This document shows, piece after piece, positions 1 through 64,000 of a stretch of DNA of 64,000 nt. Position 1 is the first letter of the stretch; the number at the start of each line of letters is the position of its first letter. Origin of the DNA: a virus; the IMG/VR virus record IMGVR_UViG_3300027908_000004; one strand, given 5' to 3'. The notes under the pieces were generated by a model that worked only from the letters and a program-made list of their open reading frames with translations, did no database searches and was not told where the DNA came from. The position numbers and the translations under genes were made by a program.

Positions 1-245
1 GTTACGTGTTCATGGGAGGGCACCAAACGTGCATCGGTGCCCGCATGGCAACCAAATTGGGCATAACTGAGTATAGCGCTCGGAAATACTTCGTGATGGG
101 GCAAAGCATCTCACATGGCCCTTATGAAAGCTTGTTCTTCCCACCCGGCAACCAAATCATCAATTGGTTTCTCCCGATTCGCAAGCGGGCAATCAGGGCC
201 ATCGACAGGTTCCTGGCTGGTGAGAAGCCCTGGGTGCGGGCATGA
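1..245 (+). CDS. hypothetical protein, C-terminal fragment (5' end probably outside window)
   Basis: Frame of ORF 6..245 is open to the left edge. Its stop overlaps the next start (ATGA at 242-245). Confidence 0.4.
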   Translation, partial: YVFMGGHQTCIGARMATKLGITEYSARKYFVMGQSISHGPYESLFFPPGNQIINWFLPIRKRAIRAIDRFLAGEKPWVRA

Positions 246-421
246 AGCCCGAACTGGACGCTTGCTGGCTGGAAGGCATACGTGCCTTTGAAAACGGGGT
301 GCCAAGAACCGACAACCCCTATTCATCCGGCCAGCGCACCACTGACAAAGCGGTGAATTGGTTTGGTGGTTGGGATATGGCCCAGATCATCATAGATTTT
401 AAGCCCAATCAGGCTGCCTAA
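242..421 (+). CDS. 59-aa Rmf/CrpP-like small protein
   Basis: Hand-translated ORF just under the 60-aa track cutoff: MKPELDACWLEGIRAFENGVPRTDNPYSSGQRTTDKAVNWFGGWDMAQ... The pattern G-x-x-A-x-x-x-G...NPY...W-x-GGW recalls ribosome modulation factor-type small proteins. ATGA coupling to the upstream ORF. Confidence 0.45.
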   Translation: MKPELDACWLEGIRAFENGVPRTDNPYSSGQRTTDKAVNWFGGWDMAQIIIDFKPNQAA

Positions 422-497
422 TGTTCCTACACTGCCCAGCCTAATCCGTTGGGCAGTAAGGAGCACTGGTGCTCCAATTCAACAGAAGGAGAAAGCT
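422..497 (+). repeat. early intergenic cassette, diverged copy (two hairpins plus RBS)
   Basis: After the stop: TGTTCCTACA. Hairpin 433-441/448-456 (CTGCCCAGC/GTTGGGCAG). Hairpin GGAGCA-CTGG-TGCTCC at 460-475. Then AACAGAAGGAGA before ATG 498. Confidence 0.6.
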
Positions 498-695
498 ATG
501 ATTAAAGTTAATTTCCAATGGTTGGCCGATACCAAGGGTGCGGTACGCTTCCAGGAGGTCGGTGACGATGGTCGCCCTAAGAAGTCAGACGCTGATGGGG
601 CTGTCATTGGCAGCCTCTATTTGCGCAAGGCCGCCCTCAAAGAGCTGGGCATCAGCAATCTGAAGGGCTTCACGGTCACGGTCACCGCTATCTGA
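498..695 (+). CDS. hypothetical protein (65 aa)
   Basis: ORF track entry. AAGGAG RBS 6 nt upstream. Flanked by cassette copies. Confidence 0.6.
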   Translation: MIKVNFQWLADTKGAVRFQEVGDDGRPKKSDADGAVIGSLYLRKAALKELGISNLKGFTVTVTAI

Positions 696-761
696 CGTCT
701 TACGCCCTGCCCCTAGCTAATCTGGGGGCAGTGGTGAGACGTTACTAAACAGGAGGAGAAC
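696..761 (+). repeat. early intergenic cassette, diverged copy
   Basis: Hairpin CTGCCCC 707-713 / GGGGCAG 725-731, extended by ACGTCT 695-700 / AGACGT 736-741. AACAGGAGGAGA at 748-759. Confidence 0.55.
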
Positions 762-1268
762 ATGACACTAACAATGATGCCCTATCTAGATAAGCTGAAG
801 CCTGTGCAGCAAGACTACATAGTTTGGTGCGTGAGGGAATTCAGTTTGAAACCTTACGGGCCGGACTTCCATAGGGGTTTGTTGCCGTTCCTTGCTGCTG
901 AAGAAGCCGCTTGGTATCTTGAATGCCGCAAACAGCAAATCGCAAGCGCCTATGGTTTTGTCTCAAGTGTGGGGGCCACTTCCACGTTGGACACCCTAAA
1001 GGGTACCCGATTCATAGAGTCCATCTTGGATGTGTTCCGGTTCGACCTTCCACGCGCTCCAGGGGCCAATCAAGTTATCTGGTTGAGTGATGAAAAACTA
1101 CGAAAAGCAAACAGGCGGCGGTATGCAGTCAAGATGACCATGAAACTGCCTGCGCTTAAAAATGAATTAGTGCAGTTGGAGCGCATCTCAAAAAACAATT
1201 GGAAAGTCACGGCATACAGGAATTTGCTGCCTCAAGCCCTAACAATACTTTCCGACCAATACGCCTGA
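762..1268 (+). CDS. hypothetical protein (168 aa)
   Basis: ORF track entry. Exact AACAGGAGGAGA RBS upstream. Confidence 0.65.
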   Translation: MTLTMMPYLDKLKPVQQDYIVWCVREFSLKPYGPDFHRGLLPFLAAEEAAWYLECRKQQIASAYGFVSSVGATSTLDTLKGTRFIESILDVFRFDLPRAPGANQVIWLSDEKLRKANRRRYAVKMTMKLPALKNELVQLERISKNNWKVTAYRNLLPQALTILSDQYA

Positions 1269-1338
1269 TGTTTCCACTCTGTAGCCTAACGGGCTACAGC
1301 AGGAAGCACCGATGCTTCACATGAACAGGAGGTAGATA
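1269..1338 (+). repeat. early intergenic cassette copy
   Basis: TGTTTCCACT after the stop. Hairpin CTGTAGCC 1279-1286 / GGCTACAG 1292-1299. Hairpin GAAGCA-CCGA-TGCTTC 1303-1318. Then AACAGGAGGTAGA. Confidence 0.65.
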
Positions 1339-1872
1339 ATGGCTAAGAAAGCCACGAGACGTTCTATCAAATCCAAAAAGGTCATCTTGCCCAAAAAGAT
1401 GTCCAAGCTGATAAAGGTCGCCTTACGTGACATGCGCAAGGCGGAAGCCAAGCCGGACAAATACGTAATCAACATGTCTGAGTGGTATAACCCAGACCAA
1501 ACCGTTGATTGTGTCCTGAGTGGTGATAACAACATTGTCATCGAGTCAAAGCCAGTCTGCGTAATGTGTGCCGCAGGGAGTGTCATGGCCTTCACACTGA
1601 AAGCCACGAAGGCTGCTGACGGCCCGGAACATTTTCCAGACAATGAACACCAATTGTCGGCCATCGATGATTTGCGATGTGGCCAAGTTGGGGCAGCGGC
1701 TGCTGAATTGGGATTGCATGAGACGGAGTGGGACGAAAGCACATGCTCCTACAAACCAAATCAGTTCGAGCGTTACAATACCCACATCCCTGAGTATGAC
1801 AGGGATAAGCCGGAACCTTTCCACAAAGCCATGGAAAAGCTCCAAGCCAAGCTTGAGAAAGCTGGGCTGTAA
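1339..1872 (+). CDS. hypothetical protein (177 aa)
   Basis: ORF track entry. RBS AGGAGG upstream. Overlapping track ORFs in other frames and on the other strand are shorter and lack an RBS. Confidence 0.65.
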   Translation: MAKKATRRSIKSKKVILPKKMSKLIKVALRDMRKAEAKPDKYVINMSEWYNPDQTVDCVLSGDNNIVIESKPVCVMCAAGSVMAFTLKATKAADGPEHFPDNEHQLSAIDDLRCGQVGAAAAELGLHETEWDESTCSYKPNQFERYNTHIPEYDRDKPEPFHKAMEKLQAKLEKAGL

Positions 1873-1874
1873 AT

Positions 1875-1942
1875 GTTTCTGTCCTGAGCCTTAACAAGGC
1901 TCAGTGAGAAGCATTTATGCTTCAAAACAGGAGGAGAAAACT
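1875..1942 (+). repeat. early intergenic cassette, canonical copy
   Basis: TGTTTCTGTCCTG 1875-1887. Hairpin CTGAGCC 1884-1890 / GGCTCAG 1898-1904. TGA. Hairpin GAAGCA-TTTA-TGCTTC 1908-1923. AACAGGAGGAGA 1926-1937. Confidence 0.75.
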
Positions 1943-2821
1943 ATGAGCAACTTAAACGAACGTGCAATGTTAAGCAGTCTTCACATATCGACCTGGTCAG
2001 GAATGATGATTGACCGGGCCGTGACAGACGAAGTCAATGAAAGCCACAAGGCAGCTAAGGATGCCGGGCGCTACAACAAGCGCTTGGTAGCCACCAAGTT
2101 CCTCAGTGGCATCTCACAAGCCCATAGCAATGCAAGGGCCGCCCACAGGCTTCTGACATTGCCGTGGGAGGATGACGGTACGCGCATTCTGGCAACCGTA
2201 GGCTACGAAGCCTACGTGCGCAAGATGCGTGAATGCCGCCTGAAGGCCGAAGCTGAAGTCAAGACCTTCTTGGAAAGCCCTGATGCCTATGTGCAGGAAG
2301 CCAAGCAGCGGCTGGCACAAATGTTCGACATCAATGACTACCCTGACACTTCCACGCTGGCCACCAAGTTCGGCTTTGACGTGGAAATCAAGCCGATGCC
2401 TGACGCGGCTGACTTCCGCGCCAAGCTGAGCGACGCCAGTGTGGCAGCCATCACCAAGGACATCGAAAGGCGCACCAATCAGCGCCTTGAAACGGCCATG
2501 AATGATGTCTTTAACCGGGTTGTAGAACTTGTAGGGCGCATGTCCAAGCGGTTACGTGACTATGTGCCACCCAAGGACGGCAACCGGGCGGAAGGCATCA
2601 TCCGTGATTCTGTGGTCTACGACATCAGCGAACTGGCAACGGAAGTGTTGCCAGTGCTGAACGTGACCGATGACCCACGGATAACCGCACTCCAGAAGCA
2701 ATTGCTGGACGAGCTGGTTGAGCACTCGCCTGAAATCTTGCGGGCGGATGCCAAGGTGCGGGCTGCTACGCTGAGCAAAGCAGATCGCCTGCTTAAAAAG
2801 GTCCAAGGATATTTAACGTGA
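1943..2821 (+). CDS. hypothetical protein (292 aa)
   Basis: Same frame as track ORF 1904..2821. The start was moved to ATG 1943 because the conserved RBS lies 5 nt upstream and the earlier start falls inside the cassette hairpins. Confidence 0.7.
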   Translation: MSNLNERAMLSSLHISTWSGMMIDRAVTDEVNESHKAAKDAGRYNKRLVATKFLSGISQAHSNARAAHRLLTLPWEDDGTRILATVGYEAYVRKMRECRLKAEAEVKTFLESPDAYVQEAKQRLAQMFDINDYPDTSTLATKFGFDVEIKPMPDAADFRAKLSDASVAAITKDIERRTNQRLETAMNDVFNRVVELVGRMSKRLRDYVPPKDGNRAEGIIRDSVVYDISELATEVLPVLNVTDDPRITALQKQLLDELVEHSPEILRADAKVRAATLSKADRLLKKVQGYLT

Positions 2822-2884
2822 GGCGGTTTATCCGGCGTCTCATGGCAGCTTGGAATCAACTACGTTGGTGGTGGGGCCATTGAA

Positions 2885-2969
2885 TGTTTCTGTCCTGCCC
2901 TAGTTAATTCTAGGGCAGTGAGAAGCATTACTGCTTCAGGGTCTATCAAACAGGAGGAGATAAGATAAA
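2885..2969 (+). repeat. early intergenic cassette, canonical copy
   Basis: TGTTTCTGTCCTG 2885-2897. Hairpin CTGCCCTAG 2895-2903 / CTAGGGCAG 2910-2918. TGA. Hairpin GAAGCA-TTAC-TGCTTC 2922-2937. AACAGGAGGAGA 2949-2960. Confidence 0.75.
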
Positions 2970-4007
2970 ATGAGCACTTCAACTACTACTGGAACTACGG
3001 CTGTCCGTACTGAAACAATCCAAGGTGCAAAAGAGCTGGCCAGGGTATATCGGGAAAAAGACATCCCGTTATACCTTCACAGCGCACCCGGCATTGGCAA
3101 GTCGGACATAATGCGGCAACTGGCTGCTGAGAGTGGTTCAGGCTTCATTGATATCCGCGTGGGTACCATGCTGCCTGAAGACCTCACTGGCATCCCGGTG
3201 CCTGATCTGGAGAAGCGGCTGGCGGTATGGCTGCGGGCTACGTTCTGGCCTGAAGTCAACCGAGATGGTGCCCACGGTATCATCGCGTTTGATGAATTGG
3301 CTGACGCCAACCGTCAACTGCAATCGTGCATCTACCGGGTTATCTTGGATCGTCAAATTGGCGATTACAAGTTGCCACCCGGTTGGTGGCCGATGGCTGC
3401 TGGCAACCGTAGGGAAGACCGGGCTGCGGCCCAGTCAATTTCTACGGCCCTAGCCAACAGGTTTGCCCACGTCCACGTCCGTGCTGATGACAAGGCATGG
3501 ACTGAGTGGGCTAATCTGAATGGCATCAGCCCGCTTCTGATTGGTTTCATCAAGTTCAGGCCCGGCCTCCTTCATTCAATGGAAGGGGCTGACTTGTTGG
3601 CGTTCCCATCACCACGTTCTTGGGCTAAGGCGTCCAAGGTGTTTGATATTGGTGACGCACATTTACGGTTCCGGCTGGTGGCTGGCATCGTAGGTGAGGG
3701 GGCGGCAACCGAGGTTGAGACCTTCTTCAAGGCGCTCGATCTGCCTGAAATTGAGGACATACTCAGGGATCCGCTCAAAACCCATATCCCTGATGATCCG
3801 GGTTCCCGCTATGCTTTGACCAGCTTGCTTGCCCGCAAGATGGACAAGGAAAACTTCCCGCAAATCTACAAATACATCAAGCGCGATGACTTCGGTGCCG
3901 ACTACAGCACCGTGGTGGTGCTTGATGCCACCAAGCGGGATAGCACCCTCTGTGAAACCAAAACCTTTGTTGATTGGGCAAAATCCAACAAAAGTCTCCG
4001 TCTTTAG
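2970..4007 (+). CDS. MoxR/CobS-like AAA+ ATPase
   Basis: Walker A SAPGIGKS and Walker B IIAFDELAD. Size (345 aa) and layout are typical of MoxR-class AAA_5 ATPases. Confidence 0.8.
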   Translation: MSTSTTTGTTAVRTETIQGAKELARVYREKDIPLYLHSAPGIGKSDIMRQLAAESGSGFIDIRVGTMLPEDLTGIPVPDLEKRLAVWLRATFWPEVNRDGAHGIIAFDELADANRQLQSCIYRVILDRQIGDYKLPPGWWPMAAGNRREDRAAAQSISTALANRFAHVHVRADDKAWTEWANLNGISPLLIGFIKFRPGLLHSMEGADLLAFPSPRSWAKASKVFDIGDAHLRFRLVAGIVGEGAATEVETFFKALDLPEIEDILRDPLKTHIPDDPGSRYALTSLLARKMDKENFPQIYKYIKRDDFGADYSTVVVLDATKRDSTLCETKTFVDWAKSNKSLRL

Positions 4008-4072
4008 CATTTCTGTCCTACGGCCTTACGGGGCCGTAGTGAGAAGCGCTAAGTTTCAAACAGGAGGAGAAA
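4008..4072 (+). repeat. early intergenic cassette copy
   Basis: CATTTCTGTCCTA. Hairpin CTACGGCC 4018-4025 / GGCCGTAG 4032-4039. TGAGAAGCG, with the second hairpin degenerate. AACAGGAGGAGA 4059-4070. Confidence 0.7.
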
Positions 4073-4243
4073 ATGAATGCACATAAATTAATGTGGTTAC
4101 AAATCTGTGCATGTGGGCTGTTAATACCCTCCATCGCAGTAAATGCGATCAACGGGGGTGTAGTCTGGTTAGGCGTAGACGTTATCCTATTTGCCGCAAA
4201 CGGAGCAATGGCGGTTGACAATTTCCGCAGGAGGCGGTCATGA
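4073..4243 (+). CDS. 56-aa small membrane protein (below ORF-track cutoff)
   Basis: Hand translation: MNAHKLMWLQICACGLLIPSIAVNAINGGVVWLGVDVILFAANGAMAVDNFRRRRS. Two hydrophobic segments. Canonical RBS 3 nt upstream of the ATG. The stop overlaps the next start (ATGA at 4240). Confidence 0.5.
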   Translation: MNAHKLMWLQICACGLLIPSIAVNAINGGVVWLGVDVILFAANGAMAVDNFRRRRS

Positions 4244-4584
4244 AGAAAGCCATTGAACGTGATCTGGCTGACCTCGTTGTCATCCTTGAAGATCTGACTG
4301 ACAGCATAGATGATATGCCTCAGGCAGATCTGATTGACATGGCAGCGCGGCTAAAGCCAGTCGCCAAAGCCTGCAAGGTGATTGACGAGTTCACCAAAGA
4401 ATTCGTCAAAAAGAAACTCAAAGGCAAGGGAGGGAGCGTCCCTGGTGCGTTGTTCAAGGCCAACCTGACCATCGTGCCAGTAGAACGGTTTCAGCAAAAA
4501 CTGTTCAAGGAGTCCGAGCCTGAAACCTACGCCGAATACACTAAAACTGATCAGGACCAAAGGGTCACCTTTGAAGTAAGATAA
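4240..4584 (+). CDS. hypothetical protein (114 aa)
   Basis: ORF track entry. RBS GCAGGAGG. Translationally coupled to the upstream small ORF. Confidence 0.6.
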   Translation: MKKAIERDLADLVVILEDLTDSIDDMPQADLIDMAARLKPVAKACKVIDEFTKEFVKKKLKGKGGSVPGALFKANLTIVPVERFQQKLFKESEPETYAEYTKTDQDQRVTFEVR

Positions 4585-4698
4585 ACCAATGCGGGTGTAA
4601 GTCGCTGCGTATCCTGAAATAGGGGTAGGCGTAGCCCGTCGCCGGAAGCAAGTTTGACCCACCTCTACTTCCGGCTCCCAATTCAACAGGAGGAGAAA

Positions 4699-5220
4699 AT
4701 GGCAACTGGAATTGAACTAATCCTTGGTGTTATGGGAAGATCCAAAATTGATGAAGTAGTCAAAGCCTTGGACCTTGCAATCACTTGGGATGAAAATGGG
4801 GCTGACCTACCCGAAACAACTATGGGGCACTACCTTGATAGGCGGCTCCAAACGGTCCATCAAGCCGCCCTTACCGAAGTGGGGCTGCATGTCGAACCAC
4901 CAAAAGACCCTATCTATGACTACCTTTTAGTCAAGGGGTTGGATGGGATAGCCCGCAAAACTGCAAGCTTCGGGTTGAGTCTTTACTACGATCCGTATGA
5001 AATGGGTGACGAGCCAGAAACCGCTGTCTTTGGGGTATCTCTGATCAGTAGGTACTTCCCAGTATTTCTTGATTGGCAAAAAGAAAGCGGTGGTTCAGGG
5101 GATACCATAGTCTTGGACCCTGAAACCCTAAAGCTGATTGAAATTGGCCGTCGCCACATTTCATCCGTCTTACCGTTCATTGAAACGGCTCCAATCATAG
5201 TAAAAGAACTGTTCTACTGA
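4699..5220 (+). CDS. hypothetical protein (173 aa)
   Basis: Same frame as track ORF 4654..5220. Start set at ATG 4699, directly after AACAGGAGGAGA (4685-4696). Confidence 0.65.
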   Translation: MATGIELILGVMGRSKIDEVVKALDLAITWDENGADLPETTMGHYLDRRLQTVHQAALTEVGLHVEPPKDPIYDYLLVKGLDGIARKTASFGLSLYYDPYEMGDEPETAVFGVSLISRYFPVFLDWQKESGGSGDTIVLDPETLKLIEIGRRHISSVLPFIETAPIIVKELFY

Positions 5221-5221
5221 G

Positions 5222-5288
5222 TGTTTCTGTCCTGCCCTAGCAATAGGGCAGTGAGAAGCACCTAGCTTCAAAACAGGAGGAGAGCAAT
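5222..5288 (+). repeat. early intergenic cassette, canonical copy
   Basis: TGTTTCTGTCCTG 5222-5234. Hairpin CTGCCCTA 5232-5239 / TAGGGCAG 5244-5251. TGA. Hairpin GAAGC-ACCTA-GCTTC 5255-5269. AACAGGAGGAGA 5272-5283. Confidence 0.75.
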
Positions 5289-6539
5289 ATGAGCAAGATA
5301 AAGGATAAAGCTGCGCGAGAGAAAGTTGTGGCTGCCCGAACAAATCTTTTAGTTTCGAATGGGTTTTTCGGGTTCCTTGCGTTACAACTACGCTTGGAGG
5401 AAGCCACTGACGTTGGCGGCCATGAGATACCCACCATGGGTGTGGACGGGGTTACCATATTCTACAACCCCACGTTCGTTCACTCTCTGAATGAACGGGA
5501 AATTGAAGCAGTAGAAGCGCATGAGGTAATGCACTGCTGTTTCAAACACTTTTCCCGCCGTGGCGATCGGGATCCTAAGCTGTGGAACATGGCTGGTGAT
5601 TACGTCATCAACAACGATCTCACAGCCTCGGGTTTCACCCTGCCGTGGAAGCCCTGCACTTTTGACATGTTGGTCAATTCCCGTGGCCAGTTGCCCAAAG
5701 GTGAAAAGTTTCATCTGGCTGATCCAGCGCTGGATGGGATGACCACTGAGGAAATCTATGACAAGCTGTACCAAAAGGCCACCAAAATCCAAATTCAAAT
5801 GGGTGACGGTGGTGATCCTGGCGGTTGCGGTGAAGTTCTGGATGCCCCCGGAGGGGCGGCGGGGCAGGAAGCTGCCAAGCAAACGTGGGAAACTGCGGTA
5901 CGGCAGGCGGTGGCTGTCGCAGCGGCCAACAATGCCGGGTCAATCCCCGGCAGCCTGAAGCGGCTGATTGATGATCTGAGCAAGCCCAAGGTTTCGTGGA
6001 AGGACCTGACGCGGGCCTTCATAGACCAAAGCCTGATCAAGGACATCAGTTGGTCACGGATCAGCCGTCGCAGCACTGCACTAGGGACGTTGTTGCCGGG
6101 CCTGATTTCTGACCGGCTCAACCATCTGGTCTTTGTGGTTGATACGTCAGGCAGTGTGGATGCCAAACTGCTCAACGAGTTCATGAGCGAGGTGGCTGGT
6201 GCATTGGATCAGGGCACTGCCGATCAGCTATCAGTTCTGTATGCTGATACCCGTGTTCATGACGTCGATGAGTTTGTACCGGGCGATCTGGTGACCGCCC
6301 GTGAGTTGTCAAACGGAGGGGGTGGTACTGATTTTGAAGACTCCTTCAAGTGGATCAAGGAGAAAATCCCTGATGCAAGTTGTGTCATCTACCTGACTGA
6401 CTTGCAGGTCTACAACTTTGGTGAGGACCCCGGTTGCCCGACCTTGTGGGCTGTGTTCGGGCCTTCATCCTACTACCCGCAGTTGGCTGACAAGGTGCCC
6501 TTCGGCACCCCAATACATGTATCTGGGGTCTACGAGTGA
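5289..6539 (+). CDS. VWA-domain protein with N-terminal HExxH metallopeptidase-like domain
   Basis: HEVMH motif (EAHEVMHCCFKH) in the N-terminal half. MIDAS-like DTSGS (VVDTSGSV) in the C-terminal half. This is the usual partner type for a MoxR ATPase. Confidence 0.75.
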   Translation: MSKIKDKAAREKVVAARTNLLVSNGFFGFLALQLRLEEATDVGGHEIPTMGVDGVTIFYNPTFVHSLNEREIEAVEAHEVMHCCFKHFSRRGDRDPKLWNMAGDYVINNDLTASGFTLPWKPCTFDMLVNSRGQLPKGEKFHLADPALDGMTTEEIYDKLYQKATKIQIQMGDGGDPGGCGEVLDAPGGAAGQEAAKQTWETAVRQAVAVAAANNAGSIPGSLKRLIDDLSKPKVSWKDLTRAFIDQSLIKDISWSRISRRSTALGTLLPGLISDRLNHLVFVVDTSGSVDAKLLNEFMSEVAGALDQGTADQLSVLYADTRVHDVDEFVPGDLVTARELSNGGGGTDFEDSFKWIKEKIPDASCVIYLTDLQVYNFGEDPGCPTLWAVFGPSSYYPQLADKVPFGTPIHVSGVYE

Positions 6540-6703
6540 ATTACACATGGCCGGGCAGGGTGCACATAATCGTGCACCCTCCCTACTATTATTTCACTCT
6601 GTGGGCTTTTGGACGCCGGTACCACAAAAGCAACATGACGTTCACGCCTTCCAGCCTTCGCGATTAGGCTGGAATGGTGAACGACATTTAACAGGAGGAG
6701 AAA

Positions 6704-7258
6704 ATGCACAATATTGCTAAACAGGCTGAATTGGCACAAGCGGCTATCGGTGGTGCCAAGCAATGGATTGAGGATCCCGATGCCACAAACGAGGGTATTT
6801 CTAAGGCCCTTGGTATAGCCAAGACTACAATGTCCCATGCCCGCATGATCCTTGAGTACGGGACAGCCATTGAACTGGTGGAAGTGACCAGCGGAAAAGT
6901 AGGTCTCGGGGCGGCAGCTAAAACCATACGTGCGCGGCTCAGCCCCGAGGATGTAAAAAAGGTCAAGATACGAAAAGCTGGCTGGAATAACCAGCGTCGT
7001 AAAAACCTTCAAAATGAATCTGTCATTTGGGTCAAACTTGGGGCAGCGTTATCCGCACTTACGGAGTTGCCAAGTCCAAAAGACGTTGTCCCCCTTGTAA
7101 AGAAAAACTATATGAGGGAAGTTACCACAAATCAGCACATCTATGCTGCATCAAACTGGATGGAGGAGTTTGTTCATGAATGGTCAAGATACCAGTCCGC
7201 AAAATCTGCGAAAAATACTTCTGACTCCGGAGGAAGCGACGCGGCTTCTGGAGCATAA
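6704..7258 (+). CDS. hypothetical protein with HTH-like segment (184 aa)
   Basis: ORF track entry. Exact AACAGGAGGAGA at 6690-6701. The segment ISKALGIAKTTMSHARMIL looks like a helix-turn-helix. Confidence 0.55.
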   Translation: MHNIAKQAELAQAAIGGAKQWIEDPDATNEGISKALGIAKTTMSHARMILEYGTAIELVEVTSGKVGLGAAAKTIRARLSPEDVKKVKIRKAGWNNQRRKNLQNESVIWVKLGAALSALTELPSPKDVVPLVKKNYMREVTTNQHIYAASNWMEEFVHEWSRYQSAKSAKNTSDSGGSDAASGA

Positions 7259-8021
7259 TACGCTGAATAGACCGTTGAGCGATCAGCACGTCAAGCGAAT
7301 TGCCGGTCAGATCATCGACGGCAAATGGAAGTTCAACGGCGACACCATCAAAATATCTAGTGATGGTGGGGTGCTGGATGGCCAGCACCGGCTTTGGGCT
7401 GTGGTGGAGTCAAAAATTTCAATTGAAACCATCATTGTCAGGGGTATTGCCCGTGATGCCTTTGCCACCATTGACACACTGCGCAAGCCCCGCAGCGGGG
7501 CTGACGTGCTGGCCCTTAGTGGTGCCACGCGGCACCGTGCTATCACATCAGCGGCCTTGCAATGGCTGTTGCGGTACCAGCGCGGCATACTTGAAACCTA
7601 CAGCAAGCCCATCAACAAGATTGAAAACTCAGACATTGAATCTATGTTTGAGAACAATCCTGGCATTGAACGTGCCGTGGCTCGCGTCATGGGGTTGCGG
7701 GGGCTGGCTAACCCCTCACTGGTCGGTTTCTTCTACTACATACTGACCAACCGGAGCCCTGAACTGGCTGAGCGGATGGTGTTCACGCTGGAAAACCCAG
7801 CAGGGGTATCCATCACCGACCCGTTCTTCAGGCTGAGGATGTACTTCTCAAGTGATCATCTGAAGCGCAAGGACCCGGTAGTGACCATTGCCTTGATGGT
7901 GAAAGCGGCGAACGCTGCCTACCACAATCAGGAAATCAAGGCATTGGTCTGGAGAAATCAGGGGGCTTCACCTGAGAAGTTCCCCAAACTGGAGGTTGCC
8001 TCATCGGGCAGCCCAATATGA
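7176..8021 (+). CDS. ParB-like nuclease domain (DGQHR-type) protein
   Basis: Motif LDGQHRLWAV. Start moved to ATG 7176, which has GGAGGAG 8 nt upstream. The 3' end of the previous gene overlaps it. Confidence 0.65.
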   Translation: MNGQDTSPQNLRKILLTPEEATRLLEHNTLNRPLSDQHVKRIAGQIIDGKWKFNGDTIKISSDGGVLDGQHRLWAVVESKISIETIIVRGIARDAFATIDTLRKPRSGADVLALSGATRHRAITSAALQWLLRYQRGILETYSKPINKIENSDIESMFENNPGIERAVARVMGLRGLANPSLVGFFYYILTNRSPELAERMVFTLENPAGVSITDPFFRLRMYFSSDHLKRKDPVVTIALMVKAANAAYHNQEIKALVWRNQGASPEKFPKLEVASSGSPI

Positions 8022-8036
8022 GAGGAGAAGTGAACT

Positions 8037-8393
8037 ATGTTATGGAAAATTGAGTATATTGTGGAAGGCAAGCACCTTGAGAAGGCGTTGGAAGCCGTAG
8101 CTGGGATTGCACTCAATATGCAGCCCCCGCAACCCGTCACCAATGGGATTGTGCGGGAAAAGACGGTCAAACAAGCCAAGGAGTCGGTTGCACAACACAA
8201 TCAAGTCCGTGAGCGCCTGATGCAGTGGGGCAAGAAGCCGGGTGACATCATTGCAAGTGGCGTAGTGCGTAACGCGATGCAGGAACTTGGCTTTTCACAC
8301 AATAACTACAGTTCCATCATCACCAATCTCAAGAAACAGAACTACTTGACCACAACTGAACGACGTGGCCAATTGCGGCTCCTTGACCATTAA
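8037..8393 (+). CDS. hypothetical protein (118 aa)
   Basis: ORF track entry. RBS GAGAGGAGAAG upstream. Confidence 0.55.
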   Translation: MLWKIEYIVEGKHLEKALEAVAGIALNMQPPQPVTNGIVREKTVKQAKESVAQHNQVRERLMQWGKKPGDIIASGVVRNAMQELGFSHNNYSSIITNLKKQNYLTTTERRGQLRLLDH

Positions 8394-8402
8394 GCTTTTC
8401 GG

Positions 8403-8467
8403 CAGAGACTGGTATATCCAGTCTCTAGCGAAGTGCTTTAGACACTTCTTAACAGGAGAACTATTAC
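8403..8467 (+). repeat. early intergenic cassette, diverged copy
   Basis: Hairpin AGAGACTGG 8404-8412 / CCAGTCTCT 8418-8426. Hairpin GAAGTG 8430-8435 / CACTTC 8443-8448. Then TTAACAGGAGAA. Confidence 0.55.
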
Positions 8468-8746
8468 ATGCCTCGTGGATTTATTAGGTACAAGGCCTAC
8501 CCCTTCCAGGAGAAGGACCCCATCCTTAGTGTTCTGTGGGCCATCAAGCGGAACCAGAAAATCAAGGACAGCGAGATCAAAGCCGCTGGAGGCCCGGCTA
8601 CGGGTACCCTGCGCAATTGGTGGCCGGATGGAAAAACCCGCAGGCCGCAGTTCGCTACAGTAGCGGCGGCTGCTATCGCCATGGGGCTGTCAGATTTGCC
8701 CATTACTTCTGAGGGCAGGCAGAAACTGAAAAATAAGTTCGGCTAG
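8468..8746 (+). CDS. hypothetical protein (92 aa)
   Basis: ORF track entry, preceded by a cassette copy. Confidence 0.55.
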   Translation: MPRGFIRYKAYPFQEKDPILSVLWAIKRNQKIKDSEIKAAGGPATGTLRNWWPDGKTRRPQFATVAAAAIAMGLSDLPITSEGRQKLKNKFG

Positions 8747-8849
8747 ACAAACGAACCCTTCTTGACAGAAGGGTTCCCACCCACTAGCAGAAACTCTGTT
8801 AGATACCACCGCATCCTATAGAAAGGATGCCAACAGTAGAGCAGAGTTT

Positions 8850-9293
8850 ATGGCAGACGTAGTAACAGAAGTTGAAGAGAGCCGCCCGGCCAAACCCAAG
8901 CGGGCGGCTAAGGCTAACGGGCAAGCCCCTGTAAAGGCCGCTGGTAAGGGTGCAGCCAAAACAGTCAAGGCTAAGGCTGGCGCTGAAAACGCACCCAAGG
9001 CCACGGCAAGCCCAGCAAAAGGCATGTCAAAGGCTAAGGGTACCAAAGCCAAGCCTAAAATGGTTGAAAAGGACCAATTTGGCTTACGCAAGGGGAGTAC
9101 CAAGTCACGGGCTGCAATGCTCTATGCCCGCAAATCAGGCGCTACCCTAGCGGAAGTCAAAAACGTGCTCGGTACCGTGCAGCTTAACGTCCTTGTTGGG
9201 CTGGAAGCTGATGGTTACCGGGTAACCCGTGAGTCTGAAAAGCGGGATGGCAAACGCCCCGTCACCCGCTACAGGCTTTTCCCCAAAACCTGA
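8850..9293 (+). CDS. Lys/Ala-rich histone-H1-like DNA-binding protein (147 aa)
   Basis: The N-terminal 70 aa are AKP-rich low complexity (KPKRAAKANGQAPVKAAGKGAAKTVKAKAG...). The C-terminal part is globular. An intrinsic terminator follows the gene. Confidence 0.5.
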   Translation: MADVVTEVEESRPAKPKRAAKANGQAPVKAAGKGAAKTVKAKAGAENAPKATASPAKGMSKAKGTKAKPKMVEKDQFGLRKGSTKSRAAMLYARKSGATLAEVKNVLGTVQLNVLVGLEADGYRVTRESEKRDGKRPVTRYRLFPKT

Positions 9294-9343
9294 TTGGATG
9301 GCGTCTTGGGCACCTGCGTGCAGGTTCCTACGTCCATCTGATA

Positions 9344-9384
9344 CCCCGCCGCACCTGCCCGGTAGCGGCGGGGTTTTTGTCTTT
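9344..9384 (+). terminator. rho-independent terminator
   Basis: Stem CCCCGCCGC 9344-9352 / GCGGCGGGG 9365-9373, followed by TTTTTGTCTTT. Confidence 0.65.
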
Positions 9385-9394
9385 GGAGGCTGCA

Positions 9395-9631
9395 ATGGCC
9401 ATTGGGTTCCGTCTTAGGTTACAAGATTGGTATAAGGAAGGAAAGCCTCTTCCCGGATATGAATACATGAATGGCGGCCCATACCTTGCTTGGTTATTGG
9501 GCAAATCCAAAAGCCCATCACACTATGATGTAGGGGATTTCCCCCTGCTTGAAGAAAGCAATCCAGCCTTGGAAGGGCCAAACGGCTGGACGGTGCTCCA
9601 AATGCTAATTGCCAGAAAGGGCTTAAAATGA
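9395..9631 (+). CDS. small protein, GPNG-tail paralog family
   Basis: ATG 9395 has GGAGG 6 nt upstream. C-terminal LEGPNGWTVLQMLIARKG matches the family tail. Confidence 0.55.
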   Translation: MAIGFRLRLQDWYKEGKPLPGYEYMNGGPYLAWLLGKSKSPSHYDVGDFPLLEESNPALEGPNGWTVLQMLIARKGLK

Positions 9632-9972
9632 AGGAAATAAGAGGGCGGCAGCACGTGTCGCACCGTAAAAGCAACCCCGCAGGAGGAAGCGTTGGCCTTC
9701 CTGACTTCCATACGTGGAAGGAGAGGGATACCTATTTTGCTGAGCACGCTGAGTATTTCACAACTGTGAAAAAAGATGGTGTCGGCCATTACGACCGCGA
9801 TGATCATAAAACGCTTGCGCAGGCTGAGGCCGCCGTTAAACTTAAGCAAAACGTAGGAGGGGGAAATTATTTGATCTATGCGGTCATAGGAGAACAGTCA
9901 GCTTTGGTCAAACCCATGCCTTACCAACCTAAGAGGGACAATGCCCAAACCAGCCAACATACTGATACATGA
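9628..9972 (+). CDS. hypothetical protein (114 aa)
   Basis: ORF track entry. ATGA overlap with the upstream gene. Confidence 0.5.
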   Translation: MKEIRGRQHVSHRKSNPAGGSVGLPDFHTWKERDTYFAEHAEYFTTVKKDGVGHYDRDDHKTLAQAEAAVKLKQNVGGGNYLIYAVIGEQSALVKPMPYQPKRDNAQTSQHTDT

Positions 9973-10147
9973 ATTTGATCCAGCCATCCAATCTGTTACA
10001 GATGATGATGGTGATGAAGTTCTAGGGTTCTACTATGAGTTCATAGATGAAAATGAAACCCCAATTGGCTACATGATTGGCCCCTACAGGGACGGCCCTT
10101 CTGCTGAAAAGGCTGCCCTGAGGGCATGGAAATTGAACGACTTCTAA
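9941..10147 (+). CDS. hypothetical acidic protein (68 aa)
   Basis: ORF track entry. Overlaps the upstream gene by 32 nt. Only a weak resemblance to the family tail (MIGPYRDGPSAEKAALRAWK). Confidence 0.4.
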   Translation: MPKPANILIHEFDPAIQSVTDDDGDEVLGFYYEFIDENETPIGYMIGPYRDGPSAEKAALRAWKLNDF

Positions 10148-10372
10148 AGTTCCGTTTGACTTCTGAAAATGCTTTAACCTACCGTGCGCTGGCTCGGGTG
10201 TAACAAAGGGTGATCTCCTCACAGCCGTGGTAGCAACGGGTGAATAATTCAAGGGAAGTTTCGGGGCTTTGTTACACAAAGGGCAATCATCCCTGTGAAA
10301 ACTTCCAAGCTATCGATTTGACGCCGCTATAAGCCCCCAAATTCCCCCTTGGGGCCTGCCGCGTCGAAGAGC

Positions 10373-10420
10373 GGGCCGTTGAGTTTAGGATCTCCTCCTG
10401 TTTCTCAACGGCCCGTACTT
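10373..10420 (+). ncRNA. hairpin with anti-RBS loop in the tRNA leader (candidate regulatory RNA element)
   Basis: Stem GGGCCGTTGAG 10373-10383 / CTCAACGGCCC 10404-10414. The 20-nt loop contains TCTCCTCCTGTT (10391-10402). Followed by GTACTTTTTCC, and the tRNA starts at 10429. Confidence 0.4.
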
Positions 10421-10428
10421 TTTCCATT

Positions 10429-10505
10429 GCACCCATAGCTCAACTGGATAGAGCAGTGGATTTCTAATCCACAGGTTGCTGGTTCGAATCCATCTGGGTG
10501 CGCCA
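10429..10505 (+). tRNA. tRNA-Arg (anticodon UCU), CCA encoded
   Basis: Manual cloverleaf: acceptor GCACCCA/TGGGTGC, D stem GCTC/GAGC, anticodon stem GTGGA/TCCAC with loop TTTCTAA, T arm GCTGG-TTCGAAT-CCATC (one C-T mismatch), discriminator G, CCA. Confidence 0.85.
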
Positions 10506-10522
10506 CCATAGAGGAACATCAC

Positions 10523-10849
10523 ATGCACAGACACGGTGAAGCAGCCGAGATAATTCTGGCTGCACAAAAACTCAAACAAGGGCACCACAAGAAGGTGTTG
10601 GGGGCTCTCTATGAAACAGCCCATGACAACGTGTATGTCGGCTTTGCGCGGCTGATGGACATAACCGGCTTTGATCGGGCGCTCGTCCGCAGGACAGTGC
10701 GTTTGCTGGCCCGTAGAGGGCTGGCTGAATACAGCAACGGGCTGTTTCATGACGACGGCACCGTAGCAGGGTCAGGGTACGCCATCACCATTCGGGGTAT
10801 AGATGTGTGGGAAATCCTAGAAGAGGGGCCAAACAATGCCCGTGATTGA
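10523..10849 (+). CDS. winged-helix-like DNA-binding protein (108 aa)
   Basis: ORF track entry. The segment ITGFDRALVRRTVRLLARRGLAEYS resembles a MarR/wHTH recognition region. Confidence 0.5.
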   Translation: MHRHGEAAEIILAAQKLKQGHHKKVLGALYETAHDNVYVGFARLMDITGFDRALVRRTVRLLARRGLAEYSNGLFHDDGTVAGSGYAITIRGIDVWEILEEGPNNARD

Positions 10850-11114
10850 TTACCCTACTTTTGAACGCGCAGGTAACAATTGGGATAAAGCTTGGGGAAT
10901 AGCCTGTGGTTATGTTTCGTGGGGTGGGCTATCCGGTAATGCAAACGGGCTTACCTACTTCTTGGGTGCCAATCCGCAAGCGCTAAAATGGGCTGATGTC
11001 GGACGTACCCTTGTTGAACTGCCTAATGAAGAAGTAAAGCGGAAGATGGAACTTCTTGCTGGCCCATACTACGAGACCATCATTAAGGCGTGGAAGGCCA
11101 TTCACGTCAAATAA
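10836..11114 (+). CDS. small protein, GPNG-tail family (diverged tail)
   Basis: C-terminal LLAGPYYETIIKAWKAIH. Confidence 0.5.
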   Translation: MPVIDYPTFERAGNNWDKAWGIACGYVSWGGLSGNANGLTYFLGANPQALKWADVGRTLVELPNEEVKRKMELLAGPYYETIIKAWKAIHVK

Positions 11115-11126
11115 GAGGAGCTAGAA

Positions 11127-11459
11127 ATGACCAAGATTTTGTATTCGCCGGGCTACGGTGCTGGATGGTCGACTTGGATGAGTGGTAGCCAGGAATTCAT
11201 CAAATGGGCATTGACCTATCAGCCCATAATTGACGCCTTAGAACGGGGCGAAAAGTTAAATCCTGAAGCTAAAAAGAAGCATCCGGCACTCGTTCGATTC
11301 CTCAAAGAATCGAAGGAGAAGTTTGGGGTCAAAGATCCCTACTTGGGCGGGGCAGGCCAACTCCAAGTCTACGAAGTTTCCGGTCCATTCAGGATAGATG
11401 AATATGACGGACGCGAGTCGGTCATTGAGGCCTCCCAAGAGGCCTACATTAGCATCTGA
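11127..11459 (+). CDS. hypothetical protein (110 aa)
   Basis: ORF track entry. RBS GAGGAG upstream. Confidence 0.55.
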   Translation: MTKILYSPGYGAGWSTWMSGSQEFIKWALTYQPIIDALERGEKLNPEAKKKHPALVRFLKESKEKFGVKDPYLGGAGQLQVYEVSGPFRIDEYDGRESVIEASQEAYISI

Positions 11460-11500
11460 CTAGTTCAAATAAGAACTGTTTGAAATCTTTGAATTTGTCA

Positions 11501-11543
11501 GTTACAAAGGAAAAAGGCCGCCCCAGCGTGAACCGGAGCGGCC
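11501..11543 (-). terminator. rho-independent terminator oriented for minus-strand transcripts
   Basis: Stem GGCCGC 11516-11521 / GCGGCC 11538-11543. On the minus strand the stem is followed by TTTTTCCTTTGT. There is no T-run on the plus-strand side. Confidence 0.5.
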
Positions 11544-11877
11544 TGTCAGAATACTTGTTCAGAGCAAGATTCTGGAATTCGCTGCTGCCGCAGCTAGGGA
11601 TTGAATAACCCAACCTTCGGCGCACGTCCAGAGCCTTCTGAAGCAAATATGCTGGCCATAGCCAGCTCGTTGTATGAGCCGACACCATGGGCAAGACCGT
11701 GGGTGCAAGCGCGGAAGGGCATCCGTCAGTAAAACTCAAGGCTTCGCGCTGTGAAGCGCCAGTTGCCAGGAGAAGGCTCCGGGTTGCCCCGTCCTTCAGG
11801 CAGTTACTTCCACGATGGTTCTTGGAAGTAGCACACGCCAGCGCCAGTGCGAGACATGCCGCCAGCCAGACCCCGGC

Positions 11878-11893
11878 CACTTCCTAGGAAGTG
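11878..11893. promoter_or_regulatory. perfect 16-bp palindrome, candidate operator
   Basis: CACTTCCTAGGAAGTG. The same ACTTCC/GGAAGT half-sites recur as TACTTCCA-N10-TGGAAGTA at 11805-11830. Confidence 0.35.
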
Positions 11894-12050
11894 TAATGTT
11901 CTTGAACCATCAACCCGGCTCCGTTGTTCATGCCGTATTAGCTTCTGCTCTAGGGATTTCTGTTCTACTAAGAAGTCCCTAGCTAAAGCTATTCCCTCAC
12001 CGTTGTTCATGCTATATATCAATGTTCTCTGCTGTTTCTGGGTATTTCTA

Positions 12051-12230
12051 ATGAAAAAACAGGAAATGAAGGCATTAACCGAACAATGGCTGGCTAAACA
12101 TGATCCAATTAAGAAATTTAAACAATCTCCACGCTATAAGAACCGTCAGAAGCAGAAATTAGGCTGGATAAAGGCTTCTAAACAGAAGAAATACCAAGAT
12201 TTGGTTCTTAGACGGAAAGGTCTGAAATAA
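12051..12230 (+). CDS. 59-aa highly basic protein (uncertain)
   Basis: Distal part of track ORF 11847..12230, starting at ATG 12051 (MKKQEMKALTEQWLAKHDP...). No clear SD sequence. Confidence 0.35.
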   Translation: MKKQEMKALTEQWLAKHDPIKKFKQSPRYKNRQKQKLGWIKASKQKKYQDLVLRRKGLK

Positions 12231-12231
12231 A

Positions 12232-12432
12232 ATGAGAACTAAAGAAGGTTATAAGCCATGTGTTTGTGTGTTGTGCACCAAACTACGTGCAATCCCTGGG
12301 ATAGAACTAAACCAGGAGCTGGAAGATTCCATTGCTGAATTTCTGAACCGGAAAGGTTTGGCAGGCGCAGATGGCTACGCACTTCCATTGGTTCTGGCAT
12401 ATCTCATCAACCTTGGACACGGACCCAAATGA
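12232..12432 (+). CDS. GPNG-tail family, CxCxxC subtype
   Basis: N-terminal PCVCVLC. Diverged tail LAGADGYALPLVLAYLINLG. Confidence 0.6.
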   Translation: MRTKEGYKPCVCVLCTKLRAIPGIELNQELEDSIAEFLNRKGLAGADGYALPLVLAYLINLGHGPK

Positions 12433-12626
12433 ATCCAGATAAAGAAATACCCAAATTTGTATATGGATGTGAGTGCGTTTGGTGCCTAGTAACCAGGGAT
12501 TTGGGGTTAACCGAGGACGAGTTGCATCACTTAATTGCTGAAGATAGAGGGTTCTTGGAGAGGTTGGCGGGGCCTAATGGCCACACACTTCTTCAAATCT
12601 ACAGAATCAGGAAAGGAAAAACCTAA
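12429..12626 (+). CDS. GPNG-tail family, CxCxxC subtype
   Basis: GCECVWC. Tail LAGPNGHTLLQIYRIRKG. ATGA overlap with the upstream gene. Confidence 0.65.
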   Translation: MNPDKEIPKFVYGCECVWCLVTRDLGLTEDELHHLIAEDRGFLERLAGPNGHTLLQIYRIRKGKT

Positions 12627-12815
12627 ATGAGCATGTTCGGTGGCTGTACTTGCCCTCTGTGCCAGAAAATGGCCCCAATGACCACAAAACTTACCCAAAC
12701 TGAAAAGACCAATCTGGAACTAGCCCTCAATACGCGGCCTGAATTGTATAAGCTGTTTGCAGGGCCGCATGGGGAGGCGCTGCTGCGGGCCTATCTGATC
12801 AAGCACGGAGATTAG
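12627..12815 (+). CDS. GPNG-tail family, CxCxxC subtype
   Basis: GCTCPLC. Tail FAGPHGEALLRAYLIKHG. Confidence 0.65.
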   Translation: MSMFGGCTCPLCQKMAPMTTKLTQTEKTNLELALNTRPELYKLFAGPHGEALLRAYLIKHGD

Positions 12816-12818
12816 GCC

Positions 12819-13043
12819 ATGTGCTGGTATTGTGAGGCAAGAGAAAGAATCAGAGGCACCAATCAGTACAGCTTGGAGGAATCCTATAAGTGTCAATCTT
12901 ATCTCCGTGAGGCAAGCAGTAATCCAAGTGAGCCTTGGCCGCTATATGTCCCCGCTGCCGTTGAAGATTTACTTGCCAAATTAATTGGCCCCAACGGCAG
13001 AACTATCTTTGCCATCCTTGAAATAAGGAACAAACCAGAATGA
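12819..13043 (+). CDS. GPNG-tail family, CxxC subtype
   Basis: MCWYC. Tail LIGPNGRTIFAILEIRNK. Confidence 0.65.
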   Translation: MCWYCEARERIRGTNQYSLEESYKCQSYLREASSNPSEPWPLYVPAAVEDLLAKLIGPNGRTIFAILEIRNKPE

Positions 13044-13588
13044 AGCTTTGGCAGGATTTTATCTATTGGCTGACTATTAGGCCCAGATTGGCCATGTTGA
13101 GGTGGCAGTTTCCGGATGTTGAGATAAGCCCTGCGGGATCACGCTATGTGTGTAACCCCCCAAGCCTGCTAACCGATGTTGATTTCTTGGTTTATACCGA
13201 GGCACCGATTGAGGCCGCGCTTATGGCATTGGGCTACAAAGAATCCCAATTCATAGAATATGCCAATTGCCATTTGCAAGGGTTAGAGTTCAAATCCTGG
13301 AGGAAGAAAAAGGTAAACCTGATAGTGTCTTCCTCTAGGTTGTTTTCTGATTGCTACAACGTAGCCACCCACATCTGTAAAACCTATAATTTGCGATATA
13401 AGCACCACAGAGTGTTAGTGCATGAAGTGGTCAGGAACCCAACTGCCAACATTGTGATGCTAGACTCCATCTATGAGGATTTTGATCCGGGAGTTAAGAA
13501 TCTATTACGCACTTTAACTGGGCCACACGCCGCAACCATGCGCGAAGCCTACAAAGCCAAACACATGAGCAATCAGGAGTCACCATGA
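13040..13588 (+). CDS. GPNG-tail family member with larger N-terminal domain (possible minimal nucleotidyltransferase signature)
   Basis: Tail LTGPHAATMREAYKAKH. The N-terminal AGSRYVCNPPSLLTDVDFLV fits a GS-x11-DxD Pol-beta-type NTase pattern. That NTase call is weak and rests on the motif alone. Confidence 0.55.
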   Translation: MKLWQDFIYWLTIRPRLAMLRWQFPDVEISPAGSRYVCNPPSLLTDVDFLVYTEAPIEAALMALGYKESQFIEYANCHLQGLEFKSWRKKKVNLIVSSSRLFSDCYNVATHICKTYNLRYKHHRVLVHEVVRNPTANIVMLDSIYEDFDPGVKNLLRTLTGPHAATMREAYKAKHMSNQESP

Positions 13589-13866
13589 CCACTGAGGAAT
13601 TCGCAGGATATTACCGGCCAGCGGTGTACAATTTCCTGAAATTAGGCCTTGTTCGGGTAAGTGACAATGCTGATCAGTATCGTCCCTATCGTGACATGGA
13701 AAGGTTGCTGGGTTACCCAATTTTCAGCACATGGCAAGGTCAGACGGCAGAACTAGACAAGCCTATGGATGCCGCGACAAAGAACTTGTTAGGGCTTTTG
13801 GTAGGTCCACATGCGGTTACCATCTTGAAGGCCTATCAGGCAAAGAAGGGGATTAAAAATGACTGA
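13585..13866 (+). CDS. GPNG-tail family, YW-PAR subtype
   Basis: N-terminal AGYYRPAVYNF. Middle LLGYPIF. Tail LVGPHAVTILKAYQAKKG. Confidence 0.65.
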   Translation: MTTEEFAGYYRPAVYNFLKLGLVRVSDNADQYRPYRDMERLLGYPIFSTWQGQTAELDKPMDAATKNLLGLLVGPHAVTILKAYQAKKGIKND

Positions 13867-14161
13867 GGCAGAGGGCAACCGATACTGGAAACCTGCCAGA
13901 TGCCGGGTTGCGTCAATATTACCTGATGAAGATTTAGACCCCGCTTATGGTGGTGCCAAAACGTTAGGGGGCTTGCTCGGCCTTAATTATTCCTATCCAG
14001 GAAAATGGCGCGACACTGAATTAACAGACGAGCTAAAAAACACACTGGAGCTGATAAACGGCCCAAACGGCCACGCAATCATAAAAATCCTACAACTACG
14101 ACAGCAGGGAGAGACACTTGAAGAAAAACATCTACAAGATATTGGGGGAGCTAGTAGCTGA
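13859..14161 (+). CDS. GPNG-tail family, YW-PAR subtype
   Basis: NRYWKPARCRV. LGGLLGLNYSYP. Tail LINGPNGHAIIKILQLRQQG. Confidence 0.65.
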   Translation: MTEAEGNRYWKPARCRVASILPDEDLDPAYGGAKTLGGLLGLNYSYPGKWRDTELTDELKNTLELINGPNGHAIIKILQLRQQGETLEEKHLQDIGGASS

Positions 14162-14342
14162 GAGACGCCAAAACCTCGGTATGACCCAACAAGAGCTGGC
14201 TGACGCACTTAAGATGAGCAGGCCAGCCATTATCAATATGGAAGCGGGCCGACAGCGCATCTTGGTGCACCGTCTGATGGAGCTGGAAACAGCCCTTTCC
14301 AACTATCCGCTCTATAAGACCCTCAGGAAGGAATGCAAATGA
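14118..14342 (+). CDS. XRE-family HTH transcriptional regulator
   Basis: LGMTQQELADALKMSRPAIINMEAGRQ is a classic HTH_3 segment. TTG start per the track. Overlaps the tail of the previous gene. Confidence 0.7.
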   Translation: MKKNIYKILGELVAERRQNLGMTQQELADALKMSRPAIINMEAGRQRILVHRLMELETALSNYPLYKTLRKECK

Positions 14343-14434
14343 TCAGTAGCAATGAAGTTGCATTCATCGCGGGGGCTGTGTTTGCGATTGGGTTTGGGAT
14401 GGCTCACTTCTTGATCTGGCTCAACAAGAAATGA
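14339..14434 (+). CDS. 31-aa single-pass membrane peptide (below track cutoff)
   Basis: Hand translation: MISSNEVAFIAGAVFAIGFGMAHFLIWLNKK. ATGA overlaps at both ends (14339-14342 and 14431-14434). Confidence 0.4.
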   Translation: MISSNEVAFIAGAVFAIGFGMAHFLIWLNKK

Positions 14435-14892
14435 CTAAAGATGAAATATTGGCGGCCCTGCCAAAACTCAAGCAGGCGGACTTAGAGGCCGTTCATGCCC
14501 TAGCGGGGCACTTGCTGGGGCTTGTGCCAGCCAATGCGGCTCAAGGGGGCGGCCCAGCGTTTGACGCATTGGTGACCGCCCTAGGCCTTTCAATGGCCTA
14601 TCAAACCCTCATGGGTACCAAGGCCGGGCAAATATTCAATAAACGGGTGCCAGAGCTGGTAAAATACCTAGATTCACACTTTGCCGGTTGGGATGACAAC
14701 AAACTGTCACAATTGGCCTTTTTACAATTCCTGTACGGGCTGATTATTACTGACCTAAAAGAAAGAAACGTCACGGCGTCAGTGGGTATGGTAATCAGTA
14801 ACATGAGCCGTATTCCGGAACTGCTGGAAAACGCTTTTCCGGGCTATCTCAGATCAGGTATGGGCGAGGTTATTTTGAGACAGTTTTCATGA
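14431..14892 (+). CDS. hypothetical protein (153 aa)
   Basis: ORF track entry. Translationally coupled on both sides. Confidence 0.6.
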   Translation: MTKDEILAALPKLKQADLEAVHALAGHLLGLVPANAAQGGGPAFDALVTALGLSMAYQTLMGTKAGQIFNKRVPELVKYLDSHFAGWDDNKLSQLAFLQFLYGLIITDLKERNVTASVGMVISNMSRIPELLENAFPGYLRSGMGEVILRQFS

Positions 14893-15062
14893 TCGAAGCG
14901 CTAATTCAACTGATCCGTAGATTTTTCAATTTCTGGAACTCTCCTCAACAGGCCGGATGCTGCCATCAATGGGATAATGGGATGGTGGACGATAATGGAA
15001 ATTTGAAGGTTTCATGTAAACGTCAGTGTGGTGCGTCCTATCTACTTGCACGGGAGCCCTGA
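14889..15062 (+). CDS. 57-aa Cys-rich protein (below track cutoff)
   Basis: Hand translation: MIEALIQLIRRFFNFWNSPQQAGCCHQWDNGMVDDNGNLKVSCKRQCGASYLLAREP. ATGA overlap with the upstream stop. Confidence 0.4.
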   Translation: MIEALIQLIRRFFNFWNSPQQAGCCHQWDNGMVDDNGNLKVSCKRQCGASYLLAREP

Positions 15063-15064
15063 TA

Positions 15065-15247
15065 ATGGAATTTCTAGTTCTTTTAGGTTGTTTGACAGCT
15101 ACTAGCTGCCCGCTTCAAGGCAGGGTTATTGAATTTAAGATTCATGCAACTTCGGTGGCTAATTGCAAATCCATTGTTGCCAAGGGCATTATCGATCACG
15201 GCTATAAGCCCGCTACTTTTAATGTTCGGTGCCTGCCCAATAAATAA
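15065..15247 (+). CDS. 60-aa possible lipoprotein
   Basis: MEFLVLLGC has a lipobox-like LLGC. The n-region is very short and uncharged, so the signal is weak. Alternative GTG start at 15026. Confidence 0.4.
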   Translation: MEFLVLLGCLTATSCPLQGRVIEFKIHATSVANCKSIVAKGIIDHGYKPATFNVRCLPNK

Positions 15248-15256
15248 GGTTTTCCT

Positions 15257-16678
15257 GTGTCAGTAAGCTTATCAGCAGTACAGGAAAACCTGATTTGTCT
15301 GCTCGCCTACGACGACAAGCATTGTGGTTCTATCCGCAACCTGGTTGAGGTTGAGTGGTGGGGTGGCCCATTCCGTGAAATTGCACGGCGCATCTATGAG
15401 TATGTAGACCGCTACAAGAGAGCTCCAAAAGATCACATAGCTGATCTTATGGCTGATAAGTTGGATTCAAAAAAGGGCAGTGAATCCACCCTTTACACTG
15501 ACATCCTGACCAGCATTAGAGACCAGCGAGAAATGGTCAATGCTGAGTATGCAATGAGCCAGCTAGGGCTCTACATCAAACGCCAGTCACTCCGTTCAGT
15601 GGCCATTGATCTAGCCAAAGCCCTTCAACGGGACACCGATGAATCCCTTGAAGAGGCAGAACGTCTAATCAAGACGGCCACGGTTCAGGCAGCAACCGTG
15701 TTTGATCCTGGGCTTCGGTTGTCCGATAAGGACAGAGTACTTGAATTCCTGGACCAGGGCACAAGCTGCTTCCCCACCGGGATACCAGAGTTTGATAAAC
15801 GGGGGTTTGGGCCAACCCGGAAAGAACTGTGGCTTTACATAGCTGCGGCAAAACGCGGCAAGACCTGGATGCTGATCCAATTGGCCAAGATGGCCATCGT
15901 GCACAGACTTCGGGTTGTGCACATAACCCTTGAAATGTCTGAAGATAGATCGGCACAGCGCTACATGCAGGCCCTGTTTGCCATGTCCAAGCGGCCCGAC
16001 AAGGCCATTGTCACCAAGTTTGAACGGGATCAGCTAGGTCGCCTTACCGGCTTTGACGAAGCTGAAGTCTACCCCAAACTGTCACTGGGTGACCCTGATA
16101 TTCGTGAGAAACTGGAGCAGAAAATTGACCAATTTGGATCCCGGCTTCTTAGTAATATATTTGTCAAGCAGTTTCCTACTGGGTCTCTTACTGTCAGGCA
16201 ATTGGAAGGCTACTTGGATAGCCTTAATTCTTCTGAGTGTTTTGTACCTGATCTGCTCATCGTTGACTACCCTGATTTGATGAAGCTGGACAAGGACAAT
16301 TATCGGCTTGCCATAGATGCGGTCTACAAGGACCTTCGAGGCATTGCGGTAGAGCGCAACTTGGCATTAGCCGTGGTCAGCCAAGGCAATCGCTTATCCG
16401 AGAAAGCCAAGAACGTAGGAAGCGGCCATGTGGCCGAGGCATGGAGCAAAATAGCCCATGCTGATTGCATCATTACCTACAACCAGACGGAATCCGAGAG
16501 AAGCATGGGTTTGGCTAGGCTGTATGTTGCAGGCGGTCGAAATGATGAAGATAAGATAACCCTTTGCATATCGCAAAACTATGCACTTGGGTCCTTCGTG
16601 GTCGACTCAATATTGATGTCGGCTAGCAATTATTGGCCGAATCTTCCAAACGGAGATCAAGAAAATGAGGATGCGTAA
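15257..16678 (+). CDS. dnaB: DnaB-like replicative DNA helicase
   Basis: Walker A AAAKRGKTW and Walker B LLIVDYPDL in the C-terminal RecA-like half. The N-terminal domain is the length seen in DnaB. GTG start. Confidence 0.8.
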   Translation: MSVSLSAVQENLICLLAYDDKHCGSIRNLVEVEWWGGPFREIARRIYEYVDRYKRAPKDHIADLMADKLDSKKGSESTLYTDILTSIRDQREMVNAEYAMSQLGLYIKRQSLRSVAIDLAKALQRDTDESLEEAERLIKTATVQAATVFDPGLRLSDKDRVLEFLDQGTSCFPTGIPEFDKRGFGPTRKELWLYIAAAKRGKTWMLIQLAKMAIVHRLRVVHITLEMSEDRSAQRYMQALFAMSKRPDKAIVTKFERDQLGRLTGFDEAEVYPKLSLGDPDIREKLEQKIDQFGSRLLSNIFVKQFPTGSLTVRQLEGYLDSLNSSECFVPDLLIVDYPDLMKLDKDNYRLAIDAVYKDLRGIAVERNLALAVVSQGNRLSEKAKNVGSGHVAEAWSKIAHADCIITYNQTESERSMGLARLYVAGGRNDEDKITLCISQNYALGSFVVDSILMSASNYWPNLPNGDQENEDA

Positions 16679-16853
16679 ACAGCTAGTTACCCAACCAGTA
16701 CGCAGACCAAATGACTATTTCAGATTGCGGTATTATTGGCTAAACGAGCTTTGCTGGCTCAGGGCCAAATGCCGCAATGGCACCGCGTCTAAGGGGGACG
16801 TGAAAATAGTTCAGAAAGAGCTAGTACGGTTAAGGCATGAGGAGAGGCTTTGA
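16665..16853 (+). CDS. hypothetical basic protein (62 aa)
   Basis: ORF track entry. Overlaps its neighbours by 14 nt and 4 nt. Confidence 0.45.
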   Translation: MRMRKQLVTQPVRRPNDYFRLRYYWLNELCWLRAKCRNGTASKGDVKIVQKELVRLRHEERL

Positions 16854-17095
16854 TGACGGGGCACGAGATTAACAATTACTGGCTTCCGGCTAGAAAAGTA
16901 GTGTGGGGTGGGGAACCAGAAGGACATTGGTATGAAGCCTCACAGAAGCTAGCTGCGCTGCTTGGCATCTCATACCCCACACTCAATTACACGGCTGACT
17001 TTGTTTTGACTGATAAGATAAAACATCAACTCGAGCTGATAAAAGGCCCAAACGGTAAAACCGTGGTGAAAATACTAGAGGCGAGGCAGAAATGA
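16850..17095 (+). CDS. GPNG-tail family, YW-PAR subtype
   Basis: NNYWLPARKVV. LAALLGISYP. Tail LIKGPNGKTVVKILEARQK. Confidence 0.65.
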   Translation: MMTGHEINNYWLPARKVVWGGEPEGHWYEASQKLAALLGISYPTLNYTADFVLTDKIKHQLELIKGPNGKTVVKILEARQK

Positions 17096-17388
17096 CCCGT
17101 GAACAGTTGATAAAATATTGGAATCCTGCCCGTTCGGCAGTATTTGGCAGAATAGTAGAAGAGGAAGATCGTTACCAAGCTACGTTACAGTTAGCTTCTT
17201 TGTTGGGGGTCTACTATCCGAGACCGGAATATTGGCACGAGGTTCCGTTTACCCAGGAATTGAAGCGTAGTTTGGAATTGATCGTGTCTTCAAACGGTCA
17301 CACAATCATAAAAATGCTGGAGGTGAAACGTGGCCACTCTGTGGAAAAGGGCACTTCCGCAACAGTATCGCATGATGCGGATTGTTAG
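17092..17388 (+). CDS. GPNG-tail family, YW-PAR subtype
   Basis: IKYWNPARSAV. LASLLGVYYP. Tail LIVSSNGHTIIKMLEVKRG. Confidence 0.6.
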   Translation: MTREQLIKYWNPARSAVFGRIVEEEDRYQATLQLASLLGVYYPRPEYWHEVPFTQELKRSLELIVSSNGHTIIKMLEVKRGHSVEKGTSATVSHDADC

Positions 17389-17782
17389 GGGTGCGGTTTT
17401 AAATGCGGCCCATGCCCACGGTTTGCCACCCTCTAAAGGGTTTGCTAACAGTGTGGCTAAACGGGCTATAGGAACACTGACCGGCCAATGGCCGGAAGTG
17501 TTGGCGGCGGCTCACCACCGTCGCCAATTGGGCCAGAGCAAAAGGACCGACTTGCGTGGCCTCATGGCATCTTATCTCCGCTTAGATGCTGTGAAAGGGG
17601 GCCGCCTCAGGTATGTAAGGCGGTCCCCACTTGTTCAGTGTTGGAAGTTTATGTCGGCCCAAATGACCTTCATCAAGCACAACGGCTCTTCTGAGGAATA
17701 TGAAATGATGCAGCGGGTGCTGCGGTTGCTAGATCAGGCTCAGAAAGAATATGAAACCTTTCACGGAAAGGAAGCAAAATGA
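17330..17782 (+). CDS. hypothetical basic protein (150 aa)
   Basis: GTG 17330 is preceded by GGAGGTG. Alternative ATG start at 17372. Confidence 0.5.
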   Translation: MATLWKRALPQQYRMMRIVRGAVLNAAHAHGLPPSKGFANSVAKRAIGTLTGQWPEVLAAAHHRRQLGQSKRTDLRGLMASYLRLDAVKGGRLRYVRRSPLVQCWKFMSAQMTFIKHNGSSEEYEMMQRVLRLLDQAQKEYETFHGKEAK

Positions 17783-18006
17783 CCCACCAAGAAGCTTGTC
17801 AATATTGGTTTCCAGCTAGAGATAATGTTGGGGCGTCTGATGTTAGGGGGTCCAGAGACCTAGCAAAATTGCTTGGATACAAGTATCCGGTGGCTGGATA
17901 TCATGCTTGGATTAAACTGCCCCCAAATCTTAAAAACGTACTCAGAGGATTAGCAGGCCCTAACAAGGAATTTGTACTCAAGGTATTAGAGACACAACGC
18001 AAATGA
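17779..18006 (+). CDS. GPNG-tail family, YW-PAR subtype
   Basis: CQYWFPARDNV. LAKLLGYKYP. Tail LAGPNKEFVLKVLETQRK. Confidence 0.65.
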   Translation: MTHQEACQYWFPARDNVGASDVRGSRDLAKLLGYKYPVAGYHAWIKLPPNLKNVLRGLAGPNKEFVLKVLETQRK

Positions 18007-18278
18007 CCGATACAGAAAAGACCGTTTCCCGCACCAAGGCTGAAATCATCATTCAGATGACCAAAGAAGCCAAACAAATAGAACGCCGTACCGGGGCTAA
18101 GGCTTGTGTGGTGATTTGTTTCTTTGAAGAGGGTGAAGAAGCAGGCAAAAACATCACAGTCCAGGATGCCGGGCGCTTCCCAATGCCGCCAACTGAATTC
18201 TATGAGTTGATGGTACAAGCCCACAGTCAGGGTTTGCTAGATACAAAGCCTAAGTCCAAGATAATCAGGCCACACTAG
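18003..18278 (+). CDS. hypothetical protein (91 aa)
   Basis: ORF track entry. ATGA coupling. Confidence 0.5.
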   Translation: MTDTEKTVSRTKAEIIIQMTKEAKQIERRTGAKACVVICFFEEGEEAGKNITVQDAGRFPMPPTEFYELMVQAHSQGLLDTKPKSKIIRPH

Positions 18279-18473
18279 ATGACAAAGCATGAGCACGTAT
18301 GGGCTGATACGGGAAAAGAGGGGCATCACAACACCCCGTTTCCTGTGTGCTACGTGCGGTGTCAGATTTGCCAGCAAAACGGTTACCGCATCAGGCCCCC
18401 AGCACCGCCCCGATCACCTGATTTGGTCTATACGTGGCTTGATGAAGATCCGCCTGTTACCGAGCGTGGATGA
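18279..18473 (+). CDS. hypothetical protein with CxxxCxxC segment (64 aa)
   Basis: ORF track entry. Contains VCYVRCQICQQ. Confidence 0.45.
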   Translation: MTKHEHVWADTGKEGHHNTPFPVCYVRCQICQQNGYRIRPPAPPRSPDLVYTWLDEDPPVTERG

Positions 18474-20047
18474 TAAATCAGAAAACAGTAGACGCGTTCC
18501 TAGTCCGCAAGCTTGACAATCACGATTGGCTCAAGCGGCTGGGTAAGCGTGAACTGTTCGCTGAGTTAAAGGAAGAGCTGAAGCTCATTCCAAATTTCCA
18601 TAATTTGTGGACCCACCAGCTCGTCTGCTTCTTGCTCGTCACTTCCCTGAAACGCTTCATGCTTCATATTGACCTCGGCGGAGGCAAGACCCTCATCACC
18701 CTATACTCCATACTTCTGAGGAAGCTAAAAGGCGAAAAGCCCAAGGCCATTGTTTTTGTACCCTATGTCACCGCCGTGGATACCTGGATTCAGGAGTGTA
18801 AAAAACACACCCCAGATTTAAAATTGGTTCCTTTGATAGGCACCACAATTGAGAATCTGCGGCTGCTTGAGGAAGGGTCAGGTGATGTCTACGTTATTTG
18901 CTACGCCAGCAGTGTCGCAATGTTGGCGGAGAGTGCGCCAGGTCCAACCAGGCGCACTCGTAAAAAATGGACAATAGACCCAAAACGAACACGAAAGGTG
19001 TTCGCCGGGTTTGATACATTCGTGGCCGATGAGATACACAAGTGCAGCGATATTGGTACTCTGACCTACAAGATGTGCCGCACCATCAGCTATACCTGCG
19101 AGTACGGCATAGGCCTCTCAGGCACCCCGTTTGGCAAAGAAGTGGCTGACGTTTGGGCGCAGTTCTATTTGATAGATTTTGGTGCTACGTTGGGCGAAAC
19201 CAAGGGCTTGTTCCAGGAAGCGTTTTTCACTCAAAAGCTAAATTACTTTAGCGGCTTCAAAGAATACAAATTTGACACTTCTAAGTTGCCTATCCTGAAA
19301 CAGGCCATCAAACACAATTCCATCCACTATTCATCTAGTGAGATGCACGATTTACCGCCAAAGAACTATTTACGGATCAAATTGCCGCTTCCTACCGCTA
19401 TAGAGGGTTATGTCAGTGTTGCCGCAGCCAAGTTTATTGCTGCCTTGCGAAGCACTGACACGGCCAACCGTTTCAGGGTAGCCGAGGCCTCCTACCTGCA
19501 ACTGCGCCAACTAGCATCCGGTTTTATGACCGTGGACGGTCAAAATGACGCCAAAATTAAAGTGTCATTTGACAACAACCCAAAACTTGATCTTCTAGAA
19601 GAAAAGATCACTGCCATGCCGACGCAATCTAAGATGGTGGTGTTCCATCATTTTGTGCACACCAACACGTTGATAAGCGAACGGTTAACCAAGCTTAAGA
19701 TAGGACATGCCAGAGTTTGGTCAGGTCAAAAGAATCCAATGGAGGAACTAAGGAAGTTCAGAGATGAATACGATTGCCGGGTTCTGGTCCTTAATGACCA
19801 ATCAGGCTCAGCATCCTTAAATTTACAACACGCCAATTACATGTACTTCTTTGAACAACCTGATTCGCCCATAAATCGTCAACAAGGCGAGGGGCGCATC
19901 TGGAGGCCCGGTCAAACCAAACCGGTTTTCTATATAGACCCGGTTATGCAAGGAACCGTGGATGAACGCATTCTTAATGCGAACTTGCAAGGCAAGAAAC
20001 TGCTAGACGAACTACTGAAGGGTACGGTGAACTTACATGACAAATGA
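18470..20047 (+). CDS. SNF2-family (DEAD-like) helicase
   Basis: Motif I DLGGGKT, motif II VADEIHK, and a C-terminal helicase domain with QQGEGRIWRPGQ. Confidence 0.85.
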   Translation: MINQKTVDAFLVRKLDNHDWLKRLGKRELFAELKEELKLIPNFHNLWTHQLVCFLLVTSLKRFMLHIDLGGGKTLITLYSILLRKLKGEKPKAIVFVPYVTAVDTWIQECKKHTPDLKLVPLIGTTIENLRLLEEGSGDVYVICYASSVAMLAESAPGPTRRTRKKWTIDPKRTRKVFAGFDTFVADEIHKCSDIGTLTYKMCRTISYTCEYGIGLSGTPFGKEVADVWAQFYLIDFGATLGETKGLFQEAFFTQKLNYFSGFKEYKFDTSKLPILKQAIKHNSIHYSSSEMHDLPPKNYLRIKLPLPTAIEGYVSVAAAKFIAALRSTDTANRFRVAEASYLQLRQLASGFMTVDGQNDAKIKVSFDNNPKLDLLEEKITAMPTQSKMVVFHHFVHTNTLISERLTKLKIGHARVWSGQKNPMEELRKFRDEYDCRVLVLNDQSGSASLNLQHANYMYFFEQPDSPINRQQGEGRIWRPGQTKPVFYIDPVMQGTVDERILNANLQGKKLLDELLKGTVNLHDK

Positions 20048-21179
20048 AGTCAGACAAAACGTTGAGAATGAAAAACAAAAGATATGGGCAAATCTCTTCA
20101 AAATGCCCCACAGCACGTTCCAGGATACGGGGTTATACCAGCAAATTCATCAACAGTTTATTGCTGACAATCCTGGGGATATTTTCTTTGAGCGGGTTCT
20201 GGTGGCCCTTACCAAGAAGCCTGACACGTTCAGGGAAACGGTAATTGGGATAAAAAATCATCTGGCGGACGGCCGGGTGATAATGCCGCGTGAATTGCGT
20301 GAGGTTGCCATCTTTGGTTCGTACATGGGGCACAATGTGCTAATTTGGATTGATGCTCGGGAATACTCTGAGGCATTCAGGTTCCAGATTGACATTATCA
20401 CTCATCCTGATGCCACTGCCGCCCTCAAAAAGATCATTTGCAGTGATCTGGAGGCAGAAAGGCTTCCGGTGATCAAATGGTGGTACAAGGGGCGTCACGG
20501 TGAAGAAACCCGCGACTTCTACCTCCCGGTTGAAAAAACCGAATTGCTGCCTGAGTTCTACCCAGACCTTGGCAATCCAGTTACCTATCTGGATGAATAC
20601 ATGGACTCCAATGAAAGCATATTGCTCATTGCAGGCCCCCCAGGAACTGGCAAAACCACGCTATTGCGGCATCTGATTAGCCGGTACAAGCTGAGCGCCC
20701 ACGTTATCTACGACGAACGCCTGATGGATGCCGATGGCCCGTTTCAAAGCTTCTTGTTTGATGGTGAAATGTCACCCAGAGCCCCCTCAATTGACTATGA
20801 GGAAAGTGAAACTTCTGCCTCTAGCGTCATGATCATTGAGGATGCAGACACCATCCTGACCAGCCGAGAAAAGGACGGGAACAAGCTAATGTCCCGTTTC
20901 CTGAACATATCGGACGGTTTGATCAAGCTGCCTAACAAGAAGCTAGTGTTTACCACCAACGTCCTTGATTTTGGCAACGTAGACCATGCCCTGATAAGGC
21001 CGGGCCGGTGTTTTGGGGTCATGAAAACCCGAGAGCTCAATCTGACTGAGGCACAAGCTGTGGCACGAGCCGCTGACTTACCCATTCCAATGGAAAAGAA
21101 AGAATACTCATTGGCCGAGATCTTCAACAAAGGAAAGACGGCGCATGTCCGCAAAATCGGATTTGGAACAAGACATTGA
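20037..21179 (+). CDS. AAA+ ATPase
   Basis: Walker A IAGPPGTGKTT, Walker B VMIIEDAD, and RPGRC in the second region of homology. Confidence 0.75.
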   Translation: MTNEVRQNVENEKQKIWANLFKMPHSTFQDTGLYQQIHQQFIADNPGDIFFERVLVALTKKPDTFRETVIGIKNHLADGRVIMPRELREVAIFGSYMGHNVLIWIDAREYSEAFRFQIDIITHPDATAALKKIICSDLEAERLPVIKWWYKGRHGEETRDFYLPVEKTELLPEFYPDLGNPVTYLDEYMDSNESILLIAGPPGTGKTTLLRHLISRYKLSAHVIYDERLMDADGPFQSFLFDGEMSPRAPSIDYEESETSASSVMIIEDADTILTSREKDGNKLMSRFLNISDGLIKLPNKKLVFTTNVLDFGNVDHALIRPGRCFGVMKTRELNLTEAQAVARAADLPIPMEKKEYSLAEIFNKGKTAHVRKIGFGTRH

Positions 21180-21438
21180 AGATTTTGATTACACTATTCC
21201 TGTCCCCCCTGGGGTAACGGAAGCAATGCACTATTGGCAGGGCCTGTGGAGGGTGGCTGAGAGAAATGTGGGAAGTACTGCGGAATTAATGAGGATTCTA
21301 ACGATTACTCGATCCATTCCGTGGAAAATCTGGCTTTCATCGAAGTGTCTAAAACGGCGGGAACTTCTACGGAAATTGGGAAGCCACCATGGTGAGACAA
21401 TTTACAAGGCAATAAAGGCAGCCAATGGATACGATTGA
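21145..21438 (+). CDS. GPNG-tail family (diverged)
   Basis: MHYWQGLWRVA. Tail LGSHHGETIYKAIKAANG. Confidence 0.5.
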   Translation: MSAKSDLEQDIEDFDYTIPVPPGVTEAMHYWQGLWRVAERNVGSTAELMRILTITRSIPWKIWLSSKCLKRRELLRKLGSHHGETIYKAIKAANGYD

Positions 21439-21667
21439 AATCACTGATGTAAGGCACCCAGATTTTAAGAATTACTGGTATAAAGTATGGGGCGCTGCAT
21501 ATGCCAATGTTGGGTATCCGCGTGCGATACACTTGCTTGGGTACTCCGGGTATTTTGCTGACAACTGGAATCACGATCCAAAAGTAGTAAAGAGGTTATT
21601 ACAGTTTGCGGGTCCTCATGGCAAAACAATAGCCAGAGCCATTGAGGCAGCCAATGGATTGGATTAG
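21425..21667 (+). CDS. GPNG-tail family
   Basis: KNYWYKVWGAA. Tail FAGPHGKTIARAIEAANG. Confidence 0.6.
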   Translation: MDTIEITDVRHPDFKNYWYKVWGAAYANVGYPRAIHLLGYSGYFADNWNHDPKVVKRLLQFAGPHGKTIARAIEAANGLD

Positions 21668-22724
21668 GTTTCTAGACGAAAACAATATTCACTACGTTAC
21701 CCGATCTCAAAATACGAAAAAGGGCGAAGTTAGTGTCTGTTGCCCGATTTGTGCTGAGGATGACCCAAGCACTCACATGGGTATCAGCCTTGAATCTGAG
21801 AATTGGGGCTGCCTCAGGGATCAAAGCCATAGGGGCAAATCACCCCGCACCTTAATCAAGTACATCTTAGGTGTTTCTAGCCATGAAGCTGGGGCCATTG
21901 TCCGTCAATACAGCCACGCTGACCCGGACTCGCTAGAGGGGGCGTTAGCCTCACTTCTTGATAAAGGGGAGCCAGATTTGGCTGCACAAGCAAGCCGTCA
22001 ATCATGTGAACTGCAATTCAGGGATTTCAGCAAGATAACCCCCCGTGGGGTCACCAAGCGCTTCTTTCAGGCCTTAATTGATCGGGGCTACGATGACCCC
22101 TCAGAGCTTATCCGTAAGTATGACCTTAAGTGTGCTCTGACGGGCCGCTACAAGGATAGGATTATTATCCCGGTTACCCTCAATGGTGAATTATTGGGAT
22201 GGACCAGCAGGGCCATTGGCAATCCTATAAATGCCCCACGCTACTTGATGTCCGCAGACGAGGTAAAATCAACCATCCTTGATTATGACGAACTGAAGAA
22301 GGGCGGCGATAGGCTATTTGTCACCGAGGGGCCGTTTGACGCCATGCGGTTAGGAAGTACGACGGCTAAATTCACGTCTCCGCTTAGAGTAAAAGCCACC
22401 TGTACGTTTGGTACGTCTGTGACACCGAGCCAACTATGCCTTCTAAGGGGCCTAAAAAAGCAATTTAAGCAGGTTTATGTCCTGTTCGATAGGGGGGCTG
22501 AGGGGCCAGCCCAGCACCTAGCTGATTGGATAGGCAGTGAAATAGCTACGCTGCCCGGTGGGGTAAAAGATCCAGGTGAACTGGGTGAACAGTTCCTTCA
22601 GGGCATCTACAGGCCGGGCTTTGATGGCATCTTTTCCTATTGGTACAATGATATTCTAAGACAGCCGTATCCTTCAAAACGGGGGAATCGGCCTCTGGCC
22701 CCCTTGACTAGAAAAGGCCCCTAG
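21654..22724 (+). CDS. DNA primase (zinc finger plus TOPRIM)
   Basis: CCPICAEDDPSTHMG...GCLRDQSH zinc-binding region. TOPRIM-like FVTEGPFDAMRL and VLFDRGAEG. ATG 21654 chosen over the track's TTG 21642. Confidence 0.8.
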   Translation: MDWIRFLDENNIHYVTRSQNTKKGEVSVCCPICAEDDPSTHMGISLESENWGCLRDQSHRGKSPRTLIKYILGVSSHEAGAIVRQYSHADPDSLEGALASLLDKGEPDLAAQASRQSCELQFRDFSKITPRGVTKRFFQALIDRGYDDPSELIRKYDLKCALTGRYKDRIIIPVTLNGELLGWTSRAIGNPINAPRYLMSADEVKSTILDYDELKKGGDRLFVTEGPFDAMRLGSTTAKFTSPLRVKATCTFGTSVTPSQLCLLRGLKKQFKQVYVLFDRGAEGPAQHLADWIGSEIATLPGGVKDPGELGEQFLQGIYRPGFDGIFSYWYNDILRQPYPSKRGNRPLAPLTRKGP

Positions 22725-22731
22725 CCCAGAA

Positions 22732-23391
22732 ATGCCCTCCAACCTAAATTCTGAGGGCATCATGCACGACATTGAACGTGAATTAGTCGAAGCCACAGGA
22801 TATGAAGTCAAGCGCAAATTTGCCAATAGGCAAGATTACTTGGGTTCCATCCTCAACGCTGTCCTGAAATTGTCAAATGAAGACTTTGATGAGTTGACTG
22901 ATGAGGCCGCTGCGTGGGCTAATGCCGCAGTGGAAGCAAAAAATGCAAGAAGTCAGGAACTGCCTGACTTTGATGAAGTTGAACCTGATGATGGAGAGGG
23001 CGATGACGCTGCTGACGATGAGTCTGATTCTGCTGGGGGCGAGCCTGACGGGACTGATATTGACCCTGAGGCGCAACCGGAAGCGGTTGAAGTAGCACCA
23101 ACCAAAGCCAAGAAAGCCCCCAAACCCAAGAAAACAGAACCTGAGCTAGATGAAGAGGACGTTGTTCTGGACAAATGGGGCTCCATGGAAGGCAGCAAGA
23201 ACTCCCAGGCCTTGGCCATGTTTGAGAAGGGCGCTACCACCAAAGAGGTGAAGGACGCCATCGGGGGCACCTATTACAACATACTCAAGAAGGCGGTTGA
23301 GAAAGGCCACAAACTTGAGAAAGAGGGGTCGTTGCTGAAGTTAACCCATTCCAGCGATCTCGGTACTAAGCCAAAGAAAAAGGGTAAGTAA
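22732..23391 (+). CDS. acidic protein with D/E-rich linker (219 aa)
   Basis: ORF track entry. The central stretch EVEPDDGEGDDAADDESDSAGGEPDGTDIDPE is extremely acidic. Confidence 0.6.
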   Translation: MPSNLNSEGIMHDIERELVEATGYEVKRKFANRQDYLGSILNAVLKLSNEDFDELTDEAAAWANAAVEAKNARSQELPDFDEVEPDDGEGDDAADDESDSAGGEPDGTDIDPEAQPEAVEVAPTKAKKAPKPKKTEPELDEEDVVLDKWGSMEGSKNSQALAMFEKGATTKEVKDAIGGTYYNILKKAVEKGHKLEKEGSLLKLTHSSDLGTKPKKKGK

Positions 23392-23405
23392 ACTAGGAGA
23401 AGCAA

Positions 23406-23807
23406 ATGACTAAGACTATCACTATGCCTAAAATCGAAACTGAGAAACTGTTTCAGGATTTAAGCAAACCTTCGTTGCACGTACTGAGCTACGCTCTTAG
23501 GCACCCGGATACGTGGCCTGAGGGATTTAACTGGAATTTTGATAATTGCAGGGAGTGTGCAATGGGGCTCGCACATAGATTGTGGGCTTCAATCCCTGAA
23601 GCCAAAAACACCGCCACGTGCTCAACCGGCCCTTCAATAATGGGCCGCGCCTTCGCCATGCCGTATGAAACGGCCCGAGACATATTTATGGGCGAGGGGG
23701 AGTGGACCAGAACGGGCCTTATCTTCAAGACCCAAATTGACTTCAAAAAGGTCACACCTGAAATGGTGGCCGATCAGATCGACAAATACCTAGAGACAGT
23801 CGAGTAA
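23406..23807 (+). CDS. hypothetical protein (133 aa)
   Basis: ORF track entry. RBS AGGAGAAG upstream. Confidence 0.6.
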   Translation: MTKTITMPKIETEKLFQDLSKPSLHVLSYALRHPDTWPEGFNWNFDNCRECAMGLAHRLWASIPEAKNTATCSTGPSIMGRAFAMPYETARDIFMGEGEWTRTGLIFKTQIDFKKVTPEMVADQIDKYLETVE

Positions 23808-24706
23808 TGCTGTTCAAATCCTACGATAAGGCGAGTGGCAAAGTTTTAAAAACCACTCGCCCGCTCCTTATTACCCCCCAGCAAGCCTATGTTCGGCCAC
23901 AAATTGGTGACAAGGATTGGTGGGGGTCAACTACTACAATATGGCAAGTCGACGAATTTATAAAACGCCGTGTCAGGGATTGGCGCAGGCTGACCGGAGA
24001 AACAGGCCATGATGGTACCCGTAATGAGACGTTCAGGGCAGACCATGACAGCCTATACACCGGATCACACTCGGTTTTTCCAGCCCCACTGATGGAGATG
24101 ATCATTGCTAGATATGCAGGTGAAGTTGGTAGTACAATTCTGGATGCTTTCGCTGGAGGCCCACCGCGCGGCCTTGTCAGTGCTATCATGGGGCACCCCT
24201 ATCTGGGATTTGAGATCAGACAGGAACAAATTGACGAGAACAAAGCCCTACTTGATCGTCTCAAATTAAAGGGAGCCGAATATGTCTTGGGAGATGGTCG
24301 TTTTCTGGATACTGACCGCATGTTCGATGTGGGCATTACTTGCCCACCATATCATAACCTGGAAGTCTACAGCTCCCAACCTAATGACCTTAGCGCTTTT
24401 GCTACTTACAGCGAGTTCAACGCTAGTATGTGGTTATGTGCTAATGCTTACCGTCAGCGGATGAAGCCGGGAGCCTTTGTTTGCATCGTGGTGGGCCTGT
24501 TTCGCGACAAAAAGACGGGTGAGCTAATTGACTTTCCCGCACACACCGTGGAGAACTTCCGTGAAGCCGGTTTTATCTATTGGCAGCATATCATCCTATC
24601 TAAGAACTTTGCCTCTGCCGCAGTACGTGCGGGTACGAGCTGGGCGGGTAAAAAATTGGTTCCTAGACATGAGAATCTTCTCATATTTCGCGCACCTGAG
24701 AGCTAA
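23807..24706 (+). CDS. DNA methyltransferase (N6-adenine or N4-cytosine)
   Basis: Motif I ILDAFAGGPP is followed about 65 aa later by motif IV TCPPY. Target specificity cannot be called from sequence. Confidence 0.8.
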   Translation: MLFKSYDKASGKVLKTTRPLLITPQQAYVRPQIGDKDWWGSTTTIWQVDEFIKRRVRDWRRLTGETGHDGTRNETFRADHDSLYTGSHSVFPAPLMEMIIARYAGEVGSTILDAFAGGPPRGLVSAIMGHPYLGFEIRQEQIDENKALLDRLKLKGAEYVLGDGRFLDTDRMFDVGITCPPYHNLEVYSSQPNDLSAFATYSEFNASMWLCANAYRQRMKPGAFVCIVVGLFRDKKTGELIDFPAHTVENFREAGFIYWQHIILSKNFASAAVRAGTSWAGKKLVPRHENLLIFRAPES

Positions 24707-24755
24707 ACGGCGGCAGTTCTACTACGACCGTGTGAGGATAACCGTCAGCCTGAGA

Positions 24756-25004
24756 ATGCGCCCACGCAACTGGTCAGGGCTTAAACGGCATAAACCCGAC
24801 ATACCAGTATACAGCCTCAATAATGACATTGAAGATATGCGCATCTGGCTAGCTAACGATGCGTGGGGTCTGGATTTTTCAGTTGAAGGTAGGAAATATG
24901 GCATGAATTTTTGGGGAGAACTTATTCCATGGAGAAGAAAACTGCTTAAGACCGGCATCGAAGCAAGTCAGCACCCATCATGCCATCTATGGGGGAATCT
25001 GTGA
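24756..25004 (+). CDS. hypothetical protein (82 aa, uncertain)
   Basis: Distal part of track ORF 24528..25004, beginning after the methyltransferase stop. Its stop overlaps the GTG of the clamp gene (GTGA at 25001-25004). Confidence 0.35.
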   Translation: MRPRNWSGLKRHKPDIPVYSLNNDIEDMRIWLANDAWGLDFSVEGRKYGMNFWGELIPWRRKLLKTGIEASQHPSCHLWGNL

Positions 25005-26017
25005 ACAGAGTAGAACTAATAAAAACACTAGAATTGGTAAAGCCAGCGCTGGCAACCACCAACCAAATTCCCATATTCCAATGCTTCATATTCAAGCCAG
25101 GATTTGTAGAGGCCTATGACGACCAGATAGCCATCACCGGCCCGTGTGACGGTGAGCAGGAATTTGCTGTTCCAGGCAATACGTTGCTTGGACTGCTATC
25201 GAATAGTGGGGCAGAAGAAATAAGCCTTGACCTGAAATCAGATATCCTAGTTTTGACCATGAGCAAATCGGTCAGCAAGCTGGCTTTTCAGCCGCCCGAG
25301 AGCTTCATATTTCAGGAACCTGACCCTAAATGGAACCTGACCCTTCCCTTCACCACCAGTTTGGCTGAGGCTGTAGAAGTCTGTCTAGGGTCTGTGTCAA
25401 AGGACACCACCCAACCCGCGCTCAATGGCATAAGCTTTGAAGGCAACAAGCTCTACGCCTGTAATGGCGATTCGCTGACTAGGTTCACCATTGAACACAC
25501 TGCCAAGGCACGGGTGCTCCTGCCTACGGCATTTTGCAGCGCCGTACTCAAGCTTTGGAAAGCGTTGGATGTAATCAAAGGCGAACTGTTGATCAGCGAC
25601 GAGTGGGTAAGTGCACAATTCGGGGCTTGGGCTGTCTATGGCCAAATCCTTGAAATCAAAGATCCCATAGACTTCGAACAACTGATTACACAAAATGTTA
25701 AAACGAAAATACCGCTGCTCCCTGTGCCGGAAGGTCTTTCCGAGGGACTCGGGCGTGCTCGAATACTGTCTGATCCCGAGAGCCAGAAAACTGTTATATC
25801 GATTGTGGGTAAAAAAATCACCCTTCACACTCAAACCCATGTGGGCGCAACCACCGATAAATTCGTATTTGGGGGGTCCCATCCCGACGTGGTGGCCAAT
25901 GTCAATGCAGCTCACCTGCAAGATGCCCTGTCCAAATGTGACCGGGTCGCTTTTCATGAAAACTGCTGCCTCCTTGCAAAAGATCCGAGCTTGTTGATGT
26001 TACTTAGCAATATGTAA
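25001..26017 (+). CDS. dnaN: DNA polymerase III beta-type sliding clamp
   Basis: The N-terminus VNRVELIKTLELVKPALATTNQIPIFQCFIF and the overall length match the DnaN pattern. An ATG start at 24980 is also possible. Confidence 0.7.
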   Translation: MNRVELIKTLELVKPALATTNQIPIFQCFIFKPGFVEAYDDQIAITGPCDGEQEFAVPGNTLLGLLSNSGAEEISLDLKSDILVLTMSKSVSKLAFQPPESFIFQEPDPKWNLTLPFTTSLAEAVEVCLGSVSKDTTQPALNGISFEGNKLYACNGDSLTRFTIEHTAKARVLLPTAFCSAVLKLWKALDVIKGELLISDEWVSAQFGAWAVYGQILEIKDPIDFEQLITQNVKTKIPLLPVPEGLSEGLGRARILSDPESQKTVISIVGKKITLHTQTHVGATTDKFVFGGSHPDVVANVNAAHLQDALSKCDRVAFHENCCLLAKDPSLLMLLSNM

Positions 26018-28605
26018 TGTCGTTTTTCTTTACCAAGTCAAAGCCCAAACCAACTGTCTCTGCCAAACCCGCGCAAGCGGGTAACGCATCTAAGGCGTCC
26101 ATGAATCGTTTGGGCTGCCGGGTATGCCCCCTTGATCGGGTGGAAAACCACACACCCAAGATGGCCCCTGAACTCAGGGCTGATACAGACATCTATTTTC
26201 TAGGTGATGCCCCATCCAAAGGGGACGATGAAAAGGGTAAACCGTTTAGCGACAAAGCCGGAAAACTCTTACGCTCACTTGTTGCCCAGGGAATTGTCTG
26301 TTCGTTCGACAACGTAATCAGAGATTACAAGGACACCCCCAGCAGCCCGCCGTGGCAAGCTATGGAATGCTGCCGTAACCTGATTACCAAATCCATTGAA
26401 GAAGCCAAACCCAGGATAATCATTGGCTTGGGCATCCAGCCGCTTCAATGGGCACTGAATTCCAGTGACATGGTTGGGCTGCGGGGCCGGGTGTTCGCCA
26501 TTCAGGTTGGCAATCATCCTTGTTGGTTTTTACCGACCTACCATCCACAGTATATCATTGAAACTGCGTTTAATGCGGCCACTCCCCTTAGGAGCAAATT
26601 AGGGCATTGCCTCAAGTTTGACATTGCCAAGGCCGTTTCCATGCTGCCGGGGCTTGCCCAGCCCGTTATTGATACCCCACAAAGCGCTAGGGCGGCTGTA
26701 CAGGCGTTTGACGGCACCAAGCCGGGTCACCTAGCCCAAGTTTTAGCCCTTATCAGTGAAGCCCGCAGGGCCTCAGAAAAGGCCATTGATGTCGAAACAA
26801 GCACACTACGCCCTTATGCGGCGGGATCACAGCTCCTGTGCATGGCACTCAGTTACAACAATATCAACTTCTCATTTGCCTTGGATCATCCAAACGCTGG
26901 CTGGTCAAAGTCCGATCTGGCTTCTATCGATTTTGCTGTTGAGAGCCTGCTTTCGGATGAAACAAGAATAATCGCCCACAACGCTTCCTTTGAAATCGAA
27001 TGGCTAATTGCCCGGTATGGCAAAGGGGCCATTTTCCATGACGTGTGGGAATGCACCATGATGCAGGCCCACTTCCTAGATGAACGCCGGGGGAAAAGAG
27101 GCGGTAATGATGACCAATTTCAGCCAAATCCTTATCAGGCCTTGGACTTTCTTGTTAAACAATATTTTGGACTTTCTTATAAAGGCCTATTTCGTCTGGA
27201 TCGTAAAAATATGTCCAAGGCCGATTTGGGCGAGACACTCACCTATAACGGTGCGGATACTAAATACACACTACGACTGTATTCTCACCAGAAGCAGCTC
27301 CTTAAACAGGCCGGTTTACTTGCTGCATATTCAGAGGCCCGGCAGCGTCAGCCTACAGTTGCTTTGATGCAATCTTTGGGCATTGACGTGGATCAAGCCC
27401 AAACCAAAGAAATGCAGGAGAAGTTAAGTGGTGAAATTGAAGCGATCGAAACAAAAATAAGAGGATATCATGAGGTTCAAAAGTTTGTTGCAGACCGAAA
27501 AACCTTCAATATCGCATCTACGCAAGATGTACTCAAGTTACTTAAAAACTATGTCAGGAGCGGGACCTCACTCATTAACGCCGATGGAAAGGAAAGCGTT
27601 GACAAAGGAGTACTTGAAAAACTCAATCATCCTATTGGAAAAGATATTGAAGAATTTAGAAACCGATCAAAACTGAAGTCTACCTATGTAGACGCGTTTG
27701 AGTATGGGAAGGGTACCTTTATCTGGCCTGATGGCAAGATTCACCCATCGTTCAATACTACCTTTGCTGAAACTGGGCGTACTTCCAGCGATGAGCCTAA
27801 CCAACAGAATTGGCCTAGCAGAAACGACAAATGGGTGCGCAAACAAATAATACCCGCACCGGGCCATGTTTTGGTTGCCTTTGACTACGGACAGTTAGAA
27901 GCTTGCACCGCTGCTATGTGCACCCATGACGGGGTGCTGGTTAAAGCACTGTGGGATGACTACGACATTCACATGGAATGGTCGGTCAAAGCGGCCCATA
28001 GGCACCCAGCCAGCATAGGCGGTCTTGAGTTTCTAAAAGATAAAGCCGTCATGAAGGCTTTCAGAAGCAAGATCAAGAACAAGCTGGTATTCCCAGCCAT
28101 GTTCGGAGCTTCAAACGAATCCGTAGCTGGTTACCTCAATATACCAATAGAGCCGGTTAATAAGCTGATGGATGAGTTCTGGGAAACCTTCCACGGAATG
28201 TACGGTTGGCAAAAGGAGCTGATGAATGAGTATTATACTACCGGGCACGTTAGCAGCCTTACTGGACGTCGTAGGCATTATCCTCTTACTAAGAATCAAG
28301 CCATTAACTATCCGATTCAGAGCGTGGCGTGTGATCTCGTTTGCACTGCTATGGTCGAACTTTCTATTCGCGCTACTGGAAGTGGGTTATGGTATCTGCA
28401 CCCTATCATGAACATTCATGACGACCTTTCGTTCAGTATCCCTGATGATCCTAAAATATTGGAAGAGGCCATTGAGACGATTTACAAAGTGATGCTAGCT
28501 CCCTCGTATGATTTCATAAATGTTCCGCTATCAGTCACTTGTTCTGTAGGAAACAATTGGCTGGAAATGACAGAAATAGATAAGTTCTGGAGTCACAAAA
28601 TATGA
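26017..28605 (+). CDS. family A DNA polymerase with 3'-5' exonuclease and an N-terminal family-4 UDG-like domain
   Basis: UDG-like: CRVCPL, GDAPSKGDDEKGKPFSDKAGKLL, YHPQYII. Exonuclease: DVETS, HNASFEIEW, YNGADTKY. Polymerase: motif A FDYGQLE, motif B RSKIKNKLVFPAMFG, motif C NIHDD. Confidence 0.9.
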   Translation: MSFFFTKSKPKPTVSAKPAQAGNASKASMNRLGCRVCPLDRVENHTPKMAPELRADTDIYFLGDAPSKGDDEKGKPFSDKAGKLLRSLVAQGIVCSFDNVIRDYKDTPSSPPWQAMECCRNLITKSIEEAKPRIIIGLGIQPLQWALNSSDMVGLRGRVFAIQVGNHPCWFLPTYHPQYIIETAFNAATPLRSKLGHCLKFDIAKAVSMLPGLAQPVIDTPQSARAAVQAFDGTKPGHLAQVLALISEARRASEKAIDVETSTLRPYAAGSQLLCMALSYNNINFSFALDHPNAGWSKSDLASIDFAVESLLSDETRIIAHNASFEIEWLIARYGKGAIFHDVWECTMMQAHFLDERRGKRGGNDDQFQPNPYQALDFLVKQYFGLSYKGLFRLDRKNMSKADLGETLTYNGADTKYTLRLYSHQKQLLKQAGLLAAYSEARQRQPTVALMQSLGIDVDQAQTKEMQEKLSGEIEAIETKIRGYHEVQKFVADRKTFNIASTQDVLKLLKNYVRSGTSLINADGKESVDKGVLEKLNHPIGKDIEEFRNRSKLKSTYVDAFEYGKGTFIWPDGKIHPSFNTTFAETGRTSSDEPNQQNWPSRNDKWVRKQIIPAPGHVLVAFDYGQLEACTAAMCTHDGVLVKALWDDYDIHMEWSVKAAHRHPASIGGLEFLKDKAVMKAFRSKIKNKLVFPAMFGASNESVAGYLNIPIEPVNKLMDEFWETFHGMYGWQKELMNEYYTTGHVSSLTGRRRHYPLTKNQAINYPIQSVACDLVCTAMVELSIRATGSGLWYLHPIMNIHDDLSFSIPDDPKILEEAIETIYKVMLAPSYDFINVPLSVTCSVGNNWLEMTEIDKFWSHKI

Positions 28606-28874
28606 CTGCCCACGATCCAAAAGGAAAGTTCTGCCGGATGACTGAAAACATCATTGACTTGGGGGCCGCACGGCCTGTTTCTAATAGGGTTCCTCAATTT
28701 CTCATTGGGGACAAGGTCCATAAGCCCGAGGGCTACAGATTCCCGGGTGAGATACGGGCCGCCTTCACTACCAAGGCCGGAAAATGGCGATTTGTAGTGG
28801 AGCATGATGAGTGTCAAGGGTTACTACACATATTCAATGCTGAGCAACTCAGAGCCGTAATCACGCCCATCTGA
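28602..28874 (+). CDS. hypothetical protein (90 aa)
   Basis: ORF track entry. ATGA overlaps on both sides. Confidence 0.55.
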   Translation: MTAHDPKGKFCRMTENIIDLGAARPVSNRVPQFLIGDKVHKPEGYRFPGEIRAAFTTKAGKWRFVVEHDECQGLLHIFNAEQLRAVITPI

Positions 28875-29821
28875 TGACCTCTCTCCATACGAAATATCGT
28901 CCTGCCACCTTTGACGAAGTGCTGGGGCAGGATGCAACTGTCAAGTCACTTAAAAAGGTGATTAAGGATAAGCGTGCCCGTACCTTCTTGTTTGTGGGGC
29001 CATCAGGTACCGGCAAGACCACCTTAGCCAGAATTGTCGCACATGAGGTAATTGGCCCCACCTGCACCGCCGCCAACCTGATTGAATATGATGGGGCATC
29101 TAAGTCAGGAGCAGACGACATTAGGGAACTGATAACTTCCCTCAATTACCGCGCCATTGGCGGAAGCCCCGTCAAATTTGTAATCTTGGACGAGGTACAC
29201 AAACTGTCATCGGCTGCGTGGACCGTGCTTCTTAAGCCAACAGAGGAACCCCCTTCCCATGTCTATTTTGCATTTTGCACTACGGAAGTGGGCAAAATAC
29301 CAAAGGCAATCCTCACTCGCGTATTACGTTATAACATTAAAGATGTCGCTGAGGAAAGCCTGCAAGATTTGCTTGTTACAGTGGTCGATAAGGAGAGCCT
29401 CACAATTGATGACGCTATCATCGAAACTATCGCTGAGGCCGCCATGGGCAGCCCACGGCAAGCACTCGTCTATCTTGAAGCGTGTTTGGGATGTGCAAAC
29501 TTGGCTGACGCGCGAATGGTCATGCGCGCGGTGGGGCAATCAAAGGAAGTAGTTGATTTGGCCCGATGGCTCGTCGTCGGCAAAGGGCTGAACTGGATAG
29601 AAGCCCTTAAATATTTACAGCCACTTGCCGGGCAGGAAGCCGAAAGTTGTAGGATCATGCTGGTCAACTATTTTGCGGCAGTTCTGTTAAAAACCAAGAA
29701 TGGTGACGTGGCCAAACGCCTACTCGGTCTCATGGAAGCCTTCAAGACCCCCTACCCGCAATCAGACAAAATTGCCCCCTTGCTATTCTCAGTGGGGCTT
29801 GCTTTAAACATGGATCAGTAA
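28874..29821 (+). CDS. clamp-loader AAA+ subunit (gamma/tau-like)
   Basis: Walker A GPSGTGKTT, Walker B ILDEVHKL, and LTRV at the SRC position. Confidence 0.8.
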   Translation: MTSLHTKYRPATFDEVLGQDATVKSLKKVIKDKRARTFLFVGPSGTGKTTLARIVAHEVIGPTCTAANLIEYDGASKSGADDIRELITSLNYRAIGGSPVKFVILDEVHKLSSAAWTVLLKPTEEPPSHVYFAFCTTEVGKIPKAILTRVLRYNIKDVAEESLQDLLVTVVDKESLTIDDAIIETIAEAAMGSPRQALVYLEACLGCANLADARMVMRAVGQSKEVVDLARWLVVGKGLNWIEALKYLQPLAGQEAESCRIMLVNYFAAVLLKTKNGDVAKRLLGLMEAFKTPYPQSDKIAPLLFSVGLALNMDQ

Positions 29822-29824
29822 ACA

Positions 29825-29971
29825 ATGTGGAATGTGCAAGAATACATAGTTGCCGACCGCCAATGGCCGCGCAATCTCAGGATAGCCCACGCCAAATCAC
29901 GGCTACAGGCGGCCAAGACCCATCAAGAGAAAACCTTCTGGCAGGCCGTCCTAGACGCAAATCAGGATTAA
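29825..29971 (+). CDS. 48-aa protein (below track cutoff, uncertain)
   Basis: Hand translation: MWNVQEYIVADRQWPRNLRIAHAKSRLQAAKTHQEKTFWQAVLDANQD. It fills the gap better than track ORF 29827..30015 in another frame. Confidence 0.35.
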   Translation: MWNVQEYIVADRQWPRNLRIAHAKSRLQAAKTHQEKTFWQAVLDANQD

Positions 29972-29974
29972 ACC

Positions 29975-30178
29975 ATGAAGTTGCTTACGAAATTGGTAGT
30001 CATTACCGATGGTGAGAGCTATCTCGTCCACGGCTCAAGCAATGAAGATGCGGCGGCCATGTTCAAGACCATGCAGCCCCTCTGGGCTTTTGATCCTGAA
30101 AAGGAAACCGTGCATGTGATGGACGTCAGTCTAGATATTGAAGATAGGCCGCTTCCGAAGCTTGATTTTGACGAATGA
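29975..30178 (+). CDS. hypothetical protein (67 aa)
   Basis: ORF track entry. ATGA coupling to the next gene. Confidence 0.55.
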   Translation: MKLLTKLVVITDGESYLVHGSSNEDAAAMFKTMQPLWAFDPEKETVHVMDVSLDIEDRPLPKLDFDE

Positions 30179-30651
30179 CCGACCACGCTGACCTAGCCAT
30201 AGATAAATCAGTGCTTGATGATGAAGTTATCAGGCAGCCTGTCTTGTTCTATGAAGTCAGCGAGCAGTTAGTTACTGCATTGGCAGAACGGGACGGAGCC
30301 AAGGAAGAGCTGGCTACAGTTGATGCCAAACTTTCGGCGCATTGGCGTAAGCAATTAAGCGGTGGCAAGGATAGGGTCACTGATAAGCGGATAGACACCT
30401 ATGTCCAAACCAGCGATGAACATGAGGCGGCTTTCAACGTTTATCTGGCCGCCAAAGAAAGGGCAGACAAATTACAGGTGCTAAAAGAGGCATTTCAGCA
30501 AAGAAGTTATATGCTTCGTGACCTTGTAGCGTTATACACCGCCAACTATTATGAGGCCTCTTCCATCAAGCCTTCCAAGGCCCAGGAAGCTTCCCATTAC
30601 GCGGCAAACCGCGCCAGGATGGCTAATGCAAGGGAGGCCAGAAGCAAGTAG
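30175..30651 (+). CDS. hypothetical helical protein (158 aa)
   Basis: ORF track entry. Confidence 0.6.
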   Translation: MTDHADLAIDKSVLDDEVIRQPVLFYEVSEQLVTALAERDGAKEELATVDAKLSAHWRKQLSGGKDRVTDKRIDTYVQTSDEHEAAFNVYLAAKERADKLQVLKEAFQQRSYMLRDLVALYTANYYEASSIKPSKAQEASHYAANRARMANAREARSK

Positions 30652-30695
30652 TTGGAGGAGATTAAAATGAAAACATTTCAGAGAGAGGTGAAGTA

Positions 30696-31796
30696 ATGGC
30701 TAAGGCCCCAGAACGCGGTTTTCGATATCAAGAGCGCTCCCGTGATGATTTGAAAGAACGGGCCAACATGCGCGGTGGTAATTTTGATACCATCTTCAAA
30801 CCCAAATTTAAGCAGTGGAAGCCCAAAGACGGCAAAAACCTGATTCGTGTGCTGCCCCCTACGTGGAAGGACGCGCGGCACTACGGTTTGGACATTTTCG
30901 TCAATTACAATATTGGCGCAGACAATCAATCTTACCTGTCACTCAGCAAGCATGAGAAGGGGGCTGATCCACTTGAAGAAGCAAAGCGCGGAGCGCAACT
31001 GGAGGGCGGCAAGGCCCTCGCCAAAGCCCTCACCCCGACCCAGAGAATCCTTTACTGGATCATCGACCGAAGTGACGAGGGTGAAGGCCCCCTCCTATGG
31101 GCTGCGCCATTCACATTTGATAAGTCACTCAGCAATCTTTGCATTGATGAGGATACCAAGGATGTGATGTTCATTGACAGCCCTGAGACGGGCCGGGATG
31201 TACGCTTCTATAAAGAGGGCACCGGGCTAGCCACCAAATATGATTCCAGCAAGATGAAGGTGCTGGCCGAAAGCCTCATTCACGAGGATGAGGGCCTTGA
31301 GAAGGAATGGCTCGATTACATTTACGAACACCCCCTCCCAGAAGTTTTGAACTTCTACGAATACGACCATATCAAAGCGGTTTTCGGTGGTCAGGCAGGA
31401 AGACGTGATGACGATCAAGATAACGAATTACCTGAGAGGCCCCCGGTACGAGGGGGTGATACTTCGCGCATGGCTGGCCGAGAGCGCCCTAGTAATCGAA
31501 GCCCGAGGGTTCCTGAGACAGAAGCCCTTCCTTGGGAAGATGATGATGCACGAAATGACGTTGTCCCTGCAACTGTATCACGACATAAGACCCCTAATGA
31601 CAATGGGGGTAACCGTGCCCGCTCTAGGGCCGCCGTGGTGGACGAGGGGGAGGTTGACCCAGGCGGTGAACCGGCTGTACGGCCTAGACGTGGCGCAATG
31701 CCAGAAGCTGATGCCGAACCTCCTGTAAGGGAAGGCCGCAGCCTGCGTGAACGCCTAGCTGCGAGGCGTAGAAGTCCAAGCACCGACGACGAATAG
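30696..31796 (+). CDS. gp32-like ssDNA-binding protein with Arg/Asp/Glu-rich C-terminal tail
   Basis: The blocks KNLIRVLPP, LDIFVNYNI, ILYWIIDRS and LLWAAPFTFDKSL occur in the same order as the T4 gp32 blocks IRFLP, ILVNHGF, SYWANILV and FKYRFGKKIWDKI. This alignment is from memory. Confidence 0.55.
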   Translation: MAKAPERGFRYQERSRDDLKERANMRGGNFDTIFKPKFKQWKPKDGKNLIRVLPPTWKDARHYGLDIFVNYNIGADNQSYLSLSKHEKGADPLEEAKRGAQLEGGKALAKALTPTQRILYWIIDRSDEGEGPLLWAAPFTFDKSLSNLCIDEDTKDVMFIDSPETGRDVRFYKEGTGLATKYDSSKMKVLAESLIHEDEGLEKEWLDYIYEHPLPEVLNFYEYDHIKAVFGGQAGRRDDDQDNELPERPPVRGGDTSRMAGRERPSNRSPRVPETEALPWEDDDARNDVVPATVSRHKTPNDNGGNRARSRAAVVDEGEVDPGGEPAVRPRRGAMPEADAEPPVREGRSLRERLAARRRSPSTDDE

Positions 31797-31975
31797 GCGC
31801 AATGAATTAATCAGAAGGGCGGGTAAAGATCATGTTCAGATCGATACCCGCCCGCTTACTGAGATTTTAGGAGACGAACTGCCCTATTTACGTTGGGCAA
31901 AAGAACAGGCACTTATTGTCCGTACAGGCCACCGTACTTGGGCCGAATTACTTAAAGCAAGATTTGAGGCAAAGA

Positions 31976-32254
31976 ATGCCAAAAGTAAAACTGAACGGAA
32001 GTAAGCCCCCATCCAATGTTGACCCCCATTACGAGCTGACCAAGCAGATACTTAATGAATTGCGTGAGTTTTGGATGGATCAAAACAAATCAAATAGGGC
32101 TGATGAAATCACCTTCTCTAGGCTGTCCGTTGTAGCCTACACACAATTCTCAGCCATGGTAGCAGTAGATTCTGGCATGGGTGAGGATCAGTTTGTCAAT
32201 ATTTGCCGCCTTCAATTCGAAGAGGCATTCCGCAGGGCACCGAAATGGTCTTGA
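31976..32254 (+). CDS. hypothetical protein (92 aa)
   Basis: Same frame as track ORF 31916..32254. ATG 31976 is preceded by GAGG. Confidence 0.5.
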   Translation: MPKVKLNGSKPPSNVDPHYELTKQILNELREFWMDQNKSNRADEITFSRLSVVAYTQFSAMVAVDSGMGEDQFVNICRLQFEEAFRRAPKWS

Positions 32255-32383
32255 TATGTTTAATTTACATCGCATTCTATCGGGATCACCAGCAACCAGA
32301 AAAGAACTAGTTGGGGCAGGTTTGTTCGTACTTCTTTGGTTTCTAATGGATTTGGCGCAGTTCGTAGATTGGTTAATTTCCAA

Positions 32384-33409
32384 ATGGTAAAACGTGTCAG
32401 GGCAGAAGTTGCAAAACCAAAGAACAATTATTTCACGGATACCAAAGAAAACATACAATTCGTCAGCACTGGATGCGCTGTGCTGGATTGTGCTTTGGGT
32501 GGAGGCCTCGCTTTGGGCCGCACGGCTAACGTGGTGGGGGATAAAAGCACGGCTAAGACGGGCACTGCCACCGAGGTAATGATCAATTTCACCATGCAGT
32601 ACCCTGAAGGGGCGGTGGCCTACCGGGAAGTAGAAGCCGCATGGGATGATGCCTATGCCGCCGCCATGGGCCTGCCACTAGATAAAATTGACTTTGGCGA
32701 TCCAGATAAGCCACTACAAACAGTGGAAGACTTTATCAGGGATTTCACTGCCTTTGTTGAACAGCAGCTAAAGGCCAAGAAGCCTGGTGTGTACATCCTT
32801 GATTCCTTAGATGCATTGTCTGATGACGAGGAGATGGAACAGGACATTGGCAAGGGCACCTATGGCATGGCTAAAGCCAAGAAGCTTAGTATCATGTTCA
32901 GGACAATGACCCGCAAACAGGAACAGGCAAATGTTCTCCTGCTTATTGTTTCTCAGGTACGCGATAATATTGGAGCTGGGATGTTTGGGGAGAAGTACAA
33001 GAGAAGTGGCGGAAAAGCTTTGGATTTCTACTCCTCACAAGTTGTGTGGCTGGCCAATATGGGGATGCTAAAACGTACAATTGACAAGGTAGAAAGACCT
33101 TACGGGATAAAACTAAAGGCCACAGTGAAGAAAAATAAGGTCGGGCTTCCGTTCAGGGAAGCAAGTTTTACATTCGAGTTTGGGTACGGCACTAACAATG
33201 TGCTGGCCAGCCTTGGGTGGTTGAAGGAAGTAGGGAAACTGGATCGTGTTCCTTTGAAAGAATCTGAAATAAAGGACTATTTAAAGGATTTAGATAACTC
33301 AACTGACGATGATTTCTCGATTCAAACAGCAAAATTAACCGAGGCGGTGAAACGTGCTTGGTCGGAAATTGAGCAAGCTTTTATTCCAAAAAGGCGCAAA
33401 TATGTCTGA
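32384..33409 (+). CDS. RecA/UvsX-like recombinase with atypical P-loop
   Basis: LDCALGGGLALGRTANVVGDKSTAKTG aligns with RecA LDxALGGGxPxGRxxEIxGPESSGKT. Walker B is VYILDSLDAL. The start is uncertain (TTG 32336 or ATG 32384). Confidence 0.7.
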   Translation: MVKRVRAEVAKPKNNYFTDTKENIQFVSTGCAVLDCALGGGLALGRTANVVGDKSTAKTGTATEVMINFTMQYPEGAVAYREVEAAWDDAYAAAMGLPLDKIDFGDPDKPLQTVEDFIRDFTAFVEQQLKAKKPGVYILDSLDALSDDEEMEQDIGKGTYGMAKAKKLSIMFRTMTRKQEQANVLLLIVSQVRDNIGAGMFGEKYKRSGGKALDFYSSQVVWLANMGMLKRTIDKVERPYGIKLKATVKKNKVGLPFREASFTFEFGYGTNNVLASLGWLKEVGKLDRVPLKESEIKDYLKDLDNSTDDDFSIQTAKLTEAVKRAWSEIEQAFIPKRRKYV

Positions 33410-33878
33410 AAGAATAAGAAGGTCTGACTATGGTTTTTGCACTTATAACATTTGGCAAGCCATGCGTGATAGATGCCTAAACAAGAATAATCCGTATTAT
33501 AAAAATTATGGCGGCCGTGGCATTACCATATGTGAGCGTTGGGATAGTTATGCGAATTTTAAGCAAGATATGGGAGAACGTCCTTACAGATACACATTGG
33601 AGAGAAAAGATAACAATAGGGGGTATTCAAAGCGAAATTGTAGATGGGCCACGTATCTGGAACAAAATCGAAACAAGCGGAATACCAAACTCAATATTTA
33701 TAAAGCTATGATGATAATTCGAGCGCGAATGCGTACCCCAAAATTGAAGATTACTGAATTGACTGAACTCTACAACGTCAGTACAACCACGATATTTAGG
33801 GTACTTTCGGGCCATCAATGGCCTGAGGCCCAAAGTTTGGCAAAAAGATCAAAATACAACTTCGACGGCTTATCTTGA
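33402..33878 (+). CDS. homing-endonuclease-like DNA-binding protein
   Basis: The signature NYGGRGITICERW...ERKDNNRGYSKRNCRWATYLEQNRN is common in free-standing phage endonuclease-like genes. C-terminal HTH ITELTELYNVSTTTIFRVLSG. ATG 33402 overlaps the recA-like stop. Confidence 0.55.
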   Translation: MSERIRRSDYGFCTYNIWQAMRDRCLNKNNPYYKNYGGRGITICERWDSYANFKQDMGERPYRYTLERKDNNRGYSKRNCRWATYLEQNRNKRNTKLNIYKAMMIIRARMRTPKLKITELTELYNVSTTTIFRVLSGHQWPEAQSLAKRSKYNFDGLS

Positions 33879-33887
33879 AGCAGAAAT

Positions 33888-34337
33888 ATGCCTGAAGCAC
33901 ACAAGTGGGATTTACGTTTTCTTGGGATGGCCAAGCTTGTGGCAAGCTGGAGCAAGGACCCAAGCACACAAACGGGGGCGGTAATCACACGGCCTGACCG
34001 CACCATAGCGAGCGTGGGCTACAATGGCTTTGCTAGGGGGTGCGATGATAACCCTTCTTTGTATGCCAATAGGCCCGTGAAATACGCTAAAATAATCCAT
34101 TGTGAAATGAATGCTATCTTGGCCAGCAGAGAACCCTTATTGGGGTATGCCCTGATTGTGTGGCCGTTCCTGACGTGTGACCGCTGTGCGGTTCATGTTA
34201 TCCAGTCAGGCATTAAATACGTCGTAGCCCCAGTTTGCCCTTCACATCTAAAAGAGCGTTGGGAAGAGACGTTTGTGCGGGCTCGCCAATACTACCGCGA
34301 GGCCGGAGTTGAGGTTAACGAGATCGATTTTGCGTAA
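33888..34337 (+). CDS. dCMP deaminase
   Basis: Zinc motifs HCEMNAI and TCDRCA (C-x2-C). Size is typical of ComEB/dCMP deaminases. Confidence 0.85.
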   Translation: MPEAHKWDLRFLGMAKLVASWSKDPSTQTGAVITRPDRTIASVGYNGFARGCDDNPSLYANRPVKYAKIIHCEMNAILASREPLLGYALIVWPFLTCDRCAVHVIQSGIKYVVAPVCPSHLKERWEETFVRARQYYREAGVEVNEIDFA

Positions 34338-34348
34338 GAGAAGCAAAC

Positions 34349-34987
34349 ATGCGTGAGATTTGGAAAAAGATAACAGACTTGGATGCCCCCGACTATTATG
34401 AAGTCAGTAATCTAGGAAGGGTACGCTCACTGCCCTATGTCGACAAACGTGGTTGGCGACGGAAACTTTATAATTTTAGGTTCAAAAATGCAGAGATAGG
34501 ATTGACTCTGGAAAATGGGACAAAAAGAAGATTTCCAGTGGCGCAATTAGTTTTGCGTGCGTTTATTGGCCCTCCAAACGAGGGCCAATATCTGGCTCGT
34601 CACCTTGATGACAATCGACAAAACAACCACGTAGACAATCTTGCGTGGGGAAATGACGCAGACAACCGGGCAGATGCCATTAGGAATGGGAGATCGTTTA
34701 TAAGTTTGGGGCATCTAGGAAAAAGACACTCAGAGGAAACAAAACGAGTATTGCGAGAACAGAGGCTTGGAAAGCCAACAGGTCATAAAATGACCCCAGA
34801 ACATAGGGCAGCTATCTGGAACGGGTATAGGAAGAAATTTCCTGAGAAAACTCTCATGGCACAAAACTGTGCCTGTGGTTGTGGGCAAAGCACTAAACCT
34901 GGCCGATCTTTTATCCATGGCCACGCCGGGGGTGCCAGATTCGCCGCTCTTAACAAAAGTAGAATTGGAAAACCAAGGGCATGGTGA
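34349..34987 (+). CDS. HNH homing endonuclease
   Basis: NUMOD4-like WKKITDLDAPDYYEVSNLGRVRS. HNH_3-like HLDDNRQNNHVDNLAWGNDADN. C-terminal basic repeat region. Confidence 0.85.
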   Translation: MREIWKKITDLDAPDYYEVSNLGRVRSLPYVDKRGWRRKLYNFRFKNAEIGLTLENGTKRRFPVAQLVLRAFIGPPNEGQYLARHLDDNRQNNHVDNLAWGNDADNRADAIRNGRSFISLGHLGKRHSEETKRVLREQRLGKPTGHKMTPEHRAAIWNGYRKKFPEKTLMAQNCACGCGQSTKPGRSFIHGHAGGARFAALNKSRIGKPRAW

Positions 34988-35487
34988 ATTCCAAACAAAA
35001 GGGCGCTTCTTTTGAACGCGAAGTTTGTGTCGCACTATCCTTATGGCTCAGTGATGGGGCACAAGAGGACGTGTTTTGGCGATCGGCTATGAGTGGAGGC
35101 CGTTCTACCGTGGCCTTTAAACGGGGGAAGCGCCTAGCCACACAAGTTGGGGACATCACCTGCATCCATCCACTTGGCCAGAAATTGGTTGATGCCTTTG
35201 CGTTGGAATGCAAAGCATATTCCTCACTGGATTATCAGGGGTTGTTAACTGGAAAAGGCAACCTTCTTGCCTTTTGGGCAGAAATCACAGAACAAGCGCG
35301 ACGTTACGAAAAACAACCCATGCTGTTTGCTCGGCAAAATAGATTGCCGACTACTGTTTGCCTGACGCTTGATGGCCTAAATACCCTAGGTCTCGGTTTG
35401 CACAAAACCGTCCTTATCAGCAGGCCCCACGATATCTACATACTTCTTGCTGGTAAGTTCTTTTCCGAGTGCATCAAATTCGTATAA
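34981..35487 (+). CDS. PD-(D/E)XK nuclease, Holliday-junction-resolvase-like
   Basis: KGASFEREV near the N-terminus, and GDITCIHP...FALECK giving a D...E-x-K arrangement. Confidence 0.55.
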   Translation: MVNSKQKGASFEREVCVALSLWLSDGAQEDVFWRSAMSGGRSTVAFKRGKRLATQVGDITCIHPLGQKLVDAFALECKAYSSLDYQGLLTGKGNLLAFWAEITEQARRYEKQPMLFARQNRLPTTVCLTLDGLNTLGLGLHKTVLISRPHDIYILLAGKFFSECIKFV

Positions 35488-35493
35488 CAGAAC

Positions 35494-36501
35494 ATGTATC
35501 TTCTGGTAGGTGACACACATTTCACCGATAAGGCTTCCGAGTCTTACAGGTTTGATTTGTTCCCATGGATTAGGCAGCAACAGGCCAAAAAACCTGTTGC
35601 TGCTACCTATCTCCTTGGAGACATTACAGAGAATAAGGACCGGCATTCAGCGGCCCTAGTCAATCAAATTGTCAGTGGCCTGGTTTCGCTGCGTCCACCA
35701 GTCTACATTGTTCGCGGCAATCACGACTACCGCGCTGATCAAACCAGCCCCTTTTTTGACTTCCTGAACCACATAGACGGACTAACATTTGCAGTTGAAC
35801 CGATGTCAGTTTCAGGCGTTATGCTTATCCCGCACTATAGAACTCAGGAGGAATTTGATGATGCAATACGTCGCACTCGCCGTAATGATACCAACTGCCT
35901 TCTTTGTCATCAGACTTTTGAAGGCGCTATAGCCGAGTCAGGCATACGTTTATCTGGCCTACGGCCTTCACTGGTTGAGTCCATGAGGCTGCCCCTAGGG
36001 GTGTACGCTGGCGACGTACACCGCCCCCAGACCCAAGGTAAGGTCACCTATGTGGGTTGCCCCTATCAGGTGCGATTCGGCGATAATTTCGAGCCGCGCT
36101 GCCTGTGGCTCGCTGAGGACGGAAAAACCACTGACCTCTATTTTGATGCGCCGCGCAAATGGTCACTAACGGTCAGGGAAGCTGATGATATTCTCAGCAA
36201 CCAAGAACTGTTTGAAGGGGATCAAGTAAAACTAACCATTCAGTTGGGGCGTGAAGAAGCCGTTGACTGGAAAAAAATAAGGCAGGAAGTGCTTGCTGCC
36301 TGCAAGAGCCTTAAACTTGACGTGTTTGGTGTGACAGTGGAGGTAGCTTCGGCATCTGCTCATAAAAATAAAGGGACAGGGTTAAGCCGGAACCCTTGCG
36401 TTATCTTTGATCAATTTTGTAAGGTTGAAAATGTGGCGTCTAATATCAGAAAAATTGGTGAACGATTGCTTAGCGAAAATACAGAAGGACAGGGCGGCTA
36501 A
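35494..36501 (+). CDS. sbcD: SbcD/Mre11-type nuclease
   Basis: Metallophosphoesterase motifs VGDTHF, LGDITEN and VRGNHD. Sits next to a Rad50-like ATPase. Confidence 0.8.
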   Translation: MYLLVGDTHFTDKASESYRFDLFPWIRQQQAKKPVAATYLLGDITENKDRHSAALVNQIVSGLVSLRPPVYIVRGNHDYRADQTSPFFDFLNHIDGLTFAVEPMSVSGVMLIPHYRTQEEFDDAIRRTRRNDTNCLLCHQTFEGAIAESGIRLSGLRPSLVESMRLPLGVYAGDVHRPQTQGKVTYVGCPYQVRFGDNFEPRCLWLAEDGKTTDLYFDAPRKWSLTVREADDILSNQELFEGDQVKLTIQLGREEAVDWKKIRQEVLAACKSLKLDVFGVTVEVASASAHKNKGTGLSRNPCVIFDQFCKVENVASNIRKIGERLLSENTEGQGG

Positions 36502-36502
36502 C

Positions 36503-36811
36503 ATGGCAACTAGAATATTCTGTGACCACTGCGGCAACACCATCCGTGACCCCATTGTATTCTGTTTTGGCCCCCACAAGGCTGTCCAAGATCAAATTGA
36601 CGTTTATCGCCAGATGCATGTTCAGCATCAGTATGCACAACAAGGTATTGCCTGGACTACAGCGAGTGTGACGACGACCTCTGGGTATGTCCCAACCCCA
36701 CCTCCGCCGCAGGCCACGATTTCATCTCTGGAAAAAATTGACTTATGCCAGCACTGCGTCTCGACTTGGATGTCCCGTGTACGCAATTTGACAAAAGAGT
36801 CAGATGCTTGA
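36503..36811 (+). CDS. hypothetical protein with CxxC pairs (102 aa)
   Basis: Same frame as track ORF 36407..36811, starting at ATG 36503 (MATRIFCDHCGN...CQHC). Confidence 0.5.
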   Translation: MATRIFCDHCGNTIRDPIVFCFGPHKAVQDQIDVYRQMHVQHQYAQQGIAWTTASVTTTSGYVPTPPPPQATISSLEKIDLCQHCVSTWMSRVRNLTKESDA

Positions 36812-38582
36812 CCTGCATGAAATTTCCTTAAACAATTTCAGGTCCTATAAAGGCAAGCACCACTTCAAGTTCCCTACTGAGAACGGCCTATATTTTCTCA
36901 CTGGCCTCAACGAGGTTGAGCCTTCACTCGGCTCAAACGGTGCCGGTAAGTCCACCTTGCTGGATGCCATTACCTGGATTCTGTATGGGCGAACGACACG
37001 GGGGCTTAAAGCCAACGAGGTAGTGTCCTGGGGCGCTACTAGCTGCCACGCTGAGCTAGATTTGACCATACGTGAGCGCTTTACGGTCAAACGTACCCAG
37101 AAACCTAACGGCATCTTCCTAGACGGCACTCCTATCAGCCCAGAAGACTTGCAAGCCAAGCTTGGCCTCACTTTTGAAGCCTTTGTCTCGTCCGTGATCA
37201 ACCCTCAATTTGGGCTATCGTTTTTTGCCCGCCCACCTGCGGCTAAACTGACGCTGTTCTCTGAGATCATGAACTTAGATTATTGGCTTGCCAAGAGCGA
37301 CACAGCACACATAGCTGAAGTGGCCTTAGTGGCCGAACTTTCAAGCGTAGAGCGGGCCATTTCCAAACAGCAGAACTTGCTGGATGCGGTTAACGGTGAC
37401 TTGGCTTGGCTGAAACAAGTTAAGGATAAGTTTGAAGCCGATAAACGCGCGGAGCTTGCGGCCCTAGCAGGGGAAATTACTGACCTGGAAAAAAGTACCC
37501 CGCTAGAGAATCTACCCAAGATATCTGAAGGCCTTAAAATAAGGATAGAGAAGGCAGAAGTGGCTCGAGACAAGGTACTCCACGAACTAATGGCGCTGGC
37601 TAAGGATAAGTCAAAAGCCGAGGGGGGGATTGAAGTCGTAAAGCAGCAATTGGATGACCTGGGCACTCTTAAAGGCAAGTGCCCCACTTGTTACCAAAAA
37701 ATTGACACAGATGTTGTCGGGCATGAATCGGACCAGCGCCACCGGCAGCATCAATCGCTTAAAGCTTTAATTAGGGAGTGCGGGGAAGCCCTTGAAAGGG
37801 CAAAACGAAATTTGGTCAAGGCTAACCTCTACATTGACCGGCTGTTGAGTGACCTAGAGGCTTGTTTGGACAAAGAATCTGAATTGGTGGTGACCAAGAC
37901 CGAGATAAAGCGATTAAAAGAAAAGCACGTTGAACTAAAAGAACAAGAAAATCCGCACACAGACCTTTACGCCAGGAAGCAAATTCAACGCGGGGCGCTG
38001 CTAATAGACCTCAACCAATTTGACGTTGCCAAGCGCCAGCTAGAAGCTGACCAAGCCGCCACCTCGTTTTGGGTGAAGGGTTTTAAACAGATCCGTTTAT
38101 TCATCATTGAGCAGGCCTTTGCTACGCTAGAGTTGGAAGTTAACAACTGCCTAGCCCAGTTGGGTATGCCAGAGTGGCAGGTATCATTTGATGTAGAGCG
38201 GGAAAACAAGGCTGGTGGGGTCACCAAGGGCTTTATTGTGCTAATTCAGCACGCCACTTGCCTTGATCCGGTTAGGTGGGAGAACTGGTCCGGTGGGGAA
38301 TCGCAAAGACTACAGTTAGCTGGAGACCTGGGTTTATCCAACTTAATCATGCACCAAGCAGGCCTTAGTAATGCCGTGGAGTTTTATGATGAAGCTTCGA
38401 CACATCTATCACCGGAGGGAATGCTTGACCTAGCCAATACACTACACCAACGGGCAATTTCCGAAAATAAAAAGATATGGATAGTGGATCACAGCTCCAT
38501 AGCTAATTTCGGGGATTTTAAGGGCATAATCACAGCCAGAAAGACCGAAAATGGATCAGATCTCACCTACGAATCCTGCTGA
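36804..38582 (+). CDS. sbcC: SbcC/Rad50-type ATPase
   Basis: Walker A GSNGAGKST. Long coiled coil with a CPTC zinc hook. Signature SGGESQR. Walker B VEFYDEAS. Confidence 0.85.
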   Translation: MLDLHEISLNNFRSYKGKHHFKFPTENGLYFLTGLNEVEPSLGSNGAGKSTLLDAITWILYGRTTRGLKANEVVSWGATSCHAELDLTIRERFTVKRTQKPNGIFLDGTPISPEDLQAKLGLTFEAFVSSVINPQFGLSFFARPPAAKLTLFSEIMNLDYWLAKSDTAHIAEVALVAELSSVERAISKQQNLLDAVNGDLAWLKQVKDKFEADKRAELAALAGEITDLEKSTPLENLPKISEGLKIRIEKAEVARDKVLHELMALAKDKSKAEGGIEVVKQQLDDLGTLKGKCPTCYQKIDTDVVGHESDQRHRQHQSLKALIRECGEALERAKRNLVKANLYIDRLLSDLEACLDKESELVVTKTEIKRLKEKHVELKEQENPHTDLYARKQIQRGALLIDLNQFDVAKRQLEADQAATSFWVKGFKQIRLFIIEQAFATLELEVNNCLAQLGMPEWQVSFDVERENKAGGVTKGFIVLIQHATCLDPVRWENWSGGESQRLQLAGDLGLSNLIMHQAGLSNAVEFYDEASTHLSPEGMLDLANTLHQRAISENKKIWIVDHSSIANFGDFKGIITARKTENGSDLTYESC

Positions 38583-38601
38583 AGTACGGCCCGCTGACCA
38601 G

Positions 38602-39063
38602 ATGCCCCAAGAAAAGGTGGATCTCCTTGTTGAACTTTTTCAAAAGGGGTATAGCTACGGGCACATAGCCAAGGAAATTGGCAAAACACGAAATGCGGTA
38701 GCAGGACAAGTTTTCAAACTCCGTAAACGGGGGGTGATTTTGGAAAACAGGCCGCCAGCTATTATCAGGGTAAAGAAAGCTAAGGAAAGGGCCGCACCCA
38801 AAACTAGGGTAAGGCTAACCCCCACTACTGTCCCCGAGCAACCAGAACCAAAGAGAGTACGTTTACAATTGATTGAGAGCCCCACAGCAGTGACGTTTGG
38901 GGAACTAGCCCCGCATCACTGCAAGTTCCCTATTGGTGACCCACGCCGTTCAGACTTCAGGTTTTGCGGTGGGCAGAGGCTTGCCAATAAGCCGTATTGT
39001 GCCGAACACGTAAAACTGACTGAGCAGCCTACGCTAGTCAGACTTCGCGCCTCTAGGTATTGA
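38602..39063 (+). CDS. gcrA: GcrA-like cell-cycle regulator
   Basis: N-terminal KVDLLVELFQKGYSYGHIAKEIGKTRNAVAGQVFKLR and C-terminal HHCKFPIGDPRRSDFRFCGGQRLANKPYCAEH match the two conserved GcrA blocks. Start set at ATG 38602, after the sbcC stop. Confidence 0.8.
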   Translation: MPQEKVDLLVELFQKGYSYGHIAKEIGKTRNAVAGQVFKLRKRGVILENRPPAIIRVKKAKERAAPKTRVRLTPTTVPEQPEPKRVRLQLIESPTAVTFGELAPHHCKFPIGDPRRSDFRFCGGQRLANKPYCAEHVKLTEQPTLVRLRASRY

Positions 39064-39783
39064 GTAACCCTCTTCAGCCTCAAGTTCCTCTTGAAGTAAG
39101 GCCAACGCCCTCCAAGCTAATTGGGCGGTATGCCGGTTGCCGTCAATGTCCCTGAAACCGTGCTCGGTCAGGTGCCTGATACAACAATCCGCATGGTCCA
39201 TAGATTTACCGCGAGCCCAGTGGGTTGGCTGCCCCGGATTGTGTTTTTGGTTGCCCAGATACGATATATGTGCCACCTCGGCCAAAGCGTCGGGGAAATA
39301 GTCAAGTAACCCGGTGCACATGGGGAACTGCTTCCTGTCTGCACTGCCTGTTGGCAAGTGGCGTTTGACTGGGAGTGTTGGCCCAGGCATCTTTTTTACG
39401 GATGGGGCCGGTGTTATGCGCGGCACGTTCAAACGAAGCCAATCAACCAGGGATGGAAACACGGTAACCTTGGGGTGGTCATGAAAGACGTTTTCACGGT
39501 CACCAATTAGAACTACTTGCTTCCCTTTGGCCAAGGCATAACCAAACTCAACATGCCTCCCGCCCCCCTTAGTGGCTGTCCCATTTGGGTGGGTAAAGGA
39601 GAGAACAATGTCGGCCCTATCCACGTCCTCAAGATCAAGCAGGGCTATCTGCTCACGGGTTAGGCCTTCTTCACCACCATAAACCCAGCGGGCAGTAACC
39701 TCATGACCATAATCCTTGATTAGGTCAGCGTGTTGTTCCATTTCAGCACGACGAGAGAAAAGCGCGGCCAAGTAAACCTTCAT
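39034..39783 (-). CDS. fusion: nucleoside 2-deoxyribosyltransferase-like domain plus DUF5664-like (dNTP pyrophosphohydrolase-associated) domain
   Basis: N-terminal half: KVYLAALF...GGGRHVEFGYALAKGKQVVLIG, resembling the NDT-fold motif D-x-GT-x-x-E-x-G-x-A-x-x-x-GK. C-terminal half: LLDYFPDALAEVAHISYLGNQKH...HADCCIRHL...HTAQLAWRALALLQ. ATG 39783 overlaps the GNAT stop. Confidence 0.55.
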   Translation of the reverse strand: MKVYLAALFSRRAEMEQHADLIKDYGHEVTARWVYGGEEGLTREQIALLDLEDVDRADIVLSFTHPNGTATKGGGRHVEFGYALAKGKQVVLIGDRENVFHDHPKVTVFPSLVDWLRLNVPRITPAPSVKKMPGPTLPVKRHLPTGSADRKQFPMCTGLLDYFPDALAEVAHISYLGNQKHNPGQPTHWARGKSMDHADCCIRHLTEHGFRDIDGNRHTAQLAWRALALLQEELEAEEGYSIPRGAKSD

Positions 39784-40235
39784 CACATTCCCTTTAATGT
39801 AAGTGTGCCCAACCACAAAGACATTAGCTTCCAGCTTCCATAACTTTTGGCAATTTCAAATCCAAACTTACTGAAATAGGCTGGCGATTGGGTCATCAAA
39901 TGAACAACGCTGCCGTTGCAGCGCTTTATTTCGTTAAGACGGTACTCCATCAATTTCTTACCAATACCCTCCCTCTGAAACTCCTTCTTTACGTTTGACC
40001 AGATTAAATCCCACACACCATCCATCAAAAAAGATGCCATCATCCCCGCAAAGGCAACCACTTCACCGTGTTCGTTGTCAGCCACGTAATAGGAAGGGGG
40101 CATTTCCATATCCATAGCCCACGCATGGGTTACCTCAGTTAGGAATCGTTTCCCAACTTCCTTGTTCCAATTCTCACAGACAATACGGTGGCAGGAATCA
40201 ACGTCCGATGGACGGATATTACGGATTTCAATCAT
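39783..40235 (-). CDS. GNAT-family N-acetyltransferase
   Basis: Acetyl-CoA motif FQREGIGKKLMEY. 150 aa. Confidence 0.75.
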   Translation of the reverse strand: MIEIRNIRPSDVDSCHRIVCENWNKEVGKRFLTEVTHAWAMDMEMPPSYYVADNEHGEVVAFAGMMASFLMDGVWDLIWSNVKKEFQREGIGKKLMEYRLNEIKRCNGSVVHLMTQSPAYFSKFGFEIAKSYGSWKLMSLWLGTLTLKGM

Positions 40236-40243
40236 GTTACGCT

Positions 40244-40474
40244 CTAGGTTTCTTTGGTGAATTTGAAAGGCCTTCTGGCAGCAGCCGTAGCCCTATTATC
40301 TACCGTAGCTTTGAATTGAAGGGTGTTATTCTCAATCACCCTATAGTCCGTTTTGTGTATTAATCCACATCCGCAGCACTGTTCCTTGAAACCGCGCCAT
40401 GGGATTGAGACCCACTCCCCATCAATTACTTGGTAGTAGCCCTTTTGGGGTGTTTTCTTTTTGGAGGCGGTCAT
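40244..40474 (-). CDS. hypothetical protein (76 aa)
   Basis: ORF track entry. ATGA coupling to the upstream gene. Contains CCGCG. Confidence 0.5.
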   Translation of the reverse strand: MTASKKKTPQKGYYQVIDGEWVSIPWRGFKEQCCGCGLIHKTDYRVIENNTLQFKATVDNRATAAARRPFKFTKET

Positions 40475-41424
40475 ACTTTCAAAATCTCACCGCGAAATTG
40501 TACTGAATTCTTATCCCAGACGGACACTAACTCTGGGTACATTAGCCGCCCATTGTGAAATTTCAACACAACAAAGCCTGATATCCAATTCTTGGGGTTG
40601 TCCTCAGTATAGCCCACAAATGCCGCATGGTTGGGGTTTGCTACGCAGCCGGTATCTATGCCGTACCTAGTTCCATTGTAGTCAGTGAGTGGTGTAACGC
40701 GCTGGGAGTGCAAGTGGCCCGTCACCATGGTCTTGCCTGCCCACAAGGTATTGTTGTGGGTAGCATGTATACCTCCCTTGAATCGGTGCTTGACTACGAC
40801 GTCATCATTTATCCAGCAAGACCAAGCCTTTTGCCAAAGACCAAAATGATCAGCTAGATGGACACCGTGGACCCCCCTCATTTGGGGTGCATTCTTGGCT
40901 ATAAAGGTTTCAAATCGAGCATCATGATTGCCGAGGGGCCATATCTTGTGTGCCCGCCCACATGCCTTGGCAATGTCATTGAGATGGTCTTGGGCCGCTT
41001 CTAGCTCATCAACGGGGAAGGGTGTGTTTTCCCACATGATGGATGGATGACGTGATATTTGCGGAAAATCCAGTACGTCACCATTTAGAATAACTGCGGC
41101 TGGTTTTAGATCTTTGCAGAGTTTCTTGAAGGCCCGTAATGCAGTGGATTCAGTTCCTGGCCATATATGAAAATCAGAACCTACGATAACGACGCCGTTA
41201 GTTATTTTTAGTTCTGCTCTGTGTGGGTACTCGATGGCATCTTGTTGATTAGTTGGGGCTACAATTGGCGGTGAATGTTTTTCCAGGTTTTTTTTACGCT
41301 TGAATACCGCACTGATTGTGCATCGAAGTATCCTAGCAGCCTCCTGCCCACCATATGTTTCATATAACGCCCTGAACTCTTCATCTGAACAACGCTTTGT
41401 ATTAAATCCAATTTTCTGAGCCAT
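40471..41424 (-). CDS. calcineurin-like metallophosphoesterase with N-terminal HTH-like segment
   Basis: Motifs GSDFHIWPG, LNGDVLDF, LGNHDARF and TGHLHSQ. Confidence 0.75.
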   Translation of the reverse strand: MAQKIGFNTKRCSDEEFRALYETYGGQEAARILRCTISAVFKRKKNLEKHSPPIVAPTNQQDAIEYPHRAELKITNGVVIVGSDFHIWPGTESTALRAFKKLCKDLKPAAVILNGDVLDFPQISRHPSIMWENTPFPVDELEAAQDHLNDIAKACGRAHKIWPLGNHDARFETFIAKNAPQMRGVHGVHLADHFGLWQKAWSCWINDDVVVKHRFKGGIHATHNNTLWAGKTMVTGHLHSQRVTPLTDYNGTRYGIDTGCVANPNHAAFVGYTEDNPKNWISGFVVLKFHNGRLMYPELVSVWDKNSVQFRGEILKV

Positions 41425-41518
41425 TAGTATCCTGCTTCCAGCATGTGTGTTGGAACTTACAGAACTAAGCTAGCCCTATAGCATACTTTTAGACTGAAAA
41501 GGTTAAGGCTGCTGCTAA

Positions 41519-41929
41519 TTATGCAAGTGGACCCGGAAAGAAGCACCGCACGGTAGCCCCAATGGTTCCATAAGTGGGCCAAACCAGCGTGGTTCCGTCT
41601 TTGTTTTGACCCTCTATTACTGCGTCGTCGGGTACGTTAACCCAAATGGTTTCTACCTCTTTGCCTTCAATCAGGGCACGGTAATAACTTTCGGCATCCT
41701 TTGGTATTTTTACCTTGAAATGACTGGTTGGGTAGTTCTGGGTTGCCCAATCAACATCACTCAGATGCAGCGCCTCTGATCCGTCACAGCACCACTGACC
41801 CCCTTTACTATGGAGGTCGTGAAACCATTGATTTAGTTCGGGGTGCAGATGATCATGGGCTAAAACATTTGCTGACACCATTACCATCAGCAAGGTTAGT
41901 GAGACGAGTTCCCGAACCATTTTCTGCAT
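41519..41929 (-). CDS. secreted protein (signal peptide), Cys/His-containing
   Basis: MQKMVRELVSLTLLMVMVSANVLA is followed by HDHLHPE...WCCDGSE. Start trimmed to ATG 41929. Confidence 0.5.
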   Translation of the reverse strand: MQKMVRELVSLTLLMVMVSANVLAHDHLHPELNQWFHDLHSKGGQWCCDGSEALHLSDVDWATQNYPTSHFKVKIPKDAESYYRALIEGKEVETIWVNVPDDAVIEGQNKDGTTLVWPTYGTIGATVRCFFPGPLA

Positions 41930-42114
41930 CTGGTACTCACTCTTTTGAATGTGTCGGTTTCGTAAATTTGCACTGCGTACCAAAGTATGGCCAAAAACGA
42001 CCCTACAATCGATAGGGCGGTTGGTAACCAGCCCAAGAAAGAGCTGATAATTGTCGCAGCGCCCAAAGCATCAAATGTAGCCTTGGTTACGGGATGGTTA
42101 ACGGGGTCGGCCAT
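41896..42114 (-). CDS. 72-aa two-TM membrane protein (holin-like)
   Basis: Hydrophobic segments GAATIISSFLGWL and ALSIVGSFLAILWYAVQI. Located in the lysis region. Confidence 0.45.
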   Translation of the reverse strand: MADPVNHPVTKATFDALGAATIISSFLGWLPTALSIVGSFLAILWYAVQIYETDTFKRVSTRCRKWFGNSSH

Positions 42115-42136
42115 TTTGCTACGCCCCTTTTAAGTA

Positions 42137-42748
42137 TTATGGAAGAGTCAACGCCGGGAGTGCCGGAAGGATAGTTGTAGCGGGTAACAACCCAGCGACA
42201 CCGCCTGTGGCAACGGTAATACCAACCGCCCCCATCAGCTTCACAAATATCTGGATTTCATCACCGAGAAGAGCGGCACAACCAACCTTTAGATAAGAAG
42301 GCAGCCCAGCCTGAATTTGACTGATGAAATCCCGCTTTTGCTGAAAGAGTTGAACCCCAATTAGGGTTCCAGTCAGGGGCTTTGCAGTGGGCAAAGTTTG
42401 TAGGAACTGAATGGCCGCAGGGTAACAAGCGTGAGAGATTGGATCCTTGACCACTGCGGGGGCCGTGGCAGTAGCAGGCGTGATGACTGTACCTGCATCC
42501 GCATCAGCGGCAGTAATATCCGCAACAACATCCGTTACTGTCTTTGCCTGAATGGCTTCCAACTTCGCCATGAACTGATCGATAGTAGTCACAATGTTGG
42601 GGTTGGATGCTACGGGGGCACCCGTGGCCTTGGCGGCTATTTTCGCATTAAAGGCTTTCAATTTAGCAGCGGCATCAGCAACCGGGTCGGCTTGGGCAGT
42701 TCCGGTAAGCAGAATCAATGCCGAGGCTACAATGAGTAATTTCTTCAC
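42137..42748 (-). CDS. secreted protein (203 aa)
   Basis: GTG 42748 is preceded by AAGGAGA. Signal peptide VKKLLIVASALILLTGTAQA. GTGA overlap with the upstream stop. Confidence 0.55.
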   Translation of the reverse strand: MKKLLIVASALILLTGTAQADPVADAAAKLKAFNAKIAAKATGAPVASNPNIVTTIDQFMAKLEAIQAKTVTDVVADITAADADAGTVITPATATAPAVVKDPISHACYPAAIQFLQTLPTAKPLTGTLIGVQLFQQKRDFISQIQAGLPSYLKVGCAALLGDEIQIFVKLMGAVGITVATGGVAGLLPATTILPALPALTLP

Positions 42749-42945
42749 TTTGTATCTCCTTCTGGTACCTTTTTCATATTCCAATGATCATAAACGCCGT
42801 AACCAAAGACAAGTAGGTCAGCAAGATCGGTGGCGACCGCTGAGATGGACGTAGCGCCCAAATTTTGATGCAGCGCGGCAGCAAGCGCCGAAAGTCCGAC
42901 TATCAGGGCCTTGATAATGACTGCCTTGATTTCATCATTATTCAC
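42745..42945 (-). CDS. 66-aa membrane protein (holin-like)
   Basis: Hydrophobic segments AVIIKALIVGLSALAAAL and LADLLVFGYGVY. Confidence 0.5.
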   Translation of the reverse strand: MNNDEIKAVIIKALIVGLSALAAALHQNLGATSISAVATDLADLLVFGYGVYDHWNMKKVPEGDTK

Positions 42946-43594
42946 TAGAATTACTCCTTGCTACTGATGTCTGATACAACTCAATGTGGTGATAAGCGAA
43001 TAAACTGCACTTATCTATAAAATTAGCCGTTAGTTTTACCGGAACCGACGTTAATTCAGTTGGATGCACAAAATTGAACGGAGGAAGAAGTTTCAGTGGC
43101 ACGTCTGTAACATAATCATGTCGTACCAATCCAATATTACGATAGCTGACTGCGGGGATTTCTGCAATTAACTTTGCAAAATCGGCCATCCCAGGCCGTG
43201 GTTCGCCAAATACCACCCTTCGGGCGGGCAAAACACCGTCTAAGGCCATCAGACCACACAGAATGTCAGCGCGGGCTGCCCCAAGGCTGTGGCCAGTTAC
43301 GATAACTGGTTGGGTCAGTTTTGGTTTCAATTCCGCCCATGCTTTTGGCATATCGGCATGGAAACCAGAATGTACAGTACCAACTGTGGTCTTTATTGGA
43401 TCAGCCCTGAAATCTACAACCCAATCATGGAAAACAATAGACCCCCTAAAAACAACCACGTCACAACCGTCAAGCTTCTTGATGGCTACACAAATTTCAT
43501 CGTCAAAACCTGGATCAAAATAGTCCCATTGGCCCCCATCGTGATAAATGGCCGCTGCCAAATTGACCAACTCAGCATCAGTCGGGAGAGTCAT
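42938..43594 (-). CDS. class-3 lipase-like alpha/beta hydrolase
   Basis: Nucleophile elbow VTGHSLGAA, preceded by VVFRGS...DW and VHSGF. This is the typical Lipase_3 motif order. Confidence 0.7.
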   Translation of the reverse strand: MTLPTDAELVNLAAAIYHDGGQWDYFDPGFDDEICVAIKKLDGCDVVVFRGSIVFHDWVVDFRADPIKTTVGTVHSGFHADMPKAWAELKPKLTQPVIVTGHSLGAARADILCGLMALDGVLPARRVVFGEPRPGMADFAKLIAEIPAVSYRNIGLVRHDYVTDVPLKLLPPFNFVHPTELTSVPVKLTANFIDKCSLFAYHHIELYQTSVARSNSSE

Positions 43595-43818
43595 TTCTTG
43601 TCTTCAAAGAATTGAATTAGGCCAATTGCAACCGGCAGCACCTTTGCCAAGTCGGGATATGCCTTCTGGAGGAGCGGAGTGGCTTGCTTGATAAGTGGCT
43701 CAAGCTGTTTCCAGTCAGCTATCAACCGTTGAAACTCAGGGGTAAGGGCGTCCAAGCTATCAATGAGTTGATCCGGAACACCTTCTAGGCCTAAGCCCAT
43801 TCTAAGAAGACCCTTCAT
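43591..43818 (-). CDS. hypothetical protein (75 aa)
   Basis: ATG 43818 is preceded by ACAGGAGGCA. ATGA overlap with the endolysin stop. Confidence 0.5.
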   Translation of the reverse strand: MKGLLRMGLGLEGVPDQLIDSLDALTPEFQRLIADWKQLEPLIKQATPLLQKAYPDLAKVLPVAIGLIQFFEDKK

Positions 43819-44462
43819 GCTGCCTCCTGTGGGAATTTTATTGTGTCGTCCAAGGCCATCATTGTTGCCAGAAGTGGGGCACAACCTTCCTGCACGTCAA
43901 CGGCGGTGGCGCTGAATACCCCATCGGCAATGTACTTGCCACTGACATATTGGTCGCTCCCCGACCAAACATACGCACTTGGGATACCTCGGGCTGCGTA
44001 GCCAAGACCATTGTACTCCTCGAAGAGGGTCAGGGTGCCGCCTACAGTCCATGTTTGCCACTTCCCGGCAAAGGGAGCCGAGTTAAGCAAAACCTCAACA
44101 CAACAACGTGTCCACGGATCATTGCCGGGGGTTGTATCCCCCAGCTTGGGCAGGTACGGCCCCATGTTACGTGGAACGTGACGTGAGGGCTGGTTTAGAG
44201 GATCACCCTGACCTAGTTGCCTATCCCAATGGGGTGGGCCACCGTACTCCCTTTCAGAAACAATGGCTATAAACCACCACGGAACCGCATACGCACCCGC
44301 TATCTCAGAGAGCCTATCGGTGACACCTTGATAGCGAGCTTTGGCGTCTGGAGCCCCCAAACGCACTGCTGTTGCATGAAAGGCCGCGAGTTTGTCGGCC
44401 TTTACGTGCATGTTTGCCCAACGATGGGCATTCAGCGTCTCAAGGGTTAGGATGTTCGTCAT
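43815..44462 (-). CDS. lysozyme-family peptidoglycan hydrolase (endolysin candidate)
   Basis: The blocks VPWWFIAIVSEREYGG, FEEYNGLGYAARGIPSAYVWSGSDQY and GKYIADGVFSATAVDVQEG resemble, from memory, the COG5526-type lysozyme family common in alphaproteobacterial phages. Confidence 0.6.
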   Translation of the reverse strand: MTNILTLETLNAHRWANMHVKADKLAAFHATAVRLGAPDAKARYQGVTDRLSEIAGAYAVPWWFIAIVSEREYGGPPHWDRQLGQGDPLNQPSRHVPRNMGPYLPKLGDTTPGNDPWTRCCVEVLLNSAPFAGKWQTWTVGGTLTLFEEYNGLGYAARGIPSAYVWSGSDQYVSGKYIADGVFSATAVDVQEGCAPLLATMMALDDTIKFPQEAA

Positions 44463-44697
44463 TTTTTGGTTCAGGCTTCTTTTGATCAGTTAATTCCTTA
44501 ACTTGCGCAGTCAGTTTGGCAATTTGTTCCTTGGCTTCGGCCAGGTTGCCCTCACAAATAACTTGTGCGTTGAGGGCGGCGTTTCGTTGGAGCGCGATGC
44601 TCTCAATGTAATGGCTTGCGGGTGATTGTATCTTATCCTGGGCCACCACACTCGTAACTAGAAATAACGAACTCAACACAAACAAGACATAACGCAT
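44440..44697 (-). CDS. secreted coiled-coil protein (85 aa)
   Basis: Signal peptide MRYVLFVLSSLFLVTSVVAQ, then a heptad-like region AEAKEQIAKLTAQVKELTDQ. Confidence 0.5.
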   Translation of the reverse strand: MRYVLFVLSSLFLVTSVVAQDKIQSPASHYIESIALQRNAALNAQVICEGNLAEAKEQIAKLTAQVKELTDQKKPEPKNDEHPNP

Positions 44698-44711
44698 TTG
44701 CGTACTCCTTC

Positions 44712-46235
44712 TTACTGAATTCTGTGTCCGTAGATTGAACTGTCGGACGAAAGGCCTGACACGTTGAACTTGATCTTACCGCTGGTGCTGGTGATGTCTT
44801 TGCAACTAATTCTAATGTTGCCCGCTGGTGAGCTAATGTTCCCAGAGAGTGTCATGGTGAAGGTATCGCCAGCACCTATTGTGCTGGCCGCCGCGCTGGC
44901 AACCGCCGCGTTAGTTCCATCCCAGAGTTTGCAGTAGATGTTAGCTCCTGAGGAGGTGTCGGTGATGGTCACTGTTCCGTAAGCAGCCCACACACCAGAA
45001 GTGCCTTGAGCCATGCTCGGGCCATCAAAGTAATTTGACACATTGGAAAGTGAAACATCACCCCCTAATATGTTGCTGGAAGTCGTGAGACTCACGGCGA
45101 TCGTTACGGTGGTTGTTCCGGTCACCGATATGCCAGCGCCCGCACCGATGAACGCACTGGCCGTTGTGCAACCAAGCACCGCAGTAACGCTGTAAAGAAT
45201 ATCACCGTTGGGGCAAGTGCCGCCAATCGTGGTTGACCCCTGTGTGATGGACCCAGCCGAGCTACCCGCCTGCCACGAGGGAAGCCCGGTGTTGACCTGA
45301 AGAACCTGTCCACTTGTACCAATACCAAGTCGGGTCAGCACACCACTAGAATTGCGATAGTAAATGTCGCCCGTAGCATCAGAGCCCAACGTCATGGTGA
45401 CTCCGCCGAGTACGTCGGTGGTGGACGCTAGAGTTTTATTGGTCAGGGTTTGTGTTGCGGCGAGCGCTACCAACGTGTCGGTCACACCAGGGAATGTTAT
45501 CGTAGTGTTGCCGCCACCCGGAACCCATTGTTGCTTCACACCAGAGGCATTGTAGACGTTGAGTGCTGTCAGCCCGTTGCTTGAATTGGCGATGTTAACC
45601 GTGATGCCCAAGGTTGTAGCATTTGTATCGCCGATATTGATGACACTAGCGATGGAGCCACTGCTGGGCGGATTACCAATGTTAACTGTCGAGCCAAATA
45701 GATTGAGGATATCGCCACTTGGCGCGCTGTTACTGGTGGAGGCCACTGTGTTAGTAGAATTTGTGTTGGGGCCTCCATAATAATCCGGTGCAGTGAAGGA
45801 CGATGATGCGGTAACAGCACCTCCCAATCCTACCTTGAATTTGCTGCTGCTACCAACCTGAAGATCAAATAGGCTCGAGCCAGCTCCCACCGCTGTATTG
45901 GTTATGTTGGCAAAGAAGGAGGCACCGTCCACCACACCAGTGGTATTCAGAGTTCCAGATACAGACGGCCCAAGGATGGTGGTTCCGGACCCGGTGGTGG
46001 AACCACCCGTTAGGGTCAATGGGACGGTATTTGCCGCTGAATTAATGGTTAGGCTTGTCAGCGTAGTTTGGGCCAATATCTGCTGGATGGTGGCCCCGGT
46101 GGCTGGTTGCTGGGAACCATTAGGATTGCCCCAGACTTGGCCCGGCTGGAGCTGCCCCACAGATTGAGCCGAGGACGGCGAAATCAAGCCGCCCCACAAT
46201 AGGCCAATAAGAGCTAGTTTAAGGAGTACCCTCAT
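44712..46235 (-). CDS. Ser/Thr/Gly-rich fibre-like protein with signal-peptide-like N-terminus
   Basis: 507 aa with low-complexity beta-rich STGN composition. N-terminus MRVLLKLALIGLLWGGLISPSSAQS. ATGA overlap with the upstream fibre gene. Confidence 0.55.
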   Translation of the reverse strand: MRVLLKLALIGLLWGGLISPSSAQSVGQLQPGQVWGNPNGSQQPATGATIQQILAQTTLTSLTINSAANTVPLTLTGGSTTGSGTTILGPSVSGTLNTTGVVDGASFFANITNTAVGAGSSLFDLQVGSSSKFKVGLGGAVTASSSFTAPDYYGGPNTNSTNTVASTSNSAPSGDILNLFGSTVNIGNPPSSGSIASVINIGDTNATTLGITVNIANSSNGLTALNVYNASGVKQQWVPGGGNTTITFPGVTDTLVALAATQTLTNKTLASTTDVLGGVTMTLGSDATGDIYYRNSSGVLTRLGIGTSGQVLQVNTGLPSWQAGSSAGSITQGSTTIGGTCPNGDILYSVTAVLGCTTASAFIGAGAGISVTGTTTVTIAVSLTTSSNILGGDVSLSNVSNYFDGPSMAQGTSGVWAAYGTVTITDTSSGANIYCKLWDGTNAAVASAAASTIGAGDTFTMTLSGNISSPAGNIRISCKDITSTSGKIKFNVSGLSSDSSIYGHRIQ

Positions 46236-46660
46236 GGATGAAGTATCCAGCCACCCGTAACAGGAAAAAGATTATAGCCGCCGTATGCGACGTTTATCAC
46301 AATAGAGGTCAACCCCTCAATAGTATCACTGCCGTTTCTGGCTATCGTAATGTTATTGGTTTGGGCTGCCCCTGACGTATCCTTGATTGAGATGGGGTAA
46401 CCGCTTCTAGAAGAAGCTGCGGGCAAATTGATGGTAACGGCCCCCGAATAGTCTACCAACAACAGGGAGTCAGTTGAAACGGGCGCATAGGTGGCCGCCG
46501 CGACAGCCGTGCTCCCATAGAGCTGTTGTCCCAATAGGGTTAGAGCTGAAGACAGGTCAGTGAAGATAGAGTTCCAAATCGCCGAGCGAATAACTTCGCC
46601 TGGGCTGGCATTGGTGGCCCCAGTAGGTGGCGTGTACACCCCTCCCGCATTAAACCCCAT
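46232..46660 (-). CDS. tail-fibre-like protein (142 aa)
   Basis: The N-terminus GGVYTPPTGATNASPGEVIRSAIWNSIFTDLSSALT parallels the N-terminus of the adjacent collar-domain fibre. Confidence 0.55.
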   Translation of the reverse strand: MGFNAGGVYTPPTGATNASPGEVIRSAIWNSIFTDLSSALTLLGQQLYGSTAVAAATYAPVSTDSLLLVDYSGAVTINLPAASSRSGYPISIKDTSGAAQTNNITIARNGSDTIEGLTSIVINVAYGGYNLFPVTGGWILHP

Positions 46661-46662
46661 GC

Positions 46663-47550
46663 TTAAATCCCCGCATAAATAATTTTGCTCATCAAGATCG
46701 TGGGCTGCACGTTTCCATGAGGGTTGCCACCCGTATTGTTGGATGTGACATTGACCGACCCAATGGCGATGGTACCCGTAGCTGTTGGCGTTATGGCCCC
46801 GGTACCCGAAACTTGGGAACCGCCCGCCGTGGCACTCCCCGACGCATTTGGAGCTGACTGATTGCCCGTCACATTTACTGTTATCGCGGCGGTATTCGCT
46901 GCCGTAATGCCTGTTGGTATTTGCGACAAAGAAAGGGTTTCGGATTGACCGCCACCTTGGGCACCAAGCACGTCTGGGTTCGTGCCAAAATAGATAGATG
47001 TAAGGGTACCTTTTATCGTTCCGCCCATGTTATCTTGGCCACCAACAACGAGGCCGCGAAGATCGGGCAAGTTAAAGGTGGTTACCCCATCACCAGAACC
47101 GTAGGTAGTTCCTATGACGGCAAAAAGGGCCGAATAAGTGGTTCTGCTAACGGCTTGCCCATAGCAAAGATACCACTTTGAAGGTGCAGTTGATCCTGCA
47201 AAGTCAGACACGGTGCCCACTGGGATAACTAATGGCGTGGGGCCTTCAAAACCGTTGGAATCAATATAGGCAACTTGAGTGCCTTGGATAACAATGCCAA
47301 TCTGGCCTGTCCCGGCCCTAATAAATCCGGTATTGGTTTCGTTGGTGAAGGCAATCGATGGATTAATGGTAGAACCGTCAACGTTCCGCAACTGGCCCGT
47401 CATAGGAGCGGTACCGTTAACGGGAAGGGAGCCGGTCAGCGCGGAGGCAATGTCGCTCAAATCCCCATTCATGGCCACAGACGAGATCACCGTCCCTGTG
47501 ACGAATGGAGGGTTTGGCAAGCTATACACCCCTGAGCCGTTTCGAGGCAT
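46663..47550 (-). CDS. tail fibre protein with phage tail-collar domain
   Basis: Collar signature WYLCYGQAVSRTTYSALFAVIGTTYGSGDGVTTFNLPDLRG. N-terminal fibre motif NGSGVYSLPNPPFVTGTVISSVAMNGDLSDIASALT. Confidence 0.75.
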   Translation of the reverse strand: MPRNGSGVYSLPNPPFVTGTVISSVAMNGDLSDIASALTGSLPVNGTAPMTGQLRNVDGSTINPSIAFTNETNTGFIRAGTGQIGIVIQGTQVAYIDSNGFEGPTPLVIPVGTVSDFAGSTAPSKWYLCYGQAVSRTTYSALFAVIGTTYGSGDGVTTFNLPDLRGLVVGGQDNMGGTIKGTLTSIYFGTNPDVLGAQGGGQSETLSLSQIPTGITAANTAAITVNVTGNQSAPNASGSATAGGSQVSGTGAITPTATGTIAIGSVNVTSNNTGGNPHGNVQPTILMSKIIYAGI

Positions 47551-47580
47551 TCAATACAACCTGAGGTAAAGGAGTAAACC

Positions 47581-47841
47581 ATGTGGTACGCTTTACAGGT
47601 AACCGTCTTCTCGACAGTTACATATTACTACATCACGGAGATTGCTCCGGAAGCGCACGTCTGGCAAATCCTGGGATTTGCCTATCTTCTAACTTACCTA
47701 GTTACCAAAATACTCAGTGTTCTTCTAGACCTTGTTTTACTTCCCAGGCCCGGCAATGGCCGGATGCTGGGGAGAGGCAGCCAGCAAACGAACCAAAGTC
47801 GCCATATCCGGAGGGGCAGACGCCCCCCCTGGCCTCCATAA
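47581..47841 (+). CDS. small membrane protein on the opposite strand (uncertain)
   Basis: AAGGAG lies 6 nt upstream of ATG 47581. There are two hydrophobic segments. The last 105 nt overlap the 3' end of the minus-strand 578-aa gene. Confidence 0.4.
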   Translation: MWYALQVTVFSTVTYYYITEIAPEAHVWQILGFAYLLTYLVTKILSVLLDLVLLPRPGNGRMLGRGSQQTNQSRHIRRGRRPPWPP

Positions 47842-49473
47842 TTGGTTTTTCAGATAAGCTTGGGCGGCAGGGTGGGCCACAACACGCCCAGCGGCATCCC
47901 GGACAGCGTTAATAGCTGGTTCGGCCCCAAATAAACCACCTAGAAAACCTTCACCCGCACCAGCGAGGCCCGCAGGTGCCCCACCATAGTGATAACCGGC
48001 CCCTCCGTGCGCCAGCGAGTTGGCGACAGCCGAACCAATCTGAACAAGAGGTGACACATGGGTGTTTGGCTCTGGTAGTGGGGTCATTACCGATGCTGAA
48101 TTGGTGGCGTGTGACTCTAAATCACTTCCCCGAGGTGCCCTTCCAAAAACCTGATTGGGGGTAATGGTGTTTTGGTCGGCTTTTGCCGGGATATCCTTGA
48201 TAGTATGGTAATTTGAGTTTTGTTGATCCAATTCCCTCAAGCGCGCGGCCTCATCAGGCGGCATTGACCTTTGAAAAGCATCCTTCAAATCCTGACGGGC
48301 ACCGTAGAGGGCGGTTTCAACGTCAGAGGGGGCTGCCCCCTGTGCCGCAGCTTGGGCTTGCTTTTTGAGCACACCAAAGCGATCACCCGGCATGTCGGTT
48401 GGATGCAGCGGCGATCTACCTGTGGGGAAACCTGGAACCCCCCTATTGGGGCCAAGCCTTACATCCTCTTTAAAGTTGAAGAAAGGTTTTGAGGCCTCGT
48501 ACCCGGCATGGCTGGATAGATCCACGTAATCCTGTCTAAGCTTTTGATTAAGGAGCGCGTACTCCGCAGGTGACATGGTGTAAGCGTTCTGGAGCGCGTC
48601 CAACTGCGCTCCGGTCTGCTTCGCCTGTGCGAGACCTGGGGTATCAAACATGCCGTTCGATCCCGCTTGGCGCATAACCCCCTGCGTGTAGGCCGATGCC
48701 TGCCTGTCAGGAAGATCGGCCATACGGGGTGATCGTCCTTCCAAGGCGGCCACGCGGGGGCTCTGTGTTAGTTGACCAGCCGTACTTTCCTGAACTAACT
48801 CTGGATTTACGTTTTTCAAAGCATTGACGGTTGCAAGGCGCGCGTCTGTCATCGGCAGCGGCGTTACCCCACGCCTAGCCAGTGCTGGCAAGCCAGTTCC
48901 AGCCATTGCGCCAACACCCCGTGCAACATCTTCAGCTTTATCCGGTACCGCATCAGGGAATTTGGATTTTAGCCAAGCAGCGGCATTACCTAACCCCTCA
49001 GACCCAAAACCGGCCCCCACTGCCTTGGCAACGGTAGGGATTACCCCCTCACCGCCTGCTGCAAGAGCGGGTGCGGTTTCTAGCGCAGTTTGGACAATCC
49101 GACCCGGCCCCGTCTTGGCTTCATACATAGGCCCGGTGTAATTCTTCTCCACCATGCCTTTCATTTCGTCATAAGTTGGAAATGAGGTACCGAGCCCTAA
49201 ATCAGACTCATGGAATTTCTTGACTGCATCGGCAATGGGTTGTGGCGCTACCTTCTGAGCCGCCCAATTGACGCCTGCGCCAGCCAGATCACTGATGGAT
49301 CGGGGGGCAGTTAATAGGCCAATTGCACCACGCTCGAGGCTTGGAACTACTGTCTGGGCCACGTCAGCACTTGGTAAAACGGGGGGTTCCTTCTTTGCAG
49401 CCCAAGGCGCTTGAGGATGATTAGTGTCATCCTCAACTGGTTGCGCCCACGGTGCTTCTTGCAGTTCTGCCAT
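47737..49473 (-). CDS. structural-module protein (578 aa), function unknown
   Basis: Long ORF. ATGA-type junction with the upstream gene at 49473. Confidence 0.65.
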   Translation of the reverse strand: MAELQEAPWAQPVEDDTNHPQAPWAAKKEPPVLPSADVAQTVVPSLERGAIGLLTAPRSISDLAGAGVNWAAQKVAPQPIADAVKKFHESDLGLGTSFPTYDEMKGMVEKNYTGPMYEAKTGPGRIVQTALETAPALAAGGEGVIPTVAKAVGAGFGSEGLGNAAAWLKSKFPDAVPDKAEDVARGVGAMAGTGLPALARRGVTPLPMTDARLATVNALKNVNPELVQESTAGQLTQSPRVAALEGRSPRMADLPDRQASAYTQGVMRQAGSNGMFDTPGLAQAKQTGAQLDALQNAYTMSPAEYALLNQKLRQDYVDLSSHAGYEASKPFFNFKEDVRLGPNRGVPGFPTGRSPLHPTDMPGDRFGVLKKQAQAAAQGAAPSDVETALYGARQDLKDAFQRSMPPDEAARLRELDQQNSNYHTIKDIPAKADQNTITPNQVFGRAPRGSDLESHATNSASVMTPLPEPNTHVSPLVQIGSAVANSLAHGGAGYHYGGAPAGLAGAGEGFLGGLFGAEPAINAVRDAAGRVVAHPAAQAYLKNQLWRPGGASAPPDMATLVRLLAASPQHPAIAGPGK

Positions 49474-51563
49474 TAGGGCTTAGGCCCCCATTTGGTACCA
49501 TCCCAAACACCACGGACAGTTTTACCGTTCAGAGTGAAGTCCTTCTCTTCACCTACCTGAGTGCCGGGGGCAACCTCGGATTTAGTTGCTGGCGGTGCTT
49601 TCCCGCTTTGTGGTGTCCCAGCGTCAAATAACACCTTCTTGTAATTTTCCGCTTCTTCAGGTGTGGTGGTGGGGTTTTCATTGACAAATTTACGAGCCAA
49701 TTTGTCAAAGCCTGCATCAAGGCCCCGACGCGGCTCGACTTCGCCGTTCCGGTTAAGGTTTGCCTTTAGCAATACTTCCCCGGTCACAGGATTAACTACC
49801 TCATCACCAGCCTGATAGGCCTGCCCCATCTGGTCTATTCTATCTAACTGGGTTAACCCGCGCCTTGATATTTCAATAAGGGCTCGGTTAGCAGCGGGTG
49901 TGTTCGCGGCACTGGCGGTAGCCTGTTCCAACAGCCTGATCTCAGCCACACGAACCTGACCGAGACCACCTAGGGCAGTTTTCATATTATCAAGAATGCT
50001 GCCCGCGATAACTTTGCCGAAGGCTTCGTTGGGCGCGGCGGCATAGGCTGCATCCTTACCAAAAATGGATGGAAAAGCTGCCTTTAGTCTATTCCATGCC
50101 AATACCTCATTTGAACCAAGTCCTGAGTAGAAATTCGGATCCTTCATTAAGGCATCAGCAATGTTTAGATTGGGCATGAGTTTGCGGGCAGTCGTGGCCT
50201 GCGAACTCAATGTGTCGTATTTCTTCATTGCATTATCGACGCCCTTAACCCCAGCCTCTTTGTCTAAGGCATTCTGGCGTTCAAGGTCTTGGTAGCCAGT
50301 AATGCTATCCCAATCCTCCTGTGAGTAATCACTAGACGGCGGTTTGGTCCTGATTGCCTGTGCAAGCGGGTTTGTTTGGGCCATCACAGAATTGGCCGGT
50401 GCTTGCGGGGCTGCTTGTGCGGGCGGCGCGGCGGCCCCTACGCCAGCGGCGGGGTCAAGTGAGGCGACCCTGACAGGGGCAGCCGGAACCGCGCTGGGGG
50501 GCGCTGCCCCAGCCGCAAGTTGAGGCGGGACAACCGGCGTAGCCGGGGGTGCATCAGCGTTTTGGGCAACCGGATTAATTGCCGGTGCAACGGGGGGCGC
50601 AGCCTCACTACGAGGGCCGGGGGCTGGTGCCACGGCCCCCGGATTGACATTGATACCGGGGCCTCCTGGCACGGGCGATACAGTATACGGTGCCGGTTTT
50701 TCCAAGCCCCCAGGAAGCTTCTTGATGCCTGTCTGAAGGTCCGGAATAAATTGCTGACGTGTGGGATTAAGTGGGTCTATCACCACCTTCCCACCTGCAT
50801 AAGGCACCACAATGGGTTGGTTTTGCTGGTAGTATTGCTGCAAAACCTGGCTTTTAACTTCCTCAGAAGCCCATGGGTTGGCAAGCAGCCCCCGCACCTG
50901 TTCTTCGGTATGTTGGGGAACACGCTGCACCAGCTTAGGGTCCACATAAATTTGTCCTGTCATTGCAGGTTCTGGGACCCTGTTTTGACCAGAGGGCATA
51001 GGCGCAGCACCCCGCCCAGCCGCCACTTGAATATTCTCAGCCATTTGCGGATTGCCCTTAAGGGCCGCACTCATGGCTTGGACAATGGGGGGCTGGTTAT
51101 CAGTTGCAGCCAAACCAAGAGCTTTGTCCGCATCCACACCTTTGCGCCATGTTTCGGTTTCTTGAGGCAACATTCGGAATGGCTCTTCCTTAGAAGCGTC
51201 AGCTTCTTTAGATTGGCCATCATCTGATTTTTTGCGGCCCTCAGATGAAGGGCCTTCACTAAAAGACGGTGGTGTAACTGCCGAGGGTTGTGCCACTTGA
51301 GGAGTGGGCACGTTCCCTGTGTTTGGTGCAAATTGCTGGGCTGCTCTGGCCTGAAGGCCTGCGAGTTCAGCATTATTGGCTTGGTTCAGCGTGCTCCTGC
51401 CAAGGAGCGCATTGACCATGTTGCTAACACCCTGCGTCCAGCTCTGGACTTTAGGCTGTTGCTGGTTGCCATACAGAAGTGCCTTTGCATAATCCCGCTG
51501 CGCAGCAAGCTGTGCCGGGGTGGCATAGCCTTCTGGCGTTGAGAGTGTATCTTCAAGTGCCAT
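49473..51563 (-). CDS. structural-module protein (696 aa) with Pro/Ala-rich central region
   Basis: Long ORF. The central section has runs such as APAPGPRSEAAPPVAPAINPVAQNADAPPATPVVPPQLAAGAAPP. Confidence 0.65.
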   Translation of the reverse strand: MALEDTLSTPEGYATPAQLAAQRDYAKALLYGNQQQPKVQSWTQGVSNMVNALLGRSTLNQANNAELAGLQARAAQQFAPNTGNVPTPQVAQPSAVTPPSFSEGPSSEGRKKSDDGQSKEADASKEEPFRMLPQETETWRKGVDADKALGLAATDNQPPIVQAMSAALKGNPQMAENIQVAAGRGAAPMPSGQNRVPEPAMTGQIYVDPKLVQRVPQHTEEQVRGLLANPWASEEVKSQVLQQYYQQNQPIVVPYAGGKVVIDPLNPTRQQFIPDLQTGIKKLPGGLEKPAPYTVSPVPGGPGINVNPGAVAPAPGPRSEAAPPVAPAINPVAQNADAPPATPVVPPQLAAGAAPPSAVPAAPVRVASLDPAAGVGAAAPPAQAAPQAPANSVMAQTNPLAQAIRTKPPSSDYSQEDWDSITGYQDLERQNALDKEAGVKGVDNAMKKYDTLSSQATTARKLMPNLNIADALMKDPNFYSGLGSNEVLAWNRLKAAFPSIFGKDAAYAAAPNEAFGKVIAGSILDNMKTALGGLGQVRVAEIRLLEQATASAANTPAANRALIEISRRGLTQLDRIDQMGQAYQAGDEVVNPVTGEVLLKANLNRNGEVEPRRGLDAGFDKLARKFVNENPTTTPEEAENYKKVLFDAGTPQSGKAPPATKSEVAPGTQVGEEKDFTLNGKTVRGVWDGTKWGPKP

Positions 51564-51579
51564 TTGATTACCTCCTAAC

Positions 51580-52059
51580 CTAGATTATAAGCCCAGCAGG
51601 CTTATAATACGCATAAGGATCCGGATTTTGCAGAGCCTGAACCATTGGGTTTGCTCCATTCGGAGTGCCAGGTACCCCCCCCGGCGACGTTGTAGGGCTT
51701 GCAGGAAGTGAACCCAAACCACCCGTTAATGGACCAGGATCAGTTACCTGCATTGGCCCAATTGACTGTCCTGCGGTTGGTGTGTTGTCTCCTACACCGG
51801 GTGCTGGAGATTGTGGAGTTGTATTCGGTGCCATTTGAGCAGGGCTGCTCGCATAAGGATTTACCAACGGTGCATCCCCGCCAGATGGGGGTGGTGCCCC
51901 TACTGCCGAACCTTGACTTGGGGTTTGGGCAGGAGGAGCCGACCCACCCACACCGGATGCAGGGGTAGAAGTACCGGCTGCACCGCCAGTGCCCCAGTTG
52001 TTCCAACCCTGATCCCAGTTTTGCCAAGGATCCCCTTGAGCAGTTGGCGACGATCCCAT
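51580..52059 (-). CDS. Gly/Pro/Ser/Ala-rich low-complexity protein (159 aa)
   Basis: ORF track entry. Member of the low-complexity cluster. Ends with PMVQALQNPDPYAYYKPAGLII. Confidence 0.55.
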   Translation of the reverse strand: MGSSPTAQGDPWQNWDQGWNNWGTGGAAGTSTPASGVGGSAPPAQTPSQGSAVGAPPPSGGDAPLVNPYASSPAQMAPNTTPQSPAPGVGDNTPTAGQSIGPMQVTDPGPLTGGLGSLPASPTTSPGGVPGTPNGANPMVQALQNPDPYAYYKPAGLII

Positions 52060-52265
52060 TAACTACCTGCCATTGGGGCAGCGCCCCGCAATGCTTGCAA
52101 CACAGACGAAGGTTGTAACGCTAAACCACCCGGGCCTGTCATGATCTGACTGTCACCCGTTGACGAAGCCCCCGGTACAGCGGCTTCTAATGAAGCCATG
52201 GTAGGTTGTGCAGCCGGGGTCATGCTGACTGTAGAAGTATCAGTTGTAGTAGGTGACGAACTCAC
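52059..52265 (-). CDS. low-complexity protein (68 aa)
   Basis: ORF track entry. Ends with SSVLQALRGAAPMAGS. Confidence 0.45.
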   Translation of the reverse strand: MSSSPTTTDTSTVSMTPAAQPTMASLEAAVPGASSTGDSQIMTGPGGLALQPSSVLQALRGAAPMAGS

Positions 52266-52570
52266 TGACCGCTCGGAGGAATCTGCGAAAACAGAGCAGC
52301 TATGGCTGGATCTTGTGCACCGGGGGGCATTTGTTGCGCCCCAGGACCCATAGGCTGCATCGCTTGGCCCGGCATGGCCGGTTGCCCGCCTGCGGCCATC
52401 TGAGCGCCCAACCCACCAGTCATGTTCCCCGGAGCTGTAAGAGGGCTGGGGGGCATTGCCTGTGGCGTCGGGGCCACACCGCCTGCCGCGCCACTCTTGA
52501 TGGCCTGCAAAATTAGGGCATTTTGCAATGCTTGAGGGTCCTGCCCCATCGCTTGTGTTGTCGGATCCAT
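52262..52570 (-). CDS. Pro/Gln/Ala/Met/Gly-rich protein (102 aa)
   Basis: ORF track entry. Contains PQALQNALILQAIKSGAAGG. Confidence 0.5.
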   Translation of the reverse strand: MDPTTQAMGQDPQALQNALILQAIKSGAAGGVAPTPQAMPPSPLTAPGNMTGGLGAQMAAGGQPAMPGQAMQPMGPGAQQMPPGAQDPAIAALFSQIPPSGQ

Positions 52571-52580
52571 TTAGATCTCC

Positions 52581-53540
52581 TTAAATAAGCCCAGCATCCT
52601 GCAAGGCGTCCTGCTGGGCATTAGATAACCCATTGTAATTAGACGTGCTCAAGTTGTACCCAAGGCCGCCGCTTCCAGCGCCCGTTAATCCACTTAGGCC
52701 GCCTAGACCACCAAGAAGCCCGAGGCTGAGGCCGCCCGTAAACGGTGCAGCAAGTGCGCCGAGGGCGGCAGTGCCAATACCAAATAGACCAGAATTGAAT
52801 GCAGTAGATTGCTGCAACTGATCTTGATAAGATTGCTGTTGTGCGGTTTGGGCATTCGCCACAGCACCAGTAAGGTTCGCAGGTTGAATGTTAAGGCTCG
52901 GCGTTGTGGTAAGATTAGAATTAATATTGGCGGGAGCACCCAATGCTTCCAGCGATCCAGCCAATTGTGCAGGTAACTCGTAAGTAGAAGTTGCCTGCTG
53001 ATACATCTGAGGCTCAATGTTGGCAAGGAAACCAGTTTCAGTCTGCCCCTGACTTTGGAGCAGATTGTTCATGGCTTGGTCGTAGCCAGGAGTACCGGGA
53101 TTGAAGCCCTCACTCTCGAGCTGGGTGTTTTCCTGCGCTATCTGGGGTTGGAAAAATGGCTGTAAGTAACTTTCTTCCTGCTGAACGGCCTGCCCCGTCA
53201 AACCTGACGTCTCATTGCCAATGGCTTGAGCCGCAGGAATAGAACCGTAGTTAGCTCCGCCAAGAATTTGCCCCGCAGCCGTACCTGCTGTTTGCTGGGT
53301 CCCCTCTTGGGTATTCAGCAACGCCTGTTGGGTTGGGGATAGGTTTTCGGTAGCCGAATACATCGGCGTACCGTTCGAAGAAGTGCCGGTCTGTGTGTAA
53401 CTAAGGCTCCCATAGGGGTTGAACTGGTTGACCATTGATCCCTGTTGGGATTGTTCACCAGCGGTTGTGTTATACTGCTGTTGGCCCGCTGCAACTGTGT
53501 TCGGATCTTCTACAGTTGGGGGCGTCGGGCTAGAAGCCAT
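52581..53540 (-). CDS. Gln/Gly/Thr/Asn-rich protein (319 aa)
   Basis: ORF track entry. The C-terminus has a Gly/Leu-rich stretch GALAAPFTGGLSLGLLGGLGGLSGLTGAGSGGLG. Confidence 0.6.
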   Translation of the reverse strand: MASSPTPPTVEDPNTVAAGQQQYNTTAGEQSQQGSMVNQFNPYGSLSYTQTGTSSNGTPMYSATENLSPTQQALLNTQEGTQQTAGTAAGQILGGANYGSIPAAQAIGNETSGLTGQAVQQEESYLQPFFQPQIAQENTQLESEGFNPGTPGYDQAMNNLLQSQGQTETGFLANIEPQMYQQATSTYELPAQLAGSLEALGAPANINSNLTTTPSLNIQPANLTGAVANAQTAQQQSYQDQLQQSTAFNSGLFGIGTAALGALAAPFTGGLSLGLLGGLGGLSGLTGAGSGGLGYNLSTSNYNGLSNAQQDALQDAGLI

Positions 53541-53542
53541 CT

Positions 53543-53740
53543 TTAGGCTCCCTTCAAAGCTTTAATCATGCTTGCCACGCCAGCGCTTCCCGGAGCTGTG
53601 GTGTTCATGGCCGGGGGATTCATGATCGGTGCACCCGTAGATTGTATCTGAGGGTTGCCCAGCAAACTGTTATTCTGCTGGAGCATGGAAGAAGTGGTAA
53701 AACCACTACCTGTTTGAGGGCCTGCGGTCTGTGGAAACAT
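53543..53740 (-). CDS. low-complexity protein (65 aa)
   Basis: Track ORF 53543..53812 trimmed to ATG 53740, which follows the upstream stop. Ends with GVASMIKALKGA. Confidence 0.45.
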   Translation of the reverse strand: MFPQTAGPQTGSGFTTSSMLQQNNSLLGNPQIQSTGAPIMNPPAMNTTAPGSAGVASMIKALKGA

Positions 53741-53742
53741 TC

Positions 53743-54189
53743 TTAAGCAACCTTTGTAGTTTTGATCGCCGCCAGACGCTCCATATCTTCTCTGAAAACT
53801 ACAAATCGGCAACCCGTATGGCGGGGCGAATCGGTGTGCCCGTAGTGCCTACGCTGAATACCCTCGTACCTAAAACCAAATTTAGGTAGCTTTTTCAGGA
53901 GAAAACTCGGTCGTTTGGCGACGATAACGGTACATCTAGCCAAACGCAACTCATAAAGAGCTATCTTGGCTATGGCACGAATTATCCCAAGGGAGACCGT
54001 GTTCTTTCCGTAGTAGGATAATTCGGCGTTAATGCTATTGTAGGAAGTAAACAAGATTGCCCCAACTAACTTCTTTTCCTCATCAATTACCCCAAATGCC
54101 CTATCAACGTGCATGGGAACACGTTTGTAGGCAGCGAATGCCCATGCAGCCACGGCTTCATCAGCATTAAGAAGCAATCCTTTGGCCAT
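53743..54189 (-). CDS. possible GNAT-like acetyltransferase (148 aa)
   Basis: The length and hydrophobic pattern (LVGAILFTSY...GIIRAIAKIALYELRLARCTVIV...FGFRYEG) resemble a GNAT fold, but no clean acetyl-CoA motif is visible. Confidence 0.4.
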   Translation of the reverse strand: MAKGLLLNADEAVAAWAFAAYKRVPMHVDRAFGVIDEEKKLVGAILFTSYNSINAELSYYGKNTVSLGIIRAIAKIALYELRLARCTVIVAKRPSFLLKKLPKFGFRYEGIQRRHYGHTDSPRHTGCRFVVFREDMERLAAIKTTKVA

Positions 54190-55862
54190 CAGATAAAACC
54201 CCCTAATTCAAGGATGGAATTAAAGGCATTGACCTGAAGGGTCACTGGATTGGTATTGGCCAAGGAAGTGTCAAACTGGGCTGTGTCAAAGAAGGAAAAG
54301 TCAAAAATGCCCTGCGCTGCCCCCGTAACCGCCGAGGTAGCCACGTTGACCGTCAGGTGGATGGCTAGCGCATGGCCCACTGCCTCCGCGCTTAACCAGT
54401 TGATGGTTTGAGAAACTGAACCAAACCATACAGACGTATCCCAAATAGCCGAATCCCAGGTAGCGCCACCGTCAAGGATTTGAATAGGCGCGGTCTGGGT
54501 TTGAATGACAAAATCAGCATCCACTGAGATTTGCGGGGTAATAGTCTGAGCAGCCGTCAAGAAAGGCTGCACCATCGTCATGCGCTTAAGTCTGCCCGGC
54601 GCATCAAAATAGTTATAGGCGCATTGCATGTCGGCTAGAATAGAGTTGGTGAAGTCAAGGGAACCAACAAAGCATTCATTGACATCCCCCACATTGCCAC
54701 CAAAGTAGAGGGTATCGTTATAGACTTCAAAACAATTGGCGTTCCATCCAGTGAACTGGCACCATGCCCCAGTCAGTGTGTTCATGACGTACTGAACTTG
54801 GGTAGAGTTCTCAACCTGCGGAACATTTAAGATAGCTAGTTGCTGTGGGGCGAATGTAATCAACTGCCACCCAAACAGATTCATGCCCATGGCGGCGGAT
54901 TGAGCCATGGCGTTCTGAATTCTAGCAGTAATGGCTACGCTGCGCTCAGAACTGGGATCAAATGGAAGCGCCTGAGATATTGGCACAACACCCTGTTGAA
55001 GAATAAGGCCAACATCTGAGCCAATTTTGGTGGCGCAGCGCGAACCAATGGGGGGTGATAGATCAAACGTACCAACTAACGTCCACGCGGTGGCGCTGGT
55101 AGGGTCAGTGCCTGAGAAGATAGTGGCCTGTCCACGATTGGACAGAAACACCATGTAGTCTTGAGGGCCATTGCCGCCATCTACTGTCCAATCTGAGATA
55201 GAAATAAGGTAACCACCCTTGTACCACTCCGAGCCAAGGTCTAATGTGCCCGCAATTGCCCCCGTAATGGAGCCGGTGGGCATAAAAGCGCACACGGTGG
55301 AACCACCACCCGCGCCATCGGTCAGCACATACCAGAGCCTGTTTTTCTGCGCCCAGATGTTGATAATGGCCGATGTGCTAAGGCTGTTGGGCAGGCCGGT
55401 TATGGTTGGAACCGTCCAGGTTGTGCCGTCGAACATCTGAAGTTCGTCAATACCATTGACTAACTGAATAACTGTGGTTCCAAGAGGCGGTGTGAAATTG
55501 ACGTATTGCCAACGGTCCGAGTTAAGGCCCGTGACCACCGCGTCAATTACAGCAGTATCCGAAACATTATAGATTGTGCCGCCTGATGCGGCAAACATCT
55601 GCTCAACGCCTTCAGCCCTTCTAACCATCAGGGTTTCAACTGGGGTGGTAAGGTCGGAAAGCAGTGTCCACGGCTGATAACCAAGGCGCAGTTCTACCCA
55701 ACCGGGTCGCGGTATCCAGTTGTTTAGAATAGGCGCACGCTTTGGGTCCATAGACGCCAGCGGCGATATCGCATCCCAACCGTCAGTTGGCGCTGGGACA
55801 ACTTTAGTCTCGACATCTGGTGCCGGAAACGAAACCTTATCTACTGATTTTGCCTTTCTCAT
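54189..55862 (-). CDS. structural-module protein (557 aa), function unknown
   Basis: Long ORF. ATGA-type overlaps at both ends. Confidence 0.65.
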   Translation of the reverse strand: MRKAKSVDKVSFPAPDVETKVVPAPTDGWDAISPLASMDPKRAPILNNWIPRPGWVELRLGYQPWTLLSDLTTPVETLMVRRAEGVEQMFAASGGTIYNVSDTAVIDAVVTGLNSDRWQYVNFTPPLGTTVIQLVNGIDELQMFDGTTWTVPTITGLPNSLSTSAIINIWAQKNRLWYVLTDGAGGGSTVCAFMPTGSITGAIAGTLDLGSEWYKGGYLISISDWTVDGGNGPQDYMVFLSNRGQATIFSGTDPTSATAWTLVGTFDLSPPIGSRCATKIGSDVGLILQQGVVPISQALPFDPSSERSVAITARIQNAMAQSAAMGMNLFGWQLITFAPQQLAILNVPQVENSTQVQYVMNTLTGAWCQFTGWNANCFEVYNDTLYFGGNVGDVNECFVGSLDFTNSILADMQCAYNYFDAPGRLKRMTMVQPFLTAAQTITPQISVDADFVIQTQTAPIQILDGGATWDSAIWDTSVWFGSVSQTINWLSAEAVGHALAIHLTVNVATSAVTGAAQGIFDFSFFDTAQFDTSLANTNPVTLQVNAFNSILELGGFI

Positions 55863-56866
55863 TTTAGATGCCTTAGTGATTTAACCAAGTCGGTATTTGG
55901 ATCATACACTAACTGATTTGCATAGGGGGTATCCATTGAAGACGAGTACCAAGGGGGTATCTGCCTTGCATTGTGATTGGCAAGCTGTTGGAGGTGACGC
56001 TCTTGCACATTCCTAGCCTCCACCTCTCCTGCTAGTCGCTGATACATCTGCTGCGGGTCACTTTGTAACTCTGTAAGAGGCAGCTTCTGTGGAAAAGTTT
56101 CTTTAAGGCGCGCAAACGTGCTCGGTTGGCCACCGGGCGCGAAATTTTCAAATCCTTGGACCGCGTGCTGAAGCTCGTGAAGCATCACGCTTTGCATTCG
56201 CAGTTTATCTGGAGCTGCCGCTTCAATTACTTTAGCCCCAATAGGATTGGGGTCATAAGACCCCCGCCCGATACCATTCTTGGGATTTTGGTAAACGGTG
56301 TTGTAGACCTTATTATACTTTAGCAATGGATAGGCTTGATACAGATCTGGATGATCAAACATGGCCTCCGAGGGGCCAGCATAAAAACTTCCCTCTTTGG
56401 TGTAATCAAGGCCGTGACTTGCTACTTTTGAACTTGTGTCCGGTATTTCAAAACGCCATTTGCTATCTGTCGGGCTCTTAAACCACCCAGTATCATTCCA
56501 TATTCTTTCAGATGGCTCTCCCAATTCACGCATCTTGTTGGCTTCAATTAGCGCAGGAATATCAGCCGTCTTAGCCAGCTTACCCCCAAAGATACCAGCC
56601 GCGCCCGCTTCGGCACCCGGTGCCCCGGTTCCTGCCAATGTCATCGCAGTATCAGCAGCAGCCTTATAGAGAGGAGCGTTTGGCTCTGGCGCGTTTGGAT
56701 TGTCAGTTACGTCCTCTTTTCTGAGGCCCGGCACGGCTTCAGCAGAGGCATCAATAAGATGTTTAGGAATATTCAAAAGCCCGGCAATCAAATTGCCAAC
56801 AAGGGGCGATGCCGAAACTTCAGGTTCAGCAGGGCCACCCACACCAAAAGGGAGTGCATCAGGCAT
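55859..56866 (-). CDS. structural-module protein with HExxH motif (335 aa)
   Basis: MLHELQHAVQ in the C-terminal half. Confidence 0.55.
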   Translation of the reverse strand: MPDALPFGVGGPAEPEVSASPLVGNLIAGLLNIPKHLIDASAEAVPGLRKEDVTDNPNAPEPNAPLYKAAADTAMTLAGTGAPGAEAGAAGIFGGKLAKTADIPALIEANKMRELGEPSERIWNDTGWFKSPTDSKWRFEIPDTSSKVASHGLDYTKEGSFYAGPSEAMFDHPDLYQAYPLLKYNKVYNTVYQNPKNGIGRGSYDPNPIGAKVIEAAAPDKLRMQSVMLHELQHAVQGFENFAPGGQPSTFARLKETFPQKLPLTELQSDPQQMYQRLAGEVEARNVQERHLQQLANHNARQIPPWYSSSMDTPYANQLVYDPNTDLVKSLRHLK

Positions 56867-57548
56867 TTGTTCCGGGGGCTGCTTTTAGCAGTTGCAATAA
56901 GGTTGCTGGGGGTACGACATTCTTATCCTGGGTATGAAAATCGTTAATTTCAGGATCCATATCCATGTTGTCATTGGGCATCGTAGGTGGCCCGCGCAAT
57001 GCCCTGACGGTTGCCCCCGGACGCATAGAAATAGGCGAACCATTGAGCATATCCCAGGTCTCAGGGTTATAGGTCTGTGGTGGCTCAAGGTGCTGGTTCC
57101 AGCGGTAGAAATCTTCCATAGCGTGGGCGGGGGATTGCCCAGTACCCATTGGGTTGGGATCACCGGGCTTGTTGATCTGATAACCCCTTGATCCAGGATT
57201 TATTTCCAAACCCTCAGGCAAATGAGATGCAGGGCCGCCACCTGTCTCTTCCCCACGGCCAACTCCTCGGCCAAAATCAAACGGATTCATCAGATCCTTT
57301 GTGTATTTGTTATTGGGATAGGCCACCGTTACATCGTTTATCTTCCTGACCAAGGCGGGTGACGTATCAGCGGGCTTCTTTAGGTCATTCAAGATGCCAG
57401 CCGGGGGTAAGTTGCCAAACCGACTGTTAAAATCCTGCTCTGGGTTATGATTGTCAGGAAACGGCATGGCCTTTTGCGCCGGGCTTACATATGGCGATAG
57501 CAGGGAACCTACTATTTGGGATGAAATGTCAGGCATTATTGCCCCCAA
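56859..57548 (-). CDS. structural-module protein (229 aa)
   Basis: ORF track entry. Overlaps both neighbours. Confidence 0.55.
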   Translation of the reverse strand: MGAIMPDISSQIVGSLLSPYVSPAQKAMPFPDNHNPEQDFNSRFGNLPPAGILNDLKKPADTSPALVRKINDVTVAYPNNKYTKDLMNPFDFGRGVGRGEETGGGPASHLPEGLEINPGSRGYQINKPGDPNPMGTGQSPAHAMEDFYRWNQHLEPPQTYNPETWDMLNGSPISMRPGATVRALRGPPTMPNDNMDMDPEINDFHTQDKNVVPPATLLQLLKAAPGTNA

Positions 57549-57901
57549 TCCGCCTGATTAGGCTTGGCGATGCCCGTTGCCACTTGCTGAATACGTGCCT
57601 TTTCTTTGGCCAAGTTAGGGTTTAGGTTGGCTGGGGCAGGGGCATAGGCTGGATGCACGATTGCCGGGGCTACGGGGGCACCCAGTTGGGGGAACTGAGC
57701 TAGGCGGAGGGCATTGACCATTTGCTGGACATGCGCCTGTGGGCGTTGCGCGGGCTGCACCTGTTGCGGGTAACCGGGAGGGTATGGATTCATGTCAAGC
57801 GCCATAGCTGGTAGTTGTGGGGGCAGAATGGGCGCAGCCAGCGCAGGCTGGGGCTGTGCGGCCTGTTGTGCCAACGCTTGCCATGTTGTGTCGTCGGCCA
57901 T
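57536..57901 (-). CDS. Pro/Gln/Ala-rich protein (about 121 aa)
   Basis: Track ORF 57536..57949. ATG 57901 is preferred, but neither candidate start has a clear SD sequence. Confidence 0.45.
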   Translation of the reverse strand: MADDTTWQALAQQAAQPQPALAAPILPPQLPAMALDMNPYPPGYPQQVQPAQRPQAHVQQMVNALRLAQFPQLGAPVAPAIVHPAYAPAPANLNPNLAKEKARIQQVATGIAKPNQADWGQ

Positions 57902-57961
57902 TGAGTGCCCATTTGTGTCAAAAAGACGTAAACGCCACGAAGATAACACAGTTCAGTCGAG

Positions 57962-58957
57962 TTATACGCCCGCGTTTGGCCCAACCGGACCTGGGAAAAA
58001 TCCATCCTGGACGTTACTCGGCGACAGAAATATTGGGCTGGCACGCTTGGCTAGTTGGAGCGTGGGGGCAGCGCCATCACGAGCAATAAGGCGGTCAACA
58101 TAATCAACCCAGCGGTTTTGAAGGGTAACGTAACTACCAAATCCCTTAATTTCCCAAAACATCCACTTGATGCCCATAACAATAGCTTGGTCATCAAGAA
58201 GTGGGGTATCTGTGTCATTGGCGAAATACTGCGCATAGGTTGGGGTGCTGGGTGCGGGGGATGCACCTCCCTGCACATTGACCGCATCAATGGATAGATA
58301 CTCAAACACAAGCTGAAGTGGCTCTGTTAGCTCAGTAGGCGGCGGCCAAATCCTGAAATTGTTTGCAAACGGACCAAGTTGGCGGAAATGCCTGCGCGGG
58401 CCAGTAGTGACAATGCCGGAGCGGTGCCACTGATCTACTTGTGGGCTGTCAGGCCCAATTAGCTCCCAGCGGTTGGTTCTATCCCACATAGTACGATTCT
58501 GGAACCAGTCAAAACCGGGTGGCTCAGGAAAGGTATCTTGTGCAAACACAAACGTGCCACCAGTGACGGCGGCAGTGTTCGTGGCCAGCATAGTCATGAC
58601 CACGGTGTTAGCATCCGTCACAGATGCAACACGAGCCGCCTGTGCCACATCGGGGCCGGACACTGAAAAATAATTGGCAAGAATGCCAGTAGTGCTGGGG
58701 ATGCTAGTGATAGTGTTGGTATTGGCCGCAGTCAGATTCCCGGTGGTAGTGATGGGAACTGGGACGGCCAGATCGTACTCAAACTGCATGGCCGTCCAAC
58801 CCGTAGGGTTGCACCGCCTTAGTTCGTCTAGCACACGGTTGGAGAGCGCAAACATCTGAACGGTAGTTGGATCAGTGTTTCCAACTACTGTAGATGCTTG
58901 CGGCAGGCCCAGTTCAGCCTGAGCCGCCTGCACGATCTGCAACAGTGTAAGGGGCAT
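57962..58957 (-). CDS. virion structural protein (331 aa); capsid versus adaptor not resolved
   Basis: Long ORF lying downstream of a scaffold-like gene and a 122-aa gene. There is no diagnostic motif. Confidence 0.6.
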   Translation of the reverse strand: MPLTLLQIVQAAQAELGLPQASTVVGNTDPTTVQMFALSNRVLDELRRCNPTGWTAMQFEYDLAVPVPITTTGNLTAANTNTITSIPSTTGILANYFSVSGPDVAQAARVASVTDANTVVMTMLATNTAAVTGGTFVFAQDTFPEPPGFDWFQNRTMWDRTNRWELIGPDSPQVDQWHRSGIVTTGPRRHFRQLGPFANNFRIWPPPTELTEPLQLVFEYLSIDAVNVQGGASPAPSTPTYAQYFANDTDTPLLDDQAIVMGIKWMFWEIKGFGSYVTLQNRWVDYVDRLIARDGAAPTLQLAKRASPIFLSPSNVQDGFFPGPVGPNAGV

Positions 58958-58972
58958 TCAAGTGGTAGCCCC

Positions 58973-59341
58973 TTACTTGTTGGTCCAGTTCTTAGGCTTG
59001 TACATCCAGATGATGGCGGAAGCACCCGTGGCAATAACAACGCTGCCATTGGCTACGCCATTCAGGGTATGACCCGACGGCACAAAAACGTAGGCCGAGT
59101 TGGTACCTTGCTGGTTGGTCAAATAGTAGGGGTTCATTACCTTTGCATCACTAGGGATAATGAACGAGTTGGTAGTAACCGCAGTCGGGCTGAGTTCGGC
59201 AGCACGGCTGATAATGTTGGCAGCGGCACTCTGAAGAGTAGCACCGGCACCAACAATCTTCGCAACAGGGGCAGCGATCAGGGAAGATTGCTGAGCCGAA
59301 AAGCCATAGCCTGTGGCGTCGTCAGAATTGCAAGTAGGCAT
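58973..59341 (-). CDS. small structural-module protein (122 aa)
   Basis: ORF track entry. RBS AGGAGA upstream. Confidence 0.6.
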   Translation of the reverse strand: MPTCNSDDATGYGFSAQQSSLIAAPVAKIVGAGATLQSAAANIISRAAELSPTAVTTNSFIIPSDAKVMNPYYLTNQQGTNSAYVFVPSGHTLNGVANGSVVIATGASAIIWMYKPKNWTNK

Positions 59342-59362
59342 TTAAGATTCTCCTAAAAGGAA

Positions 59363-60139
59363 TTAAACAACGCGGGCTCTGGAACGCTTGATGGGCTTTT
59401 TAACCAGATCGGCAGTCGCATGGGTTGCGTTGATTTGCGCCGATTGAGAGTCAAAGTTTGCGTTGGGGGAACCTACAAAGGTAGGCCGCCTACCCTGACC
59501 GCCATTCTGAGCAAGAAGCTTTTGAACATCAGCCATGCTCACCGCGTTATTCTGAGTGTCACGAATAGCGTGAAGTTCTTCCTTCATCAAGTCAATTGTG
59601 TGCTTGAGGGAGTTGATCTCACGGTCCTTATCTTCAAGGGCGGCCTTCAATTGGCTGGCTTTGACGCCTTTGTTCGCTACCTCGAGGTAGCGTTTGGCAT
59701 CATTGACCCAATTCTGAGCGCCCATACCGATAGTCTCAATGGCATGGGCTGACAGATTTGCACACTGTTCAACAGTGTGTACACCAGAGGCCTGAAGAGC
59801 GGCAGCGGTAGCAGGGTTCGCTGCGAACAGCATTTCAACCGGGGTACCGTCAGAAACCTGAGGGGAATTTTGCTGGAATTGTGCCCACTGAATTGGGAAG
59901 CGCCGCCTGTCAGAGTCATTGGCTTCCCGATCAACAATGTTGAGGCGTTCGCCGGGGGGATGAATTTTGACAAAAACCTTGTTATCAAAGAACGGCCTTC
60001 CCTCTTCCACCGACTTGGCCATATTACGAACCGGCTTATGGTAGAACATCACTACCATGGAGGGGTCACCGCCGCCGTACTGCACGACACCCACGTCGCC
60101 GTTCCACTTGATGCCTACGTGTGACTGAAACTCGTCCAT
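59363..60139 (-). CDS. scaffold-like protein with C-terminal coiled coil (258 aa)
   Basis: RBS AAGGAG upstream. The C-terminal segment KASQLKAALEDKDREINSLKHTIDLMKEELHAIRD is heptad-like. Confidence 0.6.
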   Translation of the reverse strand: MDEFQSHVGIKWNGDVGVVQYGGGDPSMVVMFYHKPVRNMAKSVEEGRPFFDNKVFVKIHPPGERLNIVDREANDSDRRRFPIQWAQFQQNSPQVSDGTPVEMLFAANPATAAALQASGVHTVEQCANLSAHAIETIGMGAQNWVNDAKRYLEVANKGVKASQLKAALEDKDREINSLKHTIDLMKEELHAIRDTQNNAVSMADVQKLLAQNGGQGRRPTFVGSPNANFDSQSAQINATHATADLVKKPIKRSRARVV

Positions 60140-60181
60140 TACTAAAGCTCCTTTGAAGATGTGGATGAAAGATAGCCCAGA

Positions 60182-61618
60182 CTAAGTTACTTTGCTAGAG
60201 GCCAAGTATAATCTGGGCTTGTTCTTACTTTTAACGAAGTCGGTCAATTCCTTGGTCACAATCTCAAGGGTTTCATTCCACTGACCGGGTTTCTTTTGAA
60301 CAAACTGGCGCAGTGACGGATACCACGGGCTATCTTCACGGTCACCAAACCAGCGCCAGCACCCATCCCAACGGCTTAGCATCCAAGTTGGTTTGCCAAT
60401 GGATGCAGCGGCATGACAGACAGCGGTATCAACCGTAATAATCAGATCACACTGTTCCATTGCGCAGCATGTCTCGTAGAAGTCATACATTTCTTCGGTA
60501 TAGTCAACAATGGACATCTGTGCAGGGGGCGTCCGTATTTGATCAGCGGGTGGCCCTTTTTGAAATGAAACCCAAGTGATGCCGGGTATCTTTGCTAGTT
60601 CAGAAAAATCGGCAAGTTGGAGGGAACGGACTTCGTCCACCTTCAGGGCTACGGGTTGGTTCATGCGGGCCATACCTGCCCAGCAGATGCCAACCTTGAC
60701 TCGATTCCTGTATTCGTCAGGCAACGCTGCAAACCTGTTAGCCCAGACTTCTATCGACTCAGGGTTAAGGTTGAATTGCCGTTCCCGTGCCGGGATATCC
60801 CCGACGGTTGGGGTAAGCAACCCCCCAAGTGAAATCATGGGGATGCAGTAGTCAACTACCGGAACTTTCTCACCGAAGTTGATTACCGCGTAAACTTCAG
60901 GAATTGACTCCATGAGCCGCTTAACTTGGTGTTTACCCTCCACAATAACCTTAGCGGTTGGGTACTTCTCAGCCAAGGTACGGGCATAGCGGCCAAATTG
61001 CAGGATATCCCCAAGTCCTTGTTCGCCGTATACGAGAATGGATTTATGGGTTAGGTCCTCACCATTCCATTGTGGGAATTTAAGGCCACGGGGCACAAGT
61101 TGTTCTGATTTCCACCGCCATTCAAACTCTTTCCAGCCTTCTTCAAGCTGGCCCATCTTCAGAAGCATCATGCCAAGGGCTAGGTGGCCATCCACGTAGT
61201 CAGGGCCTACACGCACCGTTTCCCTATACGAAGCTAAGGCCTCGTCATAGCGTTTGCGCCATTTGTAGCTATGGCCCATGTTCATGTGAATCTGGGGGAA
61301 TGAGGGGTCTAGCTTAAGGGCTTTGTCAAAGTAGGTAAGGGCTTCCTCATGTTTATCCAGGTCTTGGTAGCAGGCACCCAGATTGCAATAATGAATAGCC
61401 GATTCGTCGTAATCTAGAGCACGTTGGTGGTTCAGGATTCCATCCAATGGATGGTTCATGCGCTGAAGGCCAATGCCCCTGTTGCCCCACAGGCCCGGTT
61501 GGGCGGGATCTTCCCGTAGAAGCTCGGTAGACCAAACAACAACGTCATTCCAGTTACCGGCACGCAACGCTTGCGCATACAGTTCTTGACACTCTTCAAC
61601 AGACTTATACTTCGCCAT
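60182..61618 (-). CDS. TPR-repeat protein fused to a GT9-like glycosyltransferase domain
   Basis: The N-terminal ~170 aa are TPR-like repeats (ALDYDESAIHYCNLGACYQDLDKHEEALTYFDKALKLDP...). The C-terminal part ITVDTAVCHAAASIGKPTWMLSRWDGCWRWFGDREDSPWYPSLRQF is typical of heptosyltransferase-like GT-B domains. Confidence 0.8.
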   Translation of the reverse strand: MAKYKSVEECQELYAQALRAGNWNDVVVWSTELLREDPAQPGLWGNRGIGLQRMNHPLDGILNHQRALDYDESAIHYCNLGACYQDLDKHEEALTYFDKALKLDPSFPQIHMNMGHSYKWRKRYDEALASYRETVRVGPDYVDGHLALGMMLLKMGQLEEGWKEFEWRWKSEQLVPRGLKFPQWNGEDLTHKSILVYGEQGLGDILQFGRYARTLAEKYPTAKVIVEGKHQVKRLMESIPEVYAVINFGEKVPVVDYCIPMISLGGLLTPTVGDIPARERQFNLNPESIEVWANRFAALPDEYRNRVKVGICWAGMARMNQPVALKVDEVRSLQLADFSELAKIPGITWVSFQKGPPADQIRTPPAQMSIVDYTEEMYDFYETCCAMEQCDLIITVDTAVCHAAASIGKPTWMLSRWDGCWRWFGDREDSPWYPSLRQFVQKKPGQWNETLEIVTKELTDFVKSKNKPRLYLASSKVT

Positions 61619-61636
61619 TTAAAACTCCAAATTTAC

Positions 61637-61672
61637 ACAAAGAAATAGGGGCGGATTTTAACCCGCCCCTAT
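61637..61672 (-). terminator. rho-independent terminator (minus strand) after the 190-aa gene
   Basis: Stem ATAGGGGCGG 61645-61654 / CCGCCCCTAT 61663-61672. On the minus strand it is followed by TTCTTTGT. Confidence 0.6.
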
Positions 61673-61691
61673 GGTTAAGCAATCATGCTGC

Positions 61692-62264
61692 TTAAGTCGC
61701 GGTGAAGAGTACTGGGTAATTAAGAATCGCGGTATTGGGGCCAGCAGCCGAACCAGTGGCTTGGCTGATGACGATGCCGGAAACCTGATTGCCCGAGCCA
61801 GTGCCGGGGGTGGTTGAAAACAATTCACCAGCGGTAGCGGCAACGGTATAAAGCAGCGCGTTCTTGGTGGTGGAAGCGGCGGTGGTGACGTTCGGGCAGT
61901 TACCTGCGCGCTGCACCCAGAAGTAGGTAGCAGTCTGCGAGCCGGTGGGGGCGGGCACCACAATGGAACCAGTGGAACCACCGACAACGCCAAGCAGTGA
62001 GCCATACGCGCCCGCCGCAGCGGAGCCGCCAACCAGAGCCACCGACCAAGTGTTGGGGACGTTACTGATGGCTACGACGTTACCAGCAGTAATGGTGATG
62101 CTGGCGGTGCAGTAAACCCACTCAGAACCGTCAGTGCCCCAAGCAAGGGTGCCGACGTGGAACGGGGGGTTGGGGTACTCAGGGGTAGCCGTGCTGAGGA
62201 TGAACACCGAGTTGATATCGATGCCAGACTCGTTGGTTGTGCTATAGATTGCTGTAACAGCCAT
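61692..62264 (-). CDS. Ser/Thr/Gly/Ala-rich structural-module protein (190 aa), probably highly expressed
   Basis: ORF track entry. Has its own 150-bp upstream intergenic region with AACAGGAA before the ATG, and a terminator immediately downstream. Confidence 0.65.
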   Translation of the reverse strand: MAVTAIYSTTNESGIDINSVFILSTATPEYPNPPFHVGTLAWGTDGSEWVYCTASITITAGNVVAISNVPNTWSVALVGGSAAAGAYGSLLGVVGGSTGSIVVPAPTGSQTATYFWVQRAGNCPNVTTAASTTKNALLYTVAATAGELFSTTPGTGSGNQVSGIVISQATGSAAGPNTAILNYPVLFTAT

Positions 62265-62414
62265 TTCAGAATTCCTGTTGCTGAGTTGTGAAAATTACCG
62301 GCGCTCAGCGTATGGATGGGTTTCCACGGAAGCTAGGCAGCCAATCTACGCCACTATTCCATGTGATTGGTTTCACATGCTTCTTCTACTAAAGATAGAC
62401 CATTGGGTCAAGCA

Positions 62415-63578
62415 TTAACGATTCATCAGATTTCCGACATTTCCAATAAACTTGACGATGTGATCATATGGCAAGTTTACGGGCGGTGGCAGAAGTATGG
62501 CTCCGTTTATGTCAGGCTGCACAATTGGTAGGGGCAATGGCCCACGGGGATTCGGCCAATCTGTTCTATAGAACGGCGGGTACAGCTTAGGCAGCGGAAG
62601 CGGGGTAGCTAACTCAAACTGAAGCGGTGCTAGCCGTTGCGCCCCTCTGGGGTTCGGGAAATCAATAGGTGTGAATGGTACGAGGGTGACCAGCCCCTTG
62701 TAATTAGAGTACTCAAATTGAACCGGAAGTGGCCGTGCCCCTTTAGGGATAGGCCAATCCAGCAACGAAAAAGGTTGTGCTCCAGTATTAAGAAATGCTG
62801 GGGTTGACAGATTCTCAAACTGCGGATTCCTAGTGTACCCTTTAGGAACGGGCCAATCAGCTTGCGCAAACGGTGCAGCCGGAACGAGTGCCAGAAATTG
62901 GGCATATTCAAACTGAATTGGAATGGGCCGCGCGCCTTTTGGCACCGGCCAATCAGACTGGGCAAAAGGTTCCGCACCTGTGATCAGGAATGACGGGGAG
63001 TAACCAAATTCAAACTGCGGATTACGGGTTGGGCCTTTAGGAACGGGCCAGTCAAGCTGGTAGAACGGCTCCGTGCCCGTATTCAAATACGACGGCAGGC
63101 TGCCTTGCTGGTATTGAACAATTGCCTTGGTGGCAATTACTGGATTAGGCCACGAAGTCTGGGCAAACGGATAGATTACATTCGTTAGGGCTAGTGGGCT
63201 TGCCGCATCAAATTGAACCGGAAGTGGCCGTGGCCCCTTTGGAACCGGCCAATCCAACTGAACGAAGGGTTCAACGCCCTTTAGCAGAAATGCGGGAGTT
63301 GACGGGTTCTCAAACTGGGGGTTACGTCTGTACCCTTTAGGAACGGGCCAGTCGCTTTGCAGGAACGGCTTAGTACCTGTTACCAAGAATGACGGGAATG
63401 CGGCCTGCTCAAATTGAATCGCGGGTCGCGCAGTTACTCTAGGATTCGGAAAATCTACAGGGAGAAACGGAGTTGCCACGACCGCTGTGAGCAGGGCAAG
63501 TGGGGCCGCATAGGAAAAAGATTGGTCTAACCCACGGGCAGACGGTAGTTCAGTTCTATTTAGTGGGCGAAACGTCAT
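62415..63578 (-). CDS. tandem-repeat protein (10 PF-x-Q-x-DWP-x-P-[KR]-G units)
   Basis: Repeat units read from the translation: PFLQSDWPVPKG, PFVQLDWPVPKG, PFYQLDWPVPKG, PFAQSDWPVPKG, PFAQADWPVPKG, PFSLLDWPIPKG, plus four diverged copies. Confidence 0.65.
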   Translation of the reverse strand: MTFRPLNRTELPSARGLDQSFSYAAPLALLTAVVATPFLPVDFPNPRVTARPAIQFEQAAFPSFLVTGTKPFLQSDWPVPKGYRRNPQFENPSTPAFLLKGVEPFVQLDWPVPKGPRPLPVQFDAASPLALTNVIYPFAQTSWPNPVIATKAIVQYQQGSLPSYLNTGTEPFYQLDWPVPKGPTRNPQFEFGYSPSFLITGAEPFAQSDWPVPKGARPIPIQFEYAQFLALVPAAPFAQADWPVPKGYTRNPQFENLSTPAFLNTGAQPFSLLDWPIPKGARPLPVQFEYSNYKGLVTLVPFTPIDFPNPRGAQRLAPLQFELATPLPLPKLYPPFYRTDWPNPRGPLPLPIVQPDINGAILLPPPVNLPYDHIVKFIGNVGNLMNR

Positions 63579-64000
63579 TTACATCCACACTTGCGGGTAC
63601 AGAACATCTCCGACGCTAGCGGGATTAAGGAAGAACGCAACCGTCGCCCACTCAAACCCAGTTCCTATTGTTCCAGAAGGCGCAAAGGCTCCAGTAATGC
63701 CTGTCGCGGAATAGACAATTGCAGGACCGAAATAGTACGGAGAAGTGGACTGCTCTTGGTTTACAGCTGGAGACCCAGGATCAGTGGTACTGCCAGAGCC
63801 CGCGTCTATCAGAGCAACACCGACCCACACCGAACCGGAGCCGGGAGATGTCTGCGAAGCAAAGGTAAATGTAGTCGCACTCGAAGAGTTAAATCCGGGA
63901 CCGGTTGCGAAGGGACTTGAAGTGTTCACGCCGCTCCAGGCAGCGCCGGACCACTGTTCAATGAAACCATCCTGGCAAGTTATCGTCCAGCTTTGACCCC
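63579..64000 (-). CDS. Ser/Thr/Gly-rich protein, probably 5'-truncated by the window edge
   Basis: The frame of track ORF 63579..63929 stays open upstream to position 64000. The GTG at 63929 may therefore be internal. Confidence 0.5.
   Translation of the reverse strand, partial: GQSWTITCQDGFIEQWSGAAWSGVNTSSPFATGPGFNSSSATTFTFASQTSPGSGSVWVGVALIDAGSGSTTDPGSPAVNQEQSTSPYYFGPAIVYSATGITGAFAPSGTIGTGFEWATVAFFLNPASVGDVLYPQVWM

What the first reader, a model, noticed from the sequence alone, without database searches (positions are those of the whole stretch)
422..8467. Stop-to-start intergenic cassette with a covarying hairpin separating the early genes
Eight intergenic regions share one architecture. 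The order is: stop codon, TGTTTCTGTCCTG, hairpin 1, TGA, hairpin 2 (GAAGCA-N4-TGCTTC), AAAACAGGAGGAGAAAA, ATG.

Four copies are near identical in the flanks: 1875-1942, 2885-2969, 4008-4072 and 5222-5288. Four are diverged: 422-497, 696-761, 1269-1338 and 8403-8467.

The stem of hairpin 1 has a different sequence in every copy but always stays complementary: CTGAGCC/GGCTCAG, CTGCCCTAG/CTAGGGCAG, CTACGGCC/GGCCGTAG, CTGCCCTA/TAGGGCAG and CTGTAGCC/GGCTACAG. Compensatory change of this kind argues for selection on structure rather than on sequence.

No U-tract follows either hairpin, so these are not classical intrinsic terminators.

Possible roles are RNase III or RNase E processing, 5'-end stabilisation, a phage-specific transcription signal, or recombination joints that shuffle early-gene cassettes (comparable to the PeSL elements of T4-type phages).
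Basis: seen in the sequence. Interest (0 to 1): 0.62.

Follow-up and report, generated by a model that had tools for sequence, protein, structure and literature searches.

The report
Repeated switchable RNA hairpin between phage genes
An uncultivated group of soil phages puts the same folded RNA element between nearly all of its early genes: a long two-part hairpin that starts at the upstream stop codon and can re-pair into a small hairpin next to the ribosome-binding site. It most likely cuts up or gates the long early messenger RNA, much like the RNase III sites of phage T7.

Summary
A covariance model finds 8 strong copies in the window (E from 4e-19 to 9e-6). All lie on the + strand between 0.4 and 8.5 kb.

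The model also finds 79 more copies in 12 viral loci and 288 in 80 metagenome loci. Rfam and the collection of cultured-phage records hold no match.

The anatomy needs correcting. The conserved left flank (UGUUUCU) pairs with AGAAGCA, so "hairpin 1" is the top of one bipartite hairpin of 17-18 bp with a conserved 3x2 internal loop.

Compensatory changes support all three helices. G·U far outnumbers A·C, and UACG and GCAA tetraloops dominate, so this is sense-strand RNA. The upstream stop codon sits at the base of the outer stem in 61 of 73 copies.

Folded T7 early RNase III sites show the same layout. Best reading (0.45): an RNase III-type processing and stability cassette. Main rival (0.25): a switch operated by the terminating ribosome. 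It is not a PeSL, a terminator or a promoter. No transcript data could be obtained.

The parts
419..500 (+). Cassette 1 (stop TAA 419-421 to ATG 498-500). Diverged copy with all three strands changed together: UGUUCCU / AGGAGCA / UGCUCC.
   Evidence: Covariance model 31.6 bits, E 1e-6. Fold -32.7 kcal/mol, z -4.5. Triple covariation.
693..764 (+). Cassette 2 (stop TGA 693-695 to ATG 762-764). The outer stem has a wholly different sequence (ACGUCUUAC / GUGAGACGU). No P3.
   Evidence: Covariance model 28.3 bits. Fold -34.5 kcal/mol, z -5.7.
1266..1341 (+). Cassette 3. P1 is UGUUUCC / GGAAGCA, and P3 is present.
   Evidence: Covariance model 38.4 bits. Fold z -3.4.
1870..1945 (+). Cassette 4, the canonical copy. 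Stop TAA 1870-1872. P1 5' arm 1872-1880. Internal loop GUC 1881-1883. P2 1884-1904. Internal loop UG 1905-1906. Shared middle strand AGAAGCAUU 1907-1915. P3 is 1908-1913 paired with 1918-1923. Ribosome-binding tag AACAGGAGGAGA 1926-1937. ATG 1943-1945.
   Evidence: Covariance model 77.8 bits, E 4e-19. Fold -27.5 kcal/mol, z -4.9. Sequence.
2882..2972 (+). Cassette 5. It follows a 21-codon ORF (2819-2884) whose stop keeps the usual position relative to P1. The spacer to the ribosome-binding site is longer than usual.
   Evidence: Covariance model 48.1 bits. Fold z -3.5. Stop position.
4005..4075 (+). Cassette 6. The base of P1 covaries (AGCA...GCGCU type). P3 is weakened (GAAGC / GUUUC).
   Evidence: Covariance model 72.9 bits. 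Fold z -2.9.
5218..5291 (+). Cassette 7. Its P2 is nearly the same as in cassette 5.
   Evidence: Covariance model 72.8 bits. Fold z -3.7.
6635..6706 (+). P1 is CGUUCAC / GUGAACG, P2 is UUCCAGCC / GGCUGGAA, there is no P3, and the tag and ATG (6704-6706) are present. It is the 3' part of a 164-nt spacer.
   Evidence: Covariance model 32.7 bits, E 6e-7. Fold of 6537-6686, z -6.1.
8391..8470 (+). Cassette 8, the most diverged. P1 is GCUUUUCG / CGAAGUGCUU, P2 is AGAGACUGG / CCAGUCUCU, P3 is GAAGUG / CACUUC, and the ribosome-binding site is weaker.
   Evidence: Fold -28.3 kcal/mol, z -4.3, same architecture. The covariance model gives only 11.4 bits, E 0.32.
4585..4701 (+). Degenerate relative. 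It has another upstream structure, a GCCGGAAG...CUUCCGGC hairpin, and the exact tag AACAGGAGGAGA (4685-4696) before the ATG at 4699.
   Evidence: Tag match. The covariance model matches only the tag part, 13.2 bits. The fold is not better than shuffles, z -0.4.
10371..10415 (+). Context, not part of the cassette. A hairpin whose loop, UCUCCUCCUGUU, is the exact complement of the cassette's 12-nt ribosome-binding tag. It is followed by a T-run and lies just before tRNA-Arg (10429-10505).
Evidence: Minus-strand tag match at 10391-10402. Sequence. tRNA.

Best explanation
The cassette is a cis-acting RNA element of the polycistronic early messenger RNA.

**Default fold.** As transcribed, the conserved left flank (AUGUUUCU, overlapping the upstream stop codon) pairs with AGAAGCAU to form an outer stem, P1 (9 bp). 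P1 sits below a conserved 3x2 internal loop (GUC/UG) and a sequence-variable inner stem, P2 (8-9 bp, mostly a tetraloop). Together they make about two turns of imperfect double helix. This is the shape that a double-strand-specific endonuclease of the host (RNase III) recognises in the intercistronic sites of T7 early RNA.

**Proposed mechanism (inferred, not shown).**
- Cleavage at or near the internal loop separates the cistrons.
- The upstream message keeps P2 as a 3' hairpin that blocks 3' exonucleases.
- The freed AGAAGC strand re-pairs with the downstream UGCUUC into P3. P3 is a 5'-terminal hairpin one or two bases from the new end, lying 2-10 nt (usually 2-3) before the strong ribosome-binding tag AACAGGAGGAGA. 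There it protects the downstream message from 5'-end-dependent decay and keeps the ribosome-binding site open.

**Shown here.** The three helices, their mutual exclusivity, RNA-level selection, the position of the stop codon, the restriction to one gene class, and the likeness in layout to T7 sites.

**Inferred.** The nuclease, the cut and the refolding.
For: **Fold.**
- The minimum-free-energy folds of all eight copies give one bipartite hairpin, -25 to -35 kcal/mol, z -2.9 to -5.7.

**Covariation on 87 copies from 10 genomes.**
- P1: 95% of cells paired, 7 of 9 pairs with changes on both sides.
- P2: 99.7% paired, 8 of 8 pairs.
- P3 (not part of the model): 96.7% paired, 3 of 4 pairs.
- Sliding the partner columns drops pairing to 35-57%.
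- Triple changes keep both alternatives, for example TTCAC/GTGAG/CTCA, TTCCT/AGGAG/CTCC, TTCTA/TAGAG/CTCT.

**RNA rather than DNA.**
- In P2 there are 17 G·U cells against 1 A·C, and P1 carries a conserved U·G.
- Apical loops are UACG in 20 copies and GCAA in 9, and 54 of 83 are tetraloops.

**Constrained helix length.** P2 is 8-9 bp in 72 of 83 copies, and the internal loop is GUC/UG in 46 of 83.

**No transcription signals.** No cassette holds a sigma-70-like promoter or terminator-like site. Only 4 promoter-like sites occur in 12.5 kb, against 9.6 expected. The region therefore reads as one long transcript that needs processing.

**T7 sites folded with the same tool.**
- In R0.5 the stop codon lies in the lower stem.
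- R0.3 and R0.5 fold with lower stem, internal loop and upper stem.
- All five early sites share a conserved base of the upper stem (AAGGUC/GGCCUU) and a variable apex.
- GCAA loops occur in R0.3 and R1.1.
- The ribosome-binding site lies about 20 nt downstream.
- R1.1 is described as a 60-nt RNA with an asymmetric 4/5 internal loop that is cut on the 3' side (PMC6121014).

**Effect on the ribosome-binding site.** Cutting 5' of AGAAG raises its predicted unpaired probability from 0.40 to 0.62.
Against: - No cleavage data.
- The host is unknown. It is probably an alphaproteobacterium, given the GcrA homologue. At least one alphaproteobacterial RNase III (S. meliloti) is reported to need longer double-stranded substrates than the E. 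coli enzyme (PMC6121014).
- There is no sequence or model similarity to any described RNase III site, and Rfam gives nothing.
- RNase III recognition alone does not require the very tight placement of the stop codon (61 of 73 at the same 2 positions). That placement fits a ribosome-operated switch at least as well.
- Two window copies and a few relatives lack P3, so P3 is not essential to the core element.
Confidence: 0.45

Rival explanations
1. A translational-coupling switch worked by the terminating ribosome.
- A ribosome stopped at the upstream stop codon covers the 5' arm of P1 and melts it, while P2 stays folded at the ribosome's leading edge.
- The freed AGAAGC strand then pairs with UGCUUC (P3).
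- This takes the pyrimidine-rich right arm away from the ribosome-binding site and compacts the spacer, so the next cistron is started only after the previous one has been read to its end.
- Without upstream translation, P1 re-forms and the right arm partly masks the ribosome-binding site.
- The logic is that of ermC-type four-segment attenuation, with a terminating rather than a stalled ribosome as the trigger.
For: - The stop codon starts at alignment column 1 or 2 in 61 of 73 assessable copies. The 9-nt P1 arm plus the 3-nt loop therefore fill the 12-13 nt that a ribosome covers 3' of an A-site codon, and P2 starts right after (the footprint size is established knowledge from toeprinting).
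- P1 and P3 exclude each other and both covary.
- P1 is on average 4.6 kcal/mol more stable, so it is the default state. Blocking the left arm raises P3 probability from 0.13 to 0.78.
- The predicted unpaired probability of the ribosome-binding site rises from 0.40 to 0.61 when the left arm is blocked (Wilcoxon p 1e-10). Its main partner in the P1 state is the right arm.
Against: - The masking helix is weak: 4 bp with a G·U. The segment from the right arm to the start codon is only 0.5 kcal/mol more stable than when the sequence upstream of the ribosome-binding site is shuffled, and it is lower in only 54 of 78 copies. A GGAGGAG site should out-compete it.
- Copies without P3 exist (window 693-758 and 6635-6700).
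- In T7 site R0.5 the stop codon also lies in the lower stem, so that placement does not prove coupling.
- This model does not explain the constrained P2 length or the conserved internal loop.
Confidence: 0.25
2. A passive stability element with no specific cut. The strong P1+P2 hairpin acts as a barrier to 3'-to-5' exonucleases, as REP-type intercistronic hairpins do. It insulates neighbouring cistrons from misfolding with each other. P3 is a fallback fold.
For: - The hairpins are very stable and closed by stable UNCG or GNRA tetraloops.
- They occur between nearly all early cistrons.
- One relative carries P1+P2 alone, without P3 or a ribosome-binding site, at what looks like the end of a unit (L008 5096-5141).
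Against: - A mere barrier does not explain the strong sequence conservation of the flanks and the internal loop (GUC/UG in 46 of 83 copies).
- It does not explain the constrained helix length.
- It does not explain the covariation that maintains P3.
Confidence: 0.12
3. A docking site for a phage or host RNA-binding factor that recognises the conserved internal loop and flanks. Examples would be a translational repressor, an anti-termination factor or a chaperone. Alternatively it is a platform that works together with the anti-tag hairpin RNA at 10371-10415 to shut off the whole early class.
For: - The sequence around the internal loop is conserved beyond what pairing requires.
- The element is restricted to one gene class.
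Against: - No candidate protein was found. The conserved early proteins have no Pfam or PHROG function.
- The 292-aa protein has a confident model (pLDDT 79) with no fold match (best E 0.3).
- The 177-aa protein gave a poor model (pLDDT 61).
Confidence: 0.08
4. The primary role is at the DNA level. The roughly 60-bp conserved linkers serve as homology patches for recombination that swaps, inserts or deletes early-gene cassettes, as PeSLs do in T4-type phages.
For: - Gene content between cassettes differs among relatives while the order of core genes is kept.
- Interior ends of nucleotide similarity between related contigs lie within 20 nt of a cassette in 25.4% of cases, against 6.5% (sd 1.7) for random positions.
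- Identical P2 stems occur at different sites of one genome, for example three in L005, which suggests exchange between copies.
Against: - Compensatory changes, the G·U bias and the RNA tetraloops show selection on RNA folding, which recombination does not need.
- The breakpoint enrichment was not controlled against ordinary gene boundaries, and the variable P2 itself can end an alignment.
- Recombination is more likely a side effect.
Confidence: 0.05
5. A transcription signal: a promoter or terminator for a host or phage RNA polymerase. This includes an N4-type DNA-hairpin promoter, since GAAGC...GCTTC recalls (from memory) the N4 early promoter hairpin.
For: - The best database relatives of the MoxR-type ATPase in this region are in N4-like phages, at 30-33% identity.
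- The element is a repeated hairpin in the early region.
Against: - No U-tract and no -35/-10 match lie in the cassettes.
- The largest ORF in the window is 862 aa and is a DNA polymerase, so there is no giant virion polymerase.
- The phage has a clamp, a clamp loader and tail fibres, unlike N4.
- The G·U pairs would be A·C mismatches on the template strand.
- P3 loops are 4-8 nt, mostly 5-6, not 3 nt.
Confidence: 0.03

Closest known systems
RNase III processing sites of the phage T7 early region (R0.3, R0.5, R1, R1.1, R1.3)
   Same: - A repeated family of intercistronic hairpins in one long early transcript.
- A lower stem that starts at or overlaps the upstream stop codon, an asymmetric internal loop, an upper stem with a conserved base and a variable apex, and stable tetraloops.
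- The ribosome-binding site and start codon follow about 20-30 nt downstream (compared).
- R1.1 is described as a 60-nt RNA with a 4/5 internal loop that is cut on the 3' side (PMC6121014).
   Different: - No sequence similarity.
- The internal loop is 3x2, not 4x5.
- There are about ten or more copies per genome, one before almost every early translation unit.
- A third strand gives a covarying alternative hairpin (P3). No P3-like alternative appears in the T7 folds, but this was not specifically searched for.
- An identical 12-nt ribosome-binding tag follows each copy.
- Cleavage is not demonstrated here.
PeSL (promoter-early stem-loop) cassettes of T4-type phages (PMC2839356)
   Same: - Conserved stop-to-start linkers with a stem-loop and a Shine-Dalgarno site.
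- They flank small genes of unknown function in a variable early region.
- Gene cassettes between them differ among relatives, and similarity tends to end next to them.
   Different: - PeSLs are defined by a strong sigma-70-like promoter with an AT-rich upstream region and by a stem-loop that terminates transcription. Here there is no promoter match and no terminator tail.
- Here the evidence is for RNA-level pairing with alternative folds.
Start-associated sequences (SAS) and extended SAS of Cluster K mycobacteriophages (PMC3203893)
   Same: - A conserved asymmetric tag that contains the Shine-Dalgarno core, a few bases before the start codons of non-structural genes. It occurs in one orientation and about 11-19 times per genome.
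- About half of those copies have an upstream inverted repeat with a variable spacer.
- The function is unknown.
   Different: - The tag sequence differs (GGGATAGGAGCCC versus AACAGGAGGAGA).
- The authors report that departures in the two ESAS repeats do not support RNA pairing, and they favour DNA-binding proteins. Here compensatory changes are pervasive.
ermC-type translational attenuators (four-segment alternative pairing)
   Same: - Successive segments 1:2 versus 2:3, with a ribosome on segment 1 deciding which forms.
- The last segment holds the ribosome-binding site.
   Different: - There is no leader peptide or drug-dependent stall. The trigger would be the ribosome ending the previous gene.
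- The 3:4 helix is weak.
- An extra hairpin (P2) is inserted between segments 1 and 2.
- The element is used many times per genome.

Membership tests
T7-type RNase III intercistronic processing sites | Lies between cistrons of one polycistronic transcript | tested here: met
   All copies run from a stop codon to the next start on one strand. No promoter-like or terminator-like site lies in any cassette.
T7-type RNase III intercistronic processing sites | Irregular hairpin of about two helical turns, with upper and lower stems separated by an asymmetric internal loop | tested here: met
   P1 of 9 bp, a 3x2 loop and P2 of 8-9 bp. The same layout is seen when T7 R0.3 and R0.5 are folded with the same tool.
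T7-type RNase III intercistronic processing sites | Cut by RNase III at a defined position in vivo and in vitro | not testable with these tools
T7-type RNase III intercistronic processing sites | Common descent or sequence likeness with described sites | tested here: not met
   No Rfam match apart from the tRNA. No match in the collection of cultured-phage records. The conserved flanks are unrelated to T7's ACUCAAGGUC...GGCCUUUAUGAUU.
PeSL cassettes (T4-type phages) | Strong sigma-70-like early promoter (-35, -10, AT-rich upstream) inside the linker | tested here: not met
   The promoter scan of 1-12500 finds 4 sites, against 9.6 expected. One candidate (6688-6715) overlaps the tag and start of cassette 9, and none lies in a hairpin. 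Definition from PMC2839356.
PeSL cassettes (T4-type phages) | Stem-loop acting as a transcription terminator or attenuator | tested here: not met
   No T-rich tail follows, and no cassette appears among the terminator-like sites. Activity itself is not testable.
PeSL cassettes (T4-type phages) | Flank variable small genes, with homology breakpoints at the elements | tested here: inconclusive
   Variable genes lie between cassettes. Ends of similarity are enriched fourfold within 20 nt, but there was no control for ordinary gene boundaries.
SAS/ESAS of Cluster K mycobacteriophages | 13-bp tag GGGATAGGAGCCC placed 3-7 bp before start codons | tested here: not met
   The position and idea are analogous, but the tag is different: AACAGGAGGAGA (PMC3203893).
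SAS/ESAS of Cluster K mycobacteriophages | 17-bp imperfect inverted repeats whose changes do not preserve pairing | tested here: not met
   Here 95-99.9% of cells pair, with many double changes.
Intrinsic (rho-independent) terminators | G+C-rich hairpin directly followed by a U-tract | tested here: not met
   The sequence after P1 is CA/UA/UU + GCUUCAA, and the scan calls none.
N4-type virion-RNA-polymerase hairpin promoters (definition recalled from memory) | Template-strand DNA hairpin of 5-7 bp with a 3-nt loop, and a giant virion RNA polymerase gene in the genome | tested here: not met
   P3 loops are 4-8 nt. The G·U bias shows sense-strand folding. No ORF exceeds 862 aa in 64 kb.
ermC-type four-segment translational attenuators | Mutually exclusive 1:2 and 2:3 pairings, with a ribosome positioned on segment 1 | tested here: met
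   P1 and P3 share the AGAAGC strand and both covary. The stop codon is registered at the base of P1.
ermC-type four-segment translational attenuators | Stable 3:4 helix that hides the ribosome-binding site in the off state | tested here: inconclusive
   The right arm is the main predicted partner of the ribosome-binding site (0.35 of pairing). The gain over shuffled sequence is only 0.5 kcal/mol.

The most novel reading that the evidence does not exclude
The cassette is a genome-wide 'ribosome relay'. It would be a bistable RNA in which the ribosome ending one early gene flips P1 to P3 and so licenses initiation on the next gene. The whole early class would then be translated strictly in series. 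Because every unit carries the same 12-nt tag, the class could also be silenced at once by the phage's anti-tag hairpin RNA at 10371-10415. RNase III cutting, if it occurs, would then lock units in the 'on' state.
Probability: 0.2. Interest if true: 0.8.

Novelty: new variant of a known kind. Interest (0 to 1): 0.6.

Why it matters
- **A new, very well supported RNA family.** It has hundreds of copies, three covarying helices, no Rfam entry and no cultured relative.
- **How these phages may organise expression.** They lack recognisable internal promoters, yet could express a long early operon as separate, stable messages.
- **The covarying alternative pairing is the unusual part.** It would be a natural modular part that either turns endonuclease cutting into a protective 5' hairpin, or couples termination of one gene to initiation of the next.
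- **Possible use.** Either mechanism would serve as an insulator between genes in synthetic operons, as T7 R1.1 already does.
- **A testable on/off system.** Together with the hairpin complementary to the shared ribosome-binding tag, it gives a way to study control of a whole phage gene class.
- **Practical gain for annotation.** The model also marks early-gene boundaries in uncultivated soil phage contigs.

Tried and rejected
- **Cultured phages.** Megablast of 1-9000 and blastn of a 72-nt consensus cassette against the collection of cultured-phage records gave no match.
- **Protein-based search for relatives.** The VWA protein as query in viral contigs found nothing. A DNA pattern was what found relatives.
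- **Bacterial genome scan.** The 18-base pattern was too loose. About 300 chance matches were expected, 119 single hits were returned, and the covariance model found no copy in the 80 loci fetched from them (best E 0.003). This gave no host clue but served as a negative control.
- **Rfam with permissive thresholds.** Only the tRNA matched.
- **N4-like idea.** It was raised by the ATPase relatives and by a remembered GAAGC hairpin promoter. It was rejected: there is no giant polymerase ORF, the replication and tail genes differ, and the evidence points to sense-strand RNA.
- **Search for a phage-encoded nuclease or RNA binder among the conserved early proteins.**
  - Pfam and PHROGs gave no function.
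  - The AlphaFold model of the 292-aa protein (pLDDT 79) has no PDB fold match (best E 0.3).
  - The 177-aa protein's model was too poor to search (pLDDT 61).
- **Masking of the ribosome-binding site by the right arm.** It is predicted, but barely better than for shuffled sequence, so it is not used as strong evidence.
- **RNAalifold on its own.** It recovers P2 and only 3 bp of P1. The rest of P1 rests on the explicit pair counts, which were made on an alignment fitted to that structure.

Full report
**What is there.** Window 1-9.3 kb is a run of + strand genes of a phage. Later genes encode DnaB, primase, family A polymerase with clamp and clamp loader, SbcCD, tail proteins and an amidase. 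No whole genome is held for this window. No cultured relative exists at the DNA level.

Between almost every translation unit lies a spacer of 65-90 nt that runs from the stop codon to the next ATG. The cassettes are real. Each folds far better than dinucleotide shuffles (z -2.9 to -5.7). The 12-nt tag AACAGGAGGAGA occurs 9 times, against 0.23 expected.

**Correcting the anatomy.** The folds do not give two separate hairpins. In every copy the conserved left flank (AUGUUUCU) pairs with AGAAGCAU, the sequence just 3' of 'hairpin 1'.
- A 3-nt/2-nt internal loop (GUC/UG) separates them.
- The whole is one hairpin of 17-18 bp.

It uses the same middle strand as P1, so P1 and P3 cannot exist together. 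The left arm (UGUUUC) and right arm (UGCUUC) are near-repeats, both complementary to the middle strand.

**Relatives.** A search of viral contigs with the two conserved flanks as a DNA pattern returned 13 stretches from 9 contigs of 11-94 kb. A covariance model was built from 24 copies with the P1+P2 structure.

| Sequence searched | Result |
|---|---|
| Window, 8391-8461 | weak, 11.4 bits |
| Window, all other positions and the reverse strand | nothing above 13.2 bits |
| Window plus 12 viral loci | 87 copies at E < 5e-5 |
| 80 metagenome loci found with a stricter 23-base pattern (82 stretches; about 2 expected by chance, my rough estimate) | 288 copies at E < 1e-5 |
| About 600 kb of unrelated bacterial DNA that matched the loose flank pattern by chance | none |

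Some metagenome loci are the same contigs as the viral ones. Rfam has no such family.

**Evidence for each helix (87 copies).**

| Helix | Cells paired | Pairs with changes on both sides |
|---|---|---|
| P1 | 95.2% | 7 of 9 |
| P2 | 99.7% | 8 of 8, up to five pair types per position |
| P3 | 96.7% | 3 of 4 core pairs |

- P3 was not part of the model.
- Sliding the partner columns by 1-3 drops pairing to 35-57%.
- The alignment was fitted to P1 and P2, which favours them. P3 is free of that bias.
- The three strands change together: TTTCT/AGAAG/CTTC (39 copies), TTTCG/CGAAG/CTTC (12), TTCAC/GTGAG/CTCA, TTCCT/AGGAG/CTCC, TTCTA/TAGAG/CTCT, TTTCT/AGAAA/TTTC and TTGAC/GTGAA/TTCA. So both alternative pairings are maintained by selection.
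- In the 127 distinct best metagenome copies, P2 is 99.9% paired with all 8 pairs covarying.
- RNAalifold on its own recovers P2 and the top 3 bp of P1.

**RNA, not DNA.**
- P2 holds 17 G·U cells against 1 A·C. P1 has a U·G that is conserved in 66 copies. On the other strand these would be mismatches.
- Apical loops are tetraloops in 54 of 83 copies, led by UACG (20) and GCAA (9). These are the stable UNCG and GNRA classes of structured RNA.

**Constraints beyond pairing.**
- P2 is 8-9 bp in 72 of 83 copies, and the internal loop is GUC/UG in 46 of 83.
- The upstream stop codon starts at alignment column 1 or 2 in 61 of 73 assessable copies, so its last base or two form the base of P1.
- The cassettes mark one gene class only. 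All window copies lie in 0.4-8.5 kb, and none lies among the replication or structural genes.
- No cassette holds a sigma-70-type promoter or a terminator-like site. The 12.5 kb scanned hold fewer promoter-like sites than shuffles do (4 against 9.6).

**Energetics.**
- With P1 enforced, the element is on average 4.6 kcal/mol more stable than with P3 enforced.
- In the free ensemble P1 has probability 0.81 and P3 0.13. If the left arm is blocked, P3 rises to 0.78.
- The predicted unpaired probability of the GGAGG core rises from 0.40 to 0.61 when the left arm is blocked, and to 0.62 when the RNA is cut 5' of AGAAG (Wilcoxon p 1e-10).
- In the P1 state the main partner of the ribosome-binding site is the right arm.
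- That fourth helix is weak. It is only 0.5 kcal/mol better than with the upstream sequence shuffled, and lower in 54 of 78 copies.

**Comparison with T7.** I folded the five T7 early intercistronic regions with the same tool.
- In R0.5 the stop codon lies in the lower stem (UGAUAG/UUAUCA).
- R0.3 and R0.5 fold with lower stem, internal loop and upper stem.
- All five share an upper stem with a conserved base (AAGGUC/GGCCUU) and a variable apex.
- GCAA loops occur in R0.3 and R1.1.
- The ribosome-binding site lies about 20 nt downstream.
- R1.1 is described as a 60-nt RNA with an asymmetric 4/5 internal loop that RNase III cuts into 47 + 13 nt (PMC6121014).

So the new cassette has the anatomy of a T7-type RNase III site. 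It shares no sequence with those sites. It adds a covarying third strand, which does not appear in the T7 folds (I did not search T7 for one specifically).

**Most likely mechanism (0.45).** A host double-strand-specific endonuclease cuts the P1+P2 helix at or near the internal loop.
- P2 stays on the upstream message as a 3' protective hairpin.
- The released AGAAGC strand snaps onto UGCUUC, making P3. This is a hairpin one or two bases from the new 5' end, directly before the open ribosome-binding site.
- Such a hairpin is the known recipe for resisting 5'-end-dependent decay.
- This reading accounts for all three helices, the constrained helix length, the conserved loop, and the lack of internal promoters.
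- The steps from 'cut' onward are inferred.

**Main rival (0.25).** A ribosome at the stop codon covers about 12-13 nt downstream. That is exactly the P1 arm plus the loop, with P2 starting right after. Each termination event would therefore flip P1 to P3 and favour initiation on the next gene. The stop-codon position fits this well, but the weak masking helix and the copies without P3 count against it. The two readings can coexist.

**Lesser rivals.**
- A passive exonuclease barrier (0.12).
- A docking site for a factor (0.08). No candidate protein was found: the 292-aa conserved early protein has a confident model but no fold match, and the 177-aa one gave a poor model.
- Recombination linkers (0.05).
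- A transcription signal (0.03).

**Recombination.**
- Gene order of the core early genes is kept among relatives, while small genes between cassettes come and go.
- Interior ends of nucleotide similarity between related contigs fall within 20 nt of a cassette in 25.4% of cases, against 6.5% (sd 1.7) for random positions.
- Identical P2 stems occur at different sites of one genome.
- This fits exchange at the linkers, as for PeSLs (PMC2839356). I did not control against ordinary gene boundaries, and RNA-level selection shows this is not the main function.
- The PeSL label fails on its defining promoter.
- The SAS/ESAS elements of Cluster K mycobacteriophages are the closest parallel for the 'tag before the start codon'. 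Their inverted repeats lack compensatory change (PMC3203893).

**Context.**
- A GcrA homologue (E 3e-29) points to an alphaproteobacterial host.
- At 10371-10415 a hairpin carries the exact complement of the 12-nt tag in its loop, followed by a T-run. An earlier follow-up read it as a possible class-wide silencer. I confirmed only the sequence facts.

**Limits.**
- There is no host and no enzymology.
- The covariation counts treat copies as independent although many are related.
- The E-values of the model are rough.

**Verdict.** This is a real, widespread and undescribed phage RNA element. Its kind of function (intercistronic processing and stability) is known, but its three-strand design is new.

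Noticed in passing
window 10371-10415 (next to tRNA-Arg 10429-10505): Hairpin GGGCCGUUGAG...CUCAACGGCCC whose loop holds UCUCCUCCUGUU, the exact complement of the early-gene tag AACAGGAGGAGA. An ACTTTTTCC tail follows it. It was already followed up by this scan (e1-3257755). If it is expressed, it could pair with every cassette.
   Followed up: partly
window 242-421: A 59-aa ORF just before the first cassette matches Pfam RMF (ribosome modulation factor) at 25.4 bits, below the 27.9 cut-off. A ribosome-directed early protein would be of interest next to a translation-linked RNA element.
   Followed up: partly
window 2819-2884: A 21-codon ORF starts at a GTG overlapping the stop of the 292-aa gene. 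It ends exactly where the stop codon of a cassette normally sits (TGA 2882-2884). It may be a tiny gene or the remnant of a lost one, with the position of the stop relative to P1 kept.
   Followed up: no
window 6540-6634 and 8747-8849: Two other intergenic stretches fold very strongly (z -6.1 and -6.7) but are not cassette copies. 6540-6634 holds GGGUGCAC...GUGCACCC. 8747-8849 holds GAACCCUUCU...AGAAGGGUUC and a long outer helix around a second hairpin.
   Followed up: no
window 1943-2821 and homologues in L004, L005, L008, L009, L010, L013: A 292-aa early protein is conserved in all relatives (58-68% identity in the closer ones). Its predicted fold is confident and mostly helical (pLDDT 79, pTM 0.70). 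It has no Pfam or PHROG family and no PDB fold match (best E 0.3).
   Followed up: yes
L005 7953-8016, 8421-8483, 9274-9336; also 8861-8923 and 10428-10490: Within one related genome, three cassettes share an identical inner stem and two others share another, although they precede different genes. This suggests copying or gene conversion between cassettes.
   Followed up: partly
L008 5096-5141: A cassette with perfect P1 and P2 but no P3, no tag and no start codon after it. A TTGACT-containing stretch follows. It may mark the end of a transcription unit, and it shows that the long hairpin can stand alone.
   Followed up: no
window 38551-39063: A GcrA cell-cycle regulator homologue (Pfam E 3e-29) lies at the end of the replication module. 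An N6/N4 DNA methylase lies at 23807-24706. Together they indicate a likely alphaproteobacterial host.
   Followed up: partly

What the first reader, a model, noticed from the sequence alone, without database searches (positions are those of the whole stretch)
10148..10428. tRNA leader hairpin whose loop is the exact complement of the phage's conserved early-gene RBS and resembles the 16S 3' tail
The 12-mer AACAGGAGGAGA sits just upstream of seven early start codons. Its positions are 748-759, 1926-1937, 2949-2960, 4059-4070, 4685-4696, 5272-5283 and 6690-6701, and there are near copies at 483, 1324 and 8451.

I noticed its reverse complement, TCTCCTCCTGTT, only once, at 10391-10402 on the same (plus) strand. 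It lies in the 20-nt loop of an 11-bp hairpin (GGGCCGTTGAG 10373-10383 / CTCAACGGCCC 10404-10414). The hairpin is followed by CTTTTTCC and then, 8 nt later, by tRNA-Arg.

The loop plus flank (GGATCTCCTCCT) also differs at only one position from the bacterial 16S 3' end GGATCACCTCCT. On the minus strand the motif has no start codon within reach, so it is not a reversed RBS.

The surrounding 280 bp have no ORF and contain further pairings (GTGTAACAAAG 10199-10209 / CTTTGTTACAC 10267-10277; CCCCAA/TTGGGG near 10334-10353).

Hypothesis: an RNA released from the tRNA precursor, for example by RNase P cleavage at 10429. It could base-pair with the extended Shine-Dalgarno region of the early genes and shut them off as a class, or act as an anti-SD decoy.
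Basis: partly seen in the sequence, partly recalled or inferred. Interest (0 to 1): 0.72.

Follow-up and report, generated by a model that had tools for sequence, protein, structure and literature searches.

The report
Phage RNA hairpin complementary to early-gene RBS
An uncultivated group of phages keeps a hairpin whose loop is the exact complement of the 12-base ribosome-binding tag on its early genes, so one small RNA element could switch off that whole gene class; the neighbouring tRNA is incidental.

Summary
AACAGGAGGAGA occurs 7 times exactly before early start codons. Its complement occurs once, in the 20-nt loop of a 13-bp hairpin at 10371-10416.

At least six related lineages from metagenomes (about 70% nucleotide identity in genes) have the same arrangement. 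Each has 5-15 copies of the 12-mer RBS upstream and exactly one complementary copy in a hairpin at the syntenic position. The stems differ but always pair: 100% paired, with compensatory changes at 8 of 10 pairs. The loop is invariant.

In 91 RBSs, the conserved block is exactly the 12 nt that the loop can pair with. It includes two positions that do not fit a canonical 16S tail.

No relative has a tRNA after the hairpin. Three have a clear T-run instead. So the tRNA-leader/RNase P idea applies only to this phage's lineage.

Best reading: a structured non-coding RNA element (a terminator-type hairpin preceded by another hairpin with a CU-rich loop) that pairs with early-gene RBSs and represses them as a class.

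It works like bacterial sRNAs with anti-SD loops (cuckoo/NfeR1, RNAIII, 6C) and phage P1 c4, but it matches no Rfam family. No transcript or functional data exist.

The parts
10371..10416 (+). Conserved hairpin: 13-bp G+C-rich stem (10371-10383 / 10404-10416) with a 20-nt loop (10384-10403).
   Evidence: -33.8 kcal/mol, z -7.2. Found at the syntenic position in L001, L004, L008, L010, L012 and L163 with different stems. Arms-only alignment: 100% paired, 8 of 10 pairs with compensatory changes, 0 of 500 shuffles as good. Covariance model scores 63-81 bits for family members and <=37 bits for pattern-only hits.
10391..10402 (+). Anti-RBS 12-mer UCUCCUCCUGUU in the loop, the exact complement of AACAGGAGGAGA.
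   Evidence: Invariant in all 7 distinct family sequences.
10384..10390 (+). Conserved 5' half of the loop (UUUAGGA; UUURGGRU in relatives). Predicted to form a 4-5 bp mini-helix (10386-10390 with 10396-10400), leaving UCUCC as the apical loop.
   Evidence: Mini-helix pairs 97.8% kept; the only changes are one-sided, A-U to G-U.
10419..10423 (+). Run of 5 U starting 2 nt after the stem: weak intrinsic-terminator tail.
   Evidence: Relatives L008, L010 and L012 have TTTTTGT or TCTTTTGT directly after the stem; group A (L001, L004, L163) has only a C/U-rich tail.
10335..10354 (+). Penultimate hairpin CCCCAA / TTGGGG with the CU-rich loop AUUCCCCC.
   Evidence: A hairpin at the same place has a loop with UUCCCCC (L012, L163), UUCCUCU (L001, L004), UUCCCCA (L008) or UCCUUU (L010). 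L172 lacks it (read by eye).
10148..10334 (+). 5' domain of the non-coding region. Helix P1 is 10198-10208 / 10267-10277 and helix P2 is 10254-10261 / 10299-10306; they cross each other. The conserved block CAACGGGTGAATAA is at 10234-10247.
   Evidence: L010/L014 keep both helices with other sequences (492-499 / 561-568 and 548-555 / 597-604; 2 compensatory pairs in P2). L019 shares the CAGCCG..CAACGGG..TGAATA block. The domain is absent from L001, L004, L008 and L012.
10429..10505 (+). tRNA-Arg(UCU). A lineage-specific neighbour, not part of the conserved element.
   Evidence: No tRNA next to the hairpin in any relative.
748..759 (+). Early-gene RBS 12-mer, 2 nt before the ATG at 762.
   Evidence: duplex with loop -22.1 kcal/mol.
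1926..1937 (+). Early-gene RBS 12-mer (ATG at 1943).
   Evidence: -23.5 kcal/mol.
2949..2960 (+). Early-gene RBS 12-mer (ATG at 2970; AAA ATPase gene).
   Evidence: -23.6 kcal/mol.
4059..4070 (+). Early-gene RBS 12-mer (ATG at 4073).
   Evidence: -22.8 kcal/mol.
4685..4696 (+). Early-gene RBS 12-mer (ATG at 4699).
   Evidence: -21.6 kcal/mol.
5272..5283 (+). Early-gene RBS 12-mer (ATG at 5289; DUF2201 metallopeptidase/VWA gene).
   Evidence: -22.2 kcal/mol.
6690..6701 (+). Last early-gene RBS 12-mer (ATG at 6704).
   Evidence: -21.5 kcal/mol.
1324..1335 (+). Near copy AACAGGAGGTAG (ATG at 1339).
   Evidence: -20.6 kcal/mol.
4228..4234 (+). Near copy, core CAGGAGG (ATG at 4240).
   Evidence: -21.4 kcal/mol.
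481..492 (+). One-mismatch copy AACAGAAGGAGA (ATG at 498).
   Evidence: -15.5 kcal/mol.

Best explanation
The hairpin at 10371-10416 is the conserved core of a phage non-coding RNA element that lies at the downstream end of the early region. Its stem serves only as a scaffold and, in most lineages, as the hairpin of an intrinsic terminator. Its loop displays UCUCCUCCUGUU.

Proposed mechanism (inferred, not shown): this loop pairs with the 12-nt tag AACAGGAGGAGA, which forms the Shine-Dalgarno region of about 9-17 early genes. Pairing would cover the ribosome-binding site and so lower translation, and probably stability, of the early messages as a class. Middle and late genes have weak and different RBSs and would be spared.

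The conserved 5' half of the loop (UUURGGAU) pairs with UCCU inside the loop. This leaves UCUCC exposed as the first contact point. It should also disfavour short ordinary SD sequences that cannot displace the mini-helix (inference).

The RNA would be made either as the stable 3' end of early transcripts or from its own promoter, so repression would build up with time.

Shown here: the sequences, the hairpin, its covariation, the co-conservation of loop and tag, and the class-specific complementarity.

Inferred: that the region is a stable RNA, that pairing occurs in vivo, and that the outcome is repression.
For: 1. The exact complement of a 12-mer present 7 times occurs once in 64 kb, on the transcribed strand, in a hairpin loop.

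2. Eight of eight helicase-anchored relatives of the 71-76% clade that have enough upstream DNA carry TCTCCTCCTGTT in a hairpin loop at the syntenic position.

3. Stem identity among five lineages averages 51%, yet every stem pairs perfectly (76 of 76 cells). The formal count gives 100% paired, 8 of 10 pairs with changes on both sides, and a covariation score of 0.89 against 0.23 for shuffles, with 0 of 500 shuffles as good; all slid registers give <=51% paired.

4. Every lineage has 5-15 forward RBS copies upstream and exactly one reversed copy.

5. Lineages without the RBS class (L215, L017, L021) have no such hairpin.

6. In 91 distinct GGAGG-type RBSs from 7 lineages, conservation is about 80% at exactly the 4 + 3 positions flanking GGAGG that the loop complements. 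It falls to 43% and 64% just outside. The conserved C at -2 and A at +5 are not what a canonical 16S tail would select (background knowledge), but they match G and U in the loop.

7. Loop-to-TIR duplex energy is <= -20.6 kcal/mol for 9 early genes and >= -17.0 kcal/mol for the other 96 ORFs; the median is -9.2.

8. The distant L019 clade has a homologous RNA whose loop reads UUUCCUCCUGUA. It still pairs with 11 of the 12 tag positions, because the C-to-U change gives a G-U pair, which is tolerated in RNA. The 3' extension of that loop matches the flank of that clade's own ATPase RBS (-24 to -25 kcal/mol).

9. Folding predicts that the RBS tag is left single-stranded after each early-gene hairpin.
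Against: - There are no expression data, so neither a discrete RNA nor its abundance or timing is known.
- No sigma-70-type promoter was found in the window. Only group A relatives show a modest TTGAAG-N17-TAAACT (read by eye).
- If the element is made only as the 3' end of early transcripts, there is one loop per roughly 10-15 targets. Stoichiometric repression would then need the RNA to accumulate.
- Loop and tag are both invariant within the main clade, so there is co-conservation but almost no true loop-target covariation. The L019 case is a single example.
- A 12-bp duplex inside a 20-24 nt closed loop is topologically strained.
- The conserved 5' half of the loop is not explained by target pairing alone.
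- The T-run is poor in group A and absent in L019, so terminator function is not universal.
Confidence: 0.55

Rival explanations
1. It is a plain or protein-regulated transcription terminator (or 3'-end stabiliser) at the end of the early region. On this view the invariant loop is the binding site of a phage or host protein, for example an antiterminator or a processing factor. The complementarity to the RBS tag would have no function.
For: G+C-rich stem followed by TTTTTG in L008, L010 and L012 and by CTTTTT in the window. The hairpin lies between the early block and the next genes. The conserved loop is 19-20 nt, which is 8 nt more than pairing with the tag needs.
Against: A 12 of 12 complement with boundaries that coincide on both partners would have to be chance, about 4^-12 per position. 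An RNA-binding protein does not recognise both a sequence and its complement. The T-run is degenerate in group A and missing in L019, yet the loop is kept.
Confidence: 0.12
2. It is a general anti-SD decoy or mimic of the 16S 3' tail. The loop would bind any strong Shine-Dalgarno sequence, including host mRNAs, and contribute to host shut-off or ribosome reallocation rather than targeting the phage's own early genes.
For: The loop contains CCUCC, and in the window it reads GGAUCUCCUCCU against GGAUCACCUCCU in 16S. Bacterial sRNAs with CCUCCUCCC or UCCC loops are thought to act on many RBSs (PMC4615179).
Against: Relatives carry an extra U (GGAUUCUCC), which weakens the 16S match. Complementarity extends to non-SD positions that are conserved only in the phage's early RBSs. 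Other phage genes pair much less well. The host and its mRNAs are unknown.
Confidence: 0.12
3. It acts in cis. The loop at the 3' end of the last processed early mRNA (about 6690-10425) pairs with the RBS tag at that same molecule's 5' end, or with tags on the same polycistronic transcript. This would give autoregulation or end-protection rather than a diffusible regulator.
For: The hairpin lies 2-3.7 kb downstream of the last tag on the same strand in all lineages. The early genes are separated by long hairpins that look like processing sites.
Against: The identity of the last tagged gene and its distance to the hairpin vary among lineages. In L008 a terminator-like hairpin lies directly upstream of the element, which suggests a separate unit. 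Group A has a promoter-like motif of its own.
Confidence: 0.1
4. It is a DNA-level motif. The 12-mer would be the site of a DNA-binding protein, like the asymmetric stoperators of cluster A mycobacteriophages (background knowledge), and the reversed copy would be one more site.
For: Many copies of an asymmetric 12-mer sit in intergenic DNA with a strong orientation bias.
Against: Every forward copy sits 2-9 nt before a start codon and contains AGGAGG, so it is an RBS. The reversed copy lies on the same transcribed strand inside a covarying hairpin, which points to selection at the RNA level. The L019 loop variant keeps pairing through a G-U pair, which has meaning only in RNA.
Confidence: 0.04
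5. It is a CsrA/RsmA-type decoy. The conserved RGGAU in the loop would titrate a GGA-binding translational repressor that also binds the ACAGGA of the early RBSs.
For: The loop 5' half UUURGGAU and the tag ACAGGA resemble the CsrA consensus ACARGGAUGU (from memory, not tested). The GGA lies in a hairpin loop.
Against: There is a single GGA site per RNA, whereas known decoys carry many. That GGA is predicted to be paired with UCC. The idea does not explain why the complement of the tag is conserved.
Confidence: 0.03

Closest known systems
Alphaproteobacterial 'cuckoo' sRNAs (CcsR/RSs0680, alpha-r14/NfeR1; Rfam RF02344)
   Same: They consist of adjacent hairpins whose stems vary through compensatory changes while the loop motif is conserved. 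That motif is anti-SD-like (CCUCCUCCC, compared with CUCCUCCU here). The proposed action is occlusion of ribosome-binding sites on several mRNAs (PMC4615179).
   Different: Those RNAs are chromosomal and stress-induced, and every loop carries the same 9-mer. Here the element is phage-encoded and only the last hairpin carries the motif. The conserved loop is 19-20 nt long. The complement is a perfect 12-mer to a tag on the phage's own early genes. No Rfam match was found at E <= 10.
Phage P1/P7 c4 antisense RNA (and P4 CI RNA)
   Same: It is a phage-encoded RNA cut out of a longer transcript. Its loop sequences pair with complementary sites around a ribosome-binding site on a phage mRNA and block its expression (PMC12197685; the P4 case is from background knowledge).
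   Different: c4 controls one operon (icd-ant) for immunity in a temperate phage and is itself an RNase P substrate. Here one loop matches about 9-17 separate early RBSs in what looks like a lytic phage. The only link to RNase P is a neighbouring tRNA in a single lineage. There is no sequence or Rfam similarity.
C-rich-loop sRNAs of Gram-positive bacteria (S. aureus RNAIII and RsaE, M. tuberculosis 6C)
   Same: They have C/U-rich hairpin loops, including in terminal hairpins, that make first contact with the SD region of several targets (PMC4615179, PMC6486639).
   Different: Their motifs are short (UCCC) and their target sets are loose. Here the pairing is an exact 12 nt with a purpose-built tag.
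T4 RegB endoribonuclease and RegA repressor
   Same: They shut off early messages as a class by acting on their translation initiation regions. RegB cuts GGAG in early SD sequences, and middle and late messages are spared (PMC3014915).
   Different: These are proteins. The element here would do the job by RNA-RNA pairing.
Intrinsic (Rho-independent) terminator, such as the T7 early terminator TE at the end of the class I genes
   Same: A G+C-rich hairpin followed by a U-run at the end of the early gene block, downstream of genes separated by RNase III-type hairpins (the T7 layout is background knowledge).
   Different: The loop is 20-24 nt and invariant instead of 3-8 nt and free to vary. The U-run is weak or missing in some lineages.

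Membership tests
Intrinsic terminator | G+C-rich stem of 5-15 bp | tested here: met
   Perfect stems of 10-13 bp in all 7 sequences.
Intrinsic terminator | Short loop (about 3-8 nt) | tested here: not met
   The loop is 20-24 nt. The terminator scan missed the hairpin for this reason. A predicted inner mini-helix would leave a 5-6 nt apical loop.
Intrinsic terminator | U-run immediately after the stem | tested here: inconclusive
   TTTTTGT in L008 and L010, TCTTTTGT in L012, ACTTTTT in the window, only C/U-rich tails in L001, L004 and L163, and none in L019.
Trans-acting base-pairing sRNA that occludes RBSs | Conserved single-stranded region complementary to target translation initiation regions | tested here: met
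   12 of 12 complementarity to 7 exact RBSs and strong pairing with 2 more in the window. The loop is invariant in relatives. Energies separate early genes from all others.
Trans-acting base-pairing sRNA that occludes RBSs | Discrete, stable transcript with its own ends | not testable with these tools
   There is a terminator-like 3' end. No promoter was found in the window. Group A has a possible TTGAAG-N17-TAAACT. No expression data exist.
Trans-acting base-pairing sRNA that occludes RBSs | Repression of targets that depends on pairing | not testable with these tools
   Needs reporter assays with compensatory mutations.
Cuckoo RNA family (RF02344) | 2-4 adjacent hairpins, each with CCUCCUCCC in the loop | tested here: not met
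   The last loop has UCUCCUCCU (7 of 9). The penultimate loop has UUCCCCC or similar, not the motif. There is no Rfam hit at E <= 10 for the window, L010 or L001.
P1 c4-type antisense RNA | Match to the known RNA family, or a tRNA-like RNase P substrate structure | tested here: not met
   No Rfam match. The link to RNase P is only through the adjacent tRNA in the window.
Pre-tRNA 5' leader | Conserved position directly upstream of a tRNA gene | tested here: not met
   True in the window (hairpin ends at 10416, tRNA starts at 10429). None of 8 relatives has a tRNA within kilobases of the hairpin.
16S rRNA 3'-tail mimic | Sequence identity to GGAUCACCUCCUUA kept across relatives | tested here: inconclusive
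   The window matches at 12 of 14 positions. Relatives have an inserted U (GGAUUCUCCUCCU), and L012 has GGGUUCUCC. The host 16S is unknown.
Reversed RBS of a minus-strand gene | Start codon 4-12 nt downstream on the minus strand, followed by an ORF | tested here: not met
   No ATG/GTG/TTG within reach in the window, L001, L008 or L012.

The most novel reading that the evidence does not exclude
These phages mark their early genes with a 12-nt RBS tag and carry one RNA loop that reads the tag. Together these would form a built-in RNA timer that silences the whole early class after the early period, as an RNA counterpart of T4 RegA/RegB. The inner mini-helix of the loop would act as a specificity gate, so that ordinary Shine-Dalgarno sequences of middle, late and host genes are not touched.
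Probability: 0.45. Interest if true: 0.8.

Novelty: new variant of a known kind. Interest (0 to 1): 0.68.

Why it matters
Temporal shut-off of early genes in lytic phages is known mostly from proteins, such as T4 RegA/RegB and the T7 kinase. RNA regulators in virulent phages are barely characterised.

If this reading is right, a single short loop controls a dozen or more genes through a shared, engineered-looking RBS tag. That makes the hypothesis easy to test: mutate the loop and make compensating changes in the tag.

It could also serve as a compact design for class-wide translational control. In addition, it shows that the 'variable stem, conserved anti-SD loop' architecture of bacterial sRNAs also occurs in phages.

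The early-gene cassette (processing-type hairpin plus tag) and the element that reads it are conserved across lineages whose genes are only about 70% identical. Both are therefore under strong selection.

Tried and rejected
- Megablast of 9000-12000 against GenBank phages gave no match. The closest DNA polymerase is 32% identical, so there is no cultured relative and no annotation to lean on.
- Rfam scans of the window, L010 and L001 at E <= 10 found only the tRNA plus noise. The ar15/AbcR hit scores 14 bits against a gathering score of 40.
- The covariance-model alignment A5 keeps one register for all stems, although the stems sit 0-2 nt from the conserved loop in different lineages. It therefore shows only 56% paired in the outer helix, and the register slid by -1 does as well. 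This is an alignment artefact. It was replaced by an in-register count and an arms-only alignment.
- Sigma-70 promoter scans of the window (9000-12000) and of L214 found no enrichment.
- The genome-collection scan for the loop pattern found no family member, so it gives no host clue.
- A reversed RBS for a minus-strand gene was rejected because no start codon is in reach.
- A relic of an inverted duplication was rejected because the loop is invariant while stems and flanks have diverged.
- Literature searches found no description of a phage RNA complementary to a shared early-gene RBS.
Full report
**1. The observation**

The 12-mer AACAGGAGGAGA occurs exactly at 748, 1926, 2949, 4059, 4685, 5272 and 6690, with one mismatch at 481. 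Its only occurrence on the other strand is at 10391-10402. That is 9 matches at <=1 mismatch against 0.23 expected, and none of 100 shuffles reaches 9. Each forward copy lies 2-9 nt before an ATG.

On the + strand, 10391-10402 reads TCTCCTCCTGTT. It sits in the 20-nt loop of a hairpin whose stem is 10371-10383 / 10404-10416 (-33.8 kcal/mol, z = -7.2). ACTTTTTCC follows the stem, and tRNA-Arg(UCU) starts at 10429. On the minus strand no start codon follows the motif.

**2. The genome**

The window comes from a phage with no close cultured relative. There is no megablast hit, and the best DNA polymerase match is 32% identical. Genes run on the + strand to about 39 kb and then on the - strand.

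Products in the first 7 kb include a MoxR-like AAA ATPase and a DUF2201 metallopeptidase/VWA protein; the other products scanned there matched no family. 'Early' is inferred from position and layout.

Each gene in this block is preceded by a hairpin of about 50 nt with a small internal loop. The lower stem is conserved and the upper stem varies, and the 12-mer downstream is left unpaired. This resembles the RNase III sites between T7 early genes (background knowledge).

**3. Relatives**

A search with the DnaB-type helicase (15257-16678) in IMG/VR returned 26 loci at 38-79% protein identity. Coding DNA is about 65-72% identical.

In all eight loci of the 71-76% clade that reach far enough upstream (L001, L004, L005, L008, L009, L010, L012, L014), TCTCCTCCTGTT occurs once on the gene strand. 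It lies in a hairpin loop downstream of the homologue of ORF 9628-9972. A metagenome scan added L163 and L172/L206/L207.

The stems differ between lineages:
- window: CGGGCCGTTGAG
- L001: GCGGGCTGGG
- L008: TGCCCGCTGGG
- L010: TGGCCACTGAGG
- L012: ATGCCCCGTGTG

All stems pair perfectly, 76 of 76 cells, and mean stem identity among five lineages is 51%. The loop TTTRGGRT(T)CTCCTCCTGTT is invariant, apart from the two variable positions written R (T at the first of them in L012) and the one T missing in the window.

An alignment of the ten stem pairs nearest the loop gives 100% paired cells and 8 of 10 pairs with changes on both sides. The covariation score is 0.89 against 0.23 for shuffles (0 of 500 as good), and any slid register gives <=51% paired. 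The covariance-model alignment understates this because the stems sit in three registers relative to the loop.

A model built from the family scores members at 63-81 bits. Sequences that merely contain the loop pattern score at most 37 bits. There is no second copy in the window.

**4. The tRNA is not part of the element**

No relative has a tRNA next to the hairpin. Their tRNAs (Gln, Pro and others) lie kilobases away. After the hairpin comes a protein gene. In L008, L010 and L012 the stem is followed at once by TTTTTGT or TCTTTTGT. The hairpin therefore looks like an intrinsic terminator with an unusually large, conserved loop.

In group A (L001, L004, L163, L172) the tail is only C/U-rich, and the stem is lengthened instead by AAGGGU/ACCCUU. 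The tRNA-Arg of the window is an insertion between the hairpin and the next gene. RNase P would trim read-through transcripts at 10428/10429 in this phage only (inference).

**5. Loop and tag go together**

The early regions of relatives show the same picture on a larger scale. L214 and L216 have 14 and 13 exact copies of the 12-mer plus several one-mismatch copies. L148, L150, L163 and L172 have 5-11 copies each. All copies lie upstream of the hairpin, each before a start codon and after a long hairpin. There is exactly one reversed copy, in the hairpin loop.

Loci from more distant phages that lack the tag (L215, L017, L021) also lack the hairpin.

I aligned 91 distinct GGAGG-type RBSs from seven lineages on GGAGG. 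Conservation is 79-88% at the four positions before it (AACA) and the three after it (AGA). It drops to 43% and 64% just outside. The conserved RBS block is therefore exactly the 12 nt that the loop complements.

Two of these positions would not be selected by pairing with a canonical 16S tail, which would favour A and U there (background knowledge): the C two bases before GGAGG and the A just after it. The loop has the matching G and U.

In the window, the predicted duplex energy between the loop and translation initiation regions is -20.6 to -23.6 kcal/mol for nine early genes. It is no better than -17.0 for the other 96 ORFs, with a median of -9.2. Most of those other ORFs have weak SD sequences.

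**6. A distant clade**

L018, L019 and L020 (59% helicase identity) have a homologous non-coding region. It shares the same start, AGUUCC, right after a stop codon, and the block CAGCCG..CAACGGG..UGAAUA. Its hairpin is CCGGCAGG/CCUGCCGG with the loop GUUUCCUCCUGUAAGUCCAUUG, and no U-run follows.

This loop still pairs with 11 of the 12 tag positions, because the C-to-U change gives a G-U pair. In that clade only two or three genes carry ACAGGAGGA-type RBSs. The best target is the RBS of the 330-aa ORF at L019:1304, probably the ATPase homologue (inferred from size and position), and of an ORF at L020:1296. There the complementarity runs on into the gene-specific flank GGCUU (-24 and -25 kcal/mol). 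This is the only hint of true loop-target covariation, and it is a single case.

**7. The rest of the 281-nt region**

Just upstream of the last hairpin, most lineages have a second hairpin with a CU-rich loop:
- window, L012, L163: UUCCCCC
- L001, L004: UUCCUCU
- L008: UUCCCCA
- L010: UCCUUU
- L172: no such hairpin

The minimal element is about 65-110 nt, as in L012 and group A. In group A it is preceded by a conserved TTGAAG-N17-TAA(A/G)CT, a possible promoter (read by eye). In L008 a terminator-like hairpin lies directly upstream.

The window and L010/L014 carry an extra 5' domain. A second helix (10254-10261 / 10299-10306) shows two compensatory changes in L010 (548-555 / 597-604). The two helices cross, so they form either a pseudoknot or alternative folds. 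With only two or three lineages this remains tentative.

**8. Interpretation**

An RNA hairpin with free-to-vary stems and an invariant loop is selected for what the loop presents. The loop presents the exact complement of a sequence tag that is itself under selection beyond what ribosome binding needs.

The most economical reading is RNA-RNA pairing between the loop and the early RBSs, which would block 30S binding. Repression, timing and the source of the RNA are all inferred.

The predicted inner mini-helix (RGGA with UCCU) is kept in 97.8% of cells, and its only changes are A-U to G-U. It may expose UCUCC for first contact and penalise short SD matches (inference).

The rival readings are a protein-bound terminator, a general anti-SD decoy, cis pairing within early transcripts, a DNA-level site, and a CsrA-type decoy. 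None explains the coincidence of boundaries, the strand, the covarying stem and the G-U-compatible variant as well.

**9. What is already known**

Hairpins with variable stems and conserved anti-SD-like loops are a known design of bacterial sRNAs. Examples are the cuckoo family with CCUCCUCCC loops, RNAIII, RsaE, 6C and sX13 (PMC4615179, PMC6486639). Phage P1 c4 RNA uses loop sequences to cover an RBS (PMC12197685). T4 shuts off early messages at their SD sequences with the proteins RegB and RegA (PMC3014915).

The element here matches none of the Rfam families. I found no paper describing a phage RNA complementary to a shared early-gene RBS. I therefore rate it a new variant of a known kind: it is phage-encoded, matches a purpose-built 12-nt tag on the phage's own early genes, and sits in a terminator-type hairpin at the end of the early block.

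**10. Limits**

Everything rests on sequence comparison of uncultivated phages. The family is small, with about seven distinct hairpins. The host is unknown. No transcript has been seen.

Noticed in passing
window 1869-1918, 5217-5265, 6635-6687 and other early intergenic regions; L214 and L216 early regions: Each early gene is preceded by a hairpin of about 50 nt with a 3/2-nt internal loop. The lower stem is conserved (AUGUUUCU / AGAAGCAU) and the upper stem covaries, as in T7 RNase III sites. The 3' arm GAAGC can alternatively pair with GCUUC just before the RBS, which would give a 5'-terminal hairpin after cleavage.
   Followed up: partly
window 10198-10208/10267-10277 and 10254-10261/10299-10306; L010 492-499/561-568 and 548-555/597-604: Two helices in the 5' domain are kept in L010 with different sequences, and they cross each other. 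They form either a pseudoknot or mutually exclusive folds. In both phages the 3' arm of the first helix also has a second possible partner downstream.
   Followed up: partly
window 10234-10247 (CAACGGGTGAATAA); L010 528-541; L019 about 6825-6845: This block is conserved in three lineages. Its AACGGG can pair with CCUGUU of the anti-RBS loop and with UCCGUU at the 5' start of the region. It may be a partial RBS mimic that masks the loop. Unexplained.
   Followed up: no
L001 about 5445-5475, L004 about 5790-5822, L163, L172: A conserved TTGAAG-N17-TAA(A/G)CT lies about 75-95 nt upstream of the loop in group A relatives. It may be the element's own promoter. No equivalent was recognised in the window.
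   Followed up: partly
L013:9285-9355 and L014:17329-17399: A 71-nt tRNA with anticodon CUA (amber-suppressor type, called 'Pyl' by ARAGORN) occurs in two relatives. It hints at stop-codon suppression or recoding in that lineage.
   Followed up: no
whole window: Outside the early block most genes have weak or no Shine-Dalgarno sequences. The very strong AGGAGG of the early genes is therefore itself unusual for this phage.
   Followed up: partly
window 9354-9372; L008 1079-1110: Another terminator-like hairpin with a T-run lies about 1 kb upstream of the element in the window. In L008 one lies directly upstream of it. The element may therefore be a separate short transcription unit.
   Followed up: no
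L214:2828-2842 and L216:2566-2580: TCTCCTCCTTCTGTT at the left edge of the early region is the RBS (AACAGAAGGAGGAGA, 9 nt before ATG) of a divergent minus-strand gene. It is not a second anti-RBS.
   Followed up: yes
L001:6070, L004:6411, L163:12322, L172:7869: The second gene downstream of the hairpin in group A, which starts about 500 nt after it, has a one-mismatch tag (AACAGGAAGAGA). It is the only tag-like RBS beyond the hairpin.
   Followed up: no
window 2970-4007 and 5289-6539: The tagged early genes include a MoxR-like AAA ATPase and a DUF2201 metallopeptidase/VWA protein, a pair that often occurs together.
   Followed up: no
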